Notes under the pieces: model-generated
Databases searched by the model: none
Seen by the model: the letters and a program-made list of their open reading frames with translations, nothing else
Told to the model about the DNA's origin: nothing
Part shown: positions 1 through 64,000 of the stretch, piece after piece
How positions within the stretch are numbered: position 1 is the first letter of the stretch
How the letters are laid out: every line of letters starts with the position of its first letter
Source: Cyanobacteria bacterium P01_E01_bin.6
GTDB lineage: Bacteria > Cyanobacteriota > Cyanobacteriia > CAKZMO01
Assembly (NCBI GenBank): GCA_039194035.1
Contig: JBCCWF010000001.1
Span: 3,970-67,969, forward strand
Reading direction: 5' to 3'
DNA: 64,000 nucleotides
Translations under genes and position numbers: made by a program

Positions 1-119
1 ACTTTCTTTCAAGGCGATGAACGAAAAATCTCTTCTATCGATTGGTTTGCTGAAAGGAAAATACATTCAATCGATAGCTCAGGAGCAATGAGTATTCCAT
101 TGCTAAAACTTCCTTTGAG

Positions 120-527
120 ATGCTTTTACTTCATCGGAGTTGCACGATGATTCCAGGCCTTGACTCCTATTTTGATGGCAGTGAGTGGATCGAGCACGAC
201 CACTACAAGAGGGAGAAGGCGCGGCGTGCTGAAATTCAGAAATCAAAGTCAACACGATCTAAAAAACTCTTCACAAAGTCGTCATCTCTAAAGAAAAAAA
301 AGAAGGTTCTAAAAACTCTATTTTTAGATTACGAAGATGGTCTTTTATTTGAAGAATTAATGGCTCTAATTATGGGTGAAAACCCCAACGAAGTAGGACA
401 AAGCGACCTGGAATGGGGCGCTGTGATGGTTAACGAAATGGTCAAAAAAGGGATTTTATCTACTCGAAATAATCTGTTGATTTGGCGAGTTCAAGAACTA
501 GAGCTATTTAGTAGCGAAGCAGCATGA
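120..527 (+). CDS. hypothetical protein (prophage-borne), Lys-rich
   Basis: ORF track only. Lies in the phage-like block. No recognisable motif. Confidence 0.3.
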   Translation: MLLLHRSCTMIPGLDSYFDGSEWIEHDHYKREKARRAEIQKSKSTRSKKLFTKSSSLKKKKKVLKTLFLDYEDGLLFEELMALIMGENPNEVGQSDLEWGAVMVNEMVKKGILSTRNNLLIWRVQELELFSSEAA

Positions 528-764
528 TGATTTACCTTTCCATTCTTTTAGTAGGCATTTTGAGTTTTAGTCAAGGCCAGCAATGTCACGACAATAATCC
601 CGTTTGTACTGGGCCGAGACCAGAGAAAAGCTTGATTGTGGGAGGAAATTTATGACCACAGTTTTAGCGTTCTTCGTGTTGTTATTTCTGGGCGCGGTTG
701 TTGGTGTTTGCGCCATTGTCAGGGTTTCTGGTGTGGAAGATTTTGACGAAAGGGAGGGCGATCG

Positions 765-1844
765 ATGAGCGCCTACTACAACGAGAATGATCCAAACGCC
801 GCTGAATGGCTGCGGCAGCTAATTAAGTTAGGGGCGATCGCCCCTGGAGATGTAGACGAAAGGAGTATTGTAGATGTCCCTTCAATTGAGCTTAGGTCTT
901 ACACTCAGCACCACTTCTTCGCAGGCATTGGAGCCTGGTCATATGCCCTCCGATGCGCAGGATGGCCAGACGACAAACCCGTTGTCACCGGATCGTGCCC
1001 ATGTCAACCTTTCTCCAGCGCAGGCAAAAGAAAAGGGGCTGACGATGAGCGGGATCTCTGGTGGGCAATGTTTTGGCACATCCAGCAGTTGCAACCTCAA
1101 ACAATTATTGGTGAACAAGTTGCATCAAAGGATGGGCTCTCATGGTGGGACGTTGTTCAGTCTGATTTGGAAGGAGAGAACTACGCCGCAACTGCGTTCG
1201 ATCTATGCGCTGCGGGCATCAGCGCGCCGCACATCCGACAAAGATTGTTTTGGGTGGCAAACGCCAACGGTTCAAGACAGCAATGGGCGCGATCGCCACA
1301 ACCAAAGAAATGGTTCGGTGATTCCGTCTCTACTAGGGCAAGCAAGGCTAGCACATTGGCCTACCCCGACTGCGAACGAAGACAACAGGACTCCGGAGGC
1401 TCACCTAGAGATGAAGAGGCAGATGGGAGTCCGAGACGGCAGCCAAGCAAACCGAAAAGCAATAACAAGTCTTGCTGTGATGTCAAAGATTGCTTATGCA
1501 GGGGAACAGACAACGATTCAGTTGAGCGGATGGGCAACGCCAAAGGTTCAGAATGCGAATGGACCAGGGGAGCACGGCAATGGAGGTCAGGATCTGCAAA
1601 CTCAGGCATCTGGAGTGACGCGATCTGGATCACCTGCCAAGACGGCAAGCAAAGGCCAATTAAATCCGGCATTTTCCCGCTGGTTGATGGGATTGCCCCC
1701 GATCTGGTGCGAGGCGGCAATCCTTGCATTCAGACAGAAGCGACGGCGGAAGCCCGCACGATGCGAATCAAAGGATACGGAAACGCAATCGTAGCGCCGC
1801 TGGCGATCGCCTTTATTCAATCCGTGATGGAGGTTGAACAGTGA
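765..1844 (+). CDS. DNA (cytosine-5)-methyltransferase
   Basis: N-terminal FAGIGAW resembles C5-MTase motif I (FxGxG). PCQPFSSAGKRKG matches the catalytic PCQ motif IV. Stop overlaps the next gene start by 4 nt. Confidence 0.7.
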   Translation: MSAYYNENDPNAAEWLRQLIKLGAIAPGDVDERSIVDVPSIELRSYTQHHFFAGIGAWSYALRCAGWPDDKPVVTGSCPCQPFSSAGKRKGADDERDLWWAMFWHIQQLQPQTIIGEQVASKDGLSWWDVVQSDLEGENYAATAFDLCAAGISAPHIRQRLFWVANANGSRQQWARSPQPKKWFGDSVSTRASKASTLAYPDCERRQQDSGGSPRDEEADGSPRRQPSKPKSNNKSCCDVKDCLCRGTDNDSVERMGNAKGSECEWTRGARQWRSGSANSGIWSDAIWITCQDGKQRPIKSGIFPLVDGIAPDLVRGGNPCIQTEATAEARTMRIKGYGNAIVAPLAIAFIQSVMEVEQ

Positions 1845-2389
1845 CTCATCCCTTCCCAAATGACAAGTACAACATCATCTACGCCGATCCTCCCTGGACG
1901 TATCGAGACAAAGCAAGCGCCGGTAAGCGCGGTGCATCTCACAAATACAAAGTGATGGCATTAGAGGAGATCTGCGCATTGCCAGTGCAGGCGATCGCCG
2001 CTGACAACTGCCTGTTGGCGATGTGGTGGGTTCCGCCGATGCCAAAGGAAGCGCTACAGGTTGTAGAAGCTTGGGGTTTTGCCTTCAAAACGATGAAGGG
2101 GTTCACCTGGGAAAAGGTGAGTAAGAACGGTAAGCACCTCATAGCAATGGGCAACTACACCCGTGCCAATACAGAGGATTGTTTGATTGCCGTTAAGGGT
2201 AAGCCAAAGCGAATAGACGCAGGGGTGCGGCAATTTATTCAGTCGGAACGCAGGGCGCATTCACAGAAGCCTGATGAAGTGCGCGATCGCCTTGTTCAGC
2301 TCATGGGCAATGTTCCGAGGATTGAGCTTTTTGCACGCAGTACAGCTCCAGGGTGGCACGCCTGGGGAAATGAATTAGCACCGTTTTAG
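1841..2389 (+). CDS. MT-A70 family N6-adenine DNA methyltransferase
   Basis: YADPPW catalytic motif (DPPW) near the N-terminus. Size ~180 aa is typical of phage MT-A70-type methylases. Confidence 0.7.
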   Translation: MTHPFPNDKYNIIYADPPWTYRDKASAGKRGASHKYKVMALEEICALPVQAIAADNCLLAMWWVPPMPKEALQVVEAWGFAFKTMKGFTWEKVSKNGKHLIAMGNYTRANTEDCLIAVKGKPKRIDAGVRQFIQSERRAHSQKPDEVRDRLVQLMGNVPRIELFARSTAPGWHAWGNELAPF

Positions 2390-2400
2390 GAGAGCGTGAG

Positions 2401-2703
2401 ATGAGTCAAGAAGATTTATTAGAAAGACTTGCCAGCGCCTTTGAGCGCAATAACCAACTACTTGAGCAGCTTATTGTAGATCGTCAACCTAAGCCCAAGT
2501 GCATGCCTTTGGCAGATGCATGGAAGGAACTGGGGTACAAGAACTACAAGGCTTGCTACCGAAAGGTGATCAATGGCCATTATCGAGTAGGTCATGAGGT
2601 TGAGGATCGGCGATCGCCCGGTGCCTACAATCCAGAGTACTGGCTCGACATAGAAGCATGTCGAGAGAGAAACAAAGTTATTCCGGCAAAAAGGAGTGTA
2701 TAG
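2401..2703 (+). CDS. hypothetical small phage protein
   Basis: ORF immediately after the methylase. No motif. Confidence 0.35.
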   Translation: MSQEDLLERLASAFERNNQLLEQLIVDRQPKPKCMPLADAWKELGYKNYKACYRKVINGHYRVGHEVEDRRSPGAYNPEYWLDIEACRERNKVIPAKRSV

Positions 2704-2715
2704 GACTTGCGAATA

Positions 2716-3813
2716 TTATTCAATCTTCTCTAAAAATGCTTCAGTCGCTTGAGCTTCGCTAATGTGTTTCTGGTACGTACTGAGATAAACACTTGGATCA
2801 TGCCCCAACCATTTGGCCGATACTGCTGTAGGGAAACCATATTTCAAGGCCGCTCGGATTGCGAATGCATGGCGATAGCTATATGGTTTATGTGGGTTCT
2901 TCTGACGAGTAAACGCTCTGGCAGTGCGATCGCCATACTCTTTATTGGTTCTGACTTTTAGATTAGGTGGACTGCCTTCGGCTAACTCCCACCGTTCAGC
3001 CCATTCTGGTGGCAATGGTGGAATCGATTTCCTGGCTCCGGTTTTGCCATCTGTGATTTCACACATCATCACCGTGCGATCGCCCGTATCAAGACTCACA
3101 ACTTTCGCAAACCAAACTTCATGATCTCTGAGTCCATATGTTGCCATCATTGCGGCGACATGTTTCCACTCAGGATTTTTCATTGAGTCGATCGCTTTCT
3201 CGATTTCTTCATCACTTGGAATATCACGATCGACATTTCTAGGATTGTAGTTTCCTTGATACGGCTTGAGATCGATTTTAATTCCAGCGAACTCGGCAAG
3301 TTTATTCATTCGCTGGCAGCATACTTGCCGACTACGGCTATCAACCTTGGTTTTTTGAACTGCCAAAATAATTGCATCAGCAGTGAGATCGGATTTTGGG
3401 TTTAGTTTTGTAAAGGCTGGATACCAGAATCGCTCTTTCCAATCAATTTCCGCTTGTTCTCCAGTGGTCTTGATGAGGTTTTGCAGAGCATATTTTTTGA
3501 ATGCTTCTATCCATGCTTGGCAGCTATCGGCGTTATGGCGATCGCCCTGCACTTCCAGCCAGCTAAATCGCTTCTGTGCAATCAGTGCCCCAAGCTCCAT
3601 GGCTTTAGACTCGGCGTACTCCAGTCCCGCTGGATTAGCATAGATTTTGAGGCTAATCTCTTGCTGATGTGCCTTCAATTTCCCGCTTCCTGGCTTCGGC
3701 GGCAACGTTCCCCTAAGATAGAGTCGCTCCCCTCGCTGCATCACCACCAACCCAGCAGCGGACGCTCTAAGCCGTTGATTGACAGCCTCCAGAGTTAGCT
3801 TGCGCTTCACCAT
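2716..3813 (-). CDS. int: tyrosine-type site-specific integrase/recombinase
   Basis: The C-terminal catalytic region carries R...HxxR...Y-type residues (YSYRHAFAIRA ... LGHDPSVYLSTYQKHI). Length 365 aa. Adjacent to a tRNA. Confidence 0.85.
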   Translation of the reverse strand: MVKRKLTLEAVNQRLRASAAGLVVMQRGERLYLRGTLPPKPGSGKLKAHQQEISLKIYANPAGLEYAESKAMELGALIAQKRFSWLEVQGDRHNADSCQAWIEAFKKYALQNLIKTTGEQAEIDWKERFWYPAFTKLNPKSDLTADAIILAVQKTKVDSRSRQVCCQRMNKLAEFAGIKIDLKPYQGNYNPRNVDRDIPSDEEIEKAIDSMKNPEWKHVAAMMATYGLRDHEVWFAKVVSLDTGDRTVMMCEITDGKTGARKSIPPLPPEWAERWELAEGSPPNLKVRTNKEYGDRTARAFTRQKNPHKPYSYRHAFAIRAALKYGFPTAVSAKWLGHDPSVYLSTYQKHISEAQATEAFLEKIE

Positions 3814-3930
3814 TTTTCACTAATCCTTCACTAGAAAAGGCGGCATCGTGCGACATCGTATGCCATCAGAAGGAAGCCACTAACCAAAAGAATAATGGCT
3901 GGGAAAGGCTTTGGCAACGGATTTACTGAA

Positions 3931-4003
<73 letters not shown>

Positions 4004-4119
4004 AAATATGCTAACAGCATGCCGTTAACACCTAATGGGAAATGCGCGATTTTCACGCGCGAGTAATGATTATAGCAGACTAATTTGTCACATCCACCTC
4101 AACGTTCAAAAGTTAAGCT

Positions 4120-4827
4120 ATGGTCTTAGGGCTATGCCCATCACTCATCAAGCCAACGTTAAGCCTCAAGCCAGCGTCGCCATCACATATTTTTATGCCA
4201 TCAGGTCGCACTCACGATCGTGTTACGCTTTGGAGCCTTCCTGTCGTTGCCGTCTTAAGCCTTCTACGAACCCGAAGCAGCAGCTTCACGTTGCTATTGC
4301 TTGCAGGTTTTTTGTTTGGTGCTTTGATGCTAGGGCCAGATTTAGATACGCGATCAATTCATTACAAGCGGTGGGGAGTTCTTCGGTGGATTTGGATTCC
4401 CTATCGGGGCAGCATGCGTCATCGATCGCCCATCTCTCACTGGCCGATTGTAGGGACGGTCTTACGGGTTATCTACGTGTTGATCTGGGCTTTTTTGCTG
4501 TGCTTAGGCAGCATGGCTCTGGTCAATGAGGTTTTTCAGATTGGCTGGACATGGAATGATATCGCAACCATCATTGGGCGATCGCTCCATACTCATCAAT
4601 CTGGTTGGGTTGCCGTGGGTATTGGTCTTGAAGCGGGAGCACTAAGCCACTATTTGGCAGATTGGGGGGTGTCAACGAGTAAGCGTGTGCGTCGCCATTA
4701 TCCAACTGAAGGGATTTGGGCGCTAAGACGAATTCTTAACCCCACTCCCAAGAAACGGACGACTAGAAAAAGGCAAAAAAGGCGATCGCCAGCGGCACCA
4801 TCCTCCTCGAGAAACCGGAATCAGTGA
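4120..4827 (+). CDS. hypothetical polytopic membrane protein (possible metal-dependent hydrolase-like, DUF2227-like); true start probably internal (MPSGRTHDR)
   Basis: Several hydrophobic segments and a basic C-terminal tail. Weak family resemblance only. Confidence 0.35.
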   Translation: MVLGLCPSLIKPTLSLKPASPSHIFMPSGRTHDRVTLWSLPVVAVLSLLRTRSSSFTLLLLAGFLFGALMLGPDLDTRSIHYKRWGVLRWIWIPYRGSMRHRSPISHWPIVGTVLRVIYVLIWAFLLCLGSMALVNEVFQIGWTWNDIATIIGRSLHTHQSGWVAVGIGLEAGALSHYLADWGVSTSKRVRRHYPTEGIWALRRILNPTPKKRTTRKRQKRRSPAAPSSSRNRNQ

Positions 4828-5002
4828 GCACGCGTATGACGTCGCGATCGCCTATCATCGCTTTTATTCAGTATTTTCAAAAGAATAAAAATTTAAACTA
4901 CAAAAAAACTCGATAGATTCAAGTAAATTTGAATCTATCGAGTCTATTAATCATGACTTCCGCTATAGCAATAACTTACGATGTCGAGATTGTATTTTAA
5001 GC

Positions 5003-5037
5003 CGGGATTGTGGAGGGCGGAGCACCTCACAATCCCG
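5003..5037. terminator. stem-loop between convergent genes (CGGGATTGTG...CACAATCCCG)
   Basis: 10-bp inverted repeat seen in the sequence, located in the convergent intergenic region. Confidence 0.3.
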
Positions 5038-5061
5038 TTAAAATTTTCTCGACTTACGTGA

Positions 5062-5166
5062 TAAGTAGATAGACATAATTAAACGTATCCTTCCAAATCC
5101 TGTGCCGTCCGCGCAGCGGGCGGCACAGGATTTGGGGTTTTGGTTTTAATGACGTCCAGGTACTTA
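5062..5166. repeat. MITE-like dispersed repeat, family A copy 1 (TAAGTAGATAG...hairpin...GGTTTTAATGACGTCCAGGTACTTA)
   Basis: Shares termini (TAAGTA / TACTTA TIRs), the internal block CATAATTAAACGT, and a GC-rich hairpin AATCCTGTGCCG-CCGCGCAGCGGGCGGCACAGGATT with the other family A copies listed below. Confidence 0.7.
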
Positions 5167-5260
5167 AGCCTTACTTCGAACATTTTATGAGAGTAGAACA
5201 TCCTCATAAAAATGCATCAATTTGAATTAATGTGACAACCTGTATCCATCAATTTAGTGA

Positions 5261-5656
5261 TTAGAAAGGGCAAACAGGAGTGCTATTTGCATTGAGGTTG
5301 ATTGTACGAGTTGCATCACTCACGATGAATGGCTGGTCACCACCACGAGTTTCGCGAACCATCTCAGGAGATAGGCTCATGCAGCCTGCAACGGCTTCTC
5401 CCCATGCTGCAACATCCTCAGACATCGCATCGGTAATGGGGGTATCGGTCGTAACTGAAGCATCTTGAACAATGCTGATTTCCATTGGAAGCGCATATCT
5501 CCAAGGGGTGACAGGAATAGATGGAAGAGAGACGTCACGGCCTCCAACAATTGTCTCCTCATCAGGAGAATAGGTTTCTGCCAACTCTGCATTTGCAGGA
5601 AGAGCAAAACCAATCGCAGCTGCTGCGACGCCTAAGATGGCAATTTTTCTTAACAT
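5261..5656 (-). CDS. small secreted hypothetical protein (signal peptide MLRKIAILGVAAAAIGFALPANA)
   Basis: Start set at the internal Met that gives a canonical signal peptide. No family match. Confidence 0.4.
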   Translation of the reverse strand: MLRKIAILGVAAAAIGFALPANAELAETYSPDEETIVGGRDVSLPSIPVTPWRYALPMEISIVQDASVTTDTPITDAMSEDVAAWGEAVAGCMSLSPEMVRETRGGDQPFIVSDATRTINLNANSTPVCPF

Positions 5657-5913
5657 TTTTTGTACTCCTAGTGATTGGGAAAATGTTCGTCTACAACGAG
5701 GTATCGCCATCGCTAATGAGATATTCAATAATAGAAGCCCTGCCAAAGAAATTACTTCGATAGGATCTTAAGGCTATCTCAATATTCATGGCGACTGTTT
5801 CAATATTCCCAAAAAATATTGCGTGTGTAGCAAAAGGTATTGAAACTGATTTGTGATTTTTCTTCTTCAGAAAAACACGTATATATGAGGTTGTCAAAGA
5901 ATTTGGGGAAATG

Positions 5914-7542
5914 TTAATTACCCCTCTCGGTATGGTTTAAATTTTCTTCAATTTCTATTAGTAAAGAATATGTGAGTGAATGGTCTGGGTTGATCCGAAT
6001 GGCTGTTTCAAGAGCTTCTAATGCATCGTTTGTTTGACCGAGCGCATATAGGGCATGGCCTTGTCCAGCTAGGATGTCGGGGTGATTTGGGGCTTTCGTA
6101 AGCGCTTCATTGTAGGCAATTAACGCATCTTGAAAATGCCCGAGGCTCGCCAATGCAGTGCCTCGGTTATACCAGCCGATATATGAATCCGGCTGACGGG
6201 CGATCGCCTCATCTGCCGAATCGATCGCTTCCTCATACCGTTGGAGATACCAGAGAATAACGCTGCGGTTTGCCCACGCATTTTCTTGTTGGGGAGCTAA
6301 GGCAACCACCTCATCATAGGCTTGGAGCGCAGGTTCATAATCGCCTTGACTTCGGTATGCAATGGCTTGGTTGAACCAGGCGGTCACCAGGCTTCGATCA
6401 ATCGTGAGTGCCTGATTGGATGCAGCGATCGCCTGCTCATACTGTTCAAGATGCCAATGAATGGCGGCCTGATGGGCCCAAGCGGGGGCATAAGTGGGCA
6501 AAAAGCCCACCGCTCGATTTGATAGTGCGAGGGCTGTGTCAAAATTGCCAAGATGAGCATGGCTGATGCTTTGTTGATCCCATACCTGACCGATACCCAG
6601 AGGCCCCCACGTGCCGTCTCCGGCGATCGCCAGTTCACATGCCTCTAGAGCTTCGCTGTGGCGTTCCAATCGATTGAGCACATCACAGCGAAAAACGTGA
6701 GCCTTGCTGGAGCTGGGATTGAGTCGAACGGCTTGCTCAAGGGCATGGAGGCTATCGTCATTGTGGTTTTGAGCAGCAAGCAAGAGTCCCTGTTCTAGCC
6801 ATCTGTCAAAACTGGTGTCGTCAGCGCTGAGGGTGAGGTCGTAGGCGGCGATCGCCCGGTCTGGATCACCAATCTGAGCAAGAGCAATCGCCCGATGATA
6901 GAGCGCCATCTCTGGAGACGTGTTGCCCCAATCTTGGTTGTACCCGAGAGCCGCATCGCAGTTGATCAGGGCTTCACGAGGTTTTCCTAGGTAGTTGAGT
7001 GCTTCACAGCGGCGAGTGCGGAAACCGGAGCGGTCTGGATCGAGATGGATAACGTGGTTGTAACTGGCGATCGCCCCTTCCCAATCCTCCATTCCCGCGA
7101 GGGCGAGTCCTCGATATTCCCAAGCATCATCGGGACTATTTGTTCCCCAATGGCGATCGTGGGCAAGGGCATCGTCACAGGATGCAAGTGCCTCATCATA
7201 CTGTTCTAGAGTGACCTGAATTTGGCACTGGGCTAGGTAACTGGGCGAATCGTCAGCGCCTTCGTTGATGGCGGTATAAATGGCAACGAGTGCTTCCGCA
7301 GGTTCGTCGAGCTGTTGGAGGAGTGCGGTGTAGGTTAGCCAGAGATCGTCATCGTTGGGTTCTATCCCGAGGGCTTGTTCGCAGGCGATGCGGGCGGTTT
7401 CTAGAGCATTGGCGCCGATGAGGATATGACAGCGATCGCGCCAATAGTCCTCGTCATCAATGCCGTAGAGTCTAGCCGGAGTCTGGGCGAGGGCAGGGGT
7501 GGTGAGGAGGAGTGTCAGTGGGAGTGCGATGAGAAGGCGCAT
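5914..7542 (-). CDS. TPR-repeat protein with N-terminal signal peptide
   Basis: Signal peptide MRLLIALPLTLLLTTPALAQ. Many 34-residue repeats with the W-LG-Y / A-Y--A-P signature (e.g. AIAAYDLTLSADDTSFDRWLEQG). Confidence 0.7.
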   Translation of the reverse strand: MRLLIALPLTLLLTTPALAQTPARLYGIDDEDYWRDRCHILIGANALETARIACEQALGIEPNDDDLWLTYTALLQQLDEPAEALVAIYTAINEGADDSPSYLAQCQIQVTLEQYDEALASCDDALAHDRHWGTNSPDDAWEYRGLALAGMEDWEGAIASYNHVIHLDPDRSGFRTRRCEALNYLGKPREALINCDAALGYNQDWGNTSPEMALYHRAIALAQIGDPDRAIAAYDLTLSADDTSFDRWLEQGLLLAAQNHNDDSLHALEQAVRLNPSSSKAHVFRCDVLNRLERHSEALEACELAIAGDGTWGPLGIGQVWDQQSISHAHLGNFDTALALSNRAVGFLPTYAPAWAHQAAIHWHLEQYEQAIAASNQALTIDRSLVTAWFNQAIAYRSQGDYEPALQAYDEVVALAPQQENAWANRSVILWYLQRYEEAIDSADEAIARQPDSYIGWYNRGTALASLGHFQDALIAYNEALTKAPNHPDILAGQGHALYALGQTNDALEALETAIRINPDHSLTYSLLIEIEENLNHTERGN

Positions 7543-7621
7543 GGGAAGGGGGGGATGGGTGAGGGAATGGATGGGCGAGGGAATGGAGGAGTGAGGGAGT
7601 GGGGGAGTAGGGAGGTCGTCG

Positions 7622-10196
7622 CTAGTGGATGAATTGAGGTGGGATTTCGGTGGGGGTTAAGCGATCGGGTTCAGTGGGTCGGGGGGTATGGATGGAGTCG
7701 GGGGTGTTGGTGGCTGCTCCGTCTTGACGAGGGGTGGGCGATCGCCTATTGAGGTCAACCCGTTCTTGAGCACTTGCTTCTGTCACGGGGGGCAGTGGGG
7801 GAATTGTTTCGAGGGTAACGGATCGACTGATGCTTTCTCCCGCTTGATTGGTGACGCGCAGCGTCAGGGTTTCAATGCCGCCTTGGGGACTGAGTGGGTA
7901 GGCGATCGCCCCTTGTCGGGAGACGGTTCCAGGAGCAGGCAATAACTCTACGGTGACTTCTGGATCTCCGTCCACGCTCCACGTGATGGGAATGACTGGA
8001 GCTGGATCCTCCAGGTTTAGGGGAATGACGTACTTGGGTTGAGACGATTCACCATTCACAGCAAAGGATGTAATGGCAAAGGACAGACTGGGACGCTCGA
8101 TTTTGATGGGGTCGGTGATGTGGGTGTCTAGGGCGTCTTCAGTTCTTTCGATGTCAGCACCATCTGGTCGGGTGAAGAGCTGGAGTTCAAAGGTGTAGTG
8201 ACCCACGTTGCGGGCAGGAGTCGGCACGTTCCAACAGGAGAGCGTCCCATCTAGTTGGCAATAGTCTTCTAGTTCTGCTGGAACCCCTCGACTAAAGTCA
8301 AACTCGATGGGGGAAATGAGCGGCGATTGATCCGCGTCTCGGCCAATTAGAACAAGTCGATGCAGTGCTTCGGGATGGGCGATCGCCCAATTTAGGCGAA
8401 TGGGGGGAGTGAGAGTTGACGGAGTCTGAAGGGTGCGGTTGATAGAGTCCGATGACTCGGGGGCGATCGCCGCCACGTATCGAGCCTGAGTCGGCTCGAA
8501 GGTTGTGATGTCTGGCAGGGGAGTAGGGAGGATGGTGATGGGAGCCGTTTGACGGTTGAGCGTCTGGGTGTTCTGCTGATGGCGACGCCCTCGTCTGGTG
8601 TTGACTTCTAGATCAAAGCGATACAGTCCTGCTCGATAGGCATCGGTGGGAACGTTGTGACAAACCAACTGCGCACCCGAAATACAAAAGGGTTTGAGCT
8701 GGGCAGGGATGCCGTCTGAAAAATCAAAGGTGACAGACGGGCTCACGATGGCATCATCCGTGGGCGATCGCCCTACCAGTTCAACAATTTGTACTTGCTT
8801 GGGCTGACTAATATGCCAGTTCAACCGAATGGGCATTCCGTCCATTTCTTGATAGGACACCTCTGCAGAGGAAAATTCCAGAATTTCCGCTGGAGCGGGA
8901 GGGCGCAGCAAGAGCCAGAGCGGAAATCCAACGAGCGTCAGCATCCCAGCTCCTAATAACAGCAATAACATCAGATGCCACCAAGGTCTTGGCTGCCAAA
9001 CCACTCCTCCTTGCAAGGCGTCTTGAGTCAGAGGCAGTGCTTGCTCATCATCCAGTTCCACCATGAAGTTGAACACTTGACCGCCGCCTCGGAAGGGGCG
9101 TTTTCGAGCTGGATAGGGCTGGATGCCCAAGCTCATCGTGATGGATTCGTTGGGCAATACCTGAATAACTGGAGATACAGCGGTGTCTGGTGTTGGAGTT
9201 GCGTAGGATTCGATACGAGCCACCTTTTCTCCCTGGGTGACTTCAGCCCAATGGAACCGACAGATATCCGTGGCTTCATCCAAAACCCTGGCTCGGAGAC
9301 GGACTCGTCGAGCTGTATTTCCCCCATTGTTGAGCCGAATCCAATACAGTCCAGCTTGATGCTTGACAGTGCTTACCAGCGTCTTTAGCTCTGTGGTCAA
9401 CAGATAATGGGGGGCAACTTCCAGATACAGAATGTCTAACAGCACCAGGTCAGGATTGTTGGCTGAATGGAGGCGCAAGGTCGGTGCATGTTGTCCAGCA
9501 AGGGCATGAATCGGCAGGGTGATGGTCAGGCGGATTTCTCCCGTGCTGCGAGGATTTAACTCCAAGCTATCCGCGTCACGCACAAGGCCAACGGTCTCAA
9601 ATCCTTCTGGATAGCGAATGTGATACCAGTTGGGCGCTAAGTCAGGGCAGGTTAGTCGGAATCGATCGACGCGATCCGAGCGGTTGTAGACCATCAGTGC
9701 GACTTCAACTGACCCGCCCGGTTGCATCAGGAGAGGCTGATTTGATCGGGTAATCGGCTGCACTGTAAAGGTTGGGTCATTGACCTCGACAGTGGTTTGG
9801 TATTTCGGAATGACCTGGATGCGCTGGTCGTATTGAATGGGGGTGTCTTCGGGATAGTGATCAGGGGCATCGACGACGACTTGATAGGGATATACCTCTG
9901 GTGGTATTTGCAGAGGCACCTGAAGTTGAAACAGCACCTCACTACTTTGTCCAGCAATCAATGCCAATCGCTGAAACGGATTGCTGCACCACTGCATCAC
10001 TATCTGCGAGACATCGCTCAAATACACATCTATCAGAGCATTGTGTGCCCCTCGATTGTGAACGATGACGCTGAGTTCAACGGTGGAACCAGCCTCGATG
10101 GCGTGTTGTCCTGATGGACTGACAATGGTGGCAATCGGACAGGCGGCGATCGCCGCTGAGGCATCGCTTGATTTATCGCCATAGAAATCATCCATG
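7622..10196 (-). CDS. large membrane protein with multiple Ig-like (CARDB/DUF11-like) ~100-aa repeats and one central TM segment
   Basis: Start placed at MDDFYGDK. The upstream 100 codons of the ORF overlap the preceding gene and a G-rich tract. Repeats of the N-S-[DA]----F-L ... P--WY type; three C-terminal LNW-I--P / ITWSV repeats. TM segment WWHLMLLLLLGAGMLTLVGFPLWLLL. Confidence 0.5.
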
Positions 10197-10349
10197 GGAC
10201 GAGTGTTGGGGGGATGGGGGGAGATGGTCATGGTGGTGATGGAGTGGGGTGGAGTGGTGGAGAGAGTGAAGGGGTGAAGGGTTGGCGGGGTAAAGAGGTA
10301 GAAGTGGAAGGAGGAGGAGTAAATGGGGAGTAAATGAGGGATAGGGGAT

Positions 10350-12509
10350 TTAGGGGGCGTTGGAAAGGTCGCAGAGGGCGTCGTGGGTGCGATCGCGGCG
10401 ACGGACGCTGACTTGGGTGTTCTCGTTCCCGGAGGCGATGAGAAGGTCGTCATCCCAGATTTTGATATCAACGGTGTTGAATGGTGTTCGGACACGCTCG
10501 ACTTGAATACCGTCTCGATATTGGATGGAGCGTGTTCCGGCGGATGAGAGGGGCCACAACATCACGCGGCCATCTGCTCCAGCACTGGCGAGGTAGCACC
10601 CGTAGGGACTCAGAGCAATATCCCGTAACGGTTCACCACCATGTCCGTCATTCCATTCGTCGAGCACTTCGCACGGACGATTCGAAATGAGGCATGGTTT
10701 CAAATCCCATAGGGTGATGTAGCCTTGATTATCTGCTGTGGCCAATAAGTAGGGCTGCAAAAACACAGCCTCAACGCTGGTAATATACTGTGCTTGGCTT
10801 CCGGGGCGCGGGTAGGTGATGTCTAGCACGGTGTCTTGTTGCCAGTCCCAAATCGAAAGACGGTTGTAGCGCCCACCCGCAGCAAGGGTCGATTTTTCGT
10901 TTCCGACCATGGCAATGCCATAGACCGCAAAGTCAAACTGATGGAGCCGCACGGGAAGTTGAGCGATGTCATTGCGATCGCCCTGGGGATAGTCGAGCGC
11001 CCATTGCAGAACGGCACCGCTGCCATGACCACTGAGCAAGTGTCGAGAATCGTGAGTGAATTCCAAATCCATCACTCGATCATCTCGATCGAGGGCGAAG
11101 GTGGTCGTATGCCCCTGCCCGGTAAAAGAGCTGATTTGGATTTCGCCGTTTTCGAGTCCTGCGGCTAGCCAGTCGTTGTTGACTGGGCGATAGCGCACCA
11201 CTCGAATGGCTTTACCGGCGTCGGGCGATCGCCCCAGTTGTTGATTGATGATGGGGTTGAAAAATCCATTCACCCGCCATTGAATGGAGGTTTGGTCGCT
11301 AGACCCACTGATGACGTCATCTGTCGTACCGCTTAACTCAACGGAATTCACCGCTGCGCGATGACCAAAATAGGGATTCCCTGGATTCAGCCAGGAGAAC
11401 CACCAAATCAGATACAACACAATAAAACCCCCTAGCCCCTGGAGCCAAAGGGGAATGCGAGGCGGAATCCGAAGCGTCACCAATTGGGTGTCATCTTGGA
11501 CATCCACACGGGTATCGCTGACGGTGCCTTTCATGACAAACTGCATCTTTTTTGCGAACCCGACCCAGTGCCGCGAAATCAGCGCCCCAAGCTGAATCTC
11601 TGCTTGTTCGCCGGGATGTAAAAGCGTTTGATCGGGCACCACTTGGAGAGGGAGATGCACGCGATCATCTCCTTCGACGTCGAGAGACGCCTTCAGGGGA
11701 ATATTGCTCTCATTGTCAAAGGTCGCATCCCAGTAGACGCCATGACGTCCCCATTGATAATGGCGATCGCGCACCGGGAGCGTGTGCTCTTCGGGTGTGC
11801 AAGCAAAGTGCACCTCACCTTGAGCCAACACATCCAAATTGCCCAGAGCTTCTGACGTGGTTCCCTCAGGCTGGATGGCTCGGAGCGTAAACGGATAAGC
11901 TCCACAGATGGCATTGACATGGTCAGGCAGTCTGACTATCAGTAAGGTTTCAACGGTGCTATCAGCGGGAATATCGATCGCCTGCTCAACACCGCCAACG
12001 ATCCATTCCGGTGGAATTCCGTCTATCCAGAGCGTCGTTTCACTCTTTTCATGGGACGAGTTTTCCAGAAAAACCGGAATCTGAACCTGGTCAAGCGGAT
12101 TTGCCTGAAACTGGCGCACGGGCATCTTGATGCCAATGGGTAGCTCGCCACCCGGATCAACCTGTAGACGGAGAATGCGCCTCTCTTCCCCAAGTTCTAA
12201 GGATGTGACACGTACCGTGAGATTCACAAGCCCAGCAAAGCCTGGAATCGGAGATCCCAAAATGGAGACGTGAAATTCGGTGCGATCGCCCGGTGGTTTT
12301 TTGCTGGCGATTTCTGGCGTGAGGTCGTACCAAGCGTTGGCGCTGTCTTCATTTCCAGGTGCAAAGAGATCCAATTGAAACGTCGCAAAACGATCGCTCT
12401 GATTCACCACCACCACTACGAACTGGGTCGGTTCACTGCCAGGGGTGTAGTGGAGGGTTCGGGGTGGAACCGCAATTCCAATGCGTGTATCGGTTGTTGT
12501 AAGAGTCAT
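10350..12509 (-). CDS. membrane protein: N-terminal Ig-like repeats, TM helix, C-terminal WD40 beta-propeller
   Basis: Three N-terminal ~110-aa repeats (NQSDRFATFQLDLFAPG...WYDL; NSSHEKSET...; NESNIP...). TM segment IPLWLQGLGGFIVLYLIWWFSWL. WD40-like repeats (GHRAAVNSVELS...SGSSDQTSIQW; LLSGHGSGAVLQWAL; WDW, LWDL motifs). Confidence 0.6.
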   Translation of the reverse strand: MTLTTTDTRIGIAVPPRTLHYTPGSEPTQFVVVVVNQSDRFATFQLDLFAPGNEDSANAWYDLTPEIASKKPPGDRTEFHVSILGSPIPGFAGLVNLTVRVTSLELGEERRILRLQVDPGGELPIGIKMPVRQFQANPLDQVQIPVFLENSSHEKSETTLWIDGIPPEWIVGGVEQAIDIPADSTVETLLIVRLPDHVNAICGAYPFTLRAIQPEGTTSEALGNLDVLAQGEVHFACTPEEHTLPVRDRHYQWGRHGVYWDATFDNESNIPLKASLDVEGDDRVHLPLQVVPDQTLLHPGEQAEIQLGALISRHWVGFAKKMQFVMKGTVSDTRVDVQDDTQLVTLRIPPRIPLWLQGLGGFIVLYLIWWFSWLNPGNPYFGHRAAVNSVELSGTTDDVISGSSDQTSIQWRVNGFFNPIINQQLGRSPDAGKAIRVVRYRPVNNDWLAAGLENGEIQISSFTGQGHTTTFALDRDDRVMDLEFTHDSRHLLSGHGSGAVLQWALDYPQGDRNDIAQLPVRLHQFDFAVYGIAMVGNEKSTLAAGGRYNRLSIWDWQQDTVLDITYPRPGSQAQYITSVEAVFLQPYLLATADNQGYITLWDLKPCLISNRPCEVLDEWNDGHGGEPLRDIALSPYGCYLASAGADGRVMLWPLSSAGTRSIQYRDGIQVERVRTPFNTVDIKIWDDDLLIASGNENTQVSVRRRDRTHDALCDLSNAP

Positions 12510-12565
12510 CGCGTTTTAGTTCCTGGTTCAATTCCCTGAGTCAATCGCCTGGGTTATTCCCAGCC

Positions 12566-14485
12566 TCAATCGCCTGCAATCAGTCTTCTTAAGCGGTTTT
12601 GTACCCAGTTCAGATAATTGTGTTGACCCTCTGATTCGGGCATTTGAAGAGTGGTCAAATTGTTTGATAACTCTTGGCTGGATGCTTGGCGCTGCTTCAG
12701 CGTATTGAGGATCCGATCTTCCAACTCTGGATACTCGGTCAGCACCTGACGTAATCCATTGCGATTCAACACAAATAGGGCTATTGGTGTGACCGCTCTG
12801 ACACTGGCAACCCTCGGCACATCTAGGAACAACGAAAACTCTCCCACCACTTCACCCGCTTGAATTGATGTCAAATAACGGGGCGAATCTTCATCCGTTA
12901 AGACCTCTGCTGTGCCATCTAACAAAAAATAGAGTTCATTCCCCTGATCACCCGCACGACAAATAGTCGTACCTGCTGGCACATGCTGCTCTTCCCCAAA
13001 TTCCAATAGGCGATATCGTTCTTCCAACGTAAAGTTTTGGAAGTAAGAAACGATTTGGAGGCGCTCCGCTAGGTTTGGAGCCTGTGCAAGGGCGATCGCA
13101 CTGCGAATTGACTGAGATTGGTGAATTAATTTTTGCCAGGCCGTGACATTCCCCAACTGCGTCAATTGAGCATGCCGGAGAGATTGTTGGGCATGTTCTT
13201 GCTGCAACTGTTGGAGCTGTTGTTGGAGTCCTTGCTGACGGCTATAGACAACCTTTGCCATATCTTGAAAGATGCGGGCTAAGCGCCCCAGTTCATCTTG
13301 TCGTCGGAGGACTGGAGTCAGCAAGTCTGGGTCATGCTTTTCTTCTTCAATTAGACATGCAGCTCGTGTTAATCGGATGATGGGCTGAGTAATCCAGCGT
13401 GCAACAAAAATGCCCATTAAGCTTGCACCAACGGCAACCAACAGTCCCACTTGAATGGTGGAACGTAAACTCGCAAGGGTGATTTCCTTGAAATCAGTGG
13501 ATGGCACCATCACCACGACAATCCAATCGATTCCCGCAGGATCAAAGATCGTGTCAACGCCGATGTATTGCTCAATGCCGGATATCTTTAGAACAAATTC
13601 TTCAGATGTCGTCAGGGTGGAAAACTGTCCCATTTCATCCAAGAGTTGAGTCGTAATATCTCGAATCAATGGGTTGTTGCTCTCGGTCGCGATAATGCGG
13701 TGCTTTTCTTGATCAATTACATCAATTACCTTAAAAAGCTCCGCATGCATGGACGTTGCAATGAGTTCTCCTGAGCGCTCCATCACAAAGGCATGACCCG
13801 CAGGGCTAATTTCCAGTTCTTCAAGGAAATGCCCCAGACTTGCCAGAGAAAGGTCAAGTCCAAAAACGCCCTGCACCTCTCCATCTGCTGTATATATCGG
13901 TTGGGCAGCAGTGACACCCAGAGTTGTTTCTGTGGCAAAGGCATAGACCGGACTCCAAGCAAACTCACCAGATTTGATTGCTTGCTCATACCAGACGCGA
14001 CTCCGTGGATCGTAGATCTGCGACTGAAGCAATTCGGTCGGTTCTCGCTGCTCATTTAGACGATAGGTTAGGCGATTTGGTACCGTGTCTTGATTGCGGA
14101 GCTGAATCGTCCAGCTTCCATCTCCGGCCTCGCTGAATCCCAAGTAATTCCCTTTGGCATTGCCAAAGAAAATGCGTTTGGGCAGATCGGGTTGCTGAAC
14201 CAAATTCCAGAGTGTATCTGCCAAATCCTCATGAGACGAGTAATCGACATCAGATGCACTGCCCTCTAAGGTGGCCAGCATGGTTTGATACAACACCTTG
14301 GAATCGGCGAGATGGTTTTTCACATGGCGCTCAATTGACCCAGTGGCTTTACGACTAATTTCCTCAGCGAGTTCATGCACCACTTCTTGTTCGCTGAGAT
14401 AGGAGAGCCAACTACCCAACCCGACGGCGGCAAAGATGGGCATGACGATGAGAATAGGGAGGGTGACACGGATGGGGAGGCGCAT
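12566..14485 (-). CDS. signal-transduction protein: N-terminal TM + periplasmic Cache-like sensor, HAMP domain, Gln-rich coiled coil, C-terminal cyclic-nucleotide-binding (cNMP) domain; no output enzyme or DNA-binding domain
   Basis: N-terminal TM. Second TM followed by a HAMP-like segment (VARWITQPIIRLTRAACLIEEE). QQLQQLQQE coiled coil. C-terminal cNMP-binding signature (GDQGNELYFLLDGTAEVL ... AGEVVGEFSLF ... RVASVRAVTP). Confidence 0.6.
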   Translation of the reverse strand: MRLPIRVTLPILIVMPIFAAVGLGSWLSYLSEQEVVHELAEEISRKATGSIERHVKNHLADSKVLYQTMLATLEGSASDVDYSSHEDLADTLWNLVQQPDLPKRIFFGNAKGNYLGFSEAGDGSWTIQLRNQDTVPNRLTYRLNEQREPTELLQSQIYDPRSRVWYEQAIKSGEFAWSPVYAFATETTLGVTAAQPIYTADGEVQGVFGLDLSLASLGHFLEELEISPAGHAFVMERSGELIATSMHAELFKVIDVIDQEKHRIIATESNNPLIRDITTQLLDEMGQFSTLTTSEEFVLKISGIEQYIGVDTIFDPAGIDWIVVVMVPSTDFKEITLASLRSTIQVGLLVAVGASLMGIFVARWITQPIIRLTRAACLIEEEKHDPDLLTPVLRRQDELGRLARIFQDMAKVVYSRQQGLQQQLQQLQQEHAQQSLRHAQLTQLGNVTAWQKLIHQSQSIRSAIALAQAPNLAERLQIVSYFQNFTLEERYRLLEFGEEQHVPAGTTICRAGDQGNELYFLLDGTAEVLTDEDSPRYLTSIQAGEVVGEFSLFLDVPRVASVRAVTPIALFVLNRNGLRQVLTEYPELEDRILNTLKQRQASSQELSNNLTTLQMPESEGQHNYLNWVQNRLRRLIAGD

Positions 14486-14560
14486 GGTGGTGGGTAGGGA
14501 AGGAGTAGGGGAGTAGGGGAAGGGGAGTAGGAGTGTGGGAATAAAGGTTTTAGAGGGCTT

Positions 14561-14631
14561 GGGTCGGGGCGCAGGGCATGTGCCTTTGGTCGGATGTTGA
14601 AGATACGGAAATCTTGATGAAAATGAAGGGC
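14561..14631 (-). promoter_or_regulatory. conserved ~70-nt intergenic element, copy 1 (between the 543-aa gene stop and the cNMP-sensor gene start)
   Basis: ~80% identical to 16181-16250. Shared blocks GGGGCGCA..CATG.GCC, TCGG.T.T.GAA.ATACG.GAAT.TTGATGAAAA.GAAGGGC. Contains an imperfect palindrome GGCGCAGGGCATGTGCC. Confidence 0.45.
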
Positions 14632-14646
14632 AAAGAGTTACAGGAG

Positions 14647-16146
14647 TTAGGGTGTTGGGGGTGGAGGGGAGGATGGTGACGGGGCCTGAAGTTGGGTGAG
14701 TCGATGACGTTGCCAGGTGGTGTAGAGGGCATTGATGCCTAGTTCTTCGGCGGCACGAAGATCACCCCGTGACAAAGGTTCACCTAGATAACCTTGGAGC
14801 GCGGAGGTAACGTTGCCTAAAATGACGCTGAATCCTCGTCCTACCAAGATTTTGTGGAGTTGCTGGGCAAAGGTCGGTAGGGTTGAAAAATGGAAGGGTT
14901 GGCATCGGAGGGGATGGAGAGGAGGCAGGTCTTCCCAAGGGGTCAGCGTAATATCGAGGGGTTGGAGAAATGGCTCATAGTGGATGCTGATGGTGGCTAA
15001 TTTTTCGCCAATGAGCACCGAAATTTCGTCGAGTTCTTGAGTCAGTTCACTGTGCATGCGATCCATGTCTGAGTTGGCAGGAGGGGCGTTGGACGAAAAA
15101 GCTTGTTGATTGGGCGATCGCCCCAGTCGAGCATCAGTGACATCCTGCACCGAACTGAGTTGCTTGATGGCATCACTGAGTCGCTGATGCACCATGAGCA
15201 ATTCACCGAGATCATCCTCTTGCATCGGGTGTTCGACGATAATGCTGCCTCCAGATTGAATGTAGTGCTGGAACGCGGCAGCACTATGTTGAATCATCTG
15301 TTGAAAGGAGATGTGGCTGATGAACAGAACCGCACAATCCAATAGTTCGGCTTGCACTGTCGGAGTCATTTCTGTGAAGATGAGTGGCGACAGTGGTTGA
15401 AGTTTGGGATAGAGTCCAGGGAGCGATCGCAACAATGACTCAATGCCCTCCACGAGTGGGGACTCATGACGAATGGCCACGCGAATCGAGGCCGTTGAGC
15501 GGGGACAAACCTGTGGGCGATAGCGCAAATCCAAACGACCTGGCGTCGGATTTAGAACATCTCGCACTGGCTCAAGGGCAACAAAATCTGCTTGTAGCTG
15601 AATTCGGCACAGCTCAATTTCATTGGCTTGAGGTGGACAGTCTTTCTCGTCAATCCGATAGGTCTCGCGCATGATTTGGTTGCGACCATCCCCTTCTAGG
15701 GTTTCGGGGTCGACATAGCGCAACACGATGTAAACAACCTGGCTACCAATTTCACCATTGGATAAAACGCGGCCAGCCTCGTTGCGGGGTTGTCCCCGGT
15801 GGTCGGGTTTGCTTTCGACCTGACTTCCTGGAACGGATGCAATGCGAAAGTCTACAGACTCTGGTACCACGATGGGGTTGCCATTCACATCAATGGCCAA
15901 ACCGGGCTGAATCTGGAGCCAGCGCTGATCGCGAAACTGACTCGCGACCGTAGACGGTGGTGGAATAATGCAAACGCCTAGCCCATCAACGATGCCAGGT
16001 TGGTTGACCGATTGAAAATGCAGGTTTTGGCGCTGTCGGTGATAGGCATGAGCCAATTGCCATCGCTCTGCATTAATCAGCAAGCCATCGGATACTCGCA
16101 ACCGTTCGAAGGGATCAAGTTTTGGAGGGGGGAGAGGATTGGGCAT
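14647..16146 (-). CDS. hypothetical protein in the baseplate-gene string (possible additional baseplate/tail component)
   Basis: Start placed at MPNPLPPPKLDPFERL, downstream of the overlap with the preceding gene. No confident family match. Co-directional and tightly spaced with the GpI-like gene. Confidence 0.45.
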   Translation of the reverse strand: MPNPLPPPKLDPFERLRVSDGLLINAERWQLAHAYHRQRQNLHFQSVNQPGIVDGLGVCIIPPPSTVASQFRDQRWLQIQPGLAIDVNGNPIVVPESVDFRIASVPGSQVESKPDHRGQPRNEAGRVLSNGEIGSQVVYIVLRYVDPETLEGDGRNQIMRETYRIDEKDCPPQANEIELCRIQLQADFVALEPVRDVLNPTPGRLDLRYRPQVCPRSTASIRVAIRHESPLVEGIESLLRSLPGLYPKLQPLSPLIFTEMTPTVQAELLDCAVLFISHISFQQMIQHSAAAFQHYIQSGGSIIVEHPMQEDDLGELLMVHQRLSDAIKQLSSVQDVTDARLGRSPNQQAFSSNAPPANSDMDRMHSELTQELDEISVLIGEKLATISIHYEPFLQPLDITLTPWEDLPPLHPLRCQPFHFSTLPTFAQQLHKILVGRGFSVILGNVTSALQGYLGEPLSRGDLRAAEELGINALYTTWQRHRLTQLQAPSPSSPPPPTP

Positions 16147-16180
16147 GGGGTTTGGGGGAGTGAAGGATTTAGATGACTGG

Positions 16181-16250
16181 GGGAGGGGCGCATCGCATGC
16201 GCCCTTAATCGGGTATGGAAAATACGAGAATGTTGATGAAAACGAAGGGC
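16181..16250 (-). promoter_or_regulatory. conserved ~70-nt intergenic element, copy 2 (between the GpI-like gene stop and the 543-aa gene start)
   Basis: Paralogous to 14561-14631. Contains the perfect 8-bp-stem hairpin GGGCGCAT-CGC-ATGCGCCC. Confidence 0.45.
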
Positions 16251-16258
16251 GATCGCCG

Positions 16259-17338
16259 TTAAGTTGGCCGAGGCTCAATATGTAGGTCGTATGTGCAGTG
16301 GGCTGGTTTTTCTTGGGTGATAATGCGGTGAATTAAAGGGGGATGAATGGTGTCGGTCGTGTCGGGGCGGAGGGTGACGATGAAATGATAGGGACGGCCT
16401 CTGCCGAGGGTGGCGTTGGGGCCAAGATGAACATCCCCAAGGGTGAAGGCTTGGTTGGATGATTCTTGAATGGAAATGGCGCGATCGCCCTCTGACAACT
16501 GGTCATCGAGGGGAAGTCCGGTGGCATAGTGCAAAAACAACCTCAGTCCCCGACGAGTTCCGCGCCATTGGTAGATTTCCATGGCATGACGCATCAGTCG
16601 TCGCTGCTGATTGGGTAACAGCGGCAGCTCATCCATCGGCCAAGCGACCCAATGAGCCAAGAACGGCAGGAGGGCTTCTGGGGCAGTGAGAGGATCGAGG
16701 TAGCGTGTCAGCGCCTCGGTTGTTTCGATAATGGGGCGGAGTGCTTGCTCAAACACCTGCAAATAGCGATGCATGAAATCGACTTCTCGGTATACCGCGG
16801 GTAGCAGTTCCGAGAGTCTTGTGCGGGGACGCACAAACAGATTCAGACCCATGTATTCGAGCCGCCGCTGTTGCCTAAGTTCTGTGTGATTGTCTGTGTT
16901 ATTTGCGGTGTTATGGGCGGTTAGCTGTGGATCGTTCAGCGGTACCTGGTGTTGATAGGCAACCACCACATCCATGCGGTAATCGAGGGTGAGGACTTGC
17001 CGAGGGCTGAGGGCATGATCATCTTCAAAAAAGGAGTCTGGAACCTGGAACCGCAGGACTCCTTCCATTCGCTTGTATGGAGCAATGTCGTGGGCTTCCA
17101 GCCGAATGTGATACCAGTGAGACGGGAAGTTTCCTTCCAGCCGGACTTCGATAGAAATTGGCTCAGCGCTGGTATTCTCAAACAGCATGAGCAGTTCGCT
17201 TGGTTCCCCAGGAAACAGCACCAGATTTAGGCCGCCGCGCCCCAATTCGTCCTCACTCGTCGTCGGGGCGATCGCCTCCGAGGTTTGCATGGGGGCAAAC
17301 CGGAGATTGAGCGCAGGAGCCGGACGAGTGTGAACCAT
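16259..17338 (-). CDS. phage tail protein, P2 GpI-like (TIGR02242-type) with an N-terminal Ig-like domain
   Basis: C-terminal region (LPFLAHWVAWPMDELPLLPNQQRRLMRHAMEIYQWRGTRRGLRLFL) matches the conserved tail-protein-I family signature (W-G--D--W-----R-L-----LY--RGT--GL). The N-terminus carries the same N-S...WYHI Ig-like motif as the neighbouring large proteins. Confidence 0.55.
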   Translation of the reverse strand: MVHTRPAPALNLRFAPMQTSEAIAPTTSEDELGRGGLNLVLFPGEPSELLMLFENTSAEPISIEVRLEGNFPSHWYHIRLEAHDIAPYKRMEGVLRFQVPDSFFEDDHALSPRQVLTLDYRMDVVVAYQHQVPLNDPQLTAHNTANNTDNHTELRQQRRLEYMGLNLFVRPRTRLSELLPAVYREVDFMHRYLQVFEQALRPIIETTEALTRYLDPLTAPEALLPFLAHWVAWPMDELPLLPNQQRRLMRHAMEIYQWRGTRRGLRLFLHYATGLPLDDQLSEGDRAISIQESSNQAFTLGDVHLGPNATLGRGRPYHFIVTLRPDTTDTIHPPLIHRIITQEKPAHCTYDLHIEPRPT

Positions 17339-17389
17339 AAAATCCTTAATCTAAAATCCTTCAATCACAAGAGCGCTGAACCATCGCCA

Positions 17390-19570
17390 TTACATCCTCA
17401 CAAATCGGATAAAATGGCCTGACCGCAAGTCTCGGTCATACCAAGAACAAATGAGGCCATTGGCTCCGGGGTAGACGGAGCCAGGAGAAATTTGCCGAAC
17501 CCATTGTCCCTGGTGATGACGTAGCTCAAACAACTGCACGGTGCCCAGATACTGAACGCCTGGAGCCTGTTGAATCAGAGCAATCACATCAGATGGGTAA
17601 ACCGGACGCCCAAACGACCAACCCGTGCCGTCTTCCCCGCCAGTAATGGGATTCAAAAAGCGGTAGAGGGTCGCCAGCAACGATTGCTGCACCGCATCCT
17701 GTGCCTGGGGAGATTGGTAGGCTGGGGCGAGACCAATTTCGGCTCGCACCGATACGCCGACATAGGTTGGCTGCTCCAACACCACCTGGGTTCCCAGGAG
17801 CTTTCGTTCATCGAGATAGGTTGTCAGGTGAGTTCGGAGGCTGGGGGTGAGGATGAACTGATCCGGTGCAATCCCCTGTCCTTGGGTGACGCCTGTGGTG
17901 GGAACCTGGGGAACCACCAAAACCTTGACAGTTCCAGCTTCCATAGCGGACTGGGCCGACAGGCATCGTGCCTGGGCGATCGCCCCTTCGCCGCCTCGCA
18001 TCACCAAGGCCTCAAAATCTTCGGGAGTGACGGCGCGATCGCGGCTCCGCAATAGCTTTGGCACCCGCATGACCGCTTGTTCGAGGGATTCTGCATCGAC
18101 TCCGTAGCGAGTTGGGTCATGGTTCACCACCTCAGCCACGTAGGGAATCGCGGTTTTCAGAACCCGCACGGTTCCCGCCTGAACATTGCCCCGCACACCA
18201 CCACCTGTCCGATAGCTCACCATCCGCAGCACCGATCCTCGGGGCGGAATCGCGCCATATTGATGTTCGGTTGATACGGCGGGTGCGGTTGCCGTTTGGC
18301 CATAGTCTTGAATTTGGAGACGCACCTGAGTCGCATTCGGCCCGTGAGATGGTTCTCGAATACGGGGGCCAAACTGCACCGTGCCTGCTTGTGAATCGAG
18401 TACGTAATGATGACTTTCTGGAGTGGAATCGGCAAAATCAGCAACTTCATGCCATTGCTGGGGCAATCCGTCAGGTGGCTGTACTTCTAGATACTCGCCA
18501 TCTCGGCGGGGCAACACAGGATGATTCAATAGCTGAAACGTCTGATTAGACGTACCATCGCTGATGCCTAACAATTCATCGCGAATCAGGGTGGCTTGGC
18601 TGGCGCGAACCGAGCCGCCAATGGCTCTCACGGAGAGTCCGACAATGCGAGGCGATCGGCTGTAGGCAGGTTGAGCAGGTGTTGACGGAATACACACACA
18701 CCGAATCCATCGCCCCCGATAGGTTGAAAACGCAGACACAGGCCAATGCTGCGGTAGATGGAGAACCACATCCCCTCCCTGGAGAGGATCCAGGCCTTCT
18801 TCGGTGATCGTGCTAAAGCTAAATCCTTGAGTTCCGTCATCCTCTTCTGTTCGCAGAATGGATGTCCAGGCTGTGCCATCCCATGCTTCCCATCGACGGG
18901 GAGGTGCACTTGGATTAATGCCAGTGGCCGTGGCAGCTTCTCCTTTGACCGTGAGAGAAAGAACGTTGCCATCTAATACTTCATCCGGTTCAAAGACCAA
19001 ATAAAACGCGTTGCCCGATGCGGGTTGATCATCAAAGAGGAGTTGTTCTGGCCCATCCCATCCCCCATCCGGATCTTGAATCCAGCGATTGGTGAGGCGA
19101 TCTCGCAGGGTTTGGGGCACCTCTTCAGTAAGGGAAGAGGTAAGAAAATGCTGGAGATGGGGCTTCCCGACCCGCAATGGACGATCGGTTGTAAATACCA
19201 CGGCCTCTTCTGTTTCCGTGCGCATGGTTGCGACCTCAATTCCGGCTGGAATCATGTAGGGTTCGGGCAGTACCGTATTGAGATAGAAGGTAAGATCGGC
19301 TTGGGCCGGAAGCGGAGGCTGTAGACGAATGCCTAAGAGTTCCAGAAATGAGACATATTGACGGCGTGGTACCTGGTTAAACCGTAGGAGCATTTGCTCC
19401 GTCATCCATCCAAACAGTTCAATCAGCGTCATGCCTGGATCGCTGGGATTGAAATTTGTCCACTCTGGGCAATAGCGAGGAATCCGTAACCGAGATTCGA
19501 CCATCAAGTCATCGAGCTTGCGGTCATCCAGATCCGATTTAGGCAGATTGGGCAAAAAATTGAATTCCAT
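17390..19570 (-). CDS. baseplate J-like protein (gp6-like; TIGR02243 putative baseplate assembly protein)
   Basis: The N-terminus (DLDDRKLDDLMVESRLRIPRYCPEWTNFNPSDPGMTLIELFGWMTEQMLLRFNQVPRRQYVSFLELLGIRLQPP) is a near-textbook match to the TIGR02243/baseplate_J N-terminal signature. Length 726 aa. Confidence 0.75.
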   Translation of the reverse strand: MEFNFLPNLPKSDLDDRKLDDLMVESRLRIPRYCPEWTNFNPSDPGMTLIELFGWMTEQMLLRFNQVPRRQYVSFLELLGIRLQPPLPAQADLTFYLNTVLPEPYMIPAGIEVATMRTETEEAVVFTTDRPLRVGKPHLQHFLTSSLTEEVPQTLRDRLTNRWIQDPDGGWDGPEQLLFDDQPASGNAFYLVFEPDEVLDGNVLSLTVKGEAATATGINPSAPPRRWEAWDGTAWTSILRTEEDDGTQGFSFSTITEEGLDPLQGGDVVLHLPQHWPVSAFSTYRGRWIRCVCIPSTPAQPAYSRSPRIVGLSVRAIGGSVRASQATLIRDELLGISDGTSNQTFQLLNHPVLPRRDGEYLEVQPPDGLPQQWHEVADFADSTPESHHYVLDSQAGTVQFGPRIREPSHGPNATQVRLQIQDYGQTATAPAVSTEHQYGAIPPRGSVLRMVSYRTGGGVRGNVQAGTVRVLKTAIPYVAEVVNHDPTRYGVDAESLEQAVMRVPKLLRSRDRAVTPEDFEALVMRGGEGAIAQARCLSAQSAMEAGTVKVLVVPQVPTTGVTQGQGIAPDQFILTPSLRTHLTTYLDERKLLGTQVVLEQPTYVGVSVRAEIGLAPAYQSPQAQDAVQQSLLATLYRFLNPITGGEDGTGWSFGRPVYPSDVIALIQQAPGVQYLGTVQLFELRHHQGQWVRQISPGSVYPGANGLICSWYDRDLRSGHFIRFVRM

Positions 19571-19658
19571 AGCGCTTCTCAGAGTATGGGGCCGAGAGGT
19601 GAAGCCAGATCATGAGGTGAGTAAGATGCCCGATAGCGCGGCTTATGACACTGCTGCA

Positions 19659-20195
19659 TCACGCCATTACCTCTAGGCTTGTGAATTCGGGTGCGTCAGA
19701 TAACTGATCCGTTGCCAGCTCGGGCGATCGCCCGAGCTGTTTGTCCACGTCTCCTTCTGGTCTGAGATAGAAGGGATAGACCAAACTACGAGCGTTGTAT
19801 TGATCGATCAAGCGATATTGAATGACTAAGTCAATGCGGCCTCGAACCGGATCTGGATCAGCCCGTACATCTTCCAACACAATGCGTGGCTCCCATCGCA
19901 CAAGGGCATCTTCTACCGCGATGCAAAGCTGCACGAGGGTGTCGGTGTTCATCGGCGCAAAGGCAAAATCTGTGAGGACTGACCCAAATTCGGGTTCCCC
20001 CACGCGTTCGCCTACATCGGTGCGAAGAATTAGCCAAATGGATTCCTCGACACTGCGTTCGGCTGAGCTGAACTGGAGACTTCCTTGGGTGCTAATCCGT
20101 AGCGGAAACGCCCACCCAGTTCCCAGCAACATCGATGTGTTTATTGGGGCGATCGCCCCATCCTGTCCATTGGCCATACAGACTCTCCATTCCAA
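19659..20195 (-). CDS. GPW/gp25 family baseplate wedge protein
   Basis: GWAFPL..., VEESIWLILRTDVGERVGEPEFGSVL and VRWEPRI match the PF04965 gp25 signature (I-QSI--IL-T--GER---P-FG ... EPRI). True start may be the internal MANGQDG. Confidence 0.75.
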   Translation of the reverse strand: MEWRVCMANGQDGAIAPINTSMLLGTGWAFPLRISTQGSLQFSSAERSVEESIWLILRTDVGERVGEPEFGSVLTDFAFAPMNTDTLVQLCIAVEDALVRWEPRIVLEDVRADPDPVRGRIDLVIQYRLIDQYNARSLVYPFYLRPEGDVDKQLGRSPELATDQLSDAPEFTSLEVMA

Positions 20196-20259
20196 CGATT
20201 GCCGTCACGATATCGCAGGGATGCGGAGGTCAGTATTCGCCAAAAGTCGAATAACGAAA

Positions 20260-20301
20260 CCTTGTCTAGTCAGAGCAACAACTGTTCCCAACTAGACAAG
20301 G
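20260..20301. promoter_or_regulatory. 11-bp perfect inverted repeat CCTTGTCTAGT-N20-ACTAGACAAGG, 65-105 nt upstream of the gp25-like gene (candidate operator)
   Basis: Seen directly in the sequence. The half-site 13-mer AAACCTTGTCTAG recurs at 24802-24814, and CTAGACAAGG at 34595-34605. Confidence 0.35.
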
Positions 20302-20444
20302 GTTGAGTTTATTGATCCAAATGTGCGAGTACTAGCTGTAATGCTTGTGGGCATACTTAACGTAGGGGTTAATCTCATTGACATCGTTTCTTTGTTATTG
20401 GCCTTTGGCATACTAAACGAATAAGCCCCCTGAGGAGATAGTGC

Positions 20445-21029
20445 ATGCCCACCAAGAGTGCTCTTCAAGAGATCCTGAAAACTAAGTATGGGATTAACAA
20501 AAACATTACTCAATCCCTGTCAGTAGAGGATTGTGAATCGCTATTGCTTCTGTTGCAGAAGCAACCGATTACGACGAAACTGGTAAATTCCTTCGTTGCG
20601 AAAAATATAGAACTGAGCCGCAATAATCGTCAGTATGGTCAGCAACGAAGCCAGGCCGAGCGAAAACTTCAAGTACTTCAGGTTGAGCATGCTCAGTTAG
20701 CAAAAGAGATCGCAGAACTAGAGCGTTCAAATGGAGGTCTTGATAAACGAAGAGGTAAGCTTTCCGAAGAACAGAAAGCTTTAGAAGAGAAGATTCGGCA
20801 ACTGTCTTCTAGTAATGAAGCCTTGGCGAATCAGATTCAGCAGTTGTCGAATCAAAATAATGAATTAACGGATGCCAACGAAAAGCTCAAGAAAGACAAT
20901 AAAGATTTGAAGAATATTGTCGATCAGATTCGGCTAAGGCTAGCTCGAGACACCAAGATGCTGTTGGAATACGAGGATAGTGAGATTCGTAAAGCATTGA
21001 TTAGACTATTTCGCTGGACGTTGGGATAG
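20445..21029 (+). CDS. coiled-coil protein (hypothetical)
   Basis: Long heptad-like Q/E/K/L-rich stretch (KLQVLQVEHAQLAKEIAELERS...). No enzyme motif. Confidence 0.4.
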   Translation: MPTKSALQEILKTKYGINKNITQSLSVEDCESLLLLLQKQPITTKLVNSFVAKNIELSRNNRQYGQQRSQAERKLQVLQVEHAQLAKEIAELERSNGGLDKRRGKLSEEQKALEEKIRQLSSSNEALANQIQQLSNQNNELTDANEKLKKDNKDLKNIVDQIRLRLARDTKMLLEYEDSEIRKALIRLFRWTLG

Positions 21030-21041
21030 GGCGTAAATATT

Positions 21042-21467
21042 ATGACAAGCCGAAAGCCTCAACGACGTAATTTTAGTGGTATGAGTTATCGCGAAGTTCA
21101 GCGATCAAACTCACGACGTAGAGAACAGTTACCTAAACAACGTCGAGTCTGGTTGAAGAAGAATGGTTACAAAAATGTGGGTTGGGAGAATGTTATTCAC
21201 CTCTATCAAAAAATCAATGAACTAATTGCTGAATCTGATGATGAACCCACATTAGAAGAGCTGTTCTTACAAGCCGATCGTATTGGGAAGAAGTATCAGA
21301 CATCGGAGGAACTAGAATCATTCAAACAACAAATGACGGCAGAGGTGAATGCAATATCAACAATCATTGATCAGCAATTTCCTGAGACTGACGTTGAAGT
21401 TATTGATTATCGTCAGTCATCGAACGCTCGTATGAAAAATAAATTTTCTCGGGAAAAATACAACTAA
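21042..21467 (+). CDS. hypothetical basic protein; shares the ELF--AD(R/K)IGKK motif with the N-terminus of the following HNH protein
   Basis: LFLQADRIGKKYQTSEELE here versus LFKRADKIGKKRYHRLTQKDFE in the next ORF. Confidence 0.35.
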   Translation: MTSRKPQRRNFSGMSYREVQRSNSRRREQLPKQRRVWLKKNGYKNVGWENVIHLYQKINELIAESDDEPTLEELFLQADRIGKKYQTSEELESFKQQMTAEVNAISTIIDQQFPETDVEVIDYRQSSNARMKNKFSREKYN

Positions 21468-21516
21468 GCCCAACATGGTTTGGGTTTAAGTAGATAGGCA
21501 TAAATAGACTCACTTT

Positions 21517-21567
21517 AAAAGCCTGGGGAGTGCCCCGGATGGGCGCTCCCCAGGCTTTTGTTTTTTT
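21517..21567 (+). terminator. rho-independent terminator (AAAAGCCTGGGGAG...CTCCCCAGGCTTTTGTTTTTTT)
   Basis: 14-bp perfect stem followed by a T-run, directly after the 21042-21467 ORF. Confidence 0.75.
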
Positions 21568-21612
21568 AGTTTAATAACGCCAAGCTACTTAGATTACAGT
21601 CAAATAGAGAAT

Positions 21613-22071
21613 GTGATGGATTTTGAAGATAAAAACCTAAAAGAGCTCTTTAAACGTGCTGATAAGATTGGGAAGAAGCGCTATCACAGGCTGACACAAA
21701 AAGATTTTGAGGATTATCGAAAGTTTGAACATTGGCGCTATGTTGATGGAAAGGCTGAATGTGGCACAACCCAAGCAAGCAAGGACTGGGCGAGAGATAA
21801 TTCTGAGCCATTTTGTCCAGTGTGTGGTGTCCGATTTGCTGATGTCGGAGGTAGGACAATTGACCATAAACTGCCCCGAGCCCAATACCCTTGGCTATCG
21901 CTAGACTTTCGAAACTTGTGGGTTATATGCCGTGATTGCAACTTAGAAAAAGGAGAGCGCCACTGGTACGAATACGAGCATTACATGTTGATTCGCCATC
22001 CTGAGCGTTATGAAAACATACAGCTATTTAGGCCTAGACAGTTGCTACAGTCGCTCAGGCAAAATAGCTAA
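21613..22071 (+). CDS. HNH endonuclease-domain protein
   Basis: CPVCG...IDHKLP...WVICRDCNLEKG is an HNH motif (Cys pairs flanking DH...N). Confidence 0.6.
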   Translation: MMDFEDKNLKELFKRADKIGKKRYHRLTQKDFEDYRKFEHWRYVDGKAECGTTQASKDWARDNSEPFCPVCGVRFADVGGRTIDHKLPRAQYPWLSLDFRNLWVICRDCNLEKGERHWYEYEHYMLIRHPERYENIQLFRPRQLLQSLRQNS

Positions 22072-22088
22072 AATGTCATTCAGAGCGA

Positions 22089-22742
22089 CTAAATGTTTTC
22101 TTGAGGCCAAACCCGCCCACTTCGCTGAGTATCGATCCGGAAGTCAGAATACTTGCGCTCAAAAATTTCTCGGCCAAGCTGTTCAGCCGCTAGAATGGGC
22201 TCCCCAGGATCGCGCGTCACTTCGCTGCGACTATTGCCTACACCACGAACAACTCCCACAAACTCGGAATGGGTGTAACGGGAATACTCCTGAATCTGGT
22301 GAACAAGACCAAGAGAGGCTCCTGGATAGGTTTCTTCGGAGGAGAGCACCAGTCCGATGCGTTTGTGAGACATTCGCTCAATGACTTGCGCAGAATCGGG
22401 ATGAGACGCAGCGTAGTAGCAGAAAGTCCGATCGAAAAATGCTTTCGTCTGAGCGGACAAGCCATACCAATAAACCGGTGAGCAAAAAACGACGCCATCT
22501 GCAGGAAGGAAGTCGTCGAAGAACAATGTGCGAAAACTATCGGCAATGGCACATTCACCGTTGGGCAGCCGACATGTGCGGCAATCACGAAGGAAGCTTG
22601 AAATTGAGTCGTCGATAAAACGCAGCGCTACTCGCGATCCGACCTGTTCTGCGCCTCGCTGAACGGCAGCAGCGAGTGTGGCTGAATTGCCAGTTCGACG
22701 GGGGCTTCCGACCAGAATCAATAGGTTTAGTGAATCACTCAT
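22089..22742 (-). CDS. NAD(P)H-dependent FMN reductase / flavodoxin-like fold protein (iron-sulfur flavoprotein-like)
   Basis: N-terminal LILVGSPRRTGNS (FMN_red signature) and VFCSPVYWYG. Confidence 0.55.
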   Translation of the reverse strand: MSDSLNLLILVGSPRRTGNSATLAAAVQRGAEQVGSRVALRFIDDSISSFLRDCRTCRLPNGECAIADSFRTLFFDDFLPADGVVFCSPVYWYGLSAQTKAFFDRTFCYYAASHPDSAQVIERMSHKRIGLVLSSEETYPGASLGLVHQIQEYSRYTHSEFVGVVRGVGNSRSEVTRDPGEPILAAEQLGREIFERKYSDFRIDTQRSGRVWPQENI

Positions 22743-22857
22743 GCCGAAGAGTTATGGTTGCTGAAAAAGTTATGGTTACTGAAGTATATAGCAGGAATCA
22801 GTAGAGACGGCTGTACCGCAGAATTCGAGCTATGCCGGAGCTTGTGAACGGCAAACG

Positions 22858-23253
22858 CTATTGATTGCGTTTGCTGTATAACATCCGATTCTCTTCGATC
22901 TGATGCAGATTTTCTTCTGCCCATAATTTGGCAGCTTGAACGATAGGCAATAGACTTTTGCCGAGTACAGTCAATTGGTACTCAACTTTTATTGGAAGTA
23001 CCTCTGTGTAAAGGGTTCGCGTTACTAGTCCATCCCGCTCTAGCTTGCGCAACGTCTGGGTCAGCATTTTTTGTGAAATTCCTTCGCAGAATCTTTTGAG
23101 TTCACCAAAACGCATGATTTCACCGTCTAGCGCTCCAATGATCAACGAAACCCACTTTTCTCCAATCAATGCCAACACCTCTCTAGAAGGGCAGATTGCC
23201 GCATAGACATTAGGTTTGAGTTCTAGATCATGATGTTCAACCATGGTAGTCAC
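22858..23253 (-). CDS. HxlR-family winged-helix transcriptional regulator
   Basis: CPSREVLALIGEKWVSLIIGALDGEIMRFGELKR...ISQKMLTQTLRKLERDGLV matches the HxlR/MarR-like DUF24 signature. Confidence 0.75.
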   Translation of the reverse strand: MTTMVEHHDLELKPNVYAAICPSREVLALIGEKWVSLIIGALDGEIMRFGELKRFCEGISQKMLTQTLRKLERDGLVTRTLYTEVLPIKVEYQLTVLGKSLLPIVQAAKLWAEENLHQIEENRMLYSKRNQ

Positions 23254-23343
23254 CTCCAGGTACCTAGTTTACATCAAATACGACGATGCTTATAGTTCTG
23301 CTATCCCCCTCTTGAAGCACCTAAACCTTTTTGGAGATTATTC

Positions 23344-23961
23344 ATGAAGATTGCCATCTTAGGGTTTGGTAATGTTGGCAAGCAGTTCGCTAATCTATTC
23401 AGCAAAGCCGGACATGAAATTATTATTGGTTTACGCTCGGTCTCAAGCCAAGAATTACCTTATCTCTCTGCAACGTTCAAAGACTCTGCCGAAGCTGCCG
23501 AAGTTATCGCGATCGCCATTCCGTTTGCTGCCTGTGCCACTGTATTGCCAGAACTGGCGGAAGTAACAAAAGGAAAGATTGTTATTGATAGTACTAATCC
23601 ACTCAATGCTGACTGGTCACCGACGTTGCTTGGACAAGAAAACTCCGCATCTGAAGAAATCAGTCGTCTGCTGCCAGAAAGCTATGTTGTCAAAGCGTTC
23701 AATACTATTTTTGCTGATGTCATGAATGAACCGATGAAAGGCGGGCAAGCCATCACCGCATTTATTGCCGGAGATAATTATGAGGCAAAACAACAGGTCA
23801 TGGCTTTAGCCAAGGATATTGGTTATGCGCCCATCGACACTGGCCCTCTTTATACGGCTCGCTATCTTGAAAGTTTGGCTCACCTCAATATCCAAATTGC
23901 CGTTGGTCAAGGTGGTGGGACAAACGCAGCCTTTATTTATCTCCAATTGAAAGGAGCTTGA
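23344..23961 (+). CDS. NADP-dependent oxidoreductase, F420-dependent NADP reductase (NpdG)-like Rossmann protein
   Basis: N-terminal MKIAILGFGNVGKQFA (GxGxxG). ~205 aa. Divergent from the HxlR gene, suggesting a regulated pair. Confidence 0.55.
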   Translation: MKIAILGFGNVGKQFANLFSKAGHEIIIGLRSVSSQELPYLSATFKDSAEAAEVIAIAIPFAACATVLPELAEVTKGKIVIDSTNPLNADWSPTLLGQENSASEEISRLLPESYVVKAFNTIFADVMNEPMKGGQAITAFIAGDNYEAKQQVMALAKDIGYAPIDTGPLYTARYLESLAHLNIQIAVGQGGGTNAAFIYLQLKGA

Positions 23962-23981
23962 GCAATTCAGTGTAAGTTCCC

Positions 23982-24030
23982 AAAAAACTAGGGAGAACCC
24001 CTGAGAGGCTCTCCCTAGTTTTTTGGGTTT
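23982..24030 (+). terminator. rho-independent terminator (AAAAAACTAGGGAGAACCCCTGAGAGGCTCTCCCTAGTTTTTTGGGTTTT)
   Basis: Perfect long stem plus T-run after the reductase gene. Confidence 0.75.
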
Positions 24031-24065
24031 TCAGTTTAATGAATGATTATCTACTTAGTCTGATC

Positions 24066-24168
24066 AGTACCTGGACGCAATTAAAACCAAAACCTCAAAC
24101 CCTGTGCAGCCTGCGCAGCGGGCGGCACAGGGTTTGAAAGTTACCTTTACTTATGTCTAGCTACTTAC
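24066..24168. repeat. MITE-like repeat family A copy 2 (inverted orientation)
   Basis: TAAGTACCTGGACGCAATTAAAACCAAAACC ... CCTGTGCAGCCTGCGCAGCGGGCGGCACAGGG ... TAGCTACTTA. Confidence 0.65.
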
Positions 24169-24173
24169 AACCT

Positions 24174-24641
24174 TTATCGTTGACCAACTTTGAGTGCGTC
24201 AATAAAGAGTGAAAGATAATGATTGACTAACGCCGCTTCTCCAGGAATCATTTGCTCAGTGACAACAGTCTTCATCGCAATATAAAATGCAACCGACTGC
24301 TCTTCCTTGTGCAAAGAAAATAGTATGTTTTGCATCCAAAGGATAAGTTCTTCAATAAATCCATTCTCATCATCTTTAAGAATAGAGAGCGCCACATAGC
24401 GAAGAACATGACTCATGTCACGTTTACAGATATCGCTGTGTTGCTGGATAACCTGCCGATTAGACGGCATCAAGCTCCGGAGAGTCTTTATAATGAGCGT
24501 GTCTTTGTTCTCCTGCAAATAGCGATAGGTGCTGATTCGTTGTGTATAACTGTTAACAAAATTTTGAACAGTAGATAATTCCGAATCTTGTAGATACCGA
24601 CCCTCAGCATTGCTAAGTTCCTTAAAGATTATATTGCTCAT
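24174..24641 (-). CDS. phycobiliprotein-family (allophycocyanin-like) protein, orphan
   Basis: Pattern AEGRYLQDSELSTVQNFV ... DICKRDMSHVLRYVALSIL parallels phycocyanin (AADSQGRFLSSTELQ ... KCARDIGYYLRIVTYCLV), including the bilin-attachment Cys context. ~155 aa. Confidence 0.45.
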   Translation of the reverse strand: MSNIIFKELSNAEGRYLQDSELSTVQNFVNSYTQRISTYRYLQENKDTLIIKTLRSLMPSNRQVIQQHSDICKRDMSHVLRYVALSILKDDENGFIEELILWMQNILFSLHKEEQSVAFYIAMKTVVTEQMIPGEAALVNHYLSLFIDALKVGQR

Positions 24642-25043
24642 AGGTATTGTGAGATGAACATTCCGGTGATACGAATAGAAGTCGATATGCGTAGAGTTCC
24701 CGGTCTCACCCTAGGGTCAACAGCACGCTGCAAAACGTCATTTAGCGACATACGAAGCTGAAGTATTCTCTTCAAAAGGGAACCATGTAAATTCGAGAGC
24801 TAAACCTTGTCTAGCTTGGGCGAAGCAGGTTTGTGGGATTGTGCTCTGCTCGCTAACATGGCCGATCAGCATAGGCTCCACTCATCTTGAATCCAGTAAC
24901 ATGTCGCACAATGGCAGAGAAAGACGATTCAAACTCTATGAGTGATTTACACGCAGTGGATATCAAATGTTCAGGGTTAGCTGATCATGGATCGCAACGA
25001 AACCGGGCATCAGACGATGCCTCTCTTAGAGGTAAGGGCTTAA

Positions 25044-26296
25044 TTGTCATGACGGGGATTGTGCTGATGGCAGCAGGCTGCGGCGATCGCCCCTCCACCA
25101 CTCAAGAACCAGATGGTGACACGGTCACGATCCTGGGTTCCATCACAGGTGATGGACAAGAAAAGCTTGAGCAAATCTTTGAACCGTTTACAGAGGCGAC
25201 TGGCATCCAGGTTGTGTATGAAGGAACCGACGCCTTTGCGACGGTCCTTCCTGTTCGGGTCGATGGTGGTAATGCCCCAGACTTAGCCCTTTTTCCTCAA
25301 CCTGGGCTGATGGCAGATTTGGCTCGTTCTGGAGACTTAATTCCCCTCGACTCGTTTCTAGACAGCACGCAACTCAGCGCCGCCTATGGAGAAGAGTGGC
25401 TCCAGTTAGGGCTGGTCGATGATGGACTCTATGGTCTGTGGGCAAGAGCAGACGTGAAGAGTTTGGTTTGGTATCGTCCAGATGTCTTTGCTGAACAGGG
25501 CTATGAGATTCCCTCGACGTGGGATGCCATGATGGCACTGTCAGACCAAATGGTTGCAGATGGCACCACGCCTTGGTGCATCGGCATTGAAAGTGGTTCG
25601 GCAACTGGATGGGTTGGCACAGATTGGATTGAAGACATCATGCTGCGAACGGCAGGTGCGGATGTATATGACCAGTGGGTGCGGCATGAGATTCCATTTA
25701 CGGCTCCAGAGATTGCCAACGCCTTTGCACAGTTTGGGGCGATCGCCCTCAATCCTGATTATGTCTATGGCGGCACAGTGGGAGTGATTAGCACGCCATT
25801 TGGAGACGCCCCCCAGCCGTTGTTCACCAACCCACCTGGTTGCTATCTCCATCGACAAACTAATTTCATCGCATCATTTTTTCCAGATGATGTCGTTGTG
25901 GGTGAGGATGTGGATGTGTTCTTGCTGCCGTCGATTGAGCCAGAGTGGGGAACTCCTGTATTGGTTGCAGGGACAGCCTTTGCCATGCTCAACGACCGAG
26001 ACAATGTGCGTGCCGTTATGAACTACCTGCTCACTCCAGAACCGCACGAAATTTGGGTGGGTCTCGAAAACTATATTTCGCCCCATCAACAGGTGTCGCT
26101 CGATGCCTATGCTGACCCATTCATGCGCACCCAAGCAGAACTTCTTGCGGAAGCCGTTACGATTCGGTTTGATGGCTCGGATTTGATGCCGGGTGCCGTT
26201 GGCACCGGAACGTTTTGGACTGGTGTGGTGGATTATGTCGGAGGAACAGACGTGGACAGGGTTTTGGAAACCATCGATGACAGTTGGCCTGAATGA
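25044..26296 (+). CDS. ABC transporter substrate-binding lipoprotein (family 1, carbohydrate-type)
   Basis: Start set at the internal Met giving lipoprotein signal MTGIVLMAAGC. Periplasmic SBP-like composition with W-rich sugar-binding segments. The ORF track extends to 24887. Confidence 0.6.
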
Positions 26297-26352
26297 TTTG
26301 GCCTGAATGATTTGGCCTGAATGATTTGGCCTGAATGATTTGGCCTGAATGA
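26287..26352. repeat. 15-bp tandem repeat (TTGGCCTGAATGATT) x ~4.5 overlapping the SBP stop codon
   Basis: Direct reading: tgatttggcctgaatgatttggcctgaatgatttggcctgaatgatttggcctgaatgataatga. Confidence 0.8.
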
Positions 26353-26430
26353 TAATGATAAGGTTTGGCGATCGCGTCCTTTGCCTCAGAGACAACCTCT
26401 CTCAGCACCGTTTACATGATTGGAAAAGTT

Positions 26431-26467
26431 GAGCGATTGAGGCACGCTCAGCGTGCCTCAATCGCTC
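26431..26467. terminator. perfect 17-bp-stem hairpin GAGCGATTGAGGCACGC-TCA-GCGTGCCTCAATCGCTC
   Basis: Seen in the sequence downstream of the SBP gene. No T-run, so it may be a structural or processing element rather than a classical terminator. Confidence 0.4.
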
Positions 26468-26816
26468 ATTTCTTCGTAATGAGACAGTCTTCTATGCAAA
26501 AACAAGATGCTGCAACAAGATGCTGCGTTGTGGCATAGTCCTTCAACACAATGTTGTGTCTCTATGCGCATCGCGAATTGTTTTTATGATTTAACTGCAT
26601 AACCACCCTGCAAATGAAATGGATGATACAAATTTTGCAAGGTAAAAGGCGAAAATCTCTTAACCAATTAAGAAAGCCTACGCCTTATCTATCAACGCTA
26701 AAAATACTGATTGGCTTGCTTTTGAGGGCATCGTTAGCGATCGCCTCTCGACAATAAGCACAAGCTACGTTCACAAGACTGACTAACGTTCTGAGATCTT
26801 TCCAAATACCTGCTCT

Positions 26817-28634
26817 ATGGTTTCGTCTGCCTATCGCTTTCTCGGCTCAATTAAGCTTGCTGTGCCTCTCTTGGCTGCCATCGTTGGCATTCTGATTTGG
26901 GCAACACTTTATGAGTCAACTGTTGGGTCTGCCCTCGTCCAGCAAGAGGTTTACAAAAGCCCTTGGTTTGGAGCGTTGATGTTTATGCTGGCCATGAACT
27001 TGGGCGTGTCAGCCATTAGTCGATACCCCTGGAAAGGCACTCGAAAGGTCGGCTTTGCCCTAGCGCATTTGGGACTCATTGTTCTGATTGCAGGCTCAGC
27101 AGCGGTCATTCACCTGAGTGTAGAAGGCATGATGCTGCTTCGAACCGACCAAGGCGCAAATAGCCTAGTCCGTGTGGACGGGGATTTATTAGACGTGGTC
27201 ACTCCTGATGGGCAGTCTGTCCAGACAGATCTGATGATCAAGCCTGACAACTCAATCATTCCGTCTCGCGTTGCAGGGTTGACTATTCTAGGCTACGAGG
27301 AAAATACGATTCGCACGGTCAGTTTTGAGGAAGGAGAAACGGTCGAAAATCCCGCCGTACGCATCAGTCTCAAGAGCGATCGCATGGGGCAGCTGACGGA
27401 GCGCTGGCTGGCGGCATCTCCCTCCATGTATCAGCAAGAAAATCTTGGCCCCGTGCGGCTTGAATTGTTACGGGTCAGTTCTGACGACGTTCTCCAGCAC
27501 TATTTGGCTGCGCCTGATGCACCCACTGCTGCAGGGCGATTTGGGACGCTGACCGTGACGGTTGATGGGAATGGGCGATCGCTCGACATTGAATCGTTTT
27601 TACAGACGCCTGTGGAGGTCACGCCAGACATCACCCTCACGGTGATGGAGTTTTGGCCAGACTTCCGGTTAGATGCTCAAAATCAACCTGCTACAGCATC
27701 ACAGCAGTTGCGGAACCCCGCTGTACAGCTTGATGTTTCCCGTGGAGAGAATCAAGAGCGTTGGTTTGTTTTTGCCAGTAGTGAGTTCGATCCTGTTCGC
27801 ACGGTCGTATCCGGATCAAGCCTGGAAAATATCGATATTCAATATGCGGCACAACCTCAGCGCCAGCAAAATCTCTTCCAGGTCATTGCTGCGCCTAACG
27901 AAAAGTTCTTCTATACAGCCCAATCATCGAAAGCGTTTACGTCTGGATCGTTGGACGTAGGTCAACCCATCTCCCCTGGCTGGGTTGATTTTCAGATCAC
28001 CCTGGAGGACGTGGTGTCCCATGCCGTGCCCAATCGTCAGGTGATTCCCGTAGACGCCAATGAAATCCAGGGTTCTCCATCGCTCCAGGTCGCCACACCC
28101 GATGGCGAAACGCATTGGTTGACCTGGGCAGAACCGACCACTCTGTCTACTCCGTCTGGGGATTACTTCGCGGCGTTTAGCCCCAAAATGCTGCAGTTGC
28201 CCTTTGCAGTCGCGCTTGATGATTTCATCGTGGAACGCAATGAGGGAAGTGAGTCTGTGGCCATGTGGACGAGTCAGATTCAGATCCAAGATGCTCACCG
28301 AGGAGAACTGAGTGAGCGACGAGTATGGATGAATCACCCAACCTGGTATCAGGGATGGAAAATGGCTCAGGCCTCCTGGAATCCTGGGGATTTACGCCAA
28401 TCAACCTTACAGGTGAAACGGGAACCATGGTGGGTCACCGCCCTGACGTGGAGCGGTTCTTTACTGGTTGTGATGGGTATTGTGGTGATGTTCTATGGCG
28501 CTTCTGTGGTGAAAGCGGTGAATAAGGTCCTGCCAACGACTTCTACTGATCCATCGATGAACGAAAAGACTCAGGGAAATGCAGAGGGCGATCGCCCTCC
28601 AGTTCCCGCTCCAGCATTGATTACCCAAGACTAG
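26817..28634 (+). CDS. ccsB: cytochrome c biogenesis protein CcsB/Ccs1 (ResB family)
   Basis: N-terminus YRFLGSIKLAVPLLAAIVGILIWATLYES is the ResB/Ccs1 signature. Large soluble central domain, C-terminal TM. 605 aa. Confidence 0.8.
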   Translation: MVSSAYRFLGSIKLAVPLLAAIVGILIWATLYESTVGSALVQQEVYKSPWFGALMFMLAMNLGVSAISRYPWKGTRKVGFALAHLGLIVLIAGSAAVIHLSVEGMMLLRTDQGANSLVRVDGDLLDVVTPDGQSVQTDLMIKPDNSIIPSRVAGLTILGYEENTIRTVSFEEGETVENPAVRISLKSDRMGQLTERWLAASPSMYQQENLGPVRLELLRVSSDDVLQHYLAAPDAPTAAGRFGTLTVTVDGNGRSLDIESFLQTPVEVTPDITLTVMEFWPDFRLDAQNQPATASQQLRNPAVQLDVSRGENQERWFVFASSEFDPVRTVVSGSSLENIDIQYAAQPQRQQNLFQVIAAPNEKFFYTAQSSKAFTSGSLDVGQPISPGWVDFQITLEDVVSHAVPNRQVIPVDANEIQGSPSLQVATPDGETHWLTWAEPTTLSTPSGDYFAAFSPKMLQLPFAVALDDFIVERNEGSESVAMWTSQIQIQDAHRGELSERRVWMNHPTWYQGWKMAQASWNPGDLRQSTLQVKREPWWVTALTWSGSLLVVMGIVVMFYGASVVKAVNKVLPTTSTDPSMNEKTQGNAEGDRPPVPAPALITQD

Positions 28635-28761
28635 ATTCTGTCGCTTTCGAAGGAATCACGATGCTTCCGACTCTCTGTACTTCGTAATGAGTAAGATACT
28701 GAACCAGACGATTCTGGTGCTATCGAGATAGAATCCGCCCATTTGATTACCTCTTTTAAAC

Positions 28762-30507
28762 ATGAAACCTTGGAAATTTCTGATCGGTCTGCTCCTCGGA
28801 GCGCTCATTCTCATTCTCCCGTTGAGCCAATTTCAGCCCGATCCGCTGGATTCGCTCAAAACACTGACTGTTCAGCTTGACGGACGAAAGAAGCCACTGG
28901 ATACCGTGGCACTCGAAACCGTTGAAAAACTCCATGGGTCTACCCACTACAAACAGGCAGATGGAGAGACTCTGAACTATCTGCAAACGTATCTTTCAAT
29001 GGAAGTGAATGATCGGGATTGGAATCAAGAACCGTTCATTTTGTTTAGCTATCGCCCTCTCAAAGAAGAGATTGGCCTCGAACCAGAGCGTAAATACTTT
29101 AGCTTCCGTGAATTATTAAATTCTGAGCCACTGGCTCGGGTCGTCAATGATGCACACCGCAGGCAACTTTCCGATGAGGATCTAACCCGCAATGAGCGCG
29201 AAGCGCTCACGATTGAGGACCGCGTTACGCTCTTGTTCAGAACCGTGGGCACAAGTAGCTTGCCGCTGGTGCCCCATCCAGATGATGTGAAAGGAGCCTG
29301 GGCAACCATCCCCGATGCTCCCAAGCTCTATGAACCTGACCAGGTTGCTCCAGTGATGGCTCAGTTTGAGCTACTCAAACGAGCCTATCGAATGAGCCGC
29401 GATCATTCGGATGCGGTTGGTATGATGGCCTCAGAACTTCATCAAGGGTTAGCCGCTCTGAGTCCAGCCGTATATCCAGGCGATCGCACCATGGCTCGGG
29501 AAGTGTATTACAACGGTTTCCACCCCTTTGCAAAAGCTTGGATGCTTTATGGCGCAGCTTTTCTCGTGATGTTAGGTGCGCTTTGGGTCAAATCATTGGA
29601 ACGTTTTGGGCTTTATTGGACATCCCTCGGTTTATTTGTGGCAGGTATTGGCCTCCAAACCTACGGCTTTTTCTTACGGATGCAAATTGCGGGACGCCCT
29701 CCGGTCACCAACATGTATGAGTCGGTGGTCTGGGTCGGACTTGGCGTGGCGGCGATCGCCCTTCTGTTTGAACTGACCTCGCGCGCGAAGTACTACCTAC
29801 TGGCGGCGGCTCCTCTATCGGTGCTCTGTCTGGTGCTTGCCGATCGGTTGCCAGCGGTTCTCGACCCGAGCATTTCTCCATTAGTTCCAGTGCTGCGCGA
29901 TAACTTCTGGCTTAGTATCCATGTCCCGACCATTACTCTCGGATATGCAAGCTTCGCCCTCGCCATGGGGCTGGGGCATGTCGCCCTTGGTCATTATTTG
30001 TTTGCACCAGCGGCAAAAGAGCGCATTCGCACCATTGCCCAATTCAACTATCGCGTTCTCCAAGTTGGCGTGCTGTTGCTGACCACTGGCATCATCCTCG
30101 GGGGTATCTGGGCTCACTTCTCGTGGGGACGCTTTTGGGGCTGGGATCCAAAAGAGACCTGGGCACTCATTGCCCTGATGTGTTATCTCGTTCCCTTGCA
30201 TGGACGATTGGTCGGGTGGATTAGCAACTTTGGTATTACCGTCACCAGTGTGGTGTCATTTAATGCCGTGCTGATGGCATGGTACGGCGTCAACTTTGTG
30301 TTGGGAACAGGCCTACACAGCTATGGATTTAGCACGGGTGGATCAGAGCTGATCGTTGGTGCATTTGTCGGCCTCGACTTGTTATTTGTCTTGGTTGCAG
30401 CCATCCGTCATAAGCAATGGTGGCCTCAGTTCGCGTCATCCCAAGGTAATGCGGTAGAGCCATCTCTAACTGCTGAGTCTATTCCGAGTGCGTCAGAATC
30501 TGCTTAA
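28762..30507 (+). CDS. ccsA: cytochrome c-type biogenesis protein CcsA (heme lyase subunit) with ~250-aa N-terminal periplasmic extension
   Basis: WWD domain [29 protein letters not shown]. Multiple TM helices with conserved His. N-terminal signal/TM plus extra domain. 581 aa. Confidence 0.8.
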   Translation: MKPWKFLIGLLLGALILILPLSQFQPDPLDSLKTLTVQLDGRKKPLDTVALETVEKLHGSTHYKQADGETLNYLQTYLSMEVNDRDWNQEPFILFSYRPLKEEIGLEPERKYFSFRELLNSEPLARVVNDAHRRQLSDEDLTRNEREALTIEDRVTLLFRTVGTSSLPLVPHPDDVKGAWATIPDAPKLYEPDQVAPVMAQFELLKRAYRMSRDHSDAVGMMASELHQGLAALSPAVYPGDRTMAREVYYNGFHPFAKAWMLYGAAFLVMLGALWVKSLERFGLYWTSLGLFVAGIGLQTYGFFLRMQIAGRPPVTNMYESVVWVGLGVAAIALLFELTSRAKYYLLAAAPLSVLCLVLADRLPAVLDPSISPLVPVLRDNFWLSIHVPTITLGYASFALAMGLGHVALGHYLFAPAAKERIRTIAQFNYRVLQVGVLLLTTGIILGGIWAHFSWGRFWGWDPKETWALIALMCYLVPLHGRLVGWISNFGITVTSVVSFNAVLMAWYGVNFVLGTGLHSYGFSTGGSELIVGAFVGLDLLFVLVAAIRHKQWWPQFASSQGNAVEPSLTAESIPSASESA

Positions 30508-30518
30508 GGAGGAAACCG

Positions 30519-31001
30519 ATGGATCGTCGTAAATTTTTGAACTGGGTGGGTTTGGGAGCCTTGGCAACATCGCTTCCGGTGGCGATCGCCGCTTGCCAAT
30601 CCGAGTCATCATCCCCAGCCGATACAGCATCAGATTCTCCAGAATCATCTGCTGCGTCATCTGAGGTGGGGACGGTTCGACCCGACGGCTCATTTGTTGT
30701 GGGTACTGTTGCCGATTTAGATGAAAATGGAGTCCTCAAAGGCCGACCAGCGTTTTCCTCTGGAGCTGTTCTTGTGATTCGTGCTCCCGACGCTGCAGAT
30801 ACCCTTTATGTCGTGGACTCCCTTTGTACCCATCAGGGTTGCTCTGTTGATTGGGAATCATCAGCTTCTGAATTTGCTTGTCCGTGTCATGGCTCAACTT
30901 TTTCAGCGGATGGCAGCGTGACGACTGGTCCGGCAACGGATCCTCTGGCTACATTCCAAGCCACGATTGATGGTGAGCTTGTCTTGGTTCAACCAAGCTA
31001 G
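30519..31001 (+). CDS. Rieske [2Fe-2S] protein with Tat signal and probable lipobox (periplasmic lipoprotein)
   Basis: MDRRKFLNWVGLGALATSLPVAIAAC (twin-Arg plus lipobox-like IAAC). Ser-rich linker. Rieske boxes CTHQGC ... CPCHGS. Confidence 0.8.
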   Translation: MDRRKFLNWVGLGALATSLPVAIAACQSESSSPADTASDSPESSAASSEVGTVRPDGSFVVGTVADLDENGVLKGRPAFSSGAVLVIRAPDAADTLYVVDSLCTHQGCSVDWESSASEFACPCHGSTFSADGSVTTGPATDPLATFQATIDGELVLVQPS

Positions 31002-31011
31002 TCAGTAAATG

Positions 31012-31104
31012 GCCATTATTAAACGTGCTGTTCCAACCCCTATGCCGCCTTCGCAGTGGGCGGCATAGGGGTTGGGGATTTGGTTTCATTCTGTCCAGGT
31101 ACGT
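31012..31104. repeat. MITE-like repeat family A copy 3 (hairpin variant CCCCTATGCCGCC / GGCGGCATAGGGG)
   Basis: TTAAACGTGCTGTTCCAA...GGTTTCATTCTGTCCAGGTAC. Confidence 0.6.
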
Positions 31105-31189
31105 AGTGTGTTGTCTCGTATTGTGTCTCTTATCGAGCAGCCTATTTTCCATTCGTTGTCTCATTCAGCTCATTTATTAGCCGTTCATC

Positions 31190-31522
31190 ATGGATGATAA
31201 AAAACAGCTTTTAGCTCAAACAATGGCGTTGTTAATGTCAACAACACCTGAAACAACACTGGGTCGATTTTTGAATTTTTGCCTTGCTACGAAAGTTGAA
31301 ACGGCGATCGCCCACAAGACTCCCTTTGAAATAGCTGAAGAATTAATGGAGCATCCTGAAAAACTCTCCCAATGGATCTCTGAAACAATTGATGGCGATG
31401 ATGATTATACAGTTGATGAAATGGTTGCCCTTTCAGATATGCACATCCAAAATCCTCATACTTTCATGGCTCAATTAATAGAAGAATTGAATCAAATTCA
31501 GTTGGACGACGTAAATCCTTAA
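31190..31522 (+). CDS. hypothetical acidic protein
   Basis: ORF only. Confidence 0.3.
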   Translation: MDDKKQLLAQTMALLMSTTPETTLGRFLNFCLATKVETAIAHKTPFEIAEELMEHPEKLSQWISETIDGDDDYTVDEMVALSDMHIQNPHTFMAQLIEELNQIQLDDVNP

Positions 31523-31650
31523 ATCACTGTTCAATTACTTAGGTAATGAGAGCTTTCTACTTGCTCCCCATCAATCATGCGGCGATGCCAGGATGCTTTC
31601 CTAAAGCGACCTTGTAGATGCGTATTCTTTTTACTTGTGATTTTTCATTG

Positions 31651-31690
31651 AGCGATCGCCATAAACAATTAAATGTTTGTGGCGATCGCT
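31651..31690. promoter_or_regulatory. near-perfect palindrome built around two HIP1 sites (AGCGATCGCCATAAACAATTAAATGTTTGTGGCGATCGCT), ~300 nt upstream of the globin gene
   Basis: Seen in the sequence. Candidate operator. Confidence 0.3.
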
Positions 31691-31979
31691 TTCTTCCTAT
31701 TGGTTAAAGGGAAAGGCATGTTATGTCAAAAAGGTGAGAAATGATTAAAGATCTGACATCGATTCGCATCGATGCGGTTTATGCAACTCGTGCAAGCAAG
31801 TTCTGCATGACCTGCTGGTATTTGTATCAGAAAATGCAAAACAGCTCATTTTTTTTTCGTAATCTCTCATCTTGATAGCAGTGTTTTTCATCCATACACT
31901 TGCCAGAAAAGCATCTTTTATTTGCGTGAAATTTGCCTCAAAAAAGTGCTTCTCTATGTGTCGCCAAGGAGTCTAGGTC

Positions 31980-33014
31980 ATGTCTCTTCAAGTTGAACTT
32001 CTCGAAACAAGTTTCGAGAAAGTTAAGCCCCATGCTAATGAATTCGTTACGAGTTTTTATGACAATTTGTTCGCTGACTACCCTGCAGCAAAACCCCTGT
32101 TTGAGCACACCGATATGCCCAAACAAATACAGCAGCTTAAGGGGGGGCTCGTCATGGTGGTGGAGAATCTGCGCAACCCTGAAGTGCTCACCAAAGCGCT
32201 TGGTGGACTCGGCGCTCGCCATGTCAAGTATGGTGCGCTGCCTGACCATTACCCCCTAGTCGGCAACAGTCTGCTCAAAACCTTTGATCAGTACCTCAAG
32301 GAAGACTGGACGCCCGAGGTTAAGCAGGCTTGGGTTGACGCCTACGGCGCGATCACCGCGCTGATGCTCGAAGGCGCTGATTACTCTGAGGAACAGGTGG
32401 ATCTCTCTGCGGCTCCCCCTGCGACAGCCGCAGCGGCTGTCGACGAACCTGCCGAAGAGTCAGGCGGGTTGAAGGTTGAACTGTTAGAAGAAAGTTTTGG
32501 CAAGGTTGCGCCCCAGGCCGACGAATTTGTGGCAAGCTTCTACGACAATCTGTTCACCGACTATCCGGCATCCAAGCCACTGTTTGAGCATACCGATATG
32601 CCCAAGCAAATGCAGCAGCTCAAGGGTGGTTTGGTCATGGTGATTCAAAATCTGCGCAAGCCTGAGGTGCTCAGCAAGGCTCTGGGAGGGCTGGGTGCAC
32701 GACACGTAAAATATGGTGCGTTGCCAGAGCACTATCCACTCGTTGGGAACAGCCTGCTCAAGACATTTGGTCAGTATCTCAAAGAAGATTGGACCCCTGA
32801 GGTGAAGGGCGCGTGGGTCGATGCCTATGGTGCCATTACTGCGCTCATGTTGGAAGGAGCTGATTATTCCAAGGAAGACGTTCAGCTTGAGACTCCAGTT
32901 GCTGCGGTTGCCACTGCTGCTCCGCAGGAAGATGACGGGTCCAATGTTGCGCCTATTGTCGGTGGTCTTGTGGGTGGCGGCATTCTAATTGCTCTTTTGC
33001 TTATTCTTCTTTAA
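31980..33014 (+). CDS. tandem two-domain globin (bacterial haemoglobin-like) with C-terminal hydrophobic membrane anchor
   Basis: Two ~150-aa repeats ~80% identical to each other. Each resembles Vitreoscilla Hb (FYDNLFADYPAAKPLFEHTDM ... LGARHVKYGALPDHYPLVGNSLLKTF ... AWVDAYGAITALML). C-terminal tail PIVGGLVGGGILIALLLILL. Confidence 0.7.
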   Translation: MSLQVELLETSFEKVKPHANEFVTSFYDNLFADYPAAKPLFEHTDMPKQIQQLKGGLVMVVENLRNPEVLTKALGGLGARHVKYGALPDHYPLVGNSLLKTFDQYLKEDWTPEVKQAWVDAYGAITALMLEGADYSEEQVDLSAAPPATAAAAVDEPAEESGGLKVELLEESFGKVAPQADEFVASFYDNLFTDYPASKPLFEHTDMPKQMQQLKGGLVMVIQNLRKPEVLSKALGGLGARHVKYGALPEHYPLVGNSLLKTFGQYLKEDWTPEVKGAWVDAYGAITALMLEGADYSKEDVQLETPVAAVATAAPQEDDGSNVAPIVGGLVGGGILIALLLILL

Positions 33015-33031
33015 GACAACAGTGATAAGTT

Positions 33032-33685
33032 ATGGCGTTCAATTTTGGAAGAATGCTTAGACGAAAATCGTTCTTCAGTCTTCAAACGGCCATTATTGCT
33101 GCTGGCATTATTTTACTGGTTGGGCTTGTTGGGGTCTTCGCGCTGGAAACGGATCAGCAGACGATCTTCTTACCTGGTGAAACATCTGAAGGCCATTTTT
33201 TGTTTGAAGCATCCTGTGCATCCTGTCATGAGGGGTTTAAGCCGGTGACGAACGAGACATGCATGCGTTGTCATGAAGCCGAAATGGCGGACGACAAGCA
33301 TGGCCCCAAGAAGTTTCGTGATCCTCGTTGGGCTGCTGACCTCGAAAAGCTTGAAGTGTTGACCTGTACAACTTGCCACAACGAACATGTGCATATGTTT
33401 GGGCGGGGTGTTCATCTTCAGCCAGATTTATGTATGGCTTGTCATCAGGGCATCATTGAGGGCGATATGCAGAGCCATGACGGATTTACTCCTGATGGCT
33501 GCTGGACAGCAGGGTGCCATAACTTCCACGATCACCGTTCGATTTCCACTGGGTTCCTCGCTGACACGCTCGATCAGCCTCCGATGTTGCCTGTTCAGGA
33601 GCTGCCAATCCTGGACGTGATAACAACACTGGACTCAGCACCCGACGCTGATTTGTGGGATGAGTTTTTAGGAGGTGAATCATGA
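33032..33685 (+). CDS. membrane-anchored pentaheme c-type cytochrome (four CxxCH + one CX4CH)
   Basis: N-terminal TM IIAAGIILLVGLVGVFAL. Heme motifs CASCHE, CMRCHE, CTTCHN, CMACHQ and CWTAGCH. Confidence 0.7.
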   Translation: MAFNFGRMLRRKSFFSLQTAIIAAGIILLVGLVGVFALETDQQTIFLPGETSEGHFLFEASCASCHEGFKPVTNETCMRCHEAEMADDKHGPKKFRDPRWAADLEKLEVLTCTTCHNEHVHMFGRGVHLQPDLCMACHQGIIEGDMQSHDGFTPDGCWTAGCHNFHDHRSISTGFLADTLDQPPMLPVQELPILDVITTLDSAPDADLWDEFLGGES

Positions 33686-34485
33686 GGCGATCGCTCGTTC
33701 TCTTGGTTGCCATCCTGATGGGATTGGTCGGATATATGCTGGGACATCCACAGCCAGTCTTCGCTCATGCGTCTGAGGCTGACCTTCAGGAGATTCAAAC
33801 ACTCTGGGAAGGCAGTGTTCATGCTCTGGCTGATGTGAATTGCTCAAGTTGTCATCAGCAGGATGAGACGAATGCATTTATTGCTCATCCTGATCATGAA
33901 AGCTGTCAATCCTGTCATGACGCACAGGTCGATACTTTCTTACTCGGGAAACACGGGATCCGGTTGTTCGAAGGGATGAGTCCACTGACTCCTGCCATGG
34001 CTCGATTGCCGATGAAGGCTGACGCGCACAATCGCCAAATGACCTGCAATACTTGCCATGATGTTCATTCGGTCAATACCGTGCAAGCCTCTGTTGACTC
34101 GTGTCTGACCTGCCATAACGATACACACTCGTTGAACTATGAAAATTCCAGACACGCTGAGCTGTTTATGGCGGATCAAGGCTTGCCTCGCCCGTCAAGC
34201 CAGGCCGTCAGTTGTTCGACCTGCCATATGCCCCGCCAAGATTTGGGTAGCCCGAGCAGCCCCCAAGTTGTGGTAAATCACAACAACACGTTTACCCTAT
34301 TACCGCGCGATCGCATGGTCATTGAAGTCTGTATGAACTGCCATGGCGTTGAGTATAGCTACAACAGTATTTTTGACGATGATTTGGTAGAGGCAAATTT
34401 CGACAAGCCTCCTAGCCTATCGCTAGAGACCTTTGACTTGGTGCGTACCTTTGAAAAACAGCGTACCAGCCAGGATAGCGAATAA
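33682..34485 (+). CDS. periplasmic hexaheme c-type cytochrome
   Basis: Signal peptide. CSSCH, CQSCH, CNTCH, CLTCH, CSTCH, CMNCH. Start overlaps the upstream stop (ATGA), indicating translational coupling. Confidence 0.75.
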   Translation: MRRSLVLLVAILMGLVGYMLGHPQPVFAHASEADLQEIQTLWEGSVHALADVNCSSCHQQDETNAFIAHPDHESCQSCHDAQVDTFLLGKHGIRLFEGMSPLTPAMARLPMKADAHNRQMTCNTCHDVHSVNTVQASVDSCLTCHNDTHSLNYENSRHAELFMADQGLPRPSSQAVSCSTCHMPRQDLGSPSSPQVVVNHNNTFTLLPRDRMVIEVCMNCHGVEYSYNSIFDDDLVEANFDKPPSLSLETFDLVRTFEKQRTSQDSE

Positions 34486-34610
34486 CGGCAGTCGTCAATT
34501 CCAGTGTTCGCATCAACGAACTTTCTCACACGTTCACGCCCTCAAATCCTGTTATGTCAGGTACGTGATTATCACCGATACAACAGTCTTACTCTCTAGA
34601 CAAGGAGTTC

Positions 34611-35276
34611 ATGTTTATGAAAACTATCAATCAATGGATGGATGCGATTCGCACCCGGACAGTCGCATTCATTGCGATTATCCTAGCGGTTGCAGTTACT
34701 GCAATTTCTTGTAGTGGTAGTCCTGCTCCCGACGCAGGAGAAACCGTTAGCGGCATCTCTCCCGAAATCGTTGTGGATTATATTCATACGGTTGCTGCAT
34801 CCGATCGGACGGCTTACACCAAGCATGTTGTGGCTCGTCTGAAAACATTGGAAGGCAACGATAAGCCAGATGGTGTTGTTCCAGCTGAAGCCACCGAAGC
34901 TTGGCAGCAAACCGACGGTATTCCACTCCCCGCTCAGATGTTCCGACTCGGAGCAGAGCTAGCGTCAGAAGGTGGCGATTTTACCATTGGTCTCATTTCC
35001 CCTTGGAATATTAATGACAGCCAGGCTCCGAAGGGAGAATTTGAAGAAGTTGGGATGCAGGAAGTGATTGACACTGGTGAACCCTACAAAGGGTATCAAG
35101 AAATTGGTGGTCAACAATACTATTCTGCAATTTACCCCGACCCTGCGGTTGCCGATGCCTGTGTCAGCTGTCACAACAATCATCCGACCCATCAGGAACG
35201 GTATCCAGACAAAGTGTTCGAACTGAATGATGTGATGGGTGGCGTTGTCATCAACCTTCCTCTAGAGGGTGCTTAA
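34611..35276 (+). CDS. c-type monoheme protein, Tll0287/DUF3365-like PAS-type heme sensor domain; N-terminal anchor or lipoprotein signal
   Basis: Single CVSCHNNH motif near the C-terminus, as in Tll0287-like proteins. ~220 aa. N-terminal hydrophobic segment ending ISCSG. Confidence 0.5.
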   Translation: MFMKTINQWMDAIRTRTVAFIAIILAVAVTAISCSGSPAPDAGETVSGISPEIVVDYIHTVAASDRTAYTKHVVARLKTLEGNDKPDGVVPAEATEAWQQTDGIPLPAQMFRLGAELASEGGDFTIGLISPWNINDSQAPKGEFEEVGMQEVIDTGEPYKGYQEIGGQQYYSAIYPDPAVADACVSCHNNHPTHQERYPDKVFELNDVMGGVVINLPLEGA

Positions 35277-35451
35277 GCGAGGTACGGGGTTCTAGTTTCT
35301 CGCTGGGGTCGTGAAGTGTTCATGTCGAACATTTCACGACCCCAAGTCGCTAGACACTAGGTAAATGATTAATTTTGATGTCTGCCTGTAACGTGCCCTT
35401 AACGTTATTAAGCATCGACCGAGTTCTTCTTTTGCTCGATTTCTCACTTGT

Positions 35452-36279
35452 TTGTTCCGACACGCTTATCATCCAAGACCCATGAAACCCAGGTTTTCAA
35501 CGCTCATTCTCCTAACTCTTTTAACGGCCATTATTTTGGTTCCGTTTGCCCTAAGCAGCACCTATCTGCCGCTGTTGCGCGATCGCGCATTTACGCTATA
35601 CGAGCTGTTTCGGACTGACCTGTATAAGCAAATTACGGGGTTTGTACTGTTGGCGCTTGTGCTCGCAGAAATGGGCTTAGCGCTCAGGAAGCGAGGCCGG
35701 AAGTGGAAGGTTAAATTGCCAGGAACGATGATGCTTTGGAGAAGTGTTCACATTTTCTTGGGCGTCTTCTTAATTGCAGCCGTTTTGGTTCATACCATCG
35801 GCTCAACTGGGTTGAATTTCAATGCGGTTTTTTTATGGGTGTTTTTTGGTGTGGCGCTGACTGCTCTGATTGGCGTGGTGGCAGAGACCGGTATTTTGGA
35901 AACCGATGTTGTTCAGGTGTTACGACTCCGGTTCTTGCGCCGCGATGGATTCGTTAAGCCAGCACCTGCTGGTTCCGTCGCCAAGCTGACTGGAGAGATG
36001 GCGGCGGCCCATTCACCTGACCAGTTCGTCGGCAGCGTATCGGCCTCTCCTGCAACCGTGTCCATTGGGCAACCTAGTATGGTGGCTGGCAACCCTGAAC
36101 CCGAGCCGATTTTCACCCCCGAAGGAGCCGCAAAACTTCCGTGGGTCATTGCAGCGATGTCAAAAGGCCCTATTATTCGAGGGCTTCGGGCGATTTGGCT
36201 GTCGTCTCATATTTTCCTTGTGAGTGTGTTTACAATCATGCTCGGCTTCCATATTTTCCTCGCGTTTTATTATCAATAG
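35452..36279 (+). CDS. polytopic membrane protein with conserved His in TM helices (possible b-type heme or ferric-reductase-like membrane subunit)
   Basis: TM helices containing WRSVHIFLGV ... LVHTIG and SSHIFLVS ... FHIFLAFY. Confidence 0.35.
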   Translation: MFRHAYHPRPMKPRFSTLILLTLLTAIILVPFALSSTYLPLLRDRAFTLYELFRTDLYKQITGFVLLALVLAEMGLALRKRGRKWKVKLPGTMMLWRSVHIFLGVFLIAAVLVHTIGSTGLNFNAVFLWVFFGVALTALIGVVAETGILETDVVQVLRLRFLRRDGFVKPAPAGSVAKLTGEMAAAHSPDQFVGSVSASPATVSIGQPSMVAGNPEPEPIFTPEGAAKLPWVIAAMSKGPIIRGLRAIWLSSHIFLVSVFTIMLGFHIFLAFYYQ

Positions 36280-36297
36280 GGTAAGAGGCTTCAACCT

Positions 36298-36774
36298 ATG
36301 GCTTCTGGACGTAGTGAACCGCCAGCAATGCGACGCATTGGTGTCACGTTTATTGTTCTGATTGGGTTTGCAATTGCAACCTTTTTTCTAACCCGCCCAG
36401 TCACAGCCTCGTCAAGCATGTCCCCTGTCTCTGGCCTGGTGATGCTGAAAGCCATGGCACAGGCATCCGTTCCCTATGAAGAGGCGATCGCCAGCGGTAA
36501 ACCCACCTTCATGGAGTTCTACGCAGACTGGTGCACGACTTGTCAGTCCATGGCATTAACGGTTGCGGAGCTGCACACTCACTATGGGGCAGATCTGAAT
36601 TTTGTCATGCTGAATATTGACGACCCCAAATGGCGATCGCAAGTTGAACAATTTCATGTCGGTGGAGTCCCTGAGTATTTCTTACTGGACAACGACCAAT
36701 CAATACATCGCTCGTTTATTGGTCGGGTTCCTTACGGGATTATGGCTCAATCCGTAAATAATCTAATAAATTAA
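36298..36774 (+). CDS. thioredoxin-like thiol:disulfide oxidoreductase (CcsX/ResA/TlpA-like, membrane-anchored)
   Basis: N-terminal TM then the thioredoxin fold with WCTTCQ (CxxC) active site. Confidence 0.65.
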   Translation: MASGRSEPPAMRRIGVTFIVLIGFAIATFFLTRPVTASSSMSPVSGLVMLKAMAQASVPYEEAIASGKPTFMEFYADWCTTCQSMALTVAELHTHYGADLNFVMLNIDDPKWRSQVEQFHVGGVPEYFLLDNDQSIHRSFIGRVPYGIMAQSVNNLIN

Positions 36775-37380
36775 TGCGTGTGATTGCGGCTTGCAGTATT
36801 GTTTTTTACAGCAATTATGAATGTAAGAGAGCACTACTGAGTCATCGCATTTTGGATATACTCCATGACCATATCAAATGAGCAACCCGGCGATCGCCCT
36901 TGTTTAAGCAACGAAGAGCAAGCGCTGAAAAGTTACATGGCCTATCTTCAACTCTGTGAATCGATATGGCCAGAGGTTTCAATCGAGCTGATGACGAAAG
37001 CATTTCAGGGCAATTCTTCCCTATCTGAGTCGATCATCCAAAGTAATTAATGATGCAATTTGTTACAGTCACAGATAGTAAGCTGCAAAGATAATCTGTT
37101 TGCACTTGGTGTTTAGATATCAGCAACTCACCGTTGTCCTGACCTGTATTCGTTATGCGCTCTCACCCAGATGGTTTTACTGTCTATTATTAGGTGCTAT
37201 GACTAAAGTTTCTAAGGGGTTACTCCTGAGTGTGACAATGCTTCTAGATGCATTAGAGTTTTTAAGCGATCCGTTTGTGCTTGCCTCAGGCATTGTTCTC
37301 AGTACCTACTATTTCGGACTACACATACTAAACATTAGTTCGTCTAGTGGGTAAGTTGTTAGCTATTGAATTAGTTATTG

Positions 37381-37494
37381 AAATGGCGTGGTTGTCCTCC
37401 GACGGAGGCGGGAGACAACCAACAAAATACGCAAGATAAATGGCGTAGTTGCCCTCCGACGAAGGCGGGAGACAACCAACAAAATACGCAAAAT
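37381..37494. repeat. two tandem copies of a 57-bp unit, each with a nested GC hairpin (GTTGTCCTCCGACGGAGGCGGGAGACAAC)
   Basis: Direct reading. The units differ at 5 positions. Confidence 0.8.
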
Positions 37495-37529
37495 AGGTGA
37501 GTTTTAGCTTATGAAGCAACTCGCTATAA

Positions 37530-37618
37530 TTGAACGTACCCTCCCAAATCCTGCGCTGCCTGCGCAGCGGACAGCACAGGATTTGAGTTTTTGTTTCTAA
37601 TTACGCCCAGTTACTGAA
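37530..37618. repeat. MITE-like repeat family A copy 4 (hairpin variant CCTGCGCTGCC / GGACAGCACAGG)
   Basis: ATAATTGAACGTACCCTCCCAAATCCTG...GGATTTGAGTTTTTGTTTCTAATTACGCCCAGTTACTGAAC. Confidence 0.6.
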
Positions 37619-37634
37619 CTAACGTGGTGTCCTA

Positions 37635-38552
37635 TTGACTGTTATGCAACCGATGACTTCGAAAGCACTCATCCGCCTTGTGGGAGTGTTGCTCATGACA
37701 CTCCTCCCGTATGGATGTAGCACTGTTGGCAAAATGGCATCACTTCCAAGCGTGGTTGCTCAACGGTCAGATACCGTTGATGTCAGCGATCGCATTCAAC
37801 CCTTTGCCCAGGTAGATGTGGTGTATCTCGGGGAGACCCATGACAGCACTGCTGATCATGATGCTCAGCTACAGATTGTTCAGGCACTCTACGCCCAAAA
37901 TCCAGAGATGGCGATCGCTCTGGAAATGTTTCAACACCCTTTCCAGGAAAGTCTGGATAACTATATCAGTGGCACTATCGACGAAGAAACGCTTCGCGAA
38001 CAAACTCAATATGACTTGCGATGGGGATTTCCATGGGAATACTACGCTCCGATACTGCGTTTTGCGAGAGAGCATCAAATTCCGTTGCTTGCTCTCAATG
38101 CTCCATCCGAAGTTGTGAGTAAGATTGCCCGCGAAGGACTCGACAGTTTAAGCGAATCAGAGCAACAGGTCATTCCTCCCCGGTCAGAAATCCGAACTGA
38201 CAACGAGGGCTACCGTGAATACGTTGGGGCCGTGTTTGGACATGCGCACCACAGTGGCCATTCTGGCATGAGTTTTGAGAATTTTTTCTCGGCTCAAGTG
38301 GTTTGGGATGAAACGATGGCTGAACAGATTACTGCGTTTCTTACCCGTGAGCCTGGCCATCAAGTGGTGGTGCTGGCGGGTCAAGGCCATGTGATTTACG
38401 GCTATGGCATTCCAGATCGAGTGGCTCGTCGGTTGGGTGACTCCATCGAGCAATATACGATCTTGCTCAATCCCATCGGGGAGTTCCTTGATGAAGGAGA
38501 AGGGGCGATCGCTGATTCCTTTTGGTTCAGTGAAAATGGACAGAAGCCATAA
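37635..38552 (+). CDS. ChaN-family (Tiki/haem-binding uptake, PF04187-like) lipoprotein
   Basis: Lipobox LLPYGCST. Conserved VVYLGETHDSTADHDAQLQIVQAL ... ALEMF and GHAHHSG motifs typical of ChaN/DUF399. Confidence 0.6.
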   Translation: MTVMQPMTSKALIRLVGVLLMTLLPYGCSTVGKMASLPSVVAQRSDTVDVSDRIQPFAQVDVVYLGETHDSTADHDAQLQIVQALYAQNPEMAIALEMFQHPFQESLDNYISGTIDEETLREQTQYDLRWGFPWEYYAPILRFAREHQIPLLALNAPSEVVSKIAREGLDSLSESEQQVIPPRSEIRTDNEGYREYVGAVFGHAHHSGHSGMSFENFFSAQVVWDETMAEQITAFLTREPGHQVVVLAGQGHVIYGYGIPDRVARRLGDSIEQYTILLNPIGEFLDEGEGAIADSFWFSENGQKP

Positions 38553-38560
38553 CCGCTATT

Positions 38561-38611
38561 GTCTGTTGCGACTCTCTGTTGCGACTCTCTGTTGCGAACC
38601 TCTGTTGAGAA
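38561..38611. repeat. 13-bp tandem repeat (TCTGTTGCGACTC) x ~4, directly after the ChaN stop
   Basis: Direct reading. Confidence 0.75.
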
Positions 38612-38735
38612 CTAATGTCCATTTAATGTAAGCCATGTTCTATCGAATTCTCTGATGGAAGCGATAGACCCAATCGTTTGTTGATGATGCACAGAGTCTT
38701 TTACAGTAAGCCATATTCTTGTTATCGAGGGTTTT

Positions 38736-39614
38736 ATGGTTGCTGTATCTCTGACCGTTGCTCAAAAGAAAGTTCATCGCAACGGGATACTCCTTTTGCT
38801 GTTGACGACTATCATTTTTGGCACGTCGTTTCCTGTCCTTAAGAACACGATTAGCAGCTTATCTCCCTCTGTATTGATTGCTGTGCGCTACAGCATTGCG
38901 GCGATCGCCCTGCTGCCATGGCTGCGAAATCTGAATCGTCGCCTCCTGCGAGATGGGGCGCTGCTTGGTTTTGTGCTGTTTTTGGAAACAGCCTGCGCGC
39001 TCACAGGACTAGAAACTATTTCTGCCAATCGGTCGGCATTTATCATTGGGTTAAACGTGATTTTGGTGCCCTTGTTAGGGGTACTGCTTGGTCACCACGT
39101 GCCAAAGAAGGTGTTGTTTGCGGCAGGGCTGGCGGTCGTGGGCGTTAGCATCATGTCTGGCGATGGCGGTGGCATTAGTTCCGGAGACGTGCTCTCGCTG
39201 GCATCGGCGCTCGGCATTGCTATCTATATTATGTTGCTAGAAGCGATCGCCCCTCGACATCCATCGCTGCCCCTAGCGTCTGTGCAAATTTGGGTCATGT
39301 TGATGTTGGGTGTCGCGTGGGCTCTTCCAGATTTACTGAGTCAAATGGCGATGATTGGCGATCGCCTTCCTGCTTTGGTGTACTTAGGTATCGTTGTTAC
39401 TATCGGTCCTCTATGGGGGCAGGCCATGGGGCAACGCTCGGTTCCAGCCCATGAAGCCGCATTGGTTTATACCCTGGAACCTGTATTTGCTACGGTCTTC
39501 TCGTTTTGGCTCTTGGGAGAAGGACTAGGAATAAAAGGTGCACTGGGAGCTGTCTGTATTTTGACTGCAACAGTCGTGAGTCAGTATCAACGCCGCTCAA
39601 AGCCAGTGCCGTAG
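38736..39614 (+). CDS. EamA/DMT-superfamily transporter
   Basis: Ten predicted TM helices in two duplicated EamA-like halves. 292 aa. Confidence 0.65.
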   Translation: MVAVSLTVAQKKVHRNGILLLLLTTIIFGTSFPVLKNTISSLSPSVLIAVRYSIAAIALLPWLRNLNRRLLRDGALLGFVLFLETACALTGLETISANRSAFIIGLNVILVPLLGVLLGHHVPKKVLFAAGLAVVGVSIMSGDGGGISSGDVLSLASALGIAIYIMLLEAIAPRHPSLPLASVQIWVMLMLGVAWALPDLLSQMAMIGDRLPALVYLGIVVTIGPLWGQAMGQRSVPAHEAALVYTLEPVFATVFSFWLLGEGLGIKGALGAVCILTATVVSQYQRRSKPVP

Positions 39615-39637
39615 CCAGTGCCGTAACCAGTGCTGTA
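39602..39637. repeat. 12-bp tandem repeat (GCCAGTGCCGTA) x 3 spanning the EamA stop codon
   Basis: Direct reading. Confidence 0.7.
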
Positions 39638-39916
39638 GATTCATGGATCGGTCATGATCCGATGATGAGCAAAAAGGGCGATCGCCCTTTTTGCTCATCA
39701 TCTTAATTTCTTCTTTTACTGTCGTCACTCCCTTCGTCCTCCCCACCCCTTCACTCAGTATCGTGAGAGCGTATTTTGCAATCGTGATAAACAATCTGCA
39801 AAAGGCTCATGTCCTCGGTAGGATAGTAAGCATAGTTACAGAATTTTAGATGTTGTATTGACGCTGCGGGATGATCGTCAGTGAGCTGTCTAAGTTGTCT
39901 GTTTTGAATCGATTGT

Positions 39917-41014
39917 TTGGGAGAGATACGAATGGATCTGGTCACACTTCAAGGTTGGCTTGACAATGCGTCCTTTGCCGTCATGTTCGCAACGATGTTG
40001 ATCTACTGGGTTAGCGCTGCATTTCCTGGTCTGTCTGTGCTGAGCAGCTTGGGAACAACTGGGATGGCGATCGCCAACTTGTTGATAGCAGCCCTCCTCA
40101 CCGCTCGCTGGATAGAAGGCGGATACTTCCCATTGAGCAATTTGTATGAGTCCCTATTTTTTGTGGCCTGGGGCATCACGGCGGTTCATTTGCTGGCAGA
40201 GCGCATGAGCCAGAGCCGTTTGGTTGGGACGGTTACAGCGCCTGTTGTCATGGGAATTACAGCATTTGCAGCGCTCTCGTTGCCCGACACAATGCAGACA
40301 TCAGAGCCACTGGTGCCTGCTCTCAAGTCCAATTGGTTGATGATGCATGTCAGCGTGATGCTCATCAGCTATGCGGCTCTGATGGTTGGGTCTCTGATGG
40401 CGATCGCCTTTTTGGTGATCACACGAGGCCAAGCGGTTGAGCTAAAAGGGAGTTCGGTGGGAACAGGAAGCTTCCGAACTAGACGGGAAAAGTTGAAACC
40501 GATTCAATTACCAGAAGATGGAGAGATGTCGTCATCCATTCCCAGTGAGTCCTTGCTGTCGTCCCCGGCCCAAGCTTTTTCTCCCTCTTCAGGGGCCACA
40601 GCTGTCTTAGCGACATCTCCCGTGGCAACTGCTGCGAGCAAGCAGACCTCCATTCCTTCCCCTATAGCGGCTGCACCCCTATCTCCCCAGCGATTGACCT
40701 TGGCAGATACCTTGGACAACATTAGCTATCGCATCATTGGATTAGGATTTCCACTCCTCACCATCGGCATTATTGCCGGAGCGGTTTGGGCCAATGAAGC
40801 GTGGGGGTCTTACTGGAGCTGGGATCCAAAGGAAACATGGGCGCTCATTACGTGGTTAGTGTTTGCGGCCTATCTCCATGCTCGCATTACCCGAGGATGG
40901 CAGGGACGTCGTCCTGCGATCCTTGCCGCGTCAGGATTTTTTGTGGTGTGGATTTGCTATCTCGGCGTCAATATTCTGGGCAAGGGACTGCACAGCTATG
41001 GCTGGTTTTTCTAG
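39917..41014 (+). CDS. ccsA: CcsA-family cytochrome c biogenesis protein, second paralogue, with Ser/Pro/Ala-rich insertion
   Basis: WWD domain [29 protein letters not shown]. Internal low-complexity insert [36 protein letters not shown]. Confidence 0.7.
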
Positions 41015-41127
41015 CTGGTAAGTACCTGGACGTCATTAAAACCCAAAATCCAAATCCTGTACCGCCCGCGCAGCGGGCGGTACAGGATTTGGAAGAATAC
41101 GTTTAATTATGGCTATCTACTTATTGT
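41015..41127. repeat. MITE-like repeat family A copy 5 (inverted; hairpin variant CCTGTACCGCC / GGCGGTACAGG)
   Basis: GTAAGTACCTGGACGTCATTAAAACCCAAAATCC...ACGTTTAATTATGGCTATCTACTTA. Confidence 0.7.
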
Positions 41128-41139
41128 TTTACTTTTCGT

Positions 41140-41544
41140 TCAAATCACTGGGAGATGCTTCTGTTCTAGTGCTGCTTTTAATTCTTTTGGATTGAAGAGA
41201 ATTGGCAAAAAATGAATGCTGTTTACTTCTTTGAAATAGAACAGCACGGGGACAGGTTGCGAGAAGATGCGCCAGTTTTGCCATTCTGCATAGGGAAACT
41301 GGCGTATCAGGCTTTCTCCGCGATGGATATCTAGCGCTGTTGAGGTGAACGTTAGACGTAGCGTCACGGCTTGATAGAGCAAAAATAGGCCAAACAATGC
41401 AAGGACTGCACTTGCCCAAACCTGAATGAGCAGAAGCGGCATGGAAAAAAGAACAAGAGCAATTGGGATGCTATAGCTGGGAGCTAAGGTCGTTGATGCC
41501 TCGCCGGAGGGGGCGGATACAGAGACAGATGCAGATTCAGACAC
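41140..41544 (-). CDS. small membrane protein (cyanobacterial DUF-type)
   Basis: Two TM helices. No motif. Confidence 0.35.
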   Translation of the reverse strand: MSESASVSVSAPSGEASTTLAPSYSIPIALVLFSMPLLLIQVWASAVLALFGLFLLYQAVTLRLTFTSTALDIHRGESLIRQFPYAEWQNWRIFSQPVPVLFYFKEVNSIHFLPILFNPKELKAALEQKHLPVI

Positions 41545-41673
41545 GGGTCACATTCTCCTGAGCGAACAGCTAATGGATAAACATGAAATCTTCAGGCTTA
41601 TCTATCTAGCTTTCACCCTAGCGAATTCTCAAGCGAATGGGAAGTTTGGCCTCACGTGTGCCGTCATTGGCGA

Positions 41674-41756
41674 TAAGTAACTAGCCATCATTAAACGTAA
41701 CCTTCCAAATCCTGCCAGGATTTGGATTTTTGGTTTTAATGATGTCCAGGTACTTA
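41674..41756. repeat. MITE-like repeat family A copy 6 (hairpin truncated)
   Basis: GATAAGTAACTAGCCATCATTAAACGTAACCTTCCAAATCCTGCCAGGATTTGGATTTTTGGTTTTAATGATGTCCAGGTACTTA. Confidence 0.65.
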
Positions 41757-41800
41757 TATGATGCCTCTACAGATATGATGCTTTTTTCATCAAGCGCAGC

Positions 41801-42187
41801 ATGACAGATATACGCGACGTTCAAACAGCAAATGAAGCTTTTTACCGTGCCTTCGAGAAAAAGAATATCGACGATATGGAACAGCGGTGGTCAAAAGGGT
41901 CAGGATGTCTCTGTATTCATCCTGGGCGATCGCCCTTGAAAGGTTGGGACGATATTCGTGGTTCGTGGGAGCAGATTTTCAAAAACACGCAGTATCTGGA
42001 AATTGATATTGACGTGATTGCCACAGAGGTCAATGGAATAATTGCTTATGTGGTGCTAACGGAGACAGTTCGTCAGGTGGTTCGTGGACGCCAGCTATCC
42101 GCACAGTCTGTTGCAACCAATATTTTTGAGAAAATGGGCGATCGCTGGTACATGATTCACCATCACGGCAGTCCCATCGCAAACTGA
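41801..42187 (+). CDS. SnoaL-like / NTF2-fold protein (DUF4440-like)
   Basis: ~128 aa with a W-rich NTF2-like pattern. Weak. Confidence 0.4.
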   Translation: MTDIRDVQTANEAFYRAFEKKNIDDMEQRWSKGSGCLCIHPGRSPLKGWDDIRGSWEQIFKNTQYLEIDIDVIATEVNGIIAYVVLTETVRQVVRGRQLSAQSVATNIFEKMGDRWYMIHHHGSPIAN

Positions 42188-42235
42188 CAATTCACCGCCA
42201 GCACTATAGCAGTCCGCACGTCGGTTAGGACATAT

Positions 42236-42276
42236 ATTTTTGTGGAAAGCCGCGCGGAGCGCGGCTTTCCACAAAA
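42236..42276. terminator. perfect ~19-bp-stem hairpin (TTTTTGTGGAAAGCCGCGC-GGA-GCGCGGCTTTCCACAAAAA) flanked by T and A runs; candidate bidirectional terminator
   Basis: Seen in the sequence between convergent genes. Confidence 0.6.
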
Positions 42277-42307
42277 ATATTGGTTCAACTTAAGCGCGGA
42301 GCGCTAT

Positions 42308-42405
42308 AGAGGTACAAGACTTGGCAACGTTTACAGAACAATGAGAGTTTGGGGTGCGCAACGCACACCCCAAACTCTCATTTCTTCATTTCAATTTTGA
42401 GACGT
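42308..42405. repeat. MITE-like repeat family B copy 1 (GACTTGGCAACGTTTACAGA ... TTGAGACGTTTGCCAAGTC)
   Basis: ~19-bp terminal inverted repeats plus an internal GC hairpin. Confidence 0.7.
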
Positions 42406-42503
42406 TTGCCAAGTCGTGCAGAAATGAGACGTCCCCTTGTGGATGAGCTTCCAGTTTCTCGCGATGGGCTGAACGTGAATGGATTAGGGCATGTCAGCCA
42501 TTA

Positions 42504-43133
42504 CTAGGGCACAGAAATCATAACCGTTGAACCAACAATTTCCCCTTGATTGATGAATTCCTCATGGCCATTTGCGTTGAGCGTCACAGTAATGGTATTC
42601 ATCCCCGGCTCTAGGGAGGGCACATGGTGCCAATGACTGTAGATACGCATAATTTTTTCACCATTAATGTAGAGATGCGCGTGACCCTCATTCATTGAGC
42701 TTTGCCCATTCACCTGTTCAGGAGCAAAGGCAAAGTTTTCTGTTACCAGATGAAGATTCCAGCCATTGATGGGGTCGTCATTTGCAATCAGTTGTACAGA
42801 CGGGATGGCTGATGCACTAGAGACATCAATGGAACCATGATGGTGCCCACCACCATGATCAGCCGCATTCCCATGGGAATCTCCGTGAGAATCGCTATGA
42901 GGAACTTCCTGCTCTGCGTGTTGCTCATGGTGATGCCCCTCTCCTTCCGCAATCATCTCTGCTCGATTAGTCTGGACATGAGGCTCGACGTTACTCTCCG
43001 ACGGCAGTGACGAATCTATGGTTGGCTGGATGGCCACAGCGGAGGTCACGGCGCTGATTGAGAGCCCAACAAAAATTTGGATGAACAGCAGAGTCGGCCT
43101 GACGTATTTAGAATTCATGGTATTTCTTTTCAA
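42504..43133 (-). CDS. His-rich secreted or periplasmic metal-binding protein
   Basis: Signal peptide. HGDSHGNAADHGGGHHHGS tract. C-terminal beta-rich domain. Confidence 0.4.
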   Translation of the reverse strand: MKRNTMNSKYVRPTLLFIQIFVGLSISAVTSAVAIQPTIDSSLPSESNVEPHVQTNRAEMIAEGEGHHHEQHAEQEVPHSDSHGDSHGNAADHGGGHHHGSIDVSSASAIPSVQLIANDDPINGWNLHLVTENFAFAPEQVNGQSSMNEGHAHLYINGEKIMRIYSHWHHVPSLEPGMNTITVTLNANGHEEFINQGEIVGSTVMISVP

Positions 43134-43171
43134 ATCTTCCTCAAAAAACTAGCAATCAGATTCAGTAACAC

Positions 43172-43269
43172 GACGTGGCAACGTTTACAAAGAAATAAGG
43201 GATTGGGTCGCGCCACGCGCGACCCAATCCCTTATTTCTTCGTTGCAATTTTGAGACGTTTGCCAAGTC
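43172..43269. repeat. MITE-like repeat family B copy 2
   Basis: GACGTGGCAACGTTTACAAAGAAATAAGGGATTGGGTCGCGCCACGCGCGACCCAATCCCTTATTTCTTCGTTGCAATTTTGAGACGTTTGCCAAGTC. Confidence 0.7.
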
Positions 43270-43424
43270 ATGTCAGTAAGTCTGGTTTCTGTCGATATGC
43301 GACAACGCTAAAACGGGTTCCCATCGTCTTAGGAATAGGCATGCAATAGAACCAAAACGTCGTTTGGTGGTAGCGGCGCAACCATCACCACTAAATTATC
43401 TCGGAGTCTTTTGATGTTTATTCC

Positions 43425-44519
43425 TTAGCCAATCGCAGACAGATGGGTATGCAATTGGCGAATTAGCTTGATTGTGTTGTGCTGAGCGATGGATGCGCCC
43501 TGTTCTTCGAATCGATGAGCCGCCGCTTTCAGATCGGCGATCGCCCTTTCTGACTGGCCGAGCTGACGATAGAGCATGCCTCGATTGAAGTAGGCTTGGG
43601 CAAATCCAGGATCACGTGCTAGGGCAGCAGTGAAATCTTGCCGCGCTTGCCACAAGTGCCCCTCAAGATGATAGGCACAAGCGCGATTATAGTAAATCTG
43701 GGCTGTTTCATCATTAAATCGAAGCGCCATACTTAAATCGGCGATCGCCCCTACTGCATTGCCTTGCTGCAGTCGAGTAATTCCCCTATCGCTATAGATA
43801 TTGGCAAGGGTCAGATCATTCGCATGATTGGCATGACGAAGGGCCTGGTTGAAATCTTCAATGGCTTGGGCATGCTGTCCTTGAATAGCCTCGGCTAGCC
43901 CCCGGTTGTAACGGGCTTGGACATCATACGGACGTTGATTGAGAACCGCCGTAAAATCTCGAACAGCTTTCAATTGGTTGCCCTGACGATAGAGTGCGAG
44001 TCCTCGATTCAGCCGTGCGTTCATATGATCAGGCTGTAGCACAATGGCTTTGTCGCAGTCGGCGATCGCCTCGTGATAATGACTCATCTGAAGAAAGATT
44101 AGGCATCGATTCGCATAGGCATCAGTTAATTTCGCATCGGACTGAATTGCCTTTGAAAAAGCAATCAGAGCCGCAGGATAGTCTCCTTCCTGAGCGAATC
44201 GGATGCCTGTTTGAAACGATGATGGTAAGGCTGGCAACTCATGCTTAATGGGGGCGTTATCGATTGTCGTCACCCTCGCCATTGGCGATGCAACACTTTC
44301 CCCTGAATTTACCCCCACAAGCATCAATATCAGGAGGCTAATGATCACGTTGTATGCCATGGAGCACAGCCGACGTCGCCCAGGATTGTTGGCGAGTCCA
44401 AATTGGGACTCGCCAAACCCAAACACCGAGCTAATACGACTCAGGCACGTCATGCCTTCCGAGGTCAAGAATTTACAGGAGCCAAGCAATTTGTCTGCAA
44501 TCTTATCGTTAACCCTCAT
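43425..44519 (-). CDS. TPR-repeat protein (membrane-anchored or secreted)
   Basis: Repeated 34-aa TPR units (AYANRCLIFLQMSHYHEAIADCDKAIVLQPDH ..., YFNRGMLYRQLGQSERAIADLKAA). An internal Met followed by a hydrophobic segment is the likely start. Confidence 0.6.
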   Translation of the reverse strand: MRVNDKIADKLLGSCKFLTSEGMTCLSRISSVFGFGESQFGLANNPGRRRLCSMAYNVIISLLILMLVGVNSGESVASPMARVTTIDNAPIKHELPALPSSFQTGIRFAQEGDYPAALIAFSKAIQSDAKLTDAYANRCLIFLQMSHYHEAIADCDKAIVLQPDHMNARLNRGLALYRQGNQLKAVRDFTAVLNQRPYDVQARYNRGLAEAIQGQHAQAIEDFNQALRHANHANDLTLANIYSDRGITRLQQGNAVGAIADLSMALRFNDETAQIYYNRACAYHLEGHLWQARQDFTAALARDPGFAQAYFNRGMLYRQLGQSERAIADLKAAAHRFEEQGASIAQHNTIKLIRQLHTHLSAIG

Positions 44520-44596
44520 ACATATCCTAGAGACGTTGACTCAGCAAACCTGAACACCAATTCCGAACACCAGTAGGAATCAAAGCAACGAGTGAG

Positions 44597-44943
44597 TTAC
44601 CAGCCTTTCTCCGCTTGATCGAGAACATAAGCCGCAACATCTTCAATATCTTGATCGGATAGCTTACTGCCAAACGCTGGCATTGCCATTTTTCCGTTGA
44701 TCACCTGAGTTTTGATAGCCTCAAGAGATGCCATCTCGTATTTTTCCAAGTCACCTTTGCTCAACGTCTTAGCTGCATTGACGTAATTATTTCCACCTGC
44801 ATGGCATGCATTACAGTTGGCCGTGAAGACTCTGGCACCATTGGCTAAATCAGCTGCAAACGCAGGTGCCGCGCCAAGACTGCTGACCACCATGACCATG
44901 GCTAATGCAAATCCAATAACAAGACGACCCATAGATTTCATAG
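44597..44943 (-). CDS. petJ: cytochrome c6
   Basis: Signal peptide [29 protein letters not shown], then [23 protein letters not shown] ... [11 protein letters not shown], the canonical cyt c6 sequence with CxxCH and Met ligand. Confidence 0.8.
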
Positions 44944-45030
44944 ATACTCCTTCACAAAAAAATGCTAGACCATCACACGTCCCCTGCATGCCCATACTGA
45001 AGAAGACCACGCGTCTCGTCAAAAGACAGC

Positions 45031-45570
45031 GTGTCAATTATTACGACATATAACGAGGCTTCTGTGGGTAGTGCAGTGAGGTCAAATCTGCACGTTAGAC
45101 TACACTCAACCATTATTGCTTTTACCCATTATTTGCTTTTATTTTGTATGGTTCCTTTGCCAGACCATCGCCCCAACCAACTCTCTTTAGGGCCGCTAGA
45201 ATCAGAAGTTTTAGCCATTATTTGGGAACAGGCACCGATTACTGCGACGTTAATTCACGATCACCTCACGCGTGATCCGAATCGTGAGTTGACCTACCCG
45301 TCGGTGATGACGGTGCTTCGCCGCATTGAGAAGAAAGGCTGGGTCACCTGTGAACGAAAAGACCGATCGCTCTGGTGGAAGGCGCGGATGTCTCGCCACG
45401 AAGCAGACATGGTTTTGGCCCATCAACAGCTCCAGAATTTTCTCTCCGTTGGAAATCCCGATATTGTGGCAGCCTTTGCCGATAGCCTCGATTATGCAAG
45501 CCTGGAACAAATTGAGGCGATCGCCCAACGATTGCGAGACGTTCGCCAAGCTCAGCAGCAGGAGGAGTGA
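45031..45570 (+). CDS. petR: BlaI/MecI/CopY-family transcriptional repressor (PetR-like)
   Basis: [27 protein letters not shown] ... [17 protein letters not shown] is the penicillinase-repressor winged-helix signature. The true start is probably an internal Met. Confidence 0.65.
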
Positions 45571-45573
45571 GCC

Positions 45574-46452
45574 ATGCATGTATGGATAATTCTAGTCAGT
45601 CTCATGCTTGCTGTAGGGATACGATGGTTGCTATCGCTGCCCAATGAGGCCCAATCAACGGCCCCCCTGTCACACAACGCCTATGCTCAACAATGGCGTC
45701 GTGTATTAGGTGCTTTTTTGATTCCTCCGGTGCTGCTGCTGCTTACTGCTGTCACCATGCTTCAAATGGGGCCAACGGGAGTCATGCTCGGTGTGCCAGT
45801 CGGACACATCGGTTTCATTGTTGGCCTTGGATTTATCAGCAGTGCAGCAATCATTGCTGCCTATTTGGGAATCCAAGGATGGCGATCGCTCCGCCAGATT
45901 CGCACCCATTCCAATGTTGCGATTTACGGTTACTCAGGTCGAGTCTTGAATACGGAGATGCCTTTTGCCGGACAAGTTGGGTTCTGGAACCCAGAACTGG
46001 TCGTCAGTCAGGGCTTATTAGATGTCCTTACACCGGAACAAATGGCCACCGTCTTGACCCACGAAGACGCTCATCAGCACTATCACGACACCTTTTGGTT
46101 CTTCTGGTTGGGATGGTTGCGAACACTCACCTGCTGGCTTCCCCAGACTCGTGCATTGTGGCAAGAATTGCTATTGCTTCGAGAAATTCGCGCAGATTGG
46201 TGGGCAACTCAGGTTCAGGGTATCGATCCGATTCTGCTGGCGGAATCATTGCTACAGGTTGTTCGACTCTCGGCCCAGTCTCCACTTCCCAACTGCGCTA
46301 CGTTCAATCTCCTCTCATCCACTCATCGCCTAGATGTCCGCATTAATGCTCTTCTCGCATCAGGTGATTGGGCTGAGTCAACACCGACGATTATGTCATG
46401 GCAGTTTGGTATTGCCCTTTTACCCCTAGTGGCGATCGCCCTTCACCACTAA
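45574..46452 (+). CDS. petP: BlaR1-like M56-family membrane metalloprotease (PetP-like)
   Basis: Polytopic N-terminus. HExxH-type motif VLTHEDAHQHYHD. 4-nt gap from the repressor gene. Confidence 0.65.
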   Translation: MHVWIILVSLMLAVGIRWLLSLPNEAQSTAPLSHNAYAQQWRRVLGAFLIPPVLLLLTAVTMLQMGPTGVMLGVPVGHIGFIVGLGFISSAAIIAAYLGIQGWRSLRQIRTHSNVAIYGYSGRVLNTEMPFAGQVGFWNPELVVSQGLLDVLTPEQMATVLTHEDAHQHYHDTFWFFWLGWLRTLTCWLPQTRALWQELLLLREIRADWWATQVQGIDPILLAESLLQVVRLSAQSPLPNCATFNLLSSTHRLDVRINALLASGDWAESTPTIMSWQFGIALLPLVAIALHH

Positions 46453-46492
46453 CTCAAAGGCATCAGATCAAAATTGCAATGAAGAAATGAGA

Positions 46493-46536
46493 ATTTAGGG
46501 TTTTGGTTTTAATGACGCCCAGGTATTGAGTAAGCC
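46493..46536. repeat. MITE family A fragment (3' half only: GGGTTTTGGTTTTAATGACGCCCAGGTATTGAGTAAG)
   Basis: Matches the conserved right arm of family A. Confidence 0.5.
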
Positions 46537-47517
46537 TCTTTAAAACAATAAATGCATTATCTAAACCGTAACTTTATCTATTCAATGCCTTGCCTGGAAA
46601 TGGTTTTGTGGTTGCTCTAGTTTAAGGCAACGTTCTTCCATGAACTTTCCATGAAGTAGGCAACCTATTTGATTCTTCAATGGTCATACTGATAAAGTGA
46701 GGGAGCAAGAACACTCGGGTATTTTTGTTAGGTCGTTACTTTGATTTGACAATTCTTGGGTGATAATTATGTCTCTCATTCATCAGAAGTCGAGAGGATT
46801 TGGTCTACCGAATATAAGGTGTTAACGGTCATTGCGTGGCATCAAATTAGTCAATGGTTAGTTGATTGATTTAACGATTCATTTAGATTCATCAGTTATT
46901 GAGTGTACTGCCATCAACGAATATTTCTATTGATAGTCACTATCCTTGCAAGGGCGATCGCGTTAGTAGAAGAAGATGGCAATACGTTCCGATTCATCAG
47001 TAGCTGAGATAGTTTGTTGATTTAGACGATTCTTTTGGATGGAGAAAAATTTCTTCCATCTAGGGAAACATTCATGAATGATTAGCGACCGTTGACGCGA
47101 CTCATCAACAGAGATTCGCCGCCATCGGTACTCGATTTTGCTGCTTCTTTTGGCAACCAATAGCTATTGAAATGCTGTTGATAGAGTGTTCTAGAAACTC
47201 TTGTGACCTGTCTATCATACTGATTGAATAGATAAGCCAGTCTGCCTTGAGAAACATGGCTTTACCTGTCAATGAATTAACGCCTTAATGTCACGAAGTA
47301 GACGTGTTCTGTTCGGCTTATTACGTTCGTCCAAGAGTATTGTGTTTCCTTTCCCCTTCTAAATGGGAGAGTGTTCTGTATTTATTCATGACCTAAACAA
47401 TGTTATCCACTGCATGACTGAATGCAGTAGGTAAGACTAGTTCACTCACTGTGATTTTCGAGGCTTTTATTGATTAGAAGCCACAGATTCTAGTACAAAG
47501 TATTTTGGAGAAATATC

Positions 47518-49683
47518 ATGTTTGAAGCGCAATCAAGCAGTCAGTTTGAACAAGAGCTAGAGATTAAGAATAATGTTCTGTTCGGAGCTTTCGATGACGA
47601 CGACGACGATGACGATGATGATGATGACGACGACGATAACTCAACGGTAATCATTGAACGAGATAAGAATATCTTTGGATTCACCAGTGTCTTTATAGAA
47701 GGTCGCAGTAGTGTTGTCAGCAAAGAATTTACAACCTTCGGTGGATTAACGACCTCTGCGAATCTCTTTGTAGCCAAGCAATATGATTCCTCTGTGACCA
47801 TTTCAATGACGAGTGCCTCTGGAATTACTGACTCAATTGGCTATGTAGATGACGATGGCAATCTGATGCCAACGAAGGAAAATCCACTTGCTGGCAAGAA
47901 ATCAGGTGATATCTCTCAGCTTGATATTGAGAAATCGCTTAAGTTCAACCATGAATTAGTTCTCGTGAGCCTTACCCGACAACACATTGTTCAACTGCTT
48001 GAATATGCGCTGTCGACTGGTGATGCTAATCGTGCAGAGTCGTTGTTTCCTCAGGTGACTGGGCTGTCCTTCAGCTATGACCTTACGATGCCAGTAGGTA
48101 AGCGCGTGCGATCGCTTTCTGTGACCGATGAAGCAGGAAAAATACTCGACATTATTGTCAAGAAAGGTACCTTCCAGGGAAAGCAAAACAAGTCTTACCG
48201 GGTTGTAACCACCAATTTCTTGGCAAATGGTGGGGATGGATATTTGTTTCCGCAGCTTGCCTCGAATCGCATTAACCTCACAGAAGTCAATATCCAAAAT
48301 CAAACCAACATTGTAAAGTTCGCAAAATTTGGAACTGAGCAAAATGCATTGGCTGAATATTTAGCTCGTACGTATCGCACAACCCCATTCAAGACTCGAG
48401 AAACTACGATTGATCAAGACATTCGTATCCAAAATCTGAGCTTCCGATCAGATACGGTCATCGATATCAATGTGAACCAGTTTTTCCTCGTGGGCGGGAA
48501 GAAGAAAGATAAGATATTGGGTGGTAATCTAGACGATATCTTGAAAGGACAGGGAGGCGATGATCGGGTCGTGGGTCGTGGTGGTCACGACGATCTCTAT
48601 GGCAATAACGGGAACGACAAAGTCAAAGGAGGCTCCGGAAATGACAACATTTATGGAGGAAAAGGCAACGATAGACTCGTTGGTAGTAAAGGGGATGACA
48701 TCATCGATGGAGGTAAGGGCAATGACGTCATCATTGGCTCAAAAGGTGATGATACTTTGTTTGGGGGAGATGGGGATGACAGGATTTTAGGCGGTTCAGG
48801 TGACGATGATATGGATGGTGGCAAAGGCGATGATCGTCTCTCAGGAGGGCGTGGCAATGACGTGATCGCTGGCGGTGATGGAGATGATTTGCTTGTAGGA
48901 GGCCAGGGGGATGATGTTCTGCGAGGCGGCAAGGGAGATGACATCTTACTTGCTACTGGCGGTAATACGCTCTTAGATGGCGGAACAGGTGATGATTTAC
49001 TGGTTGGAGGGAAAGGGAACGATACGTTTGTGATTGCTGGTGCCGGAACTAAAACCATCCGTGAGTTTGGCTCAAATGGAAGCGATCGCCTCTTCTTTCA
49101 GGATTATTCGTTTGATGAACTATCCATTGAGCAATCGGGTAATGACACCGTCATTCAATTTGAGGACAACATTCTGGCGGTGCTTCTGAATGTTCAAGTT
49201 GAGACGATTGACGATTCACTCATTAACTCCCCTGACTCTAATACGGATCTATCTGAGCGTTTAGGAAAACCAAAATCTCTGACATTTGAGTATGTCGGGG
49301 GGACTGACCTTGTGACCGGGCAAGATTCTAAAAAAGCAACCGTTAATGGAGATGGCGATGAAGATGATGATTTAGCTTACTTTGTTGTTTCCGATCGGAA
49401 TAAAGTGTCTGATGTTCTAGACAACAAAGGCTCTACTTATTTCGAGGGTGAAGTCAACCTCGGGGATGAGTTTACGGCTGATATTGACATTGCAGGAACT
49501 AAAAAGTTCAAATCCAAGACGTTCATCTATCTTTTTGAGGATGCCAACGCATTCCAAGATGGAAAGCAACCTCTTCAATCTTTGCAATATCATACCTCCG
49601 GCTCAGAACCCATGAAGCTTGGGGACATCATCGGCGGTGTTGAATTGACCGCATATACCGGAGACTTAGGCAGCGCGAGTTAA
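47518..49683 (+). CDS. secreted RTX-type calcium-binding protein with N-terminal poly-Asp tract, 5'-nucleotidase C-terminal-like domain and haemolysin-type Ca-binding nonapeptide repeats
   Basis: D15 run (47596-47640). NFLANGGDGYLFPQ (5_nucleotid_C-like). More than 15 GGxGxDxLxG repeats (GGKGNDRLVGSKGDDIIDGGKGNDVIIG...). No N-terminal signal peptide, consistent with type I secretion. Confidence 0.7.
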   Translation: MFEAQSSSQFEQELEIKNNVLFGAFDDDDDDDDDDDDDDDNSTVIIERDKNIFGFTSVFIEGRSSVVSKEFTTFGGLTTSANLFVAKQYDSSVTISMTSASGITDSIGYVDDDGNLMPTKENPLAGKKSGDISQLDIEKSLKFNHELVLVSLTRQHIVQLLEYALSTGDANRAESLFPQVTGLSFSYDLTMPVGKRVRSLSVTDEAGKILDIIVKKGTFQGKQNKSYRVVTTNFLANGGDGYLFPQLASNRINLTEVNIQNQTNIVKFAKFGTEQNALAEYLARTYRTTPFKTRETTIDQDIRIQNLSFRSDTVIDINVNQFFLVGGKKKDKILGGNLDDILKGQGGDDRVVGRGGHDDLYGNNGNDKVKGGSGNDNIYGGKGNDRLVGSKGDDIIDGGKGNDVIIGSKGDDTLFGGDGDDRILGGSGDDDMDGGKGDDRLSGGRGNDVIAGGDGDDLLVGGQGDDVLRGGKGDDILLATGGNTLLDGGTGDDLLVGGKGNDTFVIAGAGTKTIREFGSNGSDRLFFQDYSFDELSIEQSGNDTVIQFEDNILAVLLNVQVETIDDSLINSPDSNTDLSERLGKPKSLTFEYVGGTDLVTGQDSKKATVNGDGDEDDDLAYFVVSDRNKVSDVLDNKGSTYFEGEVNLGDEFTADIDIAGTKKFKSKTFIYLFEDANAFQDGKQPLQSLQYHTSGSEPMKLGDIIGGVELTAYTGDLGSAS

Positions 49684-49860
49684 CTTAAAATTGATAAAGG
49701 CTCGTTACATTGCAATGGGCTTTTATCAATATCTTACCCGTGTCTTATTCATGCTTCTCGTGGTCATAGTCTGAAGAGAGAGATGTTTATGGGGATATTA
49801 CGTGTCCTCGTGAACATGTCTCTTGTGTCAACTAACGGATCTACTGACAGCTAAGTAAGT

Positions 49861-49945
49861 GGCCACAAAACCCATAAAACCCTTCGCCGTCCACTGCTCG
49901 GGTGGCGAAGGGTTGTGAATGTGGATCCTAATTGTGCCGAGGTAC
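49861..49945. repeat. divergent MITE family A-like copy (hairpin CCCTTCGCCGTCCACTGCTCGGGTGGCGAAGGG)
   Basis: Flanks resemble AAAACCCATAAAACC and GAGGTACTTATAG of family A. Lower confidence. Confidence 0.35.
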
Positions 49946-50168
49946 TTATAGCGTTTACCCTATGTCACGAACGCCTATATCACGAACGAGAGATGGCAGC
50001 GCCTTTTCTCCAGACTGCTGTGCATACACATCGTGTTTCATATACGCAAGATCGAAGAACCCTTTCTTAGTTCTCTTTGATGACTTCTTTCACCATTTCT
50101 GGGGATGGATGACGGGTTCTTTGCGTCAAAGAATGAATTAAAAATTTATGGCTATGGTTATTAAAGCT

Positions 50169-50265
50169 GACTTGGCAACGTTTGCAGAGGACTAGGGTTT
50201 GGAGCGCGCAACGCACGCCCCAAACCCTTAATTCTTCGTTGCCATTGTGAGAGGTTTGCCAAGTC
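50169..50265. repeat. MITE-like repeat family B copy 3
   Basis: GACTTGGCAACGTTTGCAGAGGACTAGGGTTTGGAGCGCGCAACGCACGCCCCAAACCCTTAATTCTTCGTTGCCATTGTGAGAGGTTTGCCAAGTC. Confidence 0.7.
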
Positions 50266-50422
50266 ATGTATTACCCCCGCGACTTGCTATGGAGAAATGA
50301 GAGGAGGGCTAGCTTCCTTTGACTAGGGTAATAAGCTGTTAGCGATTCAATTGCATGGCTGTACCCCTAATCCGGCAGGGTACAGCTACCAAAATACTCA
50401 AAACACGTGAATTTTAAGCTTA

Positions 50423-51526
50423 TCAAGCTGGGCAACGATGCTGATAAGCCTGCCAGGTTAAGCCTAAGAGGCAGATGGTGGCGATCGCCAATGTAATGAC
50501 ACCTATCGGACGATTGATCAACAACAGTGCAAAACTACTTGCCCAAGCGGTTAACGCATAAATGAGCAACACCGTTAGGCGGTGGGGAATGCCTGCAGAA
50601 AGTAGCCGATGGTGGAGGTGGCGCTGATCGGCTCTAAAGGGGGATTGTCCGTGTAAAAGGCGAGTTGCAATGACCGCGGACATGTCGACCAGCGGAACCG
50701 CTAACACAAGTGCAGGGAGGGCGATCGCCGTTACGGTTGCTGTTTTTGCTAGCCCCAGAATGCTAACACTCGCTAGTAAAAAGCCAATCAGATAAGACCC
50801 ACCATCTCCCATGAAAATAGTGGCTGGGTTGAAGTTGTAATAGAGAAATCCAATGAGGCTACCAATGAGTGGTAGTAATATGATGACCATAAATGGCTGA
50901 TGGGTTTGGATGCCAATGATGAGCATGACGGTGGCCGCGATGCCAGACACCCCAGCGGCAAGACCATCTAATCCATCTGTCCAATTAATTGCATTGACCA
51001 CTCCAGTGAGCCACAGAATCGTAATTGGCAAACTCAACCACTCTAATTGCACGATGCCGATGTTGGGAATCGATACAAAGTCAATGCGGACTCCCAATCC
51101 CCAAACCATGATGGCGATCGCACTTTGCATCCACAGGCGATGAAATGCCGAGAGATTGATCAAATCATCGGACAGGCCAATCAAAAAAAAGCTTGTGCTT
51201 CCGAGTAAAATACCCCACATGGGTGTCGGTAACTCAGTGAGCAACAGAGACTGACTCCACGCTGCCATTCCAAATCCAGCCAGCGTTCCAACTGCGATGG
51301 CAATGCCTCCGAGGCGCACGATGGGGCGCTGATGTACTTTTCGGGTGGACGGCCGATCAACTTGATTATAGCGTTGAGCAGTTCGATTAATGGCCGGAAT
51401 CGTCAGCAGGACAATCCCGAGGGAGCAGAGTGGAGCCAGCAAAATCCACAGGGAGATGGACGGACGCGATTCAAACAGAGGGGAAGACGAAAGCAGACTG
51501 AAACCAATGTCTGGAAGGAGTGGCAT
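50423..51526 (-). CDS. UDP-HexNAc:undecaprenyl-phosphate HexNAc-1-phosphate transferase (MraY/WecA/WbpL GT4 family), initiating glycosyltransferase
   Basis: 10-11 TM helices with conserved DD and NxxNxxDGxDGL motifs (NAINWTDGLDGLAAG). Confidence 0.7.
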   Translation of the reverse strand: MPLLPDIGFSLLSSSPLFESRPSISLWILLAPLCSLGIVLLTIPAINRTAQRYNQVDRPSTRKVHQRPIVRLGGIAIAVGTLAGFGMAAWSQSLLLTELPTPMWGILLGSTSFFLIGLSDDLINLSAFHRLWMQSAIAIMVWGLGVRIDFVSIPNIGIVQLEWLSLPITILWLTGVVNAINWTDGLDGLAAGVSGIAATVMLIIGIQTHQPFMVIILLPLIGSLIGFLYYNFNPATIFMGDGGSYLIGFLLASVSILGLAKTATVTAIALPALVLAVPLVDMSAVIATRLLHGQSPFRADQRHLHHRLLSAGIPHRLTVLLIYALTAWASSFALLLINRPIGVITLAIATICLLGLTWQAYQHRCPA

Positions 51527-51650
51527 GGTTCAAATGCATAGGTTGAGAGAACTGATGAATCGAGTCGGTTTAAAGGATGGGCACGCTTCATTCTTGTTGC
51601 AGAAGGCTTTGGAGACGGGTGATTATGTGACTGGCCTGCAACTATCGACA

Positions 51651-53192
51651 TCACGGTCGATTGGCTAATGTAAGCGTGTTGGCATACGACGTAAGTCGTT
51701 CCGACTGAACAACACCCTCAAACAAAACACTGTGATACTGACGAGCAATATGGTCAGGAGTGAAATGGTGCTGAAGATAGAGTCGTCCACTTTGCCCCAT
51801 TTGTTGTGCAATCGCTGGGGTTGAATGGAGCAGTCGAATAAAATCTGCCAGTCCTTGACTATCTCCACTCGTGAAGGTTGCTCCACATTCTGCATCGTGG
51901 ATCAGAGACGTCAGATAAGACTGGCGATCGCAAATGGCTGCAATCGGTCGTTGGGAGGCAAGTGCAGAATACAACTTACTGGGAGCGACAAGACCTTCTG
52001 CTTCTGGGGTGACACTGACCAGAGAGAGGTCGCAAGCCGTTAACGAAAAGGGCAGGTCAGCCTTATCTTGGTAGGGTAAAAAGAGGCCATTTTTCAATCC
52101 CAGAGCGTCGGCCTGCTCAATGAGATGCGTGCGCTTTGCTCCCCCTCCAATGAACACAAATTGGATGGGGTCATCCTTGAGCAATTGCATGGTCTCCAAA
52201 ATGGTTTGGGCATCATGGCACCGCCCCATATTCCCGGAATACATGACAGTAAATGGCGTGACTAAATTATGCTTGTGAGCGAACCAGTTTTCGTCCTTCT
52301 TCCGAGGAACAATGACCTCAGGATTTGCCCAACTGTGGATGATCGAAATTTTATCTGAGACCTCTGGGCAGTGGGCGATCACTCGTTCTTTCATCGATGA
52401 ACTAAGCACAATGATACTATCGGCCCGATTCCAGACTTGGCGATTGATCCAGCGCCAGAGTCGAGACACCCAATGGTCCTCATGAATGACGCTCAACTGA
52501 ATGGCAACATCAGGATACAGATCGTAGATAAGACAAACGTAAGACATGCCCAGAAACATCTTGGCGAGATATCCCAATACGGGGAGAAATGGGGGGGCCG
52601 TCGTAATTAAAATCTGATCCGTATGATGAGCGTTTCGAATCAGGTGGAGTGCTGCTCGGAGGCAATAAAATAGTCCATTTACCGCTTTACCCCGAATTCG
52701 GGAGGGCCAGAGACTCGCAAGGCGCGATCGCCGAATACTCACATGGCCATGGGTTTCTCGACTGGGTGCATCGGTGGATTGAAAGGCATAGGCAGGTTGT
52801 CCTGCAAAGACACGAATCCTGACCCCTTGCTGGCTAAGGTTCGTTACCAATTCGCTGAGCAATTGACCGGTGGGTGCATAGTCAGGCGTGAAGAACTGAT
52901 TGAGAATAATGAGCCTCGGAGAAACAGTACGTGAGGTGGTGTTGGCGTCTTCTGACTGAGGAGTAGATCGCTGGCCAAACAACGCACTGTGCTGTTTGTT
53001 GAAGTGGAGTCTTGGAGCTGATCGCACGAGGAATAGACCTCCAGAATAAGTGAGCACAGAGGCCATCGGATCAACAAGAGCACGAGCAACAATAATGCAC
53101 ATGTCTGCTAGTCCTGGACTCAAGGTTCTGGAGATGCACCGAGGTAGCCATGATGATTGAGCCAGATAGGGCATTGCCCTAGTGCTCAACAA
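51651..53192 (-). CDS. glycosyltransferase family 4 (GT-B, group 1); N-terminal start uncertain
   Basis: PRLIILNQFFTPDYAPTG (GT4 N-terminal domain). C-terminal E-x7-E region. Confidence 0.6.
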   Translation of the reverse strand: MLSTRAMPYLAQSSWLPRCISRTLSPGLADMCIIVARALVDPMASVLTYSGGLFLVRSAPRLHFNKQHSALFGQRSTPQSEDANTTSRTVSPRLIILNQFFTPDYAPTGQLLSELVTNLSQQGVRIRVFAGQPAYAFQSTDAPSRETHGHVSIRRSRLASLWPSRIRGKAVNGLFYCLRAALHLIRNAHHTDQILITTAPPFLPVLGYLAKMFLGMSYVCLIYDLYPDVAIQLSVIHEDHWVSRLWRWINRQVWNRADSIIVLSSSMKERVIAHCPEVSDKISIIHSWANPEVIVPRKKDENWFAHKHNLVTPFTVMYSGNMGRCHDAQTILETMQLLKDDPIQFVFIGGGAKRTHLIEQADALGLKNGLFLPYQDKADLPFSLTACDLSLVSVTPEAEGLVAPSKLYSALASQRPIAAICDRQSYLTSLIHDAECGATFTSGDSQGLADFIRLLHSTPAIAQQMGQSGRLYLQHHFTPDHIARQYHSVLFEGVVQSERLTSYANTLTLANRP

Positions 53193-53652
53193 TCTATTGG
53201 AAAGTGAAAGATAACGTTGCCTGGAGAAGAAATGTGACCCGATGGTGTTTGCGTTCAGGGAACCTAGATCTCAGTGCTTTTACACCTGCTTTCTATACAC
53301 GTTTCACACGCTAAGAGTGTTATACAAGCCTTTTACTTAGTGTCAGAACAAAATAGTGTCAGAACAAAATAAATTTATTTGCTCATATGGCAGGGATAAC
53401 GTTGGTACATAAAAGCCAATCAGAATCAGGCTGACTCATCGTTGATTAGTTCGCAATGGCCTATTGGAATCAGCACACGTTGAGCATACATTTATACTTT
53501 CAATGATCCGCAAGGTAGTCAGAAGAAAACGGGGTCAAACAATATAAATTTGCTGTAAAAAAAAAGAACGTCCTTGTGGAATTTACGTATAGTTATCCGG
53601 AATCAGAAACCCCACGTTCGATCAGCTGATGTGGAAAATGTTGCTGCTGTGA

Positions 53653-54261
53653 CTACATTCGTAATTGAGGATGGAGGCTAGCTCCAGTGTGACCTGTCAC
53701 TATCCAAAGAATCGATCGCCCAATATCCCGTGCAACCTTAATGAGAGATTCATTGGGTTGCTGGGAGGGGATGATGACGGGGGTAGTGGTGATTCCCCGA
53801 CTGCCGAAGACGAAAAAGGCGATCGCCCGTGCGCGGCGCATATGGAAATCTGAGGTGATGAGGTAAAGGTGGTGAATGTCGCGATCGCGAAAGTCTTTGA
53901 CGAGGGAGGTGAAGTTGGTGACGGTGTCGATAGCTCGGCGATCGATGTTGATGCGGTTATCGGCGATCGCGGCGCGTCGAAAAATGTCTTTGGCCTGTTG
54001 GGTCGATGCGCCAGAGGACACCCAAATATCTAAAGTTGGATGTTGTTGGGCAAAGAGTGCAGTGAATTCTTCCCGACCGGAGCCTCCTCCAAGGGTAAAG
54101 ATGACTTGAGGAATTGGAGATCGCATCTGAGCAAGGACTAAGCGAATTGGAATGAAACTAATGAGAAGGACGAGGATACTTGTGGTAAAAGCAACCCACA
54201 TAGTGCGATAGTTTTTTGAGCGGAGATACATCGAGATTCGGCTGATAAAGATTTTCAGCAT
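53653..54261 (-). CDS. DUF218 / YdcF-ElyC-SanA-like envelope biogenesis protein
   Basis: N-terminal TM. Conserved LGGGSGREEF...WVSSGAS pattern of DUF218. Confidence 0.5.
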   Translation of the reverse strand: MLKIFISRISMYLRSKNYRTMWVAFTTSILVLLISFIPIRLVLAQMRSPIPQVIFTLGGGSGREEFTALFAQQHPTLDIWVSSGASTQQAKDIFRRAAIADNRINIDRRAIDTVTNFTSLVKDFRDRDIHHLYLITSDFHMRRARAIAFFVFGSRGITTTPVIIPSQQPNESLIKVARDIGRSILWIVTGHTGASLHPQLRM

Positions 54262-54361
54262 TCCGCTCCAGTCTATCTATAAGAAGTGATTATCATCTAG
54301 TATTTGAGCCAAGCAGTTAGTATTTGAGCCAAGCAGTAGATGATTCTCGTGATTGTCTTTA

Positions 54362-55579
54362 TCAATGAGTACTTGTCACATCAGCCTTTATGGGTGTTTC
54401 CAAAATTCGGGAATATTCCAATTTCAGCTTACTGGCAATTTGATCCCATGAGTAATTTTCAAAAATGAATTGACGAGCGCGCTCGCCCATATCCTTTGCT
54501 TCAGAAGGATGATGGAGACAAGTCATTAACGCTGTTTCAATAGCATTTGGATTTGGATTAACAACATGGGCAACTCCATGCTTTGCTGCCTCAGGGAAAT
54601 TACATTCAGTTGTAATAATGCAGGGTAACCCTGATGCCATACCTTCCAAAATCGACATGCTACATCCTTCTGAGTAGGAAGGGGAGACGTAGAGATTAGC
54701 TGCTGCCAAAGCAGCATATTTCAGAGATCCTGACAGCATACCTGTAAAGGTTACAGCATCCAAACAATTTCTATCAGCAAAGTAACTTTGGACTGTGGGT
54801 GTAAAATTGATGCTATCTGGGCCTGCAACAATTAAGTGAATGTTATGAAACGTGGTACGAACGTTAGCAAATGCAGGAGCTAAAAGATCTAGCCCTTTTT
54901 TAGGATCAATGCGCCCTAAAAAAAGAATAAGTATCTTTCCCTTGAGCTCAGGAAAGTGTTGATAAAACAATTCCACGCTTGGCAATCGTTCAAATTCTTG
55001 TGGATGAATCCCATTGGGGATGAATGTTGTTTGAAGATGTCCTAATTGATTAACTTGTTCAGTTTCAGATAGAGAGAGAACCTGAATGGATTTGGCACAT
55101 TCAAGGGCACTTTTTTCAAAGCACGCGTAATAGACGCGTTTTTTCCATGCTTTGTAAGCGAGTGCCCAAGAATCAAGCATGCCGTGAGGGGTCATGATGT
55201 AAGGGCGTTGATGAATACGACAAATTGCATGAGTTAGTGTAACGATCGGCGCAAAAAGAGTATGAGTGTGAACAATGTCGTAATGTTGGATATTCTCTAC
55301 AAGCCATTGAATCAATGATGGACTGAATACTAGATCGCTACGATGCCAACTGGAAAAATAGCGTACTCGATAATGGTGCTCGCTAATCCACTGATTAATC
55401 GGAACAGATAATGTTTGAGAATCTTCTGCGTTGGTCGTCACAACGTCAACATTGATGTTGAGCTGTCCTAAAGTATTGGCTAAAGACTGAACGACCTGCG
55501 ATGTTCCTCCATAGGCAGACGCTAAGTACGGAATAACCATTAAAATTTTCATAAAATCAATTAGAGAAAGAAGGCTCAC
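54362..55579 (-). CDS. glycosyltransferase family 1 (GT4-type GT-B)
   Basis: MKILMVIPYLASAYGG N-terminus. C-terminal EGCSMSILEGMASGLPCI (E-x7-E). Confidence 0.7.
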   Translation of the reverse strand: MSLLSLIDFMKILMVIPYLASAYGGTSQVVQSLANTLGQLNINVDVVTTNAEDSQTLSVPINQWISEHHYRVRYFSSWHRSDLVFSPSLIQWLVENIQHYDIVHTHTLFAPIVTLTHAICRIHQRPYIMTPHGMLDSWALAYKAWKKRVYYACFEKSALECAKSIQVLSLSETEQVNQLGHLQTTFIPNGIHPQEFERLPSVELFYQHFPELKGKILILFLGRIDPKKGLDLLAPAFANVRTTFHNIHLIVAGPDSINFTPTVQSYFADRNCLDAVTFTGMLSGSLKYAALAAANLYVSPSYSEGCSMSILEGMASGLPCIITTECNFPEAAKHGVAHVVNPNPNAIETALMTCLHHPSEAKDMGERARQFIFENYSWDQIASKLKLEYSRILETPIKADVTSTH

Positions 55580-56757
55580 ATTGCTTCTAAAGCGTAGTCA
55601 ATGGCTTGTTCTAGACCATTACCAAAGGAAGCTGGAGAGAATTTCTGAACATGGGTCAGCGCTGCCTGTCCCATTTGTACTAAATCTAGATCCTTACGAC
55701 TGCTTAGTTTTTGCATCAACGCTGCCAATTGCATTACATTTTCAGGATCAAATCCAAAACCATTGCTCCCTTCAATAATCAACTCTGAATAGCAACCGCA
55801 TCGATTTGATACGAGAGCAGGCAGCCCAGCTGCTAATGCTTCGTTAACGACCAACCCCCACTGCTCACTTAATGCGGGGTGAATAAATCCACTCGCTAGA
55901 CCGAACCAATATGGAATCGCTTTGTAAGGCTGAAATCCAGGTAAATGTACACTTTGCTCGAGCTGACGATTTTGGATATGTGTCCTAATGCGATCGCTCT
56001 CTTGTCCACTCCCACAAATGACTAAATCCCATGCATTTTCTAAACCCACGGTTTTGCGATATTGGTCAAATGCTTCTATCAACCGTAGAACATTTTTACG
56101 GGGAATAAATCTAGTCACTGTAATAAAATAAGGGCGTATTGGAATCTGAGGATGATATTGGCGAATCGTGCAAGGATTATGCCGTGCTTGAGCAGCCTTC
56201 TCTGTGAAGTAATCATTATCAACGATATCGTACCCGTAAAAAATTCCTTGCGTTGAAAACCCTAGTTTCACTAAATACTCTTTATGTAATGCTCCACCGA
56301 CTAAGGCAGATTGAAACTTGCGCGTATATAAAAGCGATTTAAGTAATTCTTTCCACCTCGATCGGGGCGCGTCATCCCATTTACTTTCACTCATGAGGAT
56401 GGCCGGTCGTCGATGATGTTGTGCCCACTTCAGGGCCACTCGCGACATGGGATAGCCCCACCCTGGAATGACCAGAATATCTGGGTTCAGGTGTCGTAAG
56501 CAATTCGGTAATCGTTTTGCCGCGAGAGTGGATTGGGGATGGCGATGTCTAACATTGGGAACCTCTTTGGCAGGCAACAAAGTGACGAGAGGAAAACTAA
56601 TCTCTTTCTCTAAGTCTCCCCAAGGATGTTCGTCGGCATTATCTGTTTCCTGAATCGCTGTCAGCCGCCACCCTCGCTGTCTGAAAACAGCCTCGGCTGC
56701 ACGCAATCGAGCTGCATGATAGCCCCCAATATTATGAAATAAAACAACAATATGCAT
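55576..56757 (-). CDS. glycosyltransferase family 1
   Basis: MHIVVLFHNIGGYHAARL. C-terminal EQWGLVVNEALAAGLPALVS motif. Stop overlaps the downstream gene start by 4 nt. Confidence 0.7.
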   Translation of the reverse strand: MHIVVLFHNIGGYHAARLRAAEAVFRQRGWRLTAIQETDNADEHPWGDLEKEISFPLVTLLPAKEVPNVRHRHPQSTLAAKRLPNCLRHLNPDILVIPGWGYPMSRVALKWAQHHRRPAILMSESKWDDAPRSRWKELLKSLLYTRKFQSALVGGALHKEYLVKLGFSTQGIFYGYDIVDNDYFTEKAAQARHNPCTIRQYHPQIPIRPYFITVTRFIPRKNVLRLIEAFDQYRKTVGLENAWDLVICGSGQESDRIRTHIQNRQLEQSVHLPGFQPYKAIPYWFGLASGFIHPALSEQWGLVVNEALAAGLPALVSNRCGCYSELIIEGSNGFGFDPENVMQLAALMQKLSSRKDLDLVQMGQAALTHVQKFSPASFGNGLEQAIDYALEAM

Positions 56758-56822
56758 AAATGGAAGAAAGCATAACTCCTAGTAAGCCATCAGCCAGTAA
56801 TCACTATATGTATTTAGAGACC

Positions 56823-58193
56823 TCATTCAGAGGCATTTTCATGGTTTTTAGAAATATTGCTCCCAACTGAATGGGCTGAACCTCCATATGATTGCTGATA
56901 CCACTCCTGGTATAGGCGCTTTAAATCAAACTCTTTGCGCTTAATCCACAGCACTAGGAAACAGGGCCAAAACGCCATGCCTAACCAAGCTACTATCCCT
57001 GCCATGTCTCCTCCTCGTAAAACAGGCACCAGTGAAGCACATATCATTGCTCGTACCAATACACCTGCAAAGGGATGAAGCCACACCGTCCAGCGAACAA
57101 GTCGAGCCAGAACAATGCCGTAACCAATTGCCAGAGCTACCATGGCAATCATGCCGCCTTCGCTGTAGAAATCGCCAAATAAGGTTGGCGAAATACCAAT
57201 GGTGAATCCTCCATGTGCACTGGACAGTCCGGCTTGAGCCATATAACCTCCTCCCACTGGCTTATATGGCCAAATGGCCCTTGGGATTGGTCGAAGTAAT
57301 ATCTCCAAATGGGTCATTCCGAGGCGAAAGGGTACGCGATTAGGCATAAAGCGCCTGAGGATTACAAAACCATCCAGCATGTTGGCATCCTCTGCGCCGA
57401 TGAAACGTTCAAGAGCAACAGCCTGCAACGTTCCATCAGCGCCGTGACTGCGCAGCGCACCAGCAATCGCAAATACACTGGCGGCTAAAACAAGAAATCC
57501 ACCCAAAAAACACAACCGATATTTTGGCTTGAAAGAAGATGAGAAGATAATACCTGTAGTTGCGAGCCAACCAATAAGTTGAAAGCGACCGCTTACTTTG
57601 AAGGTTAAATTCGCAACACCCACCAAAATAATGATGGCTGCGACTTTATGCCACCGGCGCGGCATTCCTCCAAATTTCCACATACACATAATCAGCGTAG
57701 CAATTCCGACCAAGACGAAAGGAAACTGATACAGATATCCACTGACCTGAAAAGCTAAGGATCGTCCTGCTCGGAGTTGTCCCACAACACTGCCACGAGT
57801 AATGAGCACCAACGGCAGACAGAATAAGCCAAATGTGATTACCTTGGGTCGAAGCCACACCAGAAATGGGCTGAGAGTCATTGATTCGACGATTGGCATT
57901 CGCCGCTTTTGGTTCCAGAGATATGCAATTAAAAAGCAGCTTTGAGCCAATACTAAGTAAGCTAGTGCCTCAAGCGATTCAGAGGTTGTAACGCGAGGAA
58001 TACCAAATTGGGACAAATTGACCCAATTGTTTAACCCGATGGAAACCACCCAGTACCGATAGCCCGTTACGTACAGAAGGAAAAAGCTAACTAGCAAGGG
58101 AATTTCATCATTGCGGCGCAATAACCAAAAACAACCAATAGCTAGCCAGCCAAGCTGTATTCCAATCAGTTCTGGGTAGTTAAGCAGAGGCAT
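56823..58193 (-). CDS. O-antigen ligase / Wzy-like polysaccharide polymerase membrane protein
   Basis: ~12 TM helices with a large periplasmic loop. Sits in the glycosyltransferase cluster. Confidence 0.5.
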   Translation of the reverse strand: MPLLNYPELIGIQLGWLAIGCFWLLRRNDEIPLLVSFFLLYVTGYRYWVVSIGLNNWVNLSQFGIPRVTTSESLEALAYLVLAQSCFLIAYLWNQKRRMPIVESMTLSPFLVWLRPKVITFGLFCLPLVLITRGSVVGQLRAGRSLAFQVSGYLYQFPFVLVGIATLIMCMWKFGGMPRRWHKVAAIIILVGVANLTFKVSGRFQLIGWLATTGIIFSSSFKPKYRLCFLGGFLVLAASVFAIAGALRSHGADGTLQAVALERFIGAEDANMLDGFVILRRFMPNRVPFRLGMTHLEILLRPIPRAIWPYKPVGGGYMAQAGLSSAHGGFTIGISPTLFGDFYSEGGMIAMVALAIGYGIVLARLVRWTVWLHPFAGVLVRAMICASLVPVLRGGDMAGIVAWLGMAFWPCFLVLWIKRKEFDLKRLYQEWYQQSYGGSAHSVGSNISKNHENASE

Positions 58194-59433
58194 TGACTAA
58201 ATTTTGTAGAGTGCAGGCTAACTGATTCAAGCTGTAGCAACTCATCGCATGCCGCGAATGAATTTGGTTTGCCCAGTACTGTAGATATTCAGGGTGTCGA
58301 CAGCAGCTTAATAGGGCATCTGCTATTGCTTTACCAGATATCTCAGGCAGGATCAGGCCATTTTGTTGATGATTCACAACTGCTCCGCAGTGACGCGACG
58401 CAATCACTGGCAGTTTCCATGTCTGGGCTTCAAGTTGAGTCAGCCCAAATCCATCTGAATGAGTCGGAAGTAAAAAGACATCGGCCTGCTGATAATAGTT
58501 TTGAACATGACTTCTGGGAACTCGTTCCACCCATTTGAGTTGTGGGTGTTTCATTAATGCTGATGGGAGAGTTAAGTCTGATGGTCCTACCAGCCAAATT
58601 TCGACGGGGTTTTGGTGGAGATAGGGAAGTGATTCCATTAACGCGGCAATGCCTTTTCGGAGAATAATTTGCCCTAAGAACAAAACGCGTAAGGGACGAA
58701 CGGATGTGAATTGGGTTGGGTAGGTTCGGGAAAACGTTGTGGCTTCTATCGGAGCTTGATGTGCCAGGGGGGCGATCGCTATTTTTTTCTTAGGAATACT
58801 CGCCTGAACTAGTGCTGTTTCGGACCAGGTGGAATTCACAATAATATGGTCGGCTAGCTCACATTCCTGCTGCCATTTCTGCCAATACAATTCAGGTGCA
58901 GGTGTCCAAGAAGATTGGTAGTGCGAACCGTAGCAAGCATGTAGTGTTGCGACTTGCTGTTCCTCGACAATGCCAGGATCAATCTGCCCAAGAACGTTAC
59001 ACCAACCCTGTTGCTTGGCATAGCGAAAGAGCTCTAACGCTGCGTAGCTGTAGCTGAAGAGAATGGGGCGATCGCCCGGTTTCAACTTAGCAGATAATGC
59101 TTTCAAAGATATTAGTGCATGGTGCTGAAACCATTGATTGCGGGCCAAAATCCTTGACCACCCAGTGGTTTGTGAAACAGTTTGCCTCAGTTCAAATGGA
59201 ATCAGTGAAGCGGTAAAGGATTGAACATGAGCTGTCTTTAGATCTGTGTGGTAGCGTTCGGCCAGTGATTGAGAAACGCTACCAGGTAAGTGATGAATCG
59301 GAGAGCGAGGGGGAACCCATGCATCAGTAATGAGGTATTGTAATTGCCCCGCCTGATGTAGTGCGCGAGGAATAGAGTAGTGTTCTCGTGCCCCAATTTG
59401 GCAACAAATCCAGGAATAGGTAGGCATTCTCAA
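58180..59433 (-). CDS. glycosyltransferase family 1
   Basis: C-terminal GT1 motif (DVFLLPTHSDGFGLTQLEAQTWKLPVIAS). Confidence 0.65.
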   Translation of the reverse strand: MRMPTYSWICCQIGAREHYSIPRALHQAGQLQYLITDAWVPPRSPIHHLPGSVSQSLAERYHTDLKTAHVQSFTASLIPFELRQTVSQTTGWSRILARNQWFQHHALISLKALSAKLKPGDRPILFSYSYAALELFRYAKQQGWCNVLGQIDPGIVEEQQVATLHACYGSHYQSSWTPAPELYWQKWQQECELADHIIVNSTWSETALVQASIPKKKIAIAPLAHQAPIEATTFSRTYPTQFTSVRPLRVLFLGQIILRKGIAALMESLPYLHQNPVEIWLVGPSDLTLPSALMKHPQLKWVERVPRSHVQNYYQQADVFLLPTHSDGFGLTQLEAQTWKLPVIASRHCGAVVNHQQNGLILPEISGKAIADALLSCCRHPEYLQYWANQIHSRHAMSCYSLNQLACTLQNLVNASA

Positions 59434-59439
59434 ATGTCT

Positions 59440-60279
59440 CTATTTAGGTTGAAACACAGTGTTGTTTACCCATGTGTCATCCGTGAGATAGCCAAGTTTG
59501 AGCAGCAAATCCCCTGCTTCTTGGTGGAAAAAAACGCGATCGCTCTCCTTAAACGCCTCTTGCCATTGTTGGGTCTTTTGACCATTGTAGTAACCAATGA
59601 TGGCACTACTTTCCGGTTGCCATTGGGTCAACCGAGCCCAGCGCCCTTGCCAAATATTCTGAGGTGATTGAGGCAATAATGGTTCTACGTAACGTGGCAT
59701 CAACTCTAAACTTTCAGCGAGGCTAGCAATAGTCTGACGAGGTTTTTTGATAAGGTCTTCAAATTTCAGTACATAAATATCTGGCAAATCGGCCCAGGCT
59801 TTTACGTGCTCAGCCCATGCGCGAACTCTACTTTTTCCGTTTACCTGTTGTTGGAGAAATTCACTCAAGGAACATCGAGTTTCTGGCGAAAAGCTTTGCA
59901 TAAATACGTGCAATGAGCACAATACTGAACGACCATCCCTTACGACATAAATCTTGTGGGCTTTTTGATGAATCCATTCCTGCAATCCACCGTGCTCAGA
60001 TGTCAGATGTGCAAGTGCTGGATACGCATGGGTTTTAATCAAAGGACGTGGCGATCGCCCTAGGATGGTTATCGCTGTTTGTAGAGGAATACCCTTGCGT
60101 TTAGCTATTAATCCTTCAAGAGGAACATAAAGACGATCGAGCGGTTCGCCAGGGTATTTCCAGGACGCACAGGCTAAAAACTGTTTCCGGAGGGTATCAA
60201 TAGTGAGGTGAGTTCCTGAGCGGGGATGGCTGGCTACCAAAACTGGATTGGCCAAAGACCCTAGACAATTAGGCATCAA
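59440..60279 (-). CDS. sulfotransferase (PAPS-dependent)
   Basis: N-terminal 5'-PSB-like VLVASHPRSGTHLT. KIYVVRDGRSVLCSL (3'-PB-like RDxR). Confidence 0.6.
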   Translation of the reverse strand: MMPNCLGSLANPVLVASHPRSGTHLTIDTLRKQFLACASWKYPGEPLDRLYVPLEGLIAKRKGIPLQTAITILGRSPRPLIKTHAYPALAHLTSEHGGLQEWIHQKAHKIYVVRDGRSVLCSLHVFMQSFSPETRCSLSEFLQQQVNGKSRVRAWAEHVKAWADLPDIYVLKFEDLIKKPRQTIASLAESLELMPRYVEPLLPQSPQNIWQGRWARLTQWQPESSAIIGYYNGQKTQQWQEAFKESDRVFFHQEAGDLLLKLGYLTDDTWVNNTVFQPK

Positions 60280-60304
60280 GTGATGGTCTCTTTAATTAGG
60301 ATGG

Positions 60305-60844
60305 CTACAGAAGAAATGGAGCATAATTTAGGGAATACATAAGTTTAGATGTGCGATCGCCAATCTTCCGAGCTGGGTTGCCAGCTACAATTGTGTAAGG
60401 TTCTACATCCCTCGTGACCACAGCACCTGCACCGACAACGGCTCCGTCACCGATGGTGACACCAGGGAGAATAATGGCTCGATAAGCAATCCAAGCGCGA
60501 TCGCCAATCACCACATCCCCTCCCTTATCACTGAAGCTAGGACACTGAGGATCATGGCCTAACGTCAGAATTGTCGCTTCTGGACCAATCGATACATCAT
60601 TTCCTGTTTTGATAGTGTAGCGGCGACCATCAAATAAACAGCCAAAGTTAATGATGTTGCGATCGCCCAAATAAACTTTGCGACCATTTAGAAACCGACA
60701 TCCTATTTGGACAGAAGATTGTTTTCCTAGCAGAGCTAGATAGTGCCTTAGATAGAAATGACGAAGGCTACTAATGGGAAGATTACCAAATATAGAACTG
60801 TAAGAAAAGCTGAGGATAGAGCCGATAATAACTTTGTAGCTCAT
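60305..60844 (-). CDS. hexapeptide-repeat (LbH) acetyltransferase, WcaF/colanic-acid-type
   Basis: Repeated [LIV]GxxxxI hexapeptides (VVIGDRAWIAYRAIILPGVTIGDGAVVGAGAVV). Confidence 0.65.
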   Translation of the reverse strand: MSYKVIIGSILSFSYSSIFGNLPISSLRHFYLRHYLALLGKQSSVQIGCRFLNGRKVYLGDRNIINFGCLFDGRRYTIKTGNDVSIGPEATILTLGHDPQCPSFSDKGGDVVIGDRAWIAYRAIILPGVTIGDGAVVGAGAVVTRDVEPYTIVAGNPARKIGDRTSKLMYSLNYAPFLL

Positions 60845-60855
60845 AGAGAATCAAA

Positions 60856-61674
60856 TTATTTTTGAGCTTGGTAAGCTAATATAACTTCACAAGGTGAAGC
60901 TTCATTCTCCCCACCTTCAACAATATAGTTATGAACTTTGAGTAAATCGACAATAGATCTACCTTTAGTGTCAAAGTCATGAATTTCCATGCTAATCCAA
61001 CGAGGATATTGTTTTTGTTCAAGAAGAGTAGGGAGTACTTCATATTCAGCCCCTTCTATATCCAACTTCAACCAGCAATTCTCGCGAATTTGAGGCAAAA
61101 TACAGCGAATGGGAACTCCAGGTGGGTTTTCATTCACAAAGCCAGTTTCAGAAGACTTTGTATGATAGTAGAGCGTAGTATCTTTTGACCAAAGTCCAAG
61201 TTTATGGGTCTTAACCTGAAAGTTGTTCCGCTTGAGATTGTTGCAGAGTAGTTGGAAGTTGTCTGGATCGGGTTCATAGCAAACTATAGTTGCATTAGGA
61301 AATTGATGCGCAGCTTGTATTGCAAACATTCCGATGTTGGCTCCGCCATCGATAATCATCTCTGGTTCAAAATTAGGAACTTGATATCCCCCTCTTACAA
61401 ACTCTCCTGCCATCAAATAGTCGCCTTCATTGCCACGACGCATCAGAAATTTTACTTGCTTATTTTTATTCTTATTCCTAATTTCCAGTTTAACTTCGAT
61501 TAAGTTGTCAACGGTAACTGCATCGATTTGTTGGCGAAACCAAGATCTTATTTTAGGACGATGATGACCAATTACCCCCAATCCTGCAATTAGGAAGGCA
61601 ACTTTCTTATCTCGGAGAGAAATGCCTTGATTTGCATGACCTGAAAGTTGGAAAAGAGTTGAAAGAGTAGACAT
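60856..61674 (-). CDS. FkbM-family SAM-dependent methyltransferase
   Basis: IIDGGANIGMFAIQAAHQFPNATIVCYEPDPDNF matches the FkbM domain signature. Confidence 0.65.
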   Translation of the reverse strand: MSTLSTLFQLSGHANQGISLRDKKVAFLIAGLGVIGHHRPKIRSWFRQQIDAVTVDNLIEVKLEIRNKNKNKQVKFLMRRGNEGDYLMAGEFVRGGYQVPNFEPEMIIDGGANIGMFAIQAAHQFPNATIVCYEPDPDNFQLLCNNLKRNNFQVKTHKLGLWSKDTTLYYHTKSSETGFVNENPPGVPIRCILPQIRENCWLKLDIEGAEYEVLPTLLEQKQYPRWISMEIHDFDTKGRSIVDLLKVHNYIVEGGENEASPCEVILAYQAQK

Positions 61675-61724
61675 TTGTAAAGACTATAGACAGCTAGTTT
61701 AGAACTTCAGGAAAAGCTAATTCA

Positions 61725-62873
61725 TCAGTGCTCTAATGCTTTTAAGGTAAGATGAGCATTGCTTTCCCAAGAGTTCTCTTTAATGTAGGTATTCCAGTTC
61801 GCGGACGATGTTGCGGAACCTGAAAGCCATTGACTCAGTCCTAGTGCAATTGCTTTTGAGTTATCCGGCTCTACCCAAATTCCTAAGTTGTGACGATGGA
61901 TGACTGAAGTAAGACAACCCTCTCCTCCAGAAGCAAGACAAAGCTTATGGCACTGAACTGCCGTATTAAGAACACCACTAGCCGAACGAAAATTGCGGCT
62001 GTAAGTTAGCAAAATCAGATCTGTTGCCATAAAAAAGTCGGCAACCTCGCCATCTGGAATAAATCGAATCTGCCAACGAATGCGATCGCCCACTCCCAGT
62101 TCTTTCGCGAGTTCCTGGTAACCACGGGCTAATGGCCGACTAGATGATGATTCTTCACCTGCAATTACCAGGTAAACATCTGAAACTTCAGCCATAGCGC
62201 GAATTACCAAATCTAGATTCTTATTGGGTCGCAGGTGTCCAAATGCAAGCATGACTTTAGCTTCAATAGGTAAGTTGAGGCGCGATCGAATTTCCTCTCT
62301 CGATAGACTTGACTCTGGAAAACGATAAGGTCCGTGAGGAATAACTGTTGTTCGCAGTTGGGACATGGAGCGCACGGTATCTAGCTCAATGGCCTCATGG
62401 ACAAACGCTTCTCTCAGAAATGAGTAGCCACTGGCGATTGACCAACGGTGCCACCAGAGTGGCCCCAACACAAAGTCACGTACTGGGTCATGTACAACAG
62501 CCCCAAAAACAACTCCTTGGTGAGCCAAACGCCTTAGCGGACCAGTCCACAGGGGGGCAATATACTCTGAGTAGCTGCCGAATAAGACATGGCGAATCTG
62601 CTGCTGCCGAATCACCTGGACCAGGGTTTTGATATTGGCAATCGTGATAATAGTGTAGCGGCTGACCTTCAATATTGTGTTGTTGATAGGAGTATTGGGC
62701 TTCAGCTCTTGCAGCGTAGGGAGAATTTTATATTTCTCTCCCCGTCCAGTTGGGTAGTGGGGTGTGGTGAGCAGCGTGACATCAGCTCCAAGGTCAACTA
62801 ATGCGTTAGCTTGCTCATGGGCATAGTCAGCAATACCCCCATGGCTAACGGGAGAGTAATAAATTAGTTTCAT
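61725..62873 (-). CDS. glycosyltransferase family 1
   Basis: MKLIYYSPVSHGGIADYAHEQ. GT-B C-terminal domain. Confidence 0.6.
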   Translation of the reverse strand: MKLIYYSPVSHGGIADYAHEQANALVDLGADVTLLTTPHYPTGRGEKYKILPTLQELKPNTPINNTILKVSRYTIITIANIKTLVQVIRQQQIRHVLFGSYSEYIAPLWTGPLRRLAHQGVVFGAVVHDPVRDFVLGPLWWHRWSIASGYSFLREAFVHEAIELDTVRSMSQLRTTVIPHGPYRFPESSLSREEIRSRLNLPIEAKVMLAFGHLRPNKNLDLVIRAMAEVSDVYLVIAGEESSSSRPLARGYQELAKELGVGDRIRWQIRFIPDGEVADFFMATDLILLTYSRNFRSASGVLNTAVQCHKLCLASGGEGCLTSVIHRHNLGIWVEPDNSKAIALGLSQWLSGSATSSANWNTYIKENSWESNAHLTLKALEH

Positions 62874-62881
62874 TAGCTAGC

Positions 62882-63670
62882 TTAATTAAGTTGATATGCA
62901 TATTCATAAATCTCATATTCAAGCTCATGCCGTTGCTTAAAAGTTATAATTGACTTCTGAGAAGGTCTATTATCCCTTTCTGTAACATTTGAAATGGGAA
63001 TTTCAATGGATTGAAATCCTAGTTTTGAAGCTAAAATGTCAATAGATTTTTGATATTTTTCAAGAATACAGATATGGATGAAATTCTTGTTGATTATTTC
63101 TTTAAAGTTTCTGCTTGAAACTTCCCAAGGTAAAAGCTTTAACAGGTAAAAATCTCTATTCAAAAGCCATTCATCAATATTAGGAAATTCAAAGTCATTT
63201 TGCAGCTCTCCCTCCCAGTATAAATTTCCAGATAAAATCATTTTTCTCATGTAGTGAAAAAGAGAAATATGCATCTCTAATGGATCACGTAAAGTCATTA
63301 TGAATTGACATGCATCAGGATAATGATCGAATACATTTTCATTTGAGATATAGGGTTGAAAATGTCCATGAACACATTCAGGTTGTTTTACGCGCCTAAT
63401 AAATCCATACGTTCTATCCAGAGAAACTATCCTTTTTTTGGCAACCTTCCGGTGATTTTTGTAATGTAAATAGAGACCACATCCTAGAACTTGTTGTAGC
63501 TTGAGATCAATACCTTTGAATGTTAATAGACTAGCTAATCTAGGATGATCATTAAGATTTGGAAACGTAGTCTTATTAAACCACTTACTTAGAGCATATT
63601 CCAAACTGGAGCCACCTGTCTTAGGGATATGAAGAGAAAACAAAGGCTTACTTGGATCATATACTCTCAT
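62882..63670 (-). CDS. sulfotransferase family protein (Sulfotransfer_2/3-like)
   Basis: N-terminal LHIPKTGGSSLEY PAPS-binding motif typical of carbohydrate sulfotransferases. Confidence 0.55.
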   Translation of the reverse strand: MRVYDPSKPLFSLHIPKTGGSSLEYALSKWFNKTTFPNLNDHPRLASLLTFKGIDLKLQQVLGCGLYLHYKNHRKVAKKRIVSLDRTYGFIRRVKQPECVHGHFQPYISNENVFDHYPDACQFIMTLRDPLEMHISLFHYMRKMILSGNLYWEGELQNDFEFPNIDEWLLNRDFYLLKLLPWEVSSRNFKEIINKNFIHICILEKYQKSIDILASKLGFQSIEIPISNVTERDNRPSQKSIITFKQRHELEYEIYEYAYQLN

Positions 63671-63682
63671 AATTATGGCGTA

Positions 63683-63787
63683 ATAAGTACCTGAACGTAA
63701 TTAAAACTAAAAAAAAATCCTTTGCCACCCATGCAGCACGCAGGCGGCAAAGGATCTTGAAGGACACGTTTAAATTATGGCTATCTA
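63683..63787. repeat. MITE-like repeat family A copy 9 (inverted; hairpin variant CCTTTGCCACC / GGCGGCAAAGG)
   Basis: AAGTACCTGAACGTAATTAAAACTAAAAAAAAATCCTTTGCC...ACGTTTAAATTATGGCTATCTACTTA. Confidence 0.65.
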
Positions 63788-64000
63788 CTTACAATGTATC
63801 TACCAGTCTTCATTTCTGTAAAAATAGTGAGATATTTCTTCCACAGAGTTTCGAATTTTAGTAATTTCTTGAATATCGAGTTCTTTTTTCCATCGCATAA
63901 TATTTTCACGACTATTACGTTTTCTAAATGCCCAATCGCTTCCTGATGCTTTAGTAGGATTAGAAGTATTCGTGAAATCTTGAATGTAATTTTCAACAGG

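Follow-up and report, generated by a model that had tools for sequence, protein, structure and literature searches.

Does a second ccsA gene, found downstream of genes for a ChaN-type lipoprotein and an EamA-type exporter and close to a multiheme cytochrome cluster, serve a heme-delivery route of its own? The question arises from the interval between 37.6 and 41.0 kb of the window, by which we mean the whole 64-kb stretch of DNA analyzed. The three neighbors named in the original prediction were all present as intact open reading frames on the + strand, with matches to PF04187 (ChaN), PF00892 (DMT), and PF01578 (CcsA). The presence of a second full WWD-domain CcsA about 9 kb from the first was likewise confirmed by PF01578 and TIGR03144, the other copy lying 9.4 kb upstream. 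The interval very probably comprises three independently organized genes, i.e. a housekeeping ccsA, an EamA gene placed there by chance, and a ChaN gene that ends the upstream cluster.

The upstream copy (positions 28762–30507, + strand) encodes a long-form CcsA-like protein of 581 aa with an N-terminal extension of about 290 aa. It scored 153.8 bits against TIGR03144, under the cutoff of 187.6. Its WWD motif reads WAHFSWGRFWGWDP, and the histidines H387, H480, and H519 do not vary. In cyanobacteria it has over 120 homologues, and full-length relatives occurred, among the matches listed, in Verrucomicrobiota, Bdellovibrionota, and Planctomycetota. A contig scan for the long form yielded 11 cyanobacterial loci among the matches listed, the others again coming from these three groups. 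The gene for its ResB/Ccs1-like partner (positions 26817–28634, + strand; PF05140, 58.5 bits) adjoined that for long-form CcsA in nearly all loci listed. In 11 other loci, long-form CcsA stood next to the ResB-like gene and less than 10 kb from the 5- and 6-heme cytochromes.

The remaining conserved cluster (positions 30519–36774, + strand), identified by Pfam matches and synteny, encodes a Rieske protein, a 110-aa ORF, a di-globin, a 5-heme and a 6-heme cytochrome c, a Tll0287-like c-heme protein, a membrane protein, and a thioredoxin-like protein. The two multiheme cytochromes contain 10 CXXCH motifs and 1 CX4CH motif, the latter in one of them, and the Tll0287-like protein contains 1 CXXCH. 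The cluster would carry its own heme-attachment machinery for its 12 heme c sites. The 581-aa gene is the truly divergent paralogue and is linked to multiheme substrates, for which its specificity is putative. A literature search found no paper on the cluster or on cyanobacterial multiheme/ResB/Tll0287 combinations. Neither EamA nor a short-form ccsA was encoded less than 10 kb from any other cluster among the loci examined, and the location of ccsA near the cluster would be a rearrangement specific to the source lineage.

The ChaN gene (positions 37653–38552, + strand) encodes a putative lipoprotein of 299 aa from the Cofac_haem_bdg/Tiki superfamily. It matched PF04187 with 253.3 bits (gathering score 27.7) over profile positions 4–213 of 213. 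Translation starts at ATG 37653, and the corresponding protein P0241, annotated as "ChaN family lipoprotein", is also 299 aa long. The N terminus reads ...LLMTLLPYGCS; its Cys is the majority residue and less than 90% conserved in 120 homologues. With the ChaN of Campylobacter jejuni, which holds a cofacial heme pair (PDB 2G5G), the protein shares PF04187, the conserved motifs YLGExH...DH, ALEMF, and GH..YG.GIP, and a putative N-terminal signal with Cys; heme binding is putative, and the direct sequence match to 2G5G was marginal (E = 1.4e-3 over 108 aa). Unlike a heme or iron uptake locus, its context is a cytochrome c maturation/multiheme cluster.

ChaN would be the last gene of this conserved cluster. 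Of 10 clusters listed via long-form CcsA, 6 have ChaN next to their thioredoxin (the window, L008, L010, L011, L012, and L014), and the other 4 are listed without it at that position. ChaN occupied the same position in Oscillatoria sp. CS-180 and Leptolyngbya iicbica (L140 and L141), which were found via ChaN itself. Because ChaN travels with the cluster in all eight of these loci, its predicted role as an accessory of the short-form ccsA was not upheld. Apparently, 12 or more of the 120 top ChaN matches came from genomes with a long-form CcsA match. The window also contains a small hydrophobic ORF before ChaN (positions 37199–37354, + strand; probable start ATG 37199, with TTG 37100 in the ORF list). 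This ORF is 64% identical to one in L008 and aligned weakly with ORFs of 72–79 aa located directly 5' of ChaN in L010, L140, and L141; in the last two it ends about 12 nt from ChaN. In the window, the small ORF and ChaN are set apart by an inserted tandem repeat of 57 bp in two copies (positions 37381–37495).

Could ChaN stand near the cluster by positional accident, as a general periplasmic tetrapyrrole- or iron-related lipoprotein? Homologues with 39–58% identity were located at 49 metagenome loci, of which 34 extend 2.5 kb or more upstream of ChaN, and no cluster gene was nearby. The neighbors were IMPase-like, PucC/MFS-like, and ChlG-like genes. ChaN is therefore widespread in cyanobacteria, and its linkage to the cluster is possibly positional only. 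The clusters listed without ChaN and the JGI family annotation "iron-regulated protein" point in the same direction. On the other hand, adjacency was kept although the cluster proteins are just 50–70% identical, and it held even in loci where the module from globin to ChaN is turned around with respect to ResB-CcsA. The small ORF is co-conserved between thioredoxin and ChaN, and the cluster-linked ChaN proteins mostly formed one clade, with L011 outside, in a rough neighbor-joining tree without support values. Positional accident is thus a possible but doubtful explanation. Equally tentative is the proposal that ChaN, the small ORF, and the thioredoxin make up a dedicated periplasmic accessory of the long-form System II synthase. 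In that role ChaN might buffer or deliver heme or act as a hydrolase of the Tiki type. No description of a ChaN-assisted long-form System II pathway was found in a literature search.

The flagged ccsA gene (positions 39932–41014, + strand) encodes a System II cytochrome c synthase subunit of 360 aa, named CcsB in TIGRFAM and NCBI. The product passed the TIGR03144 equivalog cutoff of 187.6 with a whole-protein profile score of 354.8 bits and matched PF01578 with 246 bits (threshold 29.9). ATG 39932 was assigned as the start instead of TTG 39917, given that GGAG lies just 5' of it, that MDLVTLQ opens all orthologues, and that P0001 has 360 aa. P0001, annotated CcsB in the NCBI MAG record of Cyanobacteria bacterium P01_E01_bin.6, is 100% identical to the ccsA product, and an identical 360-aa CcsA was encoded on a 1.4-kb contig of an independent Logan assembly. 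Identity to CcsB annotated in many Leptolyngbya-like genomes (Leptolyngbyaceae, Elainellaceae) amounted to 74–87%; the isolates among them include PCC 6406, L. iicbica, and Thermoleptolyngbya.

A WWD motif and three histidines are the defining features of the CcsA family (PMC5526843, PMC10663686). The WWD motif of ccsA (positions 40787–40828, + strand; aa 286–299) was invariant in an alignment of 35 orthologues and, according to the published topology (PMC5526843), would lie on the p-side. Residues H139, H316, and H354 aligned with H761, H858, and H897 of H. hepaticus CcsBA (PDB 7S9Y). The catalytic residues were all invariant in the ortholog alignment. We take H139 and H354, on either side of the WWD motif, to be the periplasmic histidines P-His1 and P-His2, and H316 to be the transmembrane histidine TM-His, after Frawley & Kranz 2009. 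The roles assigned to these histidines agree with PMC10663686. On these sequence features, the flagged ccsA appears to be the canonical cyanobacterial/plastid-type housekeeping gene. It is not the special copy that it had been taken for: it is the canonical TIGR03144 orthologue, and the 581-aa copy is the divergent one. It is a standard gene already called CcsB in the source MAG annotation. The housekeeping CcsA would, to judge from its family, take cytoplasmic heme via the TM-histidine site. Its Ccs1/CcsB partner would be encoded elsewhere in the genome; the sole ResB-like gene within the 64-kb window pairs with the long-form copy and not with the short-form ccsA.

A pseudogene or an assembly duplication, which would have undermined the two-copy claim, was ruled out. 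The open reading frame and its catalytic residues are intact, the paralogues are 41–45% identical over about 110 aa only, and the identical gene is present on the independent Logan contig. Alternatively, the short-form ccsA could be an additional recent duplicate, with a third, true housekeeping ccsA elsewhere in the genome. The view is confined to the 64-kb window, which favors this idea; nevertheless, it is very improbable, as the best match at 74–87% was to the CcsB of the isolates named above, the catalytic residues are without exception invariant, and the match lists and loci of both Oscillatoria sp. CS-180 and L. iicbica showed a short-form protein and a long-form protein, one of each.

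The low-complexity stretch placed by the original prediction at about 40500–40720 was found at positions 40472–40678 (+ strand), which encode a variable Ser/Pro/Ala/Thr-rich loop of 69 aa (aa 181–249). As an insert it is not unusual for CcsA. Among the 120 closest orthologues the loop measured 41 to 93 aa, with a median of 56, and a length of 69 aa or more occurred in 17 of the 121 CcsA sequences. The sole extreme property was the Ser+Pro content, with a fraction of 0.33 versus a median of 0.18, the highest of the 121 sequences. Across representatives of 50% identity clusters, loop size was gauged by the distance between P-His1 and the WWD motif. This spacing was 147 here, 119–171 in close orthologues, and 52–310 among 142 family representatives, and it was fixed at 63 in long-form CcsA. 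TRF detected no tandem repeat in the loop DNA (40.4–40.7 kb), ruling out an origin of the loop by slippage or tandem repetition.

An alignment of CcsA orthologues revealed a conserved T-A-V-L island in the middle of the loop and conserved flanks, the rest being variable. In an AlphaFold model built from 35 close orthologues, which is itself of low confidence (mean pLDDT 60, pTM 0.46), aa 169–252 had pLDDT values below 50 and were without secondary structure. The basic stretch FRTRREKLK at the start of the loop and the p-side position of the WWD motif (PMC5526843) lead us to infer that the loop, which precedes the WWD helix, is cytoplasmic. The Ser/Pro segment would be a cytoplasmic linker joining the P-His1 helix to the helix that runs into the WWD motif. 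Its sequence thus has the appearance of a linker variable in length and composition and not of a lineage-specific insertion. As a still weaker proposal than that on ChaN, the T-A-V-L island might be a docking motif for a heme donor or Ccs1.

Like cyanobacterial and plastid CcsA (System II/CCS; Chlamydomonas, Synechocystis), the flagged protein is a full-length equivalog with the WWD motif, the three histidines, and the same helix order. The variable loop ahead of its WWD helix would likewise lie on the n-side, and its gene is unfused and does not adjoin ccs1. No difference of substance emerged, the loop lying at the long, Ser/Pro-rich end of the normal range. P-His1, TM-His, P-His2, and WWD are also shared with H. 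hepaticus CcsBA (PDB 7S9Y/7S9Z), for which the System II mechanism was taken from PMC10663686. CcsBA is a fused synthase, whereas the CcsA of the window is unfused, and the P-His1-to-WWD spacing of 147 compares with about 67 in CcsBA, so that the cytoplasmic loop of the window protein is about 80 aa longer.

The DMT/EamA permease (positions 38736–39614, + strand) is a generic protein of 292 aa with two domains (PF00892, 96.4 bits). It scored 51.6 bits against TIGR00950 (cutoff 230) and stayed below every specific NCBIfam cutoff. Across 141 fetched loci, no EamA homologue adjoined ChaN, ccsA, or the multiheme cluster. The proposal that EamA is a heme-handling partner was not supported, and its gene would lie in the interval by chance. 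Spacers of 183 nt between ChaN and EamA and of 317 nt between EamA and ccsA (positions 39615–39931) separate the three genes, and the latter holds a terminator-like hairpin (positions 39661–39702, + strand) with a 19-bp stem followed by a T-rich tail. Downstream, ccsA converges with a gene for a DUF3119 protein (positions 41140–41544, − strand; PF11317, 151 bits). DUF3119 was the sole ccsA neighbor common to a relative, namely L004, which has the same arrangement and a CcsA of 84% identity; in PCC 6406 and four metagenomic relatives (75–84% identity) the neighbors were otherwise different. The order ChaN-EamA-ccsA was never met in 6 ccsA, 80 long-form CcsA, and 49 ChaN loci.

A REP-like palindrome, CAAATCCTG-N23-CAGGATTTG, gave three matches in the window versus 0 expected. 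Its second copy lies at positions 37545–37585, and the third (positions 41051–41091), a hairpin with a 20-bp stem between the convergent ccsA and DUF3119 genes, is probably a bidirectional terminator for both. A promoter scan revealed no enrichment above shuffles. A search of the whole window against Rfam returned a tRNA (positions 3931–4003) as the sole match and no RNA element near the ChaN-EamA-ccsA interval.

The variable neighbors of ccsA, the terminator before it, and the association of ChaN with the cluster lead to the conclusion that ChaN-EamA-CcsA is not a functional unit. That the three form an accessory heme-delivery module, with ChaN as heme-binding lipoprotein, EamA as exporter, and CcsA as a synthase whose Ser/Pro insertion marks neofunctionalization, is highly improbable and already largely refuted by synteny: the genes do share one strand within 3.4 kb, the ChaN family binds heme in Campylobacter (PDB 2G5G being the only solved relative), and the loop tops 121 sequences in Ser+Pro, but the gene order occurred in no other locus, the ccsA neighbors differ among six relatives, EamA or ccsA was nearby in 0 of 11 other clusters and 0 of 49 ChaN loci, both spacers and the hairpin 5' of ccsA separate the genes, CcsA is a canonical equivalog with a loop length well inside the normal range, and EamA is under all specific NCBIfam cutoffs.

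With ccsA, EamA, and ChaN read as independently organized genes, the predicted partitioning of heme routes stands in part: two distinct CcsA-type genes lie within 15 kb, one of them next to the multiheme module. From synteny it is plausible that a dedicated route of cytochrome c maturation is kept apart from the housekeeping one, as one CcsA adjoins the multiheme module, which also encodes a ResB-like partner and a thioredoxin of its own. That one genome can hold several System II synthases, with dedicated copies next to multiheme substrates, has a precedent in the heme lyase isoenzymes NrfI, CcsA1, and CcsA2 of Wolinella succinogenes (Kern et al. 2010, PMC3414424), as far as they are described in PMC10663686. 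As in Wolinella, the pair of 581-aa CcsA-like and ResB-like proteins is encoded next to 5- and 6-heme cytochromes, one with CX4CH. The Wolinella enzymes, in the same account, are fused CcsBA proteins specialized for CXXCK or CX15CH, whereas the window proteins are unfused and their specialization would follow from synteny. The flagged ccsA would correspond to the general-purpose copy, the role of CcsA2 in that account, and not to a dedicated one; among six relatives it had no conserved linkage to cytochrome c substrate or accessory genes that would mark a dedicated isoenzyme.

For work on the cluster these results amount to a correction. The dedicated machinery would consist of the ResB-like protein, the 581-aa CcsA-like protein, and the thioredoxin, frequently with ChaN, and the gene at 39.9 kb stands outside the maturation machinery of the multiheme module. 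Any novelty lies in the upstream multiheme cluster and not in the flagged ccsA, which matters little in the form in which the question was posed. In marine filamentous cyanobacteria, the long-form synthase could mature a 12-heme module, one site being CX4CH, that works with the Rieske protein and the di-globin. Should ChaN indeed serve the long-form System II, cytochrome c biogenesis would gain a new accessory factor, and the ChaN family would be tied to heme handling beyond uptake loci.

The interval 37635-41014 holds three plus-strand ORFs, encoding ChaN, EamA, and CcsA. Pfam confirmed all three, and thus a full CcsA does lie downstream of ChaN and a DMT permease, as had been predicted. The ccsA frame (39932-41014; 360 aa) encodes a full CcsA and matched PF01578 with 246 bits. 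Database matches fixed the starts of both ccsA and ChaN. The ATG at 39932 is also the start of P0001, a protein named CcsB from Cyanobacteria bacterium P01_E01_bin.6 that is 100% identical to CcsA from the window; MDLVTLQ opens all orthologues, and GGAG lies just upstream. ChaN starts at the ATG at 37653 (299 aa, as in its database match P0241; PF04187, Cofac_haem_bdg, 253 bits).

The second WWD-domain protein was likewise found, 9.4 kb upstream of CcsA (28762-30507; 581 aa; long-form CcsA-like). With the equivalog model TIGR03144 (CcsB; cutoff 187.6 bits), CcsA scored above the cutoff (354.8 bits) and the 581-aa protein below it (153.8 bits). The two paralogues share 41-45% identity over only ~110 aa around the WWD motif, and the identical ccsA gene is present in a contig of an independent Logan assembly. 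Both results contradict a duplication created by assembly, and the pair represents an old paralogy. The CcsA family is defined by the WWD motif and three histidines (PMC5526843; PMC10663686). These did not vary across orthologues of the 360-aa protein, in which His139 (P-His1), His316, and His354 align with His761, His858, and His897 of the Helicobacter hepaticus CcsBA cryo-EM structure. Annotated CcsB proteins of many Leptolyngbyaceae and Elainellaceae, among them the isolates Leptolyngbya sp. PCC 6406, L. iicbica, Thermoleptolyngbya, and Oscillatoria sp. CS-180, are 74-87% identical to it. The gene is an ordinary housekeeping ccsA, already annotated, with a normal variable loop.

This loop (aa 181-249; nt 40472-40678) lies between the P-His1 helix and the helix leading into the WWD motif. 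Its opening basic run and the p-side orientation of the WWD motif make a cytoplasmic location most likely. The original prediction regarded it as a low-complexity insert unusual for CcsA, which its length does not bear out: at 69 aa it falls within the 41-93 aa (median 56) of the 120 closest orthologues, ranking 105th of 121, with 17 of the 121 as long or longer. P-His1 and the beginning of the WWD motif are 147 residues apart, compared with ~67 in H. hepaticus CcsBA. Close orthologues have spacings of 119-171, and 142 family representatives clustered at 50% identity span 52-310 (at least 147 in 44 of them); in long-form proteins the spacing is a constant 63. The flanks are strongly conserved. 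A T-A-V-L island in mid-loop (aa 222-226; 40596-40610) has Thr223, Val225, and Leu226 at ≥90%, and the motif T[AL]V[LI] occurs in 89 of the 121 sequences. Only the Ser+Pro fraction, 0.33 against a median of 0.18, is extreme, the highest of the set; Ser+Pro+Thr+Ala (0.57) stays inside its range. A search of the loop DNA for a tandem repeat found none, and residues 169-252 are without predicted structure in an AlphaFold model that is of low confidence overall (pLDDT 60). The loop is therefore an ordinary hypervariable linker whose composition happens to be extreme.

The neighbors of orthologous ccsA genes were different in each relative examined: argH and NUDIX in Leptolyngbya sp. PCC 6406, sensor kinases upstream and DUF3119 downstream in an 84%-identical relative, and other, unrelated gene sets in three more. 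Convergent DUF3119 was the sole neighbor in common, and with one relative. The permease between ChaN and ccsA (plus strand; PF00892, 96 bits, two domains) reached no specific NCBIfam cutoff and is an unrelated neighbor. Spacers of 183 nt (ChaN-EamA) and 317 nt (EamA-ccsA) separate the genes, the latter with a hairpin of a 19-bp stem and a T-rich tail. For the closest relative, one metagenome contains both the upstream cluster (locus L008) and ccsA (L004), on separate contigs.

ChaN had been assigned to the second CcsA as an accessory. This placement is wrong; ChaN goes with the upstream cluster. In the first three contexts, the conserved order was ResB-like (26817-28634 in the window), long-form CcsA-like, Rieske, globin, 5-haem cytochrome, 6-haem cytochrome, Tll0287-like c-haem protein, membrane protein, thioredoxin-like protein, small ORF, and ChaN. 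A tblastn survey of every locus fetched via the long-form CcsA yielded ten with the full multihaem module, the window included. Six of these (window, L008, L010 from PCC 7376, L011, L012, and L014) have ChaN after the thioredoxin; in L009 (PCC 7367), L015, L019, and L035 it is not at that place. The loci of Oscillatoria sp. CS-180 and L. iicbica, reached via ChaN, have the same arrangement. In several clusters the block from globin to ChaN has the opposite orientation to ResB-CcsA, with ChaN still at its end. No EamA or short-form ccsA gene occurred within 10 kb in the other cluster loci surveyed. For at least 12 of the best 120 ChaN matches, the longest contig equals in size that of a long-form CcsA match, and in a rough neighbor-joining tree cluster-linked ChaNs make up most of one clade. 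We consider it fairly probable that ChaN is functionally part of the cluster.

Homologues with 39-58% identity were also found at 49 metagenome loci (L091-L139; 34 with ≥2.5 kb of upstream flank) with no cluster gene, EamA, or ccsA nearby, so the ChaN family is widespread in cyanobacteria. Recurrent neighbors there were IMPase-like, PucC/MFS-like (BCD family), and ChlG-like genes, which hints at a tetrapyrrole-related neighborhood.

In cluster-linked loci, the small ORF conserved directly before chaN (window 37199-37354; L008 18252-18491; L010 2669-2905; L140 9769-9987 and L141 9771-9989, from Oscillatoria sp. CS-180 and L. iicbica) is hydrophobic, 51-79 aa long, and without a Pfam family. Its C-terminal NRP tail is missing in the window and L008 versions and present in the others. 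Only ~12 nt separate it from chaN in L140 and L141; in the window a 57-bp tandem repeat (two copies, 93% match, 37381-37495) and a REP-like hairpin lie between them. This GC-rich palindrome of ~41 nt, CAAATCCTG-N23-CAGGATTTG, has three copies in the window (5094-5134, 37545-37585, and 41051-41091), with none expected by chance. The latter two flank the chaN-eamA-ccsA segment, and the last also forms the hairpin between convergent ccsA and DUF3119. Short tandem repeats lie just past the chaN stop (13-nt unit, 38562-38607) and across the eamA stop (12-nt unit, 39601-39638).

Elsewhere in the window, minus-strand phage-tail-like genes (14647-19570; Baseplate_J 17390-19570, Tail_P2_I 16259-17338) stand beside large WD40, TPR, and Cache/cNMP-binding proteins. 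GC content is 0.53-0.56 in the block at ~6-20 kb that contains them and ~0.48 elsewhere; the region could be contractile-injection-system-like or a prophage remnant.

The long-form CcsA-like protein has >120 cyanobacterial homologues and retains the WWD motif and His387, His480, and His519. Full-length relatives with 32-48% identity stand beside ResB in Verrucomicrobiota, Bdellovibrionota, and Planctomycetota and share its N-terminal extension. This extension (aa 1-290; 28762-29630) has many invariant residues, e.g. QLDGRKKPLDTVA, and no Pfam or NCBIfam match. The cluster, whose remaining genes lie at 30519-36774, encodes 12 haem c sites: four CXXCH plus one CX4CH, then six CXXCH, then one CXXCH. 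The CX4CH site, CWTAGCH (aa 157-163 of the 5-haem cytochrome, which is encoded at 33032-33685), might explain why a dedicated synthase exists. The cluster's globin is a tandem di-globin (31980-33014; 344 aa) with ~70% identity between its halves and a hydrophobic tail at the C terminus; its counterpart in PCC 7367 has a single globin domain, and L. iicbica has an additional globin gene.

Dedicated System II isoenzymes beside multihaem substrates, NrfI, CcsA1, and CcsA2 of Wolinella, are mentioned in PMC10663686, citing Kern et al. (2010), and provide a precedent. Genomes with both CcsA types are common, and Oscillatoria sp. CS-180 and L. iicbica have one of each. Given this precedent and a cluster with its own CcsA-like protein, the proposed partitioning of haem routes in this organism is plausible. 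The roles are reversed, however, with the 360-aa protein as the general enzyme. In the literature that was searched, no description of the upstream cluster was found. The residual novelty lies in that cluster and in a possible role of ChaN there, not in the short-form ccsA.

Follow-up and report, generated by a model that had tools for sequence, protein, structure and literature searches.

Four copies of a palindromic, non-coding repeat of about 100 bp, family B, lie between the genes of a marine cyanobacterium within the window, the 64-kb stretch of DNA analysed here. Three of the copies are intact and one is decayed, and together they span 24 kb. Copy c1 (42315..42418, + strand, core GAC...GTC at 42318-42415; nhmmer and covariance model) is found in the convergent spacer between a SnoaL-like gene that ends at 42187 and a His-rich gene that ends at 42504. 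The best-preserved copy, c2 (43169..43272, + strand, core 43172-43269; nhmmer and covariance model), separates the start of the same His-rich gene (43118) from the stop of a TPR gene (43425). Copy c3 (50166..50268, + strand, core 50169-50265; covariance model) shares the convergent spacer 49684-50422 with a family A copy, a family C unit and another hairpin, so that two of the four copies sit between convergent genes. The degenerate copy c4 (about 26400-26498, + strand; nhmmer and covariance model) is new and was absent from the sequence-only reading of this DNA. Its left end is substituted (CTCTCAGCACCGTTTACA) and two deletions interrupt its right arm (…TTTCTTCGT--AATGAGAC--AGTC). Since the E-values of c1-c3 are so low with both nhmmer (6e-32 to 5e-31) and the covariance model (1e-22 to 5e-27), their homology is real and far beyond chance, which confirms the three-copy family proposed previously. 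The positions proposed for c2 and c3 are also correct; that of c1 (42308-42405) is 10 bp too far left. In the window, the 15-mer GACTTGGCAACGTTT is confined to the c1-c3 sites even when one mismatch is permitted. Copies c1, c2 and c3 share one orientation, and orientation relative to the neighbouring genes has no consistent bias among six copies. Pairwise divergence between copies is 19-33% by a gapless measure; judged from these sequences, recent activity is unlikely.

The elements are 98-104 bp long, and each copy consists of conserved inverted ends of 13-16 bp (CAnGACTTGGCAA[A]CGT), an asymmetric internal loop and a G+C-rich inner stem of 20 bp. The terminal inverted repeat has 13 paired bases and a 1-nt bulge (GACTTGGCAA-CGT / ACGtTTGCCAAGTC). 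In c1, c2 and L018a, a copy from a relative, it reaches CAn...nTG and is thus about 16 bp long, not ~19 bp as estimated at first. Pairing in the outer helix reaches 91% over four copies, and folding indicates that the two ends pair with each other rather than each within itself. The inner stem extends over 20-27 bp. In c1, the 20-bp stem (42340-42359 / 42363-42382) encloses an AAC loop and has one C.A mismatch, and in c2 the arms (43187-43213 / 43217-43243) are 27 nt long, 96% complementary and separated by a CAC loop. The stem of c3 (50194-50209 / 50213-50228) is partly decayed, with 16 contiguous pairs including two mismatches, both G.T wobbles on the minus strand, and with the outer four positions mostly unpaired. 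The stem of c4 (26423-26447 / 26451-26475) still pairs and contains a perfect 18-bp run. DNA folding of c1 and c2 gives energies of -20.9 to -38 kcal/mol with z-scores of -6 to -11. Only spurious ORFs cross the element, which thus has no coding capacity; a search of 5.8 billion proteins returned no homologue of a 66-aa ORF that overlies c3.

The interior of the element is a long hairpin which drifts faster than the ends and whose two arms change together. Copies c1 and c2 differ at a single position within their first 18 nt and are identical over their last 24 nt, and the 56 nt in between contain 17 differences. The sequence of the inner stem varies between copies mainly by changes in both arms that preserve pairing, as the sequence-only reading had noticed: 5 of the 20 stem pairs are altered on both arms between c1 and c2 and still pair, with a single mismatch. 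Copy c4 differs from c1 in both arms at five stem pairs, and from c2 likewise at five. Thus, each of the comparisons c1-c2, c1-c4 and c2-c4 yields five compensated pairs versus one or two uncompensated ones. In an alignment of c1, c2, c3 and L018a, 87.9% of the cells pair. In the covariation test on these four sequences only, nine pairs are changed on both sides, compared to 3.5 +/- 1.4 after shuffling (0 of 500 shuffles reach nine) and to 0-3 in slid controls.

The His-rich ORF (42504-43118, minus strand) is indeed bracketed by two copies, c1 and c2, from which its mobilisation by the repeats had been suggested. The arrangement could be read as a composite transposon around the His-rich gene or as a gene cassette with attC-like sites: c1 and c2, in direct orientation and 854 bp apart, enclose one small ORF, and conserved ends with a structured, variable middle are also seen in attC sites. 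However, the order BlaR-like/BlaI-like (petP/petR), cytochrome c6 (petJ), (TPR) and His-rich is kept in seven related loci that lack the repeats, with His-rich proteins 48-68% identical to the one in the window. This recurrence of a repeat-free gene order in distant relatives rules out mobilisation of the His-rich gene by the repeats and refutes the composite or cassette interpretation, to which we give practically no credence. The conserved synteny instead indicates that the His-rich gene is at its ancestral place and that the repeats inserted around it, c2 having entered what is a compact operon in the relatives. In addition, c3 and c4 bracket nothing comparable. An integron attC site was rejected on the sequence as well, given that the core sites RYYYAAC / GTTRRRY are absent from both strands and that the window encodes no integrase.

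Copy c2 is flanked by a putative 7-bp target-site duplication, TCAGTAA at 43162..43168 and again at 43273..43279. The two flanks match at 7/7 positions, with a null probability of 0.0045 over 49 registers. The possibility that a family A element ends in TCAGTAA at this place was discarded, as the family A HMM has no match there. In the same register as for c2, the flanks of c3 (TATTAAA at 50159-50165 and TATTACC at 50269-50275) agree at 5/7 positions (null P 0.019). By contrast, the flanks of c1 (0/7) and L018a (1/7) contain no direct repeat, although both copies are well preserved. The flanks thus provide only partial evidence of target-site duplication, from c2 and c3.

Family B is also present outside the window. 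Diverged full, half and fragmentary copies are found in three related cyanobacterial assemblies. L018 contains a full-length copy (L018:4120-4222; nhmmer E-value 1e-13, covariance model 94 bits) and two half copies (L018:912-944 and L018:5466-5517). L013 has a degenerate full copy (L013:8252-8359), located in a divergent promoter region, and two half copies (L013:5045-5088 and L013:10757-10808), and a fragment is found at L023:2431-2498. No copy occurs in L011, L014-17, L019-22 or L025. Across the window, L013 and L018, the copies use different spacers of one syntenic block. Because relatives carry copies at these non-orthologous positions, the family is dispersed and old, and the outcome named in advance as refuting it, local duplication only, does not hold. 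L024, the only other assembly of this organism, has the same sequence as the window and therefore shows no insertion polymorphism. An alignable empty orthologous site was not found among the nearest relatives, which are too distant (at most 78% amino-acid identity; no blastn match).

In place of the census of the source genome proposed at the outset, genome, metagenome and viral collections were scanned for the exact termini, and no family member was found. Exact matching of the two termini against 185,579 species genomes produced four matches, with about two expected by chance; they come from non-cyanobacterial sources (Verrucomicrobia, Acidobacteria, Pasteurella and one unknown), and none fits the family HMM. 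Six matches to the 20-base pattern of the right end among 241 million metagenome records do not fit it either, and palindromic termini yielded nothing in 2.9 million viral contigs. As only chance matches or none were obtained from these collections, which leave out the source MAG 'Cyanobacteria bacterium P01_E01_bin.6', the family appears to be rare and lineage-restricted. Comparison of c1 and c2 with 72,556 plasmids by blastn returned nothing meaningful, and plasmid/phage blastn revealed no sequence similarity to known elements.

Taken as a whole, family B, with its roughly 104 bp of non-coding sequence, is best described as a bacterial MITE-type repeat that is mobile but non-autonomous, an assignment to which we attach a probability of roughly 0.6. 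It has the size (<about 300 bp), the lack of coding sequence and the terminal inverted repeats by which MITEs are recognized. Of the MITE interpretation in the sequence-only reading, the small, dispersed, non-coding repeat with terminal inverted repeats is retained and the mobilisation of the His-rich gene is dropped. The closest counterparts are the single-long-hairpin MITEs of bacteria, namely, ERIC/YPAL of enterobacteria, bcr1 of the Bacillus cereus group and Nezha of Anabaena/Nostoc (PMC3184786). ERIC is associated with TA duplications, bcr1 with 5-bp duplications and reported compensated base changes, and Nezha with an ISNpu3-like element; compensated stems are documented for bcr1, ERIC and Nezha alike (PMC3184786). 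Family B resembles ERIC, bcr1 and Nezha in size class (about 100-170 bp), in being non-coding and intergenic, in its terminal inverted repeats and the potential of the whole element to form a hairpin, and in its dispersed, lineage-restricted distribution; short flanking direct repeats, a further trait of these MITEs, are seen at c2 and in part at c3. It differs from them in sequence, with no similarity found by Rfam, plasmid/phage blastn or pattern searches, and in its apparent duplication of about 7 bp versus TA in ERIC and 5 bp in bcr1.

The two transposon families suggested earlier for comparison of the ends, IS630/Tc1-mariner and IS200/605, do not agree with the sequence. TA never flanks both sides of any copy under either definition of the boundaries, and an IS630/Tc1-mariner origin was rejected on this basis. 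Elements of the IS200/IS605 (PATE) type lack terminal inverted repeats, have separate subterminal hairpins on the left and right, and occur with TnpA/TnpB nearby. The ends of family B, by contrast, are inverted and enclose one central hairpin, and no match to the Y1_Tnp or OrfB_IS605 families is present in the window. More generally, none of the 57 window ORFs of at least 100 aa matches a transposase, integrase or Y1 family, and the window has no RAYT gene. A longer element with family B ends was not found, and such ends are absent from the transposase-bearing loci L019 and L025.

Another type of mobile palindrome is the REPIN, in which the inverted ends are conserved, the spacer is less conserved and the hairpin is kept by compensatory changes (PMC3116915). 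REPINs and RAYTs were reported in Nostoc, and REP singlets were interpreted as REPIN remnants (PMC3116915). Family B shares with REPINs the length of about 100 bp, the conserved inverted ends and the faster, variable spacer with co-changing, compensated arms, and half copies are common in the relatives, in the manner of REP singlets. Accordingly, family B could be a single-stranded DNA hairpin excised and re-inserted by a Y1/HUH transposase (RAYT or IS200-like) encoded elsewhere, with the conserved ends serving as recognition sites and only still-foldable elements propagating. The missing duplications at c1 and L018a are compatible with such a process. However, the REP head is followed by an 8-9-bp stem (PMC3733652), whereas the ends of family B pair mutually and form no short stem-loops of their own; GTAG is absent, and the minus-strand CGTC (GGCAAACGTCTC) is not followed by an 8-9-bp stem, leaving no GTAG/CGTC-tagged head. 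Two copies possess flanking direct repeats (7/7 at c2, 5/7 at c3), and neither a RAYT nor a Y1_Tnp gene is found in the window. To our knowledge, HUH transposition (IS200/IS605) yields no such flanking direct repeats. We therefore regard a REPIN-like origin as unlikely.

Palindromic repeats of cyanobacteria themselves are a further point of comparison. Elhai et al. 2008 (Genome Res 18:1484) reportedly described small dispersed repeats (SDRs) and nested palindromes of Nostocaceae, the SDRs being said to measure 21-27 nt and to be known only from Nostocaceae. Like these, family B is cyanobacterial, intergenic and hairpin-forming, and comparable modules are nested in other palindromic repeats. 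Unlike them, it is a 100-bp element with inverted ends from a Leptolyngbya-like lineage. In family A of the window, a 22-nt inner hairpin is present in five copies and missing from one; no family B copy without its inner hairpin was seen.

The copies might alternatively be kept by the host as bidirectional intrinsic terminators or as 3'-end stabilisers of mRNA, their mobility being only historical and stem pairing being held by selection at each locus. We know of no Rho in cyanobacteria. Terminator scoring flags c2 on both strands (a 20-bp stem followed by a T-rich tail), and on the + strand TTTCTTCnTT follows the stem in every copy. In that orientation, c1, c3 and c4 follow + strand genes at a distance of 130-490 nt, two copies being placed between convergent genes, and the stem of c4 is perfect despite its decayed ends. 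In c1 and c3, the mismatched stem positions form G.T wobbles on just one of the strands, but the excess of G.T over A.C mismatches (3 to 0 in core stems, 5 to 2 overall) is not significant, and an inference of the strand from such small counts was rejected. Moreover, terminator scoring flags neither c1 nor c3, and a terminator needs no conserved outer ends. The positions are not conserved between related genomes, most of the corresponding spacers in relatives lack the element, and the insertions within a compact operon (c2) and in a divergent promoter region (L013) do not fit a function at transcript ends. In Rfam 15 at gathering thresholds, family B is unmatched, the sole match in the window being a tRNA at 3931-4003; in E-value mode only generic hairpins (miRNA precursors, RAGATH-23) appear, far below threshold. 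Retention for a host function thus seems quite improbable. Concerning outward promoters in the ends, one weak 9/12 consensus match was observed, partly within the c2 flank.

If family B is a MITE-type repeat, a transposase encoded elsewhere in the genome would recognize the inverted ends (CAnGACTTGGCAA[A]CGT) and insert the element at intergenic sites rich in A/T, with a probable duplication of about 7 bp. Copies would build up in spacers, where harm is small. Pairing of the stem could be preserved in two ways. Either only elements able to fold, whether single-stranded or in cruciform shape, would propagate, as proposed for REPINs, or template switching during replication of the palindrome would bring one arm into line with a change in the other. 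Perfect hairpins can arise and persist through template switching (PMC8794818). The host would be affected only incidentally, if at all, in that a stable hairpin, once transcribed, could terminate or stabilise transcripts. A bolder proposal makes propagation dependent on the inner hairpin, with families A and B representing a cyanobacterial class of hairpin-dependent mobile repeats, REPIN-like in their conserved ends and compensated stem and MITE-like in their mutually pairing ends and duplications of about 7 bp. We hold this for rather improbable; if true, it would imply either movement by an enzyme with no previous link to repeats of this kind or partial domestication as terminators in a Rho-less phylum.

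The main value of the finding is for annotation, since the repeats explain why intergenic spacers of the MAG are oversized and how spurious small ORFs arise in it, and the His-rich gene is to be seen as part of a conserved petRP-petJ neighbourhood rather than as mobile cargo. In this Leptolyngbya-like lineage, from which such repeats have not been described, the ends are constrained in sequence and the stem is constrained in pairing alone. Given a complete genome, family B could help to separate selection for folding from self-correction of palindromes as the source of 'compensatory' changes.

Family B occurs in the window as three intact copies, c1 (42318–42415), c2 (43172–43269) and c3 (50169–50265), all in the same orientation, and as one degenerate copy, c4 (~26400–26498), with an nhmmer E-value of 2e-7 and, by covariance model, 32.8 bits (E 9e-6). 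Searches of the window recover each intact copy, at E = 6e-32 to 5e-31 with a profile based on the copies themselves and at E = 1e-22 to 5e-27 with a covariance model, confirming all three copies of the sequence-only reading, although c1 had been placed 10 bp too far left, at 42308–42405. Neither search finds a fifth copy in the 64 kb, and the 15-mer GACTTGGCAACGTTT has no site in the window besides these copies with up to one mismatch allowed. The terminal sequence of the family is CAnGACTTGGCAA(A)CGT. In intact copies, the left end GACTTGGCAA-CGT pairs with the right end ACG(t)TTGCCAAGTC in an outer helix of 13 pairs and one bulged T, which reaches CAn...nTG in c1 and c2 as well as in the copy of a relative, making a 104-bp unit. 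An asymmetric internal loop, with ~9 nt in its left strand and ~19 nt in its right, leads to the inner stem, which measures 20 bp (as much as 27 bp in c2) and is G+C-rich close to its 3-nt loop. Single-stranded DNA of c1 (42318–42405, the first 88 nt only) and c2 folds at −20.9 to −38 kcal/mol, with z = −6 to −11 versus shuffles; c3 folds more weakly (z = −2.9 and −4.7). Copies c1 and c2 differ at one position within their first 18 nt and are identical over their last 24 nt, whereas the intervening 56 nt hold 17 differences. Because the outer helix is little variable, a role in protein recognition fits it better than a purely structural one.

The inner stem evolves in pairs. Five of its 20 pairs are changed on both arms between c1 and c2 with pairing kept, and one position is mismatched. 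Against c1 as against c2, c4 has five pairs with compensated changes and one or two that are uncompensated; the stem of c3 is more decayed than those of the other copies. In an alignment of c1, c2, c3 and the full copy found in a related metagenome-assembled genome (MAG; locus L018), 87.9% of cells hold standard pairs, and nine pairs show both-side changes, versus 3.5 ± 1.4 in column shuffles (nine reached in 0/500) and 0–3 when partners are slid by 1–3 columns. Covariation is thus clear despite the small sample of four, and the compensated variation of the hairpin, already claimed from the sequence, is borne out by both comparisons. The stem of c4 is still perfect although its ends look degraded, a single case that hints at maintenance of the stem in situ; c4 may also represent a subfamily whose ends differ. 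A relative of the core that consists of the hairpin alone, AAATGAAATGTGAGAGATGGGGTGGGC gct GCCCACCCCATCTCTCACATTTCAT, lies at 6276–6369 of locus L013 (JGI 3300040801; 39 bits with the covariance model) without family B ends, which suggests that the hairpin of the core may spread between other flanks as well.

With element boundaries placed at CAn...nTG, TCAGTAA is found on both flanks of c2 (43162–43168 and 43273–43279); among random site pairs drawn from the window, 0.45% have an exact repeat of ≥7 nt in at least one of 49 registers. The flanks of c3, TATTAAA and TATTACC, match at 5/7 positions in a register identical to that of c2 (null 1.9%). The check for target-site duplications that had been proposed thus gives partial evidence for them, 7/7 at c2 and 5/7 at c3, but no flanking direct repeat is present at c1 or the L018 copy. 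There is moderate support, short of proof, for a duplication of ~7 bp at A/T-rich targets. Mobilisation of family B as a REPIN by a RAYT would agree with the pattern of stem evolution, since compensatory changes are common in REPIN spacers (PMC3116915), but is unlikely for a repeat whose ends lack REP stem-loops and whose copies c2 and c3 are flanked by direct repeats. A Pfam scan detects no transposase, integrase or Y1/RAYT among the 57 window ORFs of ≥100 aa, and the 15-mer scan and covariance model reveal no longer element bearing family B ends in the window. Comparison with known insertion sequences, also proposed in the sequence-only reading, led to rejection of both candidates: neither the TA duplications of IS630/Tc1-mariner nor the end architecture of IS200/IS605 is found.

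Neighbourhoods of homologues were fetched from related assemblies and searched with the family B profile and covariance model. L018 (MAG GCA_964465285.1) carries a full copy at 4120–4222 (CACGACTTGGCGAG...CTGCCAAGTCGTG) whose stem has compensated changes of its own, a left half at 912–944 and, at the contig end, a right half at 5466–5517. L013 has a degenerate full copy at 8252–8359 and halves at 5045–5088 and 10757–10808, and the closest relative (L023) has a fragment at 2431–2498; the same searches find no family B in loci L011, L014–17, L019–22 and L025. The order in the window is TPR/c2/His-rich/c1/SnoaL. In L013 the copy lies between the BlaI-like and cytochrome genes, with fragments past the His-rich gene, and in L018 it follows a tRNA-Ser that lies downstream of the His-rich gene. 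Since these are different spacers of one conserved block, family B is a dispersed, fairly old, lineage-restricted family with independent insertions, and local duplication only is ruled out. The differing positions also count against a host terminator or mRNA stabiliser, which is improbable: c2 is terminator-like on both strands by score, but c1 and c3 are not. A perfect 22-bp hairpin, ATATTTTTGTGGAAAGCCGCGC gga GCGCGGCTTTCCACAAAAATAT, occupies 42234–42280, 47 nt past the SnoaL-like gene and shortly before c1, and may serve as the true terminator for this gene. Family B copies in two relatives are adjoined by the motif GTGTGCTGAACCAA(C)TG(TG)CACACTGCTATA, in which an inverted repeat precedes a TGnTATA-like extended −10; it is on the left side in L013 (8222–8252) and on the right side in L018 (4220–4250), and a weaker look-alike lies at 42200–42232 of the window (minus strand), directly past the stop codon of the SnoaL gene. 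The motif may represent a further repeat family or a module with promoter/operator function.

Copies c1 and c2 bracket a gene for a His-rich secreted protein (42504–43118, minus strand), which has no match to Pfam or NCBIfam families; that the repeats could have mobilised this gene had been suggested from the sequence. Beyond it lie genes for a TPR protein (43425–44519), cytochrome c6 PetJ (44597–45037; NCBIfam PetJ equivalog, 152 bits), a BlaI/CopY-like repressor (45031–45570) and an M48/M56 BlaR-like protease (45574–46452). The cytochrome c6 gene is divergent from the BlaR-like/BlaI-like pair and is followed by the TPR gene (in some genomes) and the His-rich gene. This order recurs in L011, L013, L014/L016, L018 and L025; L019, L020 and L022 retain the cytochrome–His-rich adjacency alone. 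Identity in the His-rich protein is only 48–68% for these loci. In L011 the convergent SnoaL gene is kept as well. Repeats are absent from the positions flanking the His-rich gene in these related loci, which contradicts its mobilisation; the gene has kept its ancestral location, and the repeats arrived on either side of it by insertion. This synteny, the missing attC core sites and the lack of an integrase among the 57 window ORFs refute a composite transposon or attC cassette. At most, c1 and c2, as direct repeats 854 bp apart, could cause recombinational deletion of the gene. The BlaR-like/BlaI-like pair corresponds to the PetR/PetP copper switch that controls petJ in Synechocystis (bioRxiv 10.1101/2020.07.31.226407). 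The His-rich protein is recurrently linked to petJ, which suggests that its function is related to copper or metals.

Judged by its 96 HIP1 sites (GCGATCGC) and G+C of 48%, the window DNA is cyanobacterial. Positions 48050–54256 are matched at 100% identity by a Logan contig (SRR22824306), and the His-rich protein and the MraY-family transferase have 100% identical counterparts in the MAG 'Cyanobacteria bacterium P01_E01_bin.6'. Further relatives are distant, with amino-acid identities of 78% and then ≤57% for the transferase and of 58% at best for the His-rich protein. A redox cluster unusual for a cyanobacterium (26817–34485) encodes ResB-like and CcsA-like cytochrome c assembly proteins (26817–30507), a Rieske protein (30519–31001), a 344-aa protein with two globin domains (31980–33014; internal 300-nt repeat, 76% identity) and two multihaem c-type cytochromes of MtrC/c3 type (33032–34485). 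Phage-tail-like baseplate genes (gp25-like, Baseplate_J, Tail_P2_I; 14647–20195, minus strand) probably represent a contractile injection system or tailocin-like locus. Other features are an HNH endonuclease ORF (21613–22071), adjacent C5-cytosine and MT-A70-type DNA methyltransferase ORFs (765–2389) and a tRNA gene (3931–4003, minus strand).

The palindromic family A (~105 bp) has at least nine copies in the window (5059–5166, 21487–21591, 24061–24167, 30999–31105, 37511–37617, 41016–41123, 41671–41756, 49851–49949 and 63681–63792) and a half copy (46491–46529). Its centre contains a 22-nt G+C-rich hairpin (…CCTG TGCCGCCCGC GCA GCGGGCGGCA CAGG…), which is missing from 41671–41756; family A is therefore a palindrome nested in a palindrome. 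Stem differences among its copies are largely compensated. Family C, whose 57-nt unit has a separate hairpin (…GGTTGTCCTCCGACGGAGGCGGGAGACAACC…), occurs as a tandem pair (37381–37494, 93% identical) and as a diverged third unit (65%) beside c3 (50348–50404). The convergent spacer 49684–50422 holds four repeat or hairpin units, namely, a hairpin (49783–49817), family A, c3 and family C, and looks like a safe haven where repeats build up.

We favour, with a probability of roughly 60%, family B being a MITE-type non-autonomous element. Its ends would be recognised and bound by a transposase encoded elsewhere, and its copies would accumulate in harmless spacers. The compensated stem needs a further cause, for which there are two candidates: propagation may select for elements that fold, as has been proposed for REPINs, or template-switching during replication within a palindrome may carry a change across to the opposite arm in a single step (PMC8794818). 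No Rfam family or plasmid sequence matches family B. The closest described kinds are REPINs and the MITEs with a whole-element hairpin, ERIC, bcr1 and Nezha (PMC3184786). The only mildly unusual trait of family B is that its ends and duplications resemble those of MITEs whereas its stem evolves as in REPINs, and the same mix is found in family A, which is more abundant in the window.

Follow-up and report, generated by a model that had tools for sequence, protein, structure and literature searches.

This study describes a gene cluster of Cyanobacteria bacterium P01_E01_bin.6 that, judged from its gene content, is a real cyanobacterial surface-polysaccharide cluster, the predicted product of which most likely carries sulfate, acetyl and methyl decorations. 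We favor, with a probability of about 65%, the interpretation that the genes direct the synthesis of a decorated heteropolysaccharide by a Wzy-dependent route; the product would most likely be an exopolysaccharide of a marine cyanobacterium, sulfated and either capsular or released. A previous sequence-only reading of the same DNA, a stretch of 64,000 nucleotides referred to here as the window, had proposed a sulfated and decorated exopolysaccharide. The sulfated, decorated product remains the best reading, while the label exopolysaccharide rests on the Wzc and Wza genes found in related loci.

Organization of the locus

Open reading frame calls together with Pfam and NCBIfam searches place 12 genes within 50423-63670 of the window (Table 1). 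The searches recover the WecA/MraY-type transferase, the five GT4 glycosyltransferases, the left-handed beta-helix acetyltransferase and the FkbM methyltransferase that had been recognized before, and confirm that all of the genes lie on one strand, the minus strand. The earlier gene list was incomplete, however, since it omitted the DUF218 gene and the tail of a third sulfotransferase gene past 63670. Nine of the genes, from ST2 to GT4b (63670 to 54362), form an operon in the order ST2-GT4e-FkbM-acetyltransferase-ST1-GT4d-Wzy-GT4c-GT4b with an intergenic spacing of -14 to 65 bp, and are followed by the DUF218 gene, GT4a and the WecA-like gene after gaps of 100 bp, at least 460 bp and 124 bp, respectively. 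The claim that many stops and starts overlap holds for a single robust case, the 14-nt overlap between GT4d and Wzy, which is also present in the relatives L034, L036 and L041. The 4-nt overlap between GT4c and GT4b hinges on a GTG start, with an alternative ATG 27 nt inward, and at the remaining operon junctions the genes are separated by a short distance of 6-65 bp.

The two outermost sulfotransferase genes, ST2 and the third one, have a GC content of 32% against 48% for the window, which suggests that they were recently acquired. The operon genes range from 32 to 47%, and the WecA-like gene, GT4a and the DUF218 gene are at about 50%. No hydrophobic segments are found in ST1, ST2, the FkbM methyltransferase, GT4a, GT4c, GT4d or GT4e, and one weak segment each is seen in the acetyltransferase and at the N-terminus of GT4b, where the GTG start is doubtful. 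Past 63670 there is a strong terminator hairpin with a predicted RNA fold of -28 kcal/mol (z -4.4; 0 of 200 shuffles fold equally well). Farther out, at 63800-64000, lies the C-terminus of the probable third sulfotransferase, which means that the locus extends beyond the end of the window. A pattern scan caught only the inner 6-bp part of the hairpin stem (63723-63738).

Table 1. Predicted features of the locus, listed in the direction of transcription, with coordinates in the window
Feature	Position	Strand	Basis and remarks
Probable third sulfotransferase, Sulfotransfer_3 type, C-terminal 66 codons	63800..64000	-	Runs off window; 32% GC
Intrinsic terminator hairpin and run of nine U (predicted)	63709..63758	-	Between third sulfotransferase and ST2
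ST2, 262-aa cytoplasmic Sulfotransfer_2 / HS 2-O-sulfotransferase type	62882..63670	-	First gene of nine-gene operon; 32% GC
GT4e, GT4 glycosyltransferase	61725..62873	-	Glycos_transf_1, 61 bits; moves with decoration cassette
FkbM-family SAM-dependent methyltransferase	60856..61674	-	PF05050, 36 bits; TIGR01444, 68.9 bits (cut-off 37.7)
Left-handed beta-helix hexapeptide O-acetyltransferase, WcaF-like	60305..60844	-	Hexapep, 46 bits; WcaF family, 82 bits (cut-off 192)
ST1, 279-aa cytoplasmic Sulfotransfer_1-family sulfotransferase	59440..60279	-	PF00685; probable ATG start 60276
GT4d, core glycosyltransferase	58180..59433	-	Pfam Glycos_transf_1; probable start 59427; stop overlaps Wzy start by 14 nt
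Wzy-type repeat-unit polymerase, 456-aa polytopic membrane protein	56823..58193	-	Family-level TIGR04370 matches
GT4c, core glycosyltransferase	55576..56757	-	Glycos_transf_1, 116 bits
GT4b, core glycosyltransferase related to HpsP	54362..55579	-	Glycos_transf_1, 101 bits; alternative ATG 55552
DUF218 protein	53653..54261	-	PF02698, 34.6 bits; one N-terminal membrane segment (residues 25-43)
GT4a, WcaI-like GT4 glycosyltransferase	51651..53192	-	Glycos_transf_1; WcaI family, 124 bits (cut-off 276)
WecA-like polyprenyl-phosphate N-acetylhexosamine-1-phosphate transferase (PNPT), candidate priming enzyme	50423..51526	-	PF00953 Glycos_transf_4, 134 bits

Conserved core and candidate priming enzyme

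The wider comparison set comprises 86 related loci. Relatives share a conserved core, GT4d-Wzy-GT4c-GT4b-DUF218-GT4a, which is syntenic at 50-77% identity in L034, L036, L038, L039, L041, L046, L048, L049, L050, L051, L052 and L112. A GT4d homologue is present in 62 of the 86 loci and in relatives is 52-67% identical and adjoins Wzy, and both GT4c (50-71%) and GT4b (52-62%) are syntenic as well. Homologues of the DUF218 protein, 53-57% identical, lie directly after GT4b in L041, L046, L048 and L049, and we regard this protein as a conserved member of the locus family. It is followed in L041, L048 and L049 by GT4a homologues of 55-60% identity, which also occur in L051 and L112. The alignment with the L041 homologue starts at residue 74 of GT4a, and the true start of this protein is probably at 53066 or 53027, giving about 460-470 aa.

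The WecA-like protein qualifies by its PF00953 match as a priming transferase of the kind found in a Wzx/Wzy locus, its link to the pathway being adjacency. It scores 132 bits against ECA_wecA and 64 bits against mraY, both under the NCBIfam equivalog cut-offs, matches MraY and GPT in the PDB, and has nine hydrophobic segments. A possibility to be taken seriously, although we would not bet on it, is that this gene is a housekeeping neighbor, and that the nine-gene operon, DUF218 and GT4a make up the polysaccharide locus and are served by an unlinked priming enzyme. The WecA-like gene is missing from 85 of the 86 related loci, the single linked case being at 32% identity, and a Bac_transf enzyme is found nearby instead in 12 more distant loci. 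Its GC content of 0.51 is typical of the window as against 0.32-0.47 in the operon, and the protein falls under the WecA equivalog cut-off. The difference in GC content between the parts and the gap of at least 460 bp between DUF218 and GT4a count against the reading that we favor. However, the gene lies on the same strand, 124 bp after GT4a, and both GT4a and DUF218 have an equally window-typical GC content and yet are conserved members of the locus. Moreover, cyanobacterial polysaccharide genes are often scattered (PMC8205485, PMC12267927), which makes absence from relatives weak evidence.

Polymerase and export genes

The Wzy protein of the window reaches by itself only 11.6 bits against TIGR04370, for which the cut-off is 40, but 24 of 26 close members of its family match this model at E<=0.1, the best at 4.6e-14, and the protein is a candidate for the Wzy-like polymerase of the sequence-only reading. 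Its modelled fold appears SEDS/WaaL-like and resembles FtsW, RodA and WaaL, a comparison that does not separate polymerase from ligase. As that reading had also noted, Wzx, Wzc and Wza are missing from the window: among those of its open reading frames of at least 150 aa that were scanned, none of the three was seen, nor was KpsMT or a WaaL. Wzx was not seen in the six related loci that have Pfam tables either, and may be encoded elsewhere or in the about 14 kb of the contig that lie beyond the window. The PCP-2a (Wzc) and OPX (Wza) components adjoin the homologous core in relatives, both of them in L041 and Wzc in L049, where it is 49% identical to the L041 protein and follows the GT4a homologue as it does in L041. 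The association of the core with Wzc in two relatives and with Wza in one points to Wzy-dependent synthesis with Wzc/Wza export. The label exopolysaccharide, as opposed to a capsular or LPS-linked glycan, depends on Wzc and Wza adjoining related loci, nothing within the window bearing on the choice.

It is unlikely, in our opinion, that the product is not a capsular or released exopolysaccharide but a cell-bound glycan, for example a sulfated O-antigen made by the Wzy-dependent route and ligated to lipid A-core. O-antigen and ECA synthesis classically begin with WecA-type priming, and a WecA-type gene adjoins the locus. The window is without Wzc or Wza, some members of the Wzy family are named 'O-antigen polymerase' by NCBI, and the fold comparison leaves a WaaL-type ligase as an option. 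Against this, in L041 and L049 the core with DUF218 and GT4a is directly followed by a Wzc with a tyrosine-kinase domain, joined in L041 by Wza, and these are markers of capsule or exopolysaccharide export rather than of O-antigen ligation. In addition, profile matches assign the membrane protein to TIGR04370, a polymerase family.

Sulfotransferases and the variable cassette

ST1 matches PF00685 at 52.8 bits (Pfam cut-off 22) over nearly the whole model. It contains the motifs PRSGTH, LIKTH and RDGRSVLCS, the last two of which align to SULT1C3: in phmmer searches of the PDB, LIKTH pairs with the conserved LIKTH segment of SULT1C3, and YVVRDGRSVLCS pairs with YVARNPKDCLVS, the PAPS 3'-PB loop. 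In cytosolic SULTs, the LIKTH segment holds the catalytic His. With a curated HMM match, 5'-PSB and 3'-PB loops and this His, ST1 is predicted to be a member of the PAPS-dependent sulfotransferase superfamily.

ST2, which is 100% identical to AAGA75_00315 of Cyanobacteria bacterium P01_E01_bin.6, falls by itself below the curated cut-offs (best PF00685, 15.5 bits, E 0.012, cut-off 22) and has no match in NCBIfam. Six of nine ST2 relatives match PF03567, however, with a best E of 2.7e-9. ST2 keeps HIPKTGGSS and LRDPLExxxS, the PAPS 5'-PSB and 3'-PB motifs; across its family, PKTGG(S/T)S and RDPxExxxS vary little or not at all, and both can be aligned with HS 2-O-sulfotransferase. The first structural match of its AlphaFold model (pLDDT 87.8) is heparan sulfate 2-O-sulfotransferase, with 4ndz and 3f5f as the top Foldseek matches (probability 1.0, TM 0.5) and TPST and SULT next. 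Family matches, motifs and predicted fold thus support ST2 as a sulfotransferase. The earlier proposal of two sulfotransferases had been made dependent on HMM support, and both calls hold, ST1 passing Pfam directly and ST2 through its PF03567 relatives, PAPS motifs and fold.

The third gene is a probable sulfotransferase because of its synteny with TARA scaffold L031. The fragment in the window, which on its own has no Pfam match, shares 48% identity over 65 aa with the C-terminal end of an L031 protein of 312 aa. This protein matches PF13469 at 42.9 bits and lies directly upstream of ST2, GT4e and FkbM homologues. No gene for PAPS synthesis was found in the window. It is very improbable that the sulfotransferases are inactive or that their substrate is something other than the repeat unit, for example a glycolipid, small metabolite or protein. 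These bacterial families do sulfate lipo-oligosaccharides in rhizobia and mycobacteria (cited in PMC8205485), and the 32% GC of ST2 and the third sulfotransferase suggests recent acquisition. However, both PAPS-binding motifs and the family-invariant residues are intact, the ST1 and ST2 genes are enclosed in a tight operon together with glycosyltransferases and Wzy, and the ST2-GT4e and acetyltransferase-ST1 pairings repeat across other polysaccharide clusters.

In the relatives, the cassette upstream of the core is variable, and the number of sulfotransferases in it ranges from zero to three. Of the 19 loci with a Wzy at least 50% identical, 10 were found to carry sulfotransferases, at one to three per locus. 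An ST1 homologue is the immediate upstream neighbor of GT4d in L038, L050 and L052, and in L036 and L039 it is also upstream, at a distance of a few genes. GT4e homologues (55-61% identical) are found beside ST2 and/or a hexapeptide transferase in L001, L031, L036, L038, L045, L046 and L112, acetyltransferase homologues (66-72%) in L001, L036, L038, L045, L046, L049 and L112, and a truncated FkbM homologue in L031 shares 62% identity over its available 189 aa. An ST2 homologue occurs within the Wza-Wzc-Wzx cluster of L002, and among genome representatives the nearest ST2 match belongs to a Wza-Wzc-Wzx cluster of Bacteroidota. In Leptolyngbya FACHB-16, an ST2-GT4e-acetyltransferase-ST1 cassette lies beside a Wzt ABC-transporter cluster, so the cassette is not bound to a single export route.

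We tentatively speculate that ST1-GT4d-Wzy-GT4c-GT4b-DUF218-GT4a(-Wzc-Wza) is an undescribed, widely conserved cyanobacterial chassis, unrelated to xss, whose upstream cassettes, comprising glycosyltransferases and sulfotransferases of as many as three families, are swapped by horizontal transfer. Such cassette exchange is suggested by the 32% GC of the ST2/third sulfotransferase pair and by the Bacteroidota match of ST2. If true, the chassis would be a natural combinatorial system that varies the sulfation pattern on a conserved backbone.

Proposed pathway

In the pathway that we favor, a polyprenyl-phosphate carrier would be primed, for which the neighboring WecA-like PNPT is a candidate by adjacency alone, and the repeat unit would be built by up to five cytoplasmic GT4 enzymes at the inner membrane face. 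The cytoplasmic unit would be sulfated from PAPS by soluble ST1 and ST2 and probably by a third, Sulfotransfer_3-type enzyme; the hexapeptide transferase would O-acetylate it, and the FkbM enzyme, which is predicted to act on sugars, would O-methylate it. An unlinked flippase would then carry the unit over the membrane, the Wzy-type protein would polymerize it, and a Wzc/Wza pair encoded elsewhere, comparable to those of the related loci, would export the product.

Comparison with known systems

The locus shows some likeness to the hps genes of Nostoc punctiforme (HpsO, HpsP and HpsU models), in that GT4b matches HpsP over its full length and the acetyltransferase matches HpsU weakly. With 256 bits against a cut-off of 550 for HpsP and 55 against 305 for HpsU, however, GT4b is not an HpsP equivalog, and GT4b and the acetyltransferase are paralogous GT4 and hexapeptide proteins rather than products of hps genes. 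Similarly, a WcaF-like acetyltransferase, a WcaI-like GT4, Wzy, and Wzc/Wza in related loci recall the colanic acid and group 1 capsule clusters of Enterobacteria, but the matches are all under NCBIfam equivalog cut-offs. Colanic acid is primed by WcaJ, whereas the candidate here is a PNPT; our locus also has sulfotransferases and an FkbM methyltransferase, and it lacks nucleotide-sugar synthesis genes.

Cyanobacterial sulfotransferases (PF00685, PF03567, PF13469) are mostly found in Wzx/Wzy- or ABC-type polysaccharide clusters, most of them partial (PMC8205485; PMC13125312), and genes of this type are reported to be plentiful in marine and saline species. The source organism of our locus is probably marine. 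Like the clusters surveyed by Maeda et al. (2021; Figure 4-figure supplement 1, PMC8205485), it carries sulfotransferases of these three families in a partial Wzx/Wzy-type cluster, and thus adds one more to a kind of cluster already known (Maeda et al. 2021, PMC8205485). It differs from the 'cyanobacterial-type SPS biosynthetic units' named in PMC13125312, which are defined with an xssQ-xssR-xssS regulatory module that is not in the window.

Synechan is the product of the xss cluster (sll5042-sll5060) on plasmid pSYSM of Synechocystis sp. PCC 6803 (Maeda et al. 2021, PMC8205485), with which the sequence-only reading had compared the locus. As an analogy the comparison is sound: both are cyanobacterial Wzy-type clusters with several glycosyltransferases and at least two cytoplasmic sulfotransferases of differing subfamilies, and neither encodes its complete export machinery, at least one component coming from elsewhere. 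It does not extend to orthology, however. In blastp searches against all pSYSM xss products there were no orthologues of XssA-P and only superfamily-level matches, the best at the level of the GT4 domain (26-30% over partial lengths), with ST1 26% identical to XssE over 116 aa (E 8e-4). Tblastn detected no match for XssQ, XssR or XssS at E<=1e-3 across the whole window, and none on pSYSM for ST1, ST2 or Wzy in a search of all PLSDB plasmids. Priming in the xss system is by the Bac_transf enzyme XssP in place of a candidate PNPT, the window has no Wzx, PCP or XssQ/R/S regulators, and acetyl- and methyltransferases are not listed for xss. The locus family is widespread, uncharacterised and unrelated to that of synechan, the single example studied so far, and the proposed chassis, if true, would provide a second genetic entry to bacterial sulfated polysaccharides, independent of xss.

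Results

The sequence-only reading had described 50423-63670 as a gene cluster for a sulfated, decorated exopolysaccharide. Our analysis confirms the cluster itself, and the observed protein families, topology, operon structure and synteny support the interpretation. By ORF reading together with Pfam and NCBIfam searches, 12 minus-strand ORFs lie within this stretch. The earlier inventory proved correct and all the genes that it named were found, but it left out the DUF218 gene, and the boundaries of the cluster reach the window end.

Genes of the polysaccharide cluster in transcriptional order (ST, sulfotransferase; GT4, GT4 glycosyltransferase; PNPT, WecA-like transferase)
Gene	Position	Strand	Profile match
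ST2	62882-63670	-	no Pfam or NCBIfam match at E<=0.01
GT4e	61725-62873	-	Glycos_transf_1
FkbM methyltransferase	60856-61674	-	TIGR01444, 68.9 bits
hexapeptide acetyltransferase, WcaF-like	60305-60844	-	
ST1	59440-60279	-	Sulfotransfer_1, 52.8 bits (cut-off 22)
GT4d	58180-59433	-	
polytopic membrane protein, 456 aa (Wzy)	56823-58193	-	no Pfam or NCBIfam match
GT4c	55576-56757	-	
GT4b	54362-55579	-	HpsP-like, score far under cut-off
DUF218 protein, one membrane segment	53653-54261	-	
GT4a, WcaI-like	51651-53192	-	
PNPT, WecA/MraY type	50423-51526	-	PF00953, 134 bits; under the WecA and MraY equivalog cut-offs

Two other assignments were rejected. PNPT is not the cell's MraY, as it scores 64 bits with the mraY model (cut-off 192), and the cluster does not belong to the hormogonium polysaccharide (hps) genes, the HpsP, HpsO and HpsU models all scoring far under their cut-offs. 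Convergent with the cluster runs a gene at 47518-49683 (+) whose 721-aa product combines RTX repeats with a 5'-nucleotidase C-terminal domain and DUF7467; an RTX-repeat protein is also found after the homologous core in the related locus L034.

From ST2 to GT4b the junctions range from -14 to +65 bp, and this 9.3-kb stretch looks like a single nine-gene operon. The overlapping stops and starts noted from the sequence are robust only for the 14-nt overlap of GT4d and Wzy, which is also present in the related loci L034, L036 and L041, whereas the 4-nt overlap of GT4c and GT4b hangs on a GTG start, with an ATG available 27 nt further in. Beyond GT4b the spacing widens, with 100 bp to DUF218, at least 460 bp from DUF218 to GT4a and 124 bp from GT4a to PNPT. 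The second of these gaps is probably about 590 bp, because the alignment to the L041 homologue starts no earlier than residue 74 of the longest GT4a ORF. The GT4b-DUF218 gap contains a perfect tandem direct repeat of 20 bp, CTGCTTGGCTCAAATACTA(A/G) x2, at ~54300-54342 (minus-strand reading), which may be a regulatory site. Upstream of ST2 a strong hairpin of the intrinsic-terminator type (-28 kcal/mol, z -4.4) precedes a run of nine U; past it, the window includes the final 66 codons of a further gene (63800-64000, minus strand). No Rfam RNA family was detected in 49000-64000. A sigma-70 promoter scan returned 10 sites against 24 expected from shuffled sequence, fewer than chance, and therefore no promoter is claimed.

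The sulfotransferase calls, on which the interpretation had been staked beforehand, hold for both complete proteins. ST1 passes Pfam, matching Sulfotransfer_1 across almost the entire model, and its LIKTH segment and 3'-phosphate-binding loop RDGRSVLCS align with cytosolic SULTs, whose catalytic histidine lies in the former. ST2, which scores 15.5 bits when run singly against PF00685, is upheld by its family, motifs and predicted fold. A hypothetical protein of the MAG 'Cyanobacteria bacterium P01_E01_bin.6' matches it at 100% identity, and its homologues at 50-59% identity include one that NCBI names a sulfotransferase family 2 protein; PF03567 is found in more distant relatives and is matched by six of nine aligned family members in all. 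This family keeps the motifs HIPKTGG(S/T)S and LRDPxExxxS with little or no variation, and a profile places them on the loops that bind PAPS in heparan sulfate 2-O-sulfotransferase. The same enzyme is the top PDB match of the ST2 AlphaFold model (pLDDT 87.8; probability 1.0, TM about 0.5), followed by tyrosylprotein and then cytosolic sulfotransferases. Neither ST1 nor ST2 has a hydrophobic segment, and both should act in the cytoplasm, ahead of repeat-unit flipping. In a TARA scaffold, the gene immediately upstream of the ST2, GT4e and FkbM homologues (59-62% identity) encodes a Sulfotransfer_3 protein of 312 aa (PF13469, 42.9 bits), and the C-terminus of this protein is 48% identical to the 66-residue fragment at the window end. 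This similarity and gene order make it likely that the fragment represents a third sulfotransferase, in a separate transcription unit.

The outermost sulfotransferases differ in base composition from the rest. GC content is 48% for the window, about 50% for PNPT, GT4a and DUF218 and 39-47% for the operon genes, while ST2 and the third-sulfotransferase fragment have 32% GC and a GC3 of about 0.25, which suggests that these two are recent acquisitions. Among GTDB representatives the closest ST2 match, at 49% identity, is in a Cyclobacteriaceae MAG (L002), in a cluster (1005-11823) ordered Wza-Wzc-Wzx-pyruvyltransferase-GT2-oxidoreductase-methyltransferase-ST2-GT2. The ST2 family thus reaches beyond cyanobacteria, into a Bacteroidota Wza-Wzc-Wzx polysaccharide cluster, and many weaker relatives occur in Alphaproteobacteria such as Phenylobacterium, Nitrospirillum and Brevundimonas. 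These relatives bear on the published claim that sulfated polysaccharides are made by cyanobacteria only.

The best call for the 456-aa membrane protein is a Wzy-type polymerase. Against TIGR04370, which models oligosaccharide repeat unit polymerases, the single sequence reaches 11.6 bits, and 24 of 26 members of its family match that model (best E 4.6e-14). The family is large and well conserved, with 425 matches, the best 120 of which show 48-77% identity, from Nostoc, Fischerella, Scytonema, Coleofasciculus, Trichocoleus, Calothrix and others, and some members are annotated as polymerases. Foldseek with this protein gave no PDB match. A ligase would be compatible with the fold alone and is less favoured than a Wzy-type polymerase. 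At 37-48% identity the family also occurs in many JGI metagenome contigs, apparently from soil (L053, L055-L111, L113-L121), which retain the GT4d-Wzy pair without the rest of the core and often have a Bac_transf priming enzyme near.

Contigs with close homologues, several of them from named cyanobacteria, were compared by tblastn. The core order GT4d-Wzy-GT4c-GT4b recurs at 50-77% identity, mostly 50-75%. DUF218 comes after this core in four related loci (L041, L046, L048, L049), and in L041, L048 and L049 a GT4a homologue then follows; GT4a homologues are also present in L051 and L112. DUF218 and GT4a are therefore real members of the system. In L049, Wzc comes next after the GT4a homologue on the same strand, and the GT4a homologue of L041 (Cyanothece sp. 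SIO1E1) is in line with a 746-aa Wzc (Wzz and kinase domains) and a 377-aa Wza (Poly_export/SLBB). Upstream of GT4d lies a semi-conserved decoration block of GT4e, hexapeptide acetyltransferase and ST1, and outside it a variable region with extra glycosyltransferases, methyltransferases and sulfotransferases. Sulfotransferases were detected in 10 of the 19 loci whose Wzy is at least 50% identical; their number per locus is three in L038 and L039, one in L036 and none in L040. In Leptolyngbya FACHB-16 an ST2-GT4e-acyltransferase-acetyltransferase-ST1 block belongs to a cluster that has a Wzt ABC transporter but lacks the Wzy core, and thus the decoration cassette moves between export types.

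Elsewhere in the window, phage-tail/baseplate genes (Tail_P2_I, Baseplate_J, gp25; 16259-20195, minus strand) adjoin several large minus-strand ORFs (7622-16278), two of which (957 aa and 543 aa) have no Pfam match, the others being a WD40 protein and a Cache/HAMP/cNMP-binding protein; the region may belong to a contractile injection system or be what is left of a prophage. A haem-related island (26817-41014, plus strand) encodes two multihaem c3/MtrC-like cytochromes, the multihaem Mtr-like kind being unusual for a cyanobacterium. With them come a ResB-like protein and a pair of CcsA-like proteins for cytochrome c assembly, a ChaN haem-binding protein, a Tll0287-like protein, an EamA transporter and a 344-aa protein that carries two globin domains. 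The intervals 765-2389 (+) and 45031-46452 (+) hold a DNA methyltransferase pair (C5-cytosine, MT-A70) and a BlaI/BlaR1-like repressor/sensor-protease pair.

Discussion

The comparison of related loci shows an architecture of a conserved core with variable sulfotransferases. In the pathway that we propose, PNPT would act as the priming enzyme, the order of glycosyl transfers and the identity of the sugars being putative, and sulfation, acetylation and methylation would take place on the lipid-linked unit in the cytoplasm. A PNPT homologue lies near the core in only one of 86 loci (32% identity), and in 12 more distant (soil) loci a Bac_transf enzyme is nearby in its place. The repeat unit would then be flipped by an unlinked Wzx and exported by Wzc/Wza. 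No Wzx turned up in the related loci that came with Pfam gene tables; tblastn with Bacteroidota Wzx and XssH as probes also found none, a null that is given only alongside those tables owing to its low sensitivity. A missing Wzx is normal where cyanobacterial polysaccharide genes lie scattered. The main rival explanation is that the product is a cell-bound glycan such as O-antigen, which is disfavoured, as the linkage of Wzc/Wza to the core in relatives counts against it.

Sulfated polysaccharides are sought after as biomaterials and as heparin-like or carrageenan-like products, and the locus is biotechnologically relevant. It joins at least two, probably three, sulfotransferase families with predicted acetylation and methylation. 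Should the chemistry be borne out, the locus would give the field a second model system and engineers a set of compact, soluble carbohydrate sulfotransferases of bacterial origin. In the literature that we found, the synechan (xss) pathway of Synechocystis sp. PCC 6803 is the sole bacterial sulfated-polysaccharide pathway worked out genetically; xss has also been expressed in Synechococcus elongatus PCC 7942 (PMC13125312).

Direct comparison of the xss cluster of plasmid pSYSM with the locus proteins reveals no orthology to the synechan genes, to which the sequence-only reading had referred: the similarity is confined to GT4 domains and a weak ST1-XssE match (26% over 116 aa). XssQ, XssR and XssS have no match in the window, and a tblastn search of all PLSDB plasmids with ST1, ST2 and Wzy as queries returned nothing on pSYSM. 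The present locus has no sequence relationship to xss. Cyanobacteria commonly carry sulfotransferases of PF00685, PF03567 and PF13469, whose genes lie mostly within putative Wzx/Wzy-type or ABC-type polysaccharide clusters that are 'more or less partial' (Maeda et al. 2021, PMC8205485), and a 2026 follow-up restates that such clusters are numerous, chiefly in non-model species (PMC13125312). Our locus fits this description of partial sulfotransferase clusters as a recognised rather than a new type, and it therefore extends known biology and does not overturn it.
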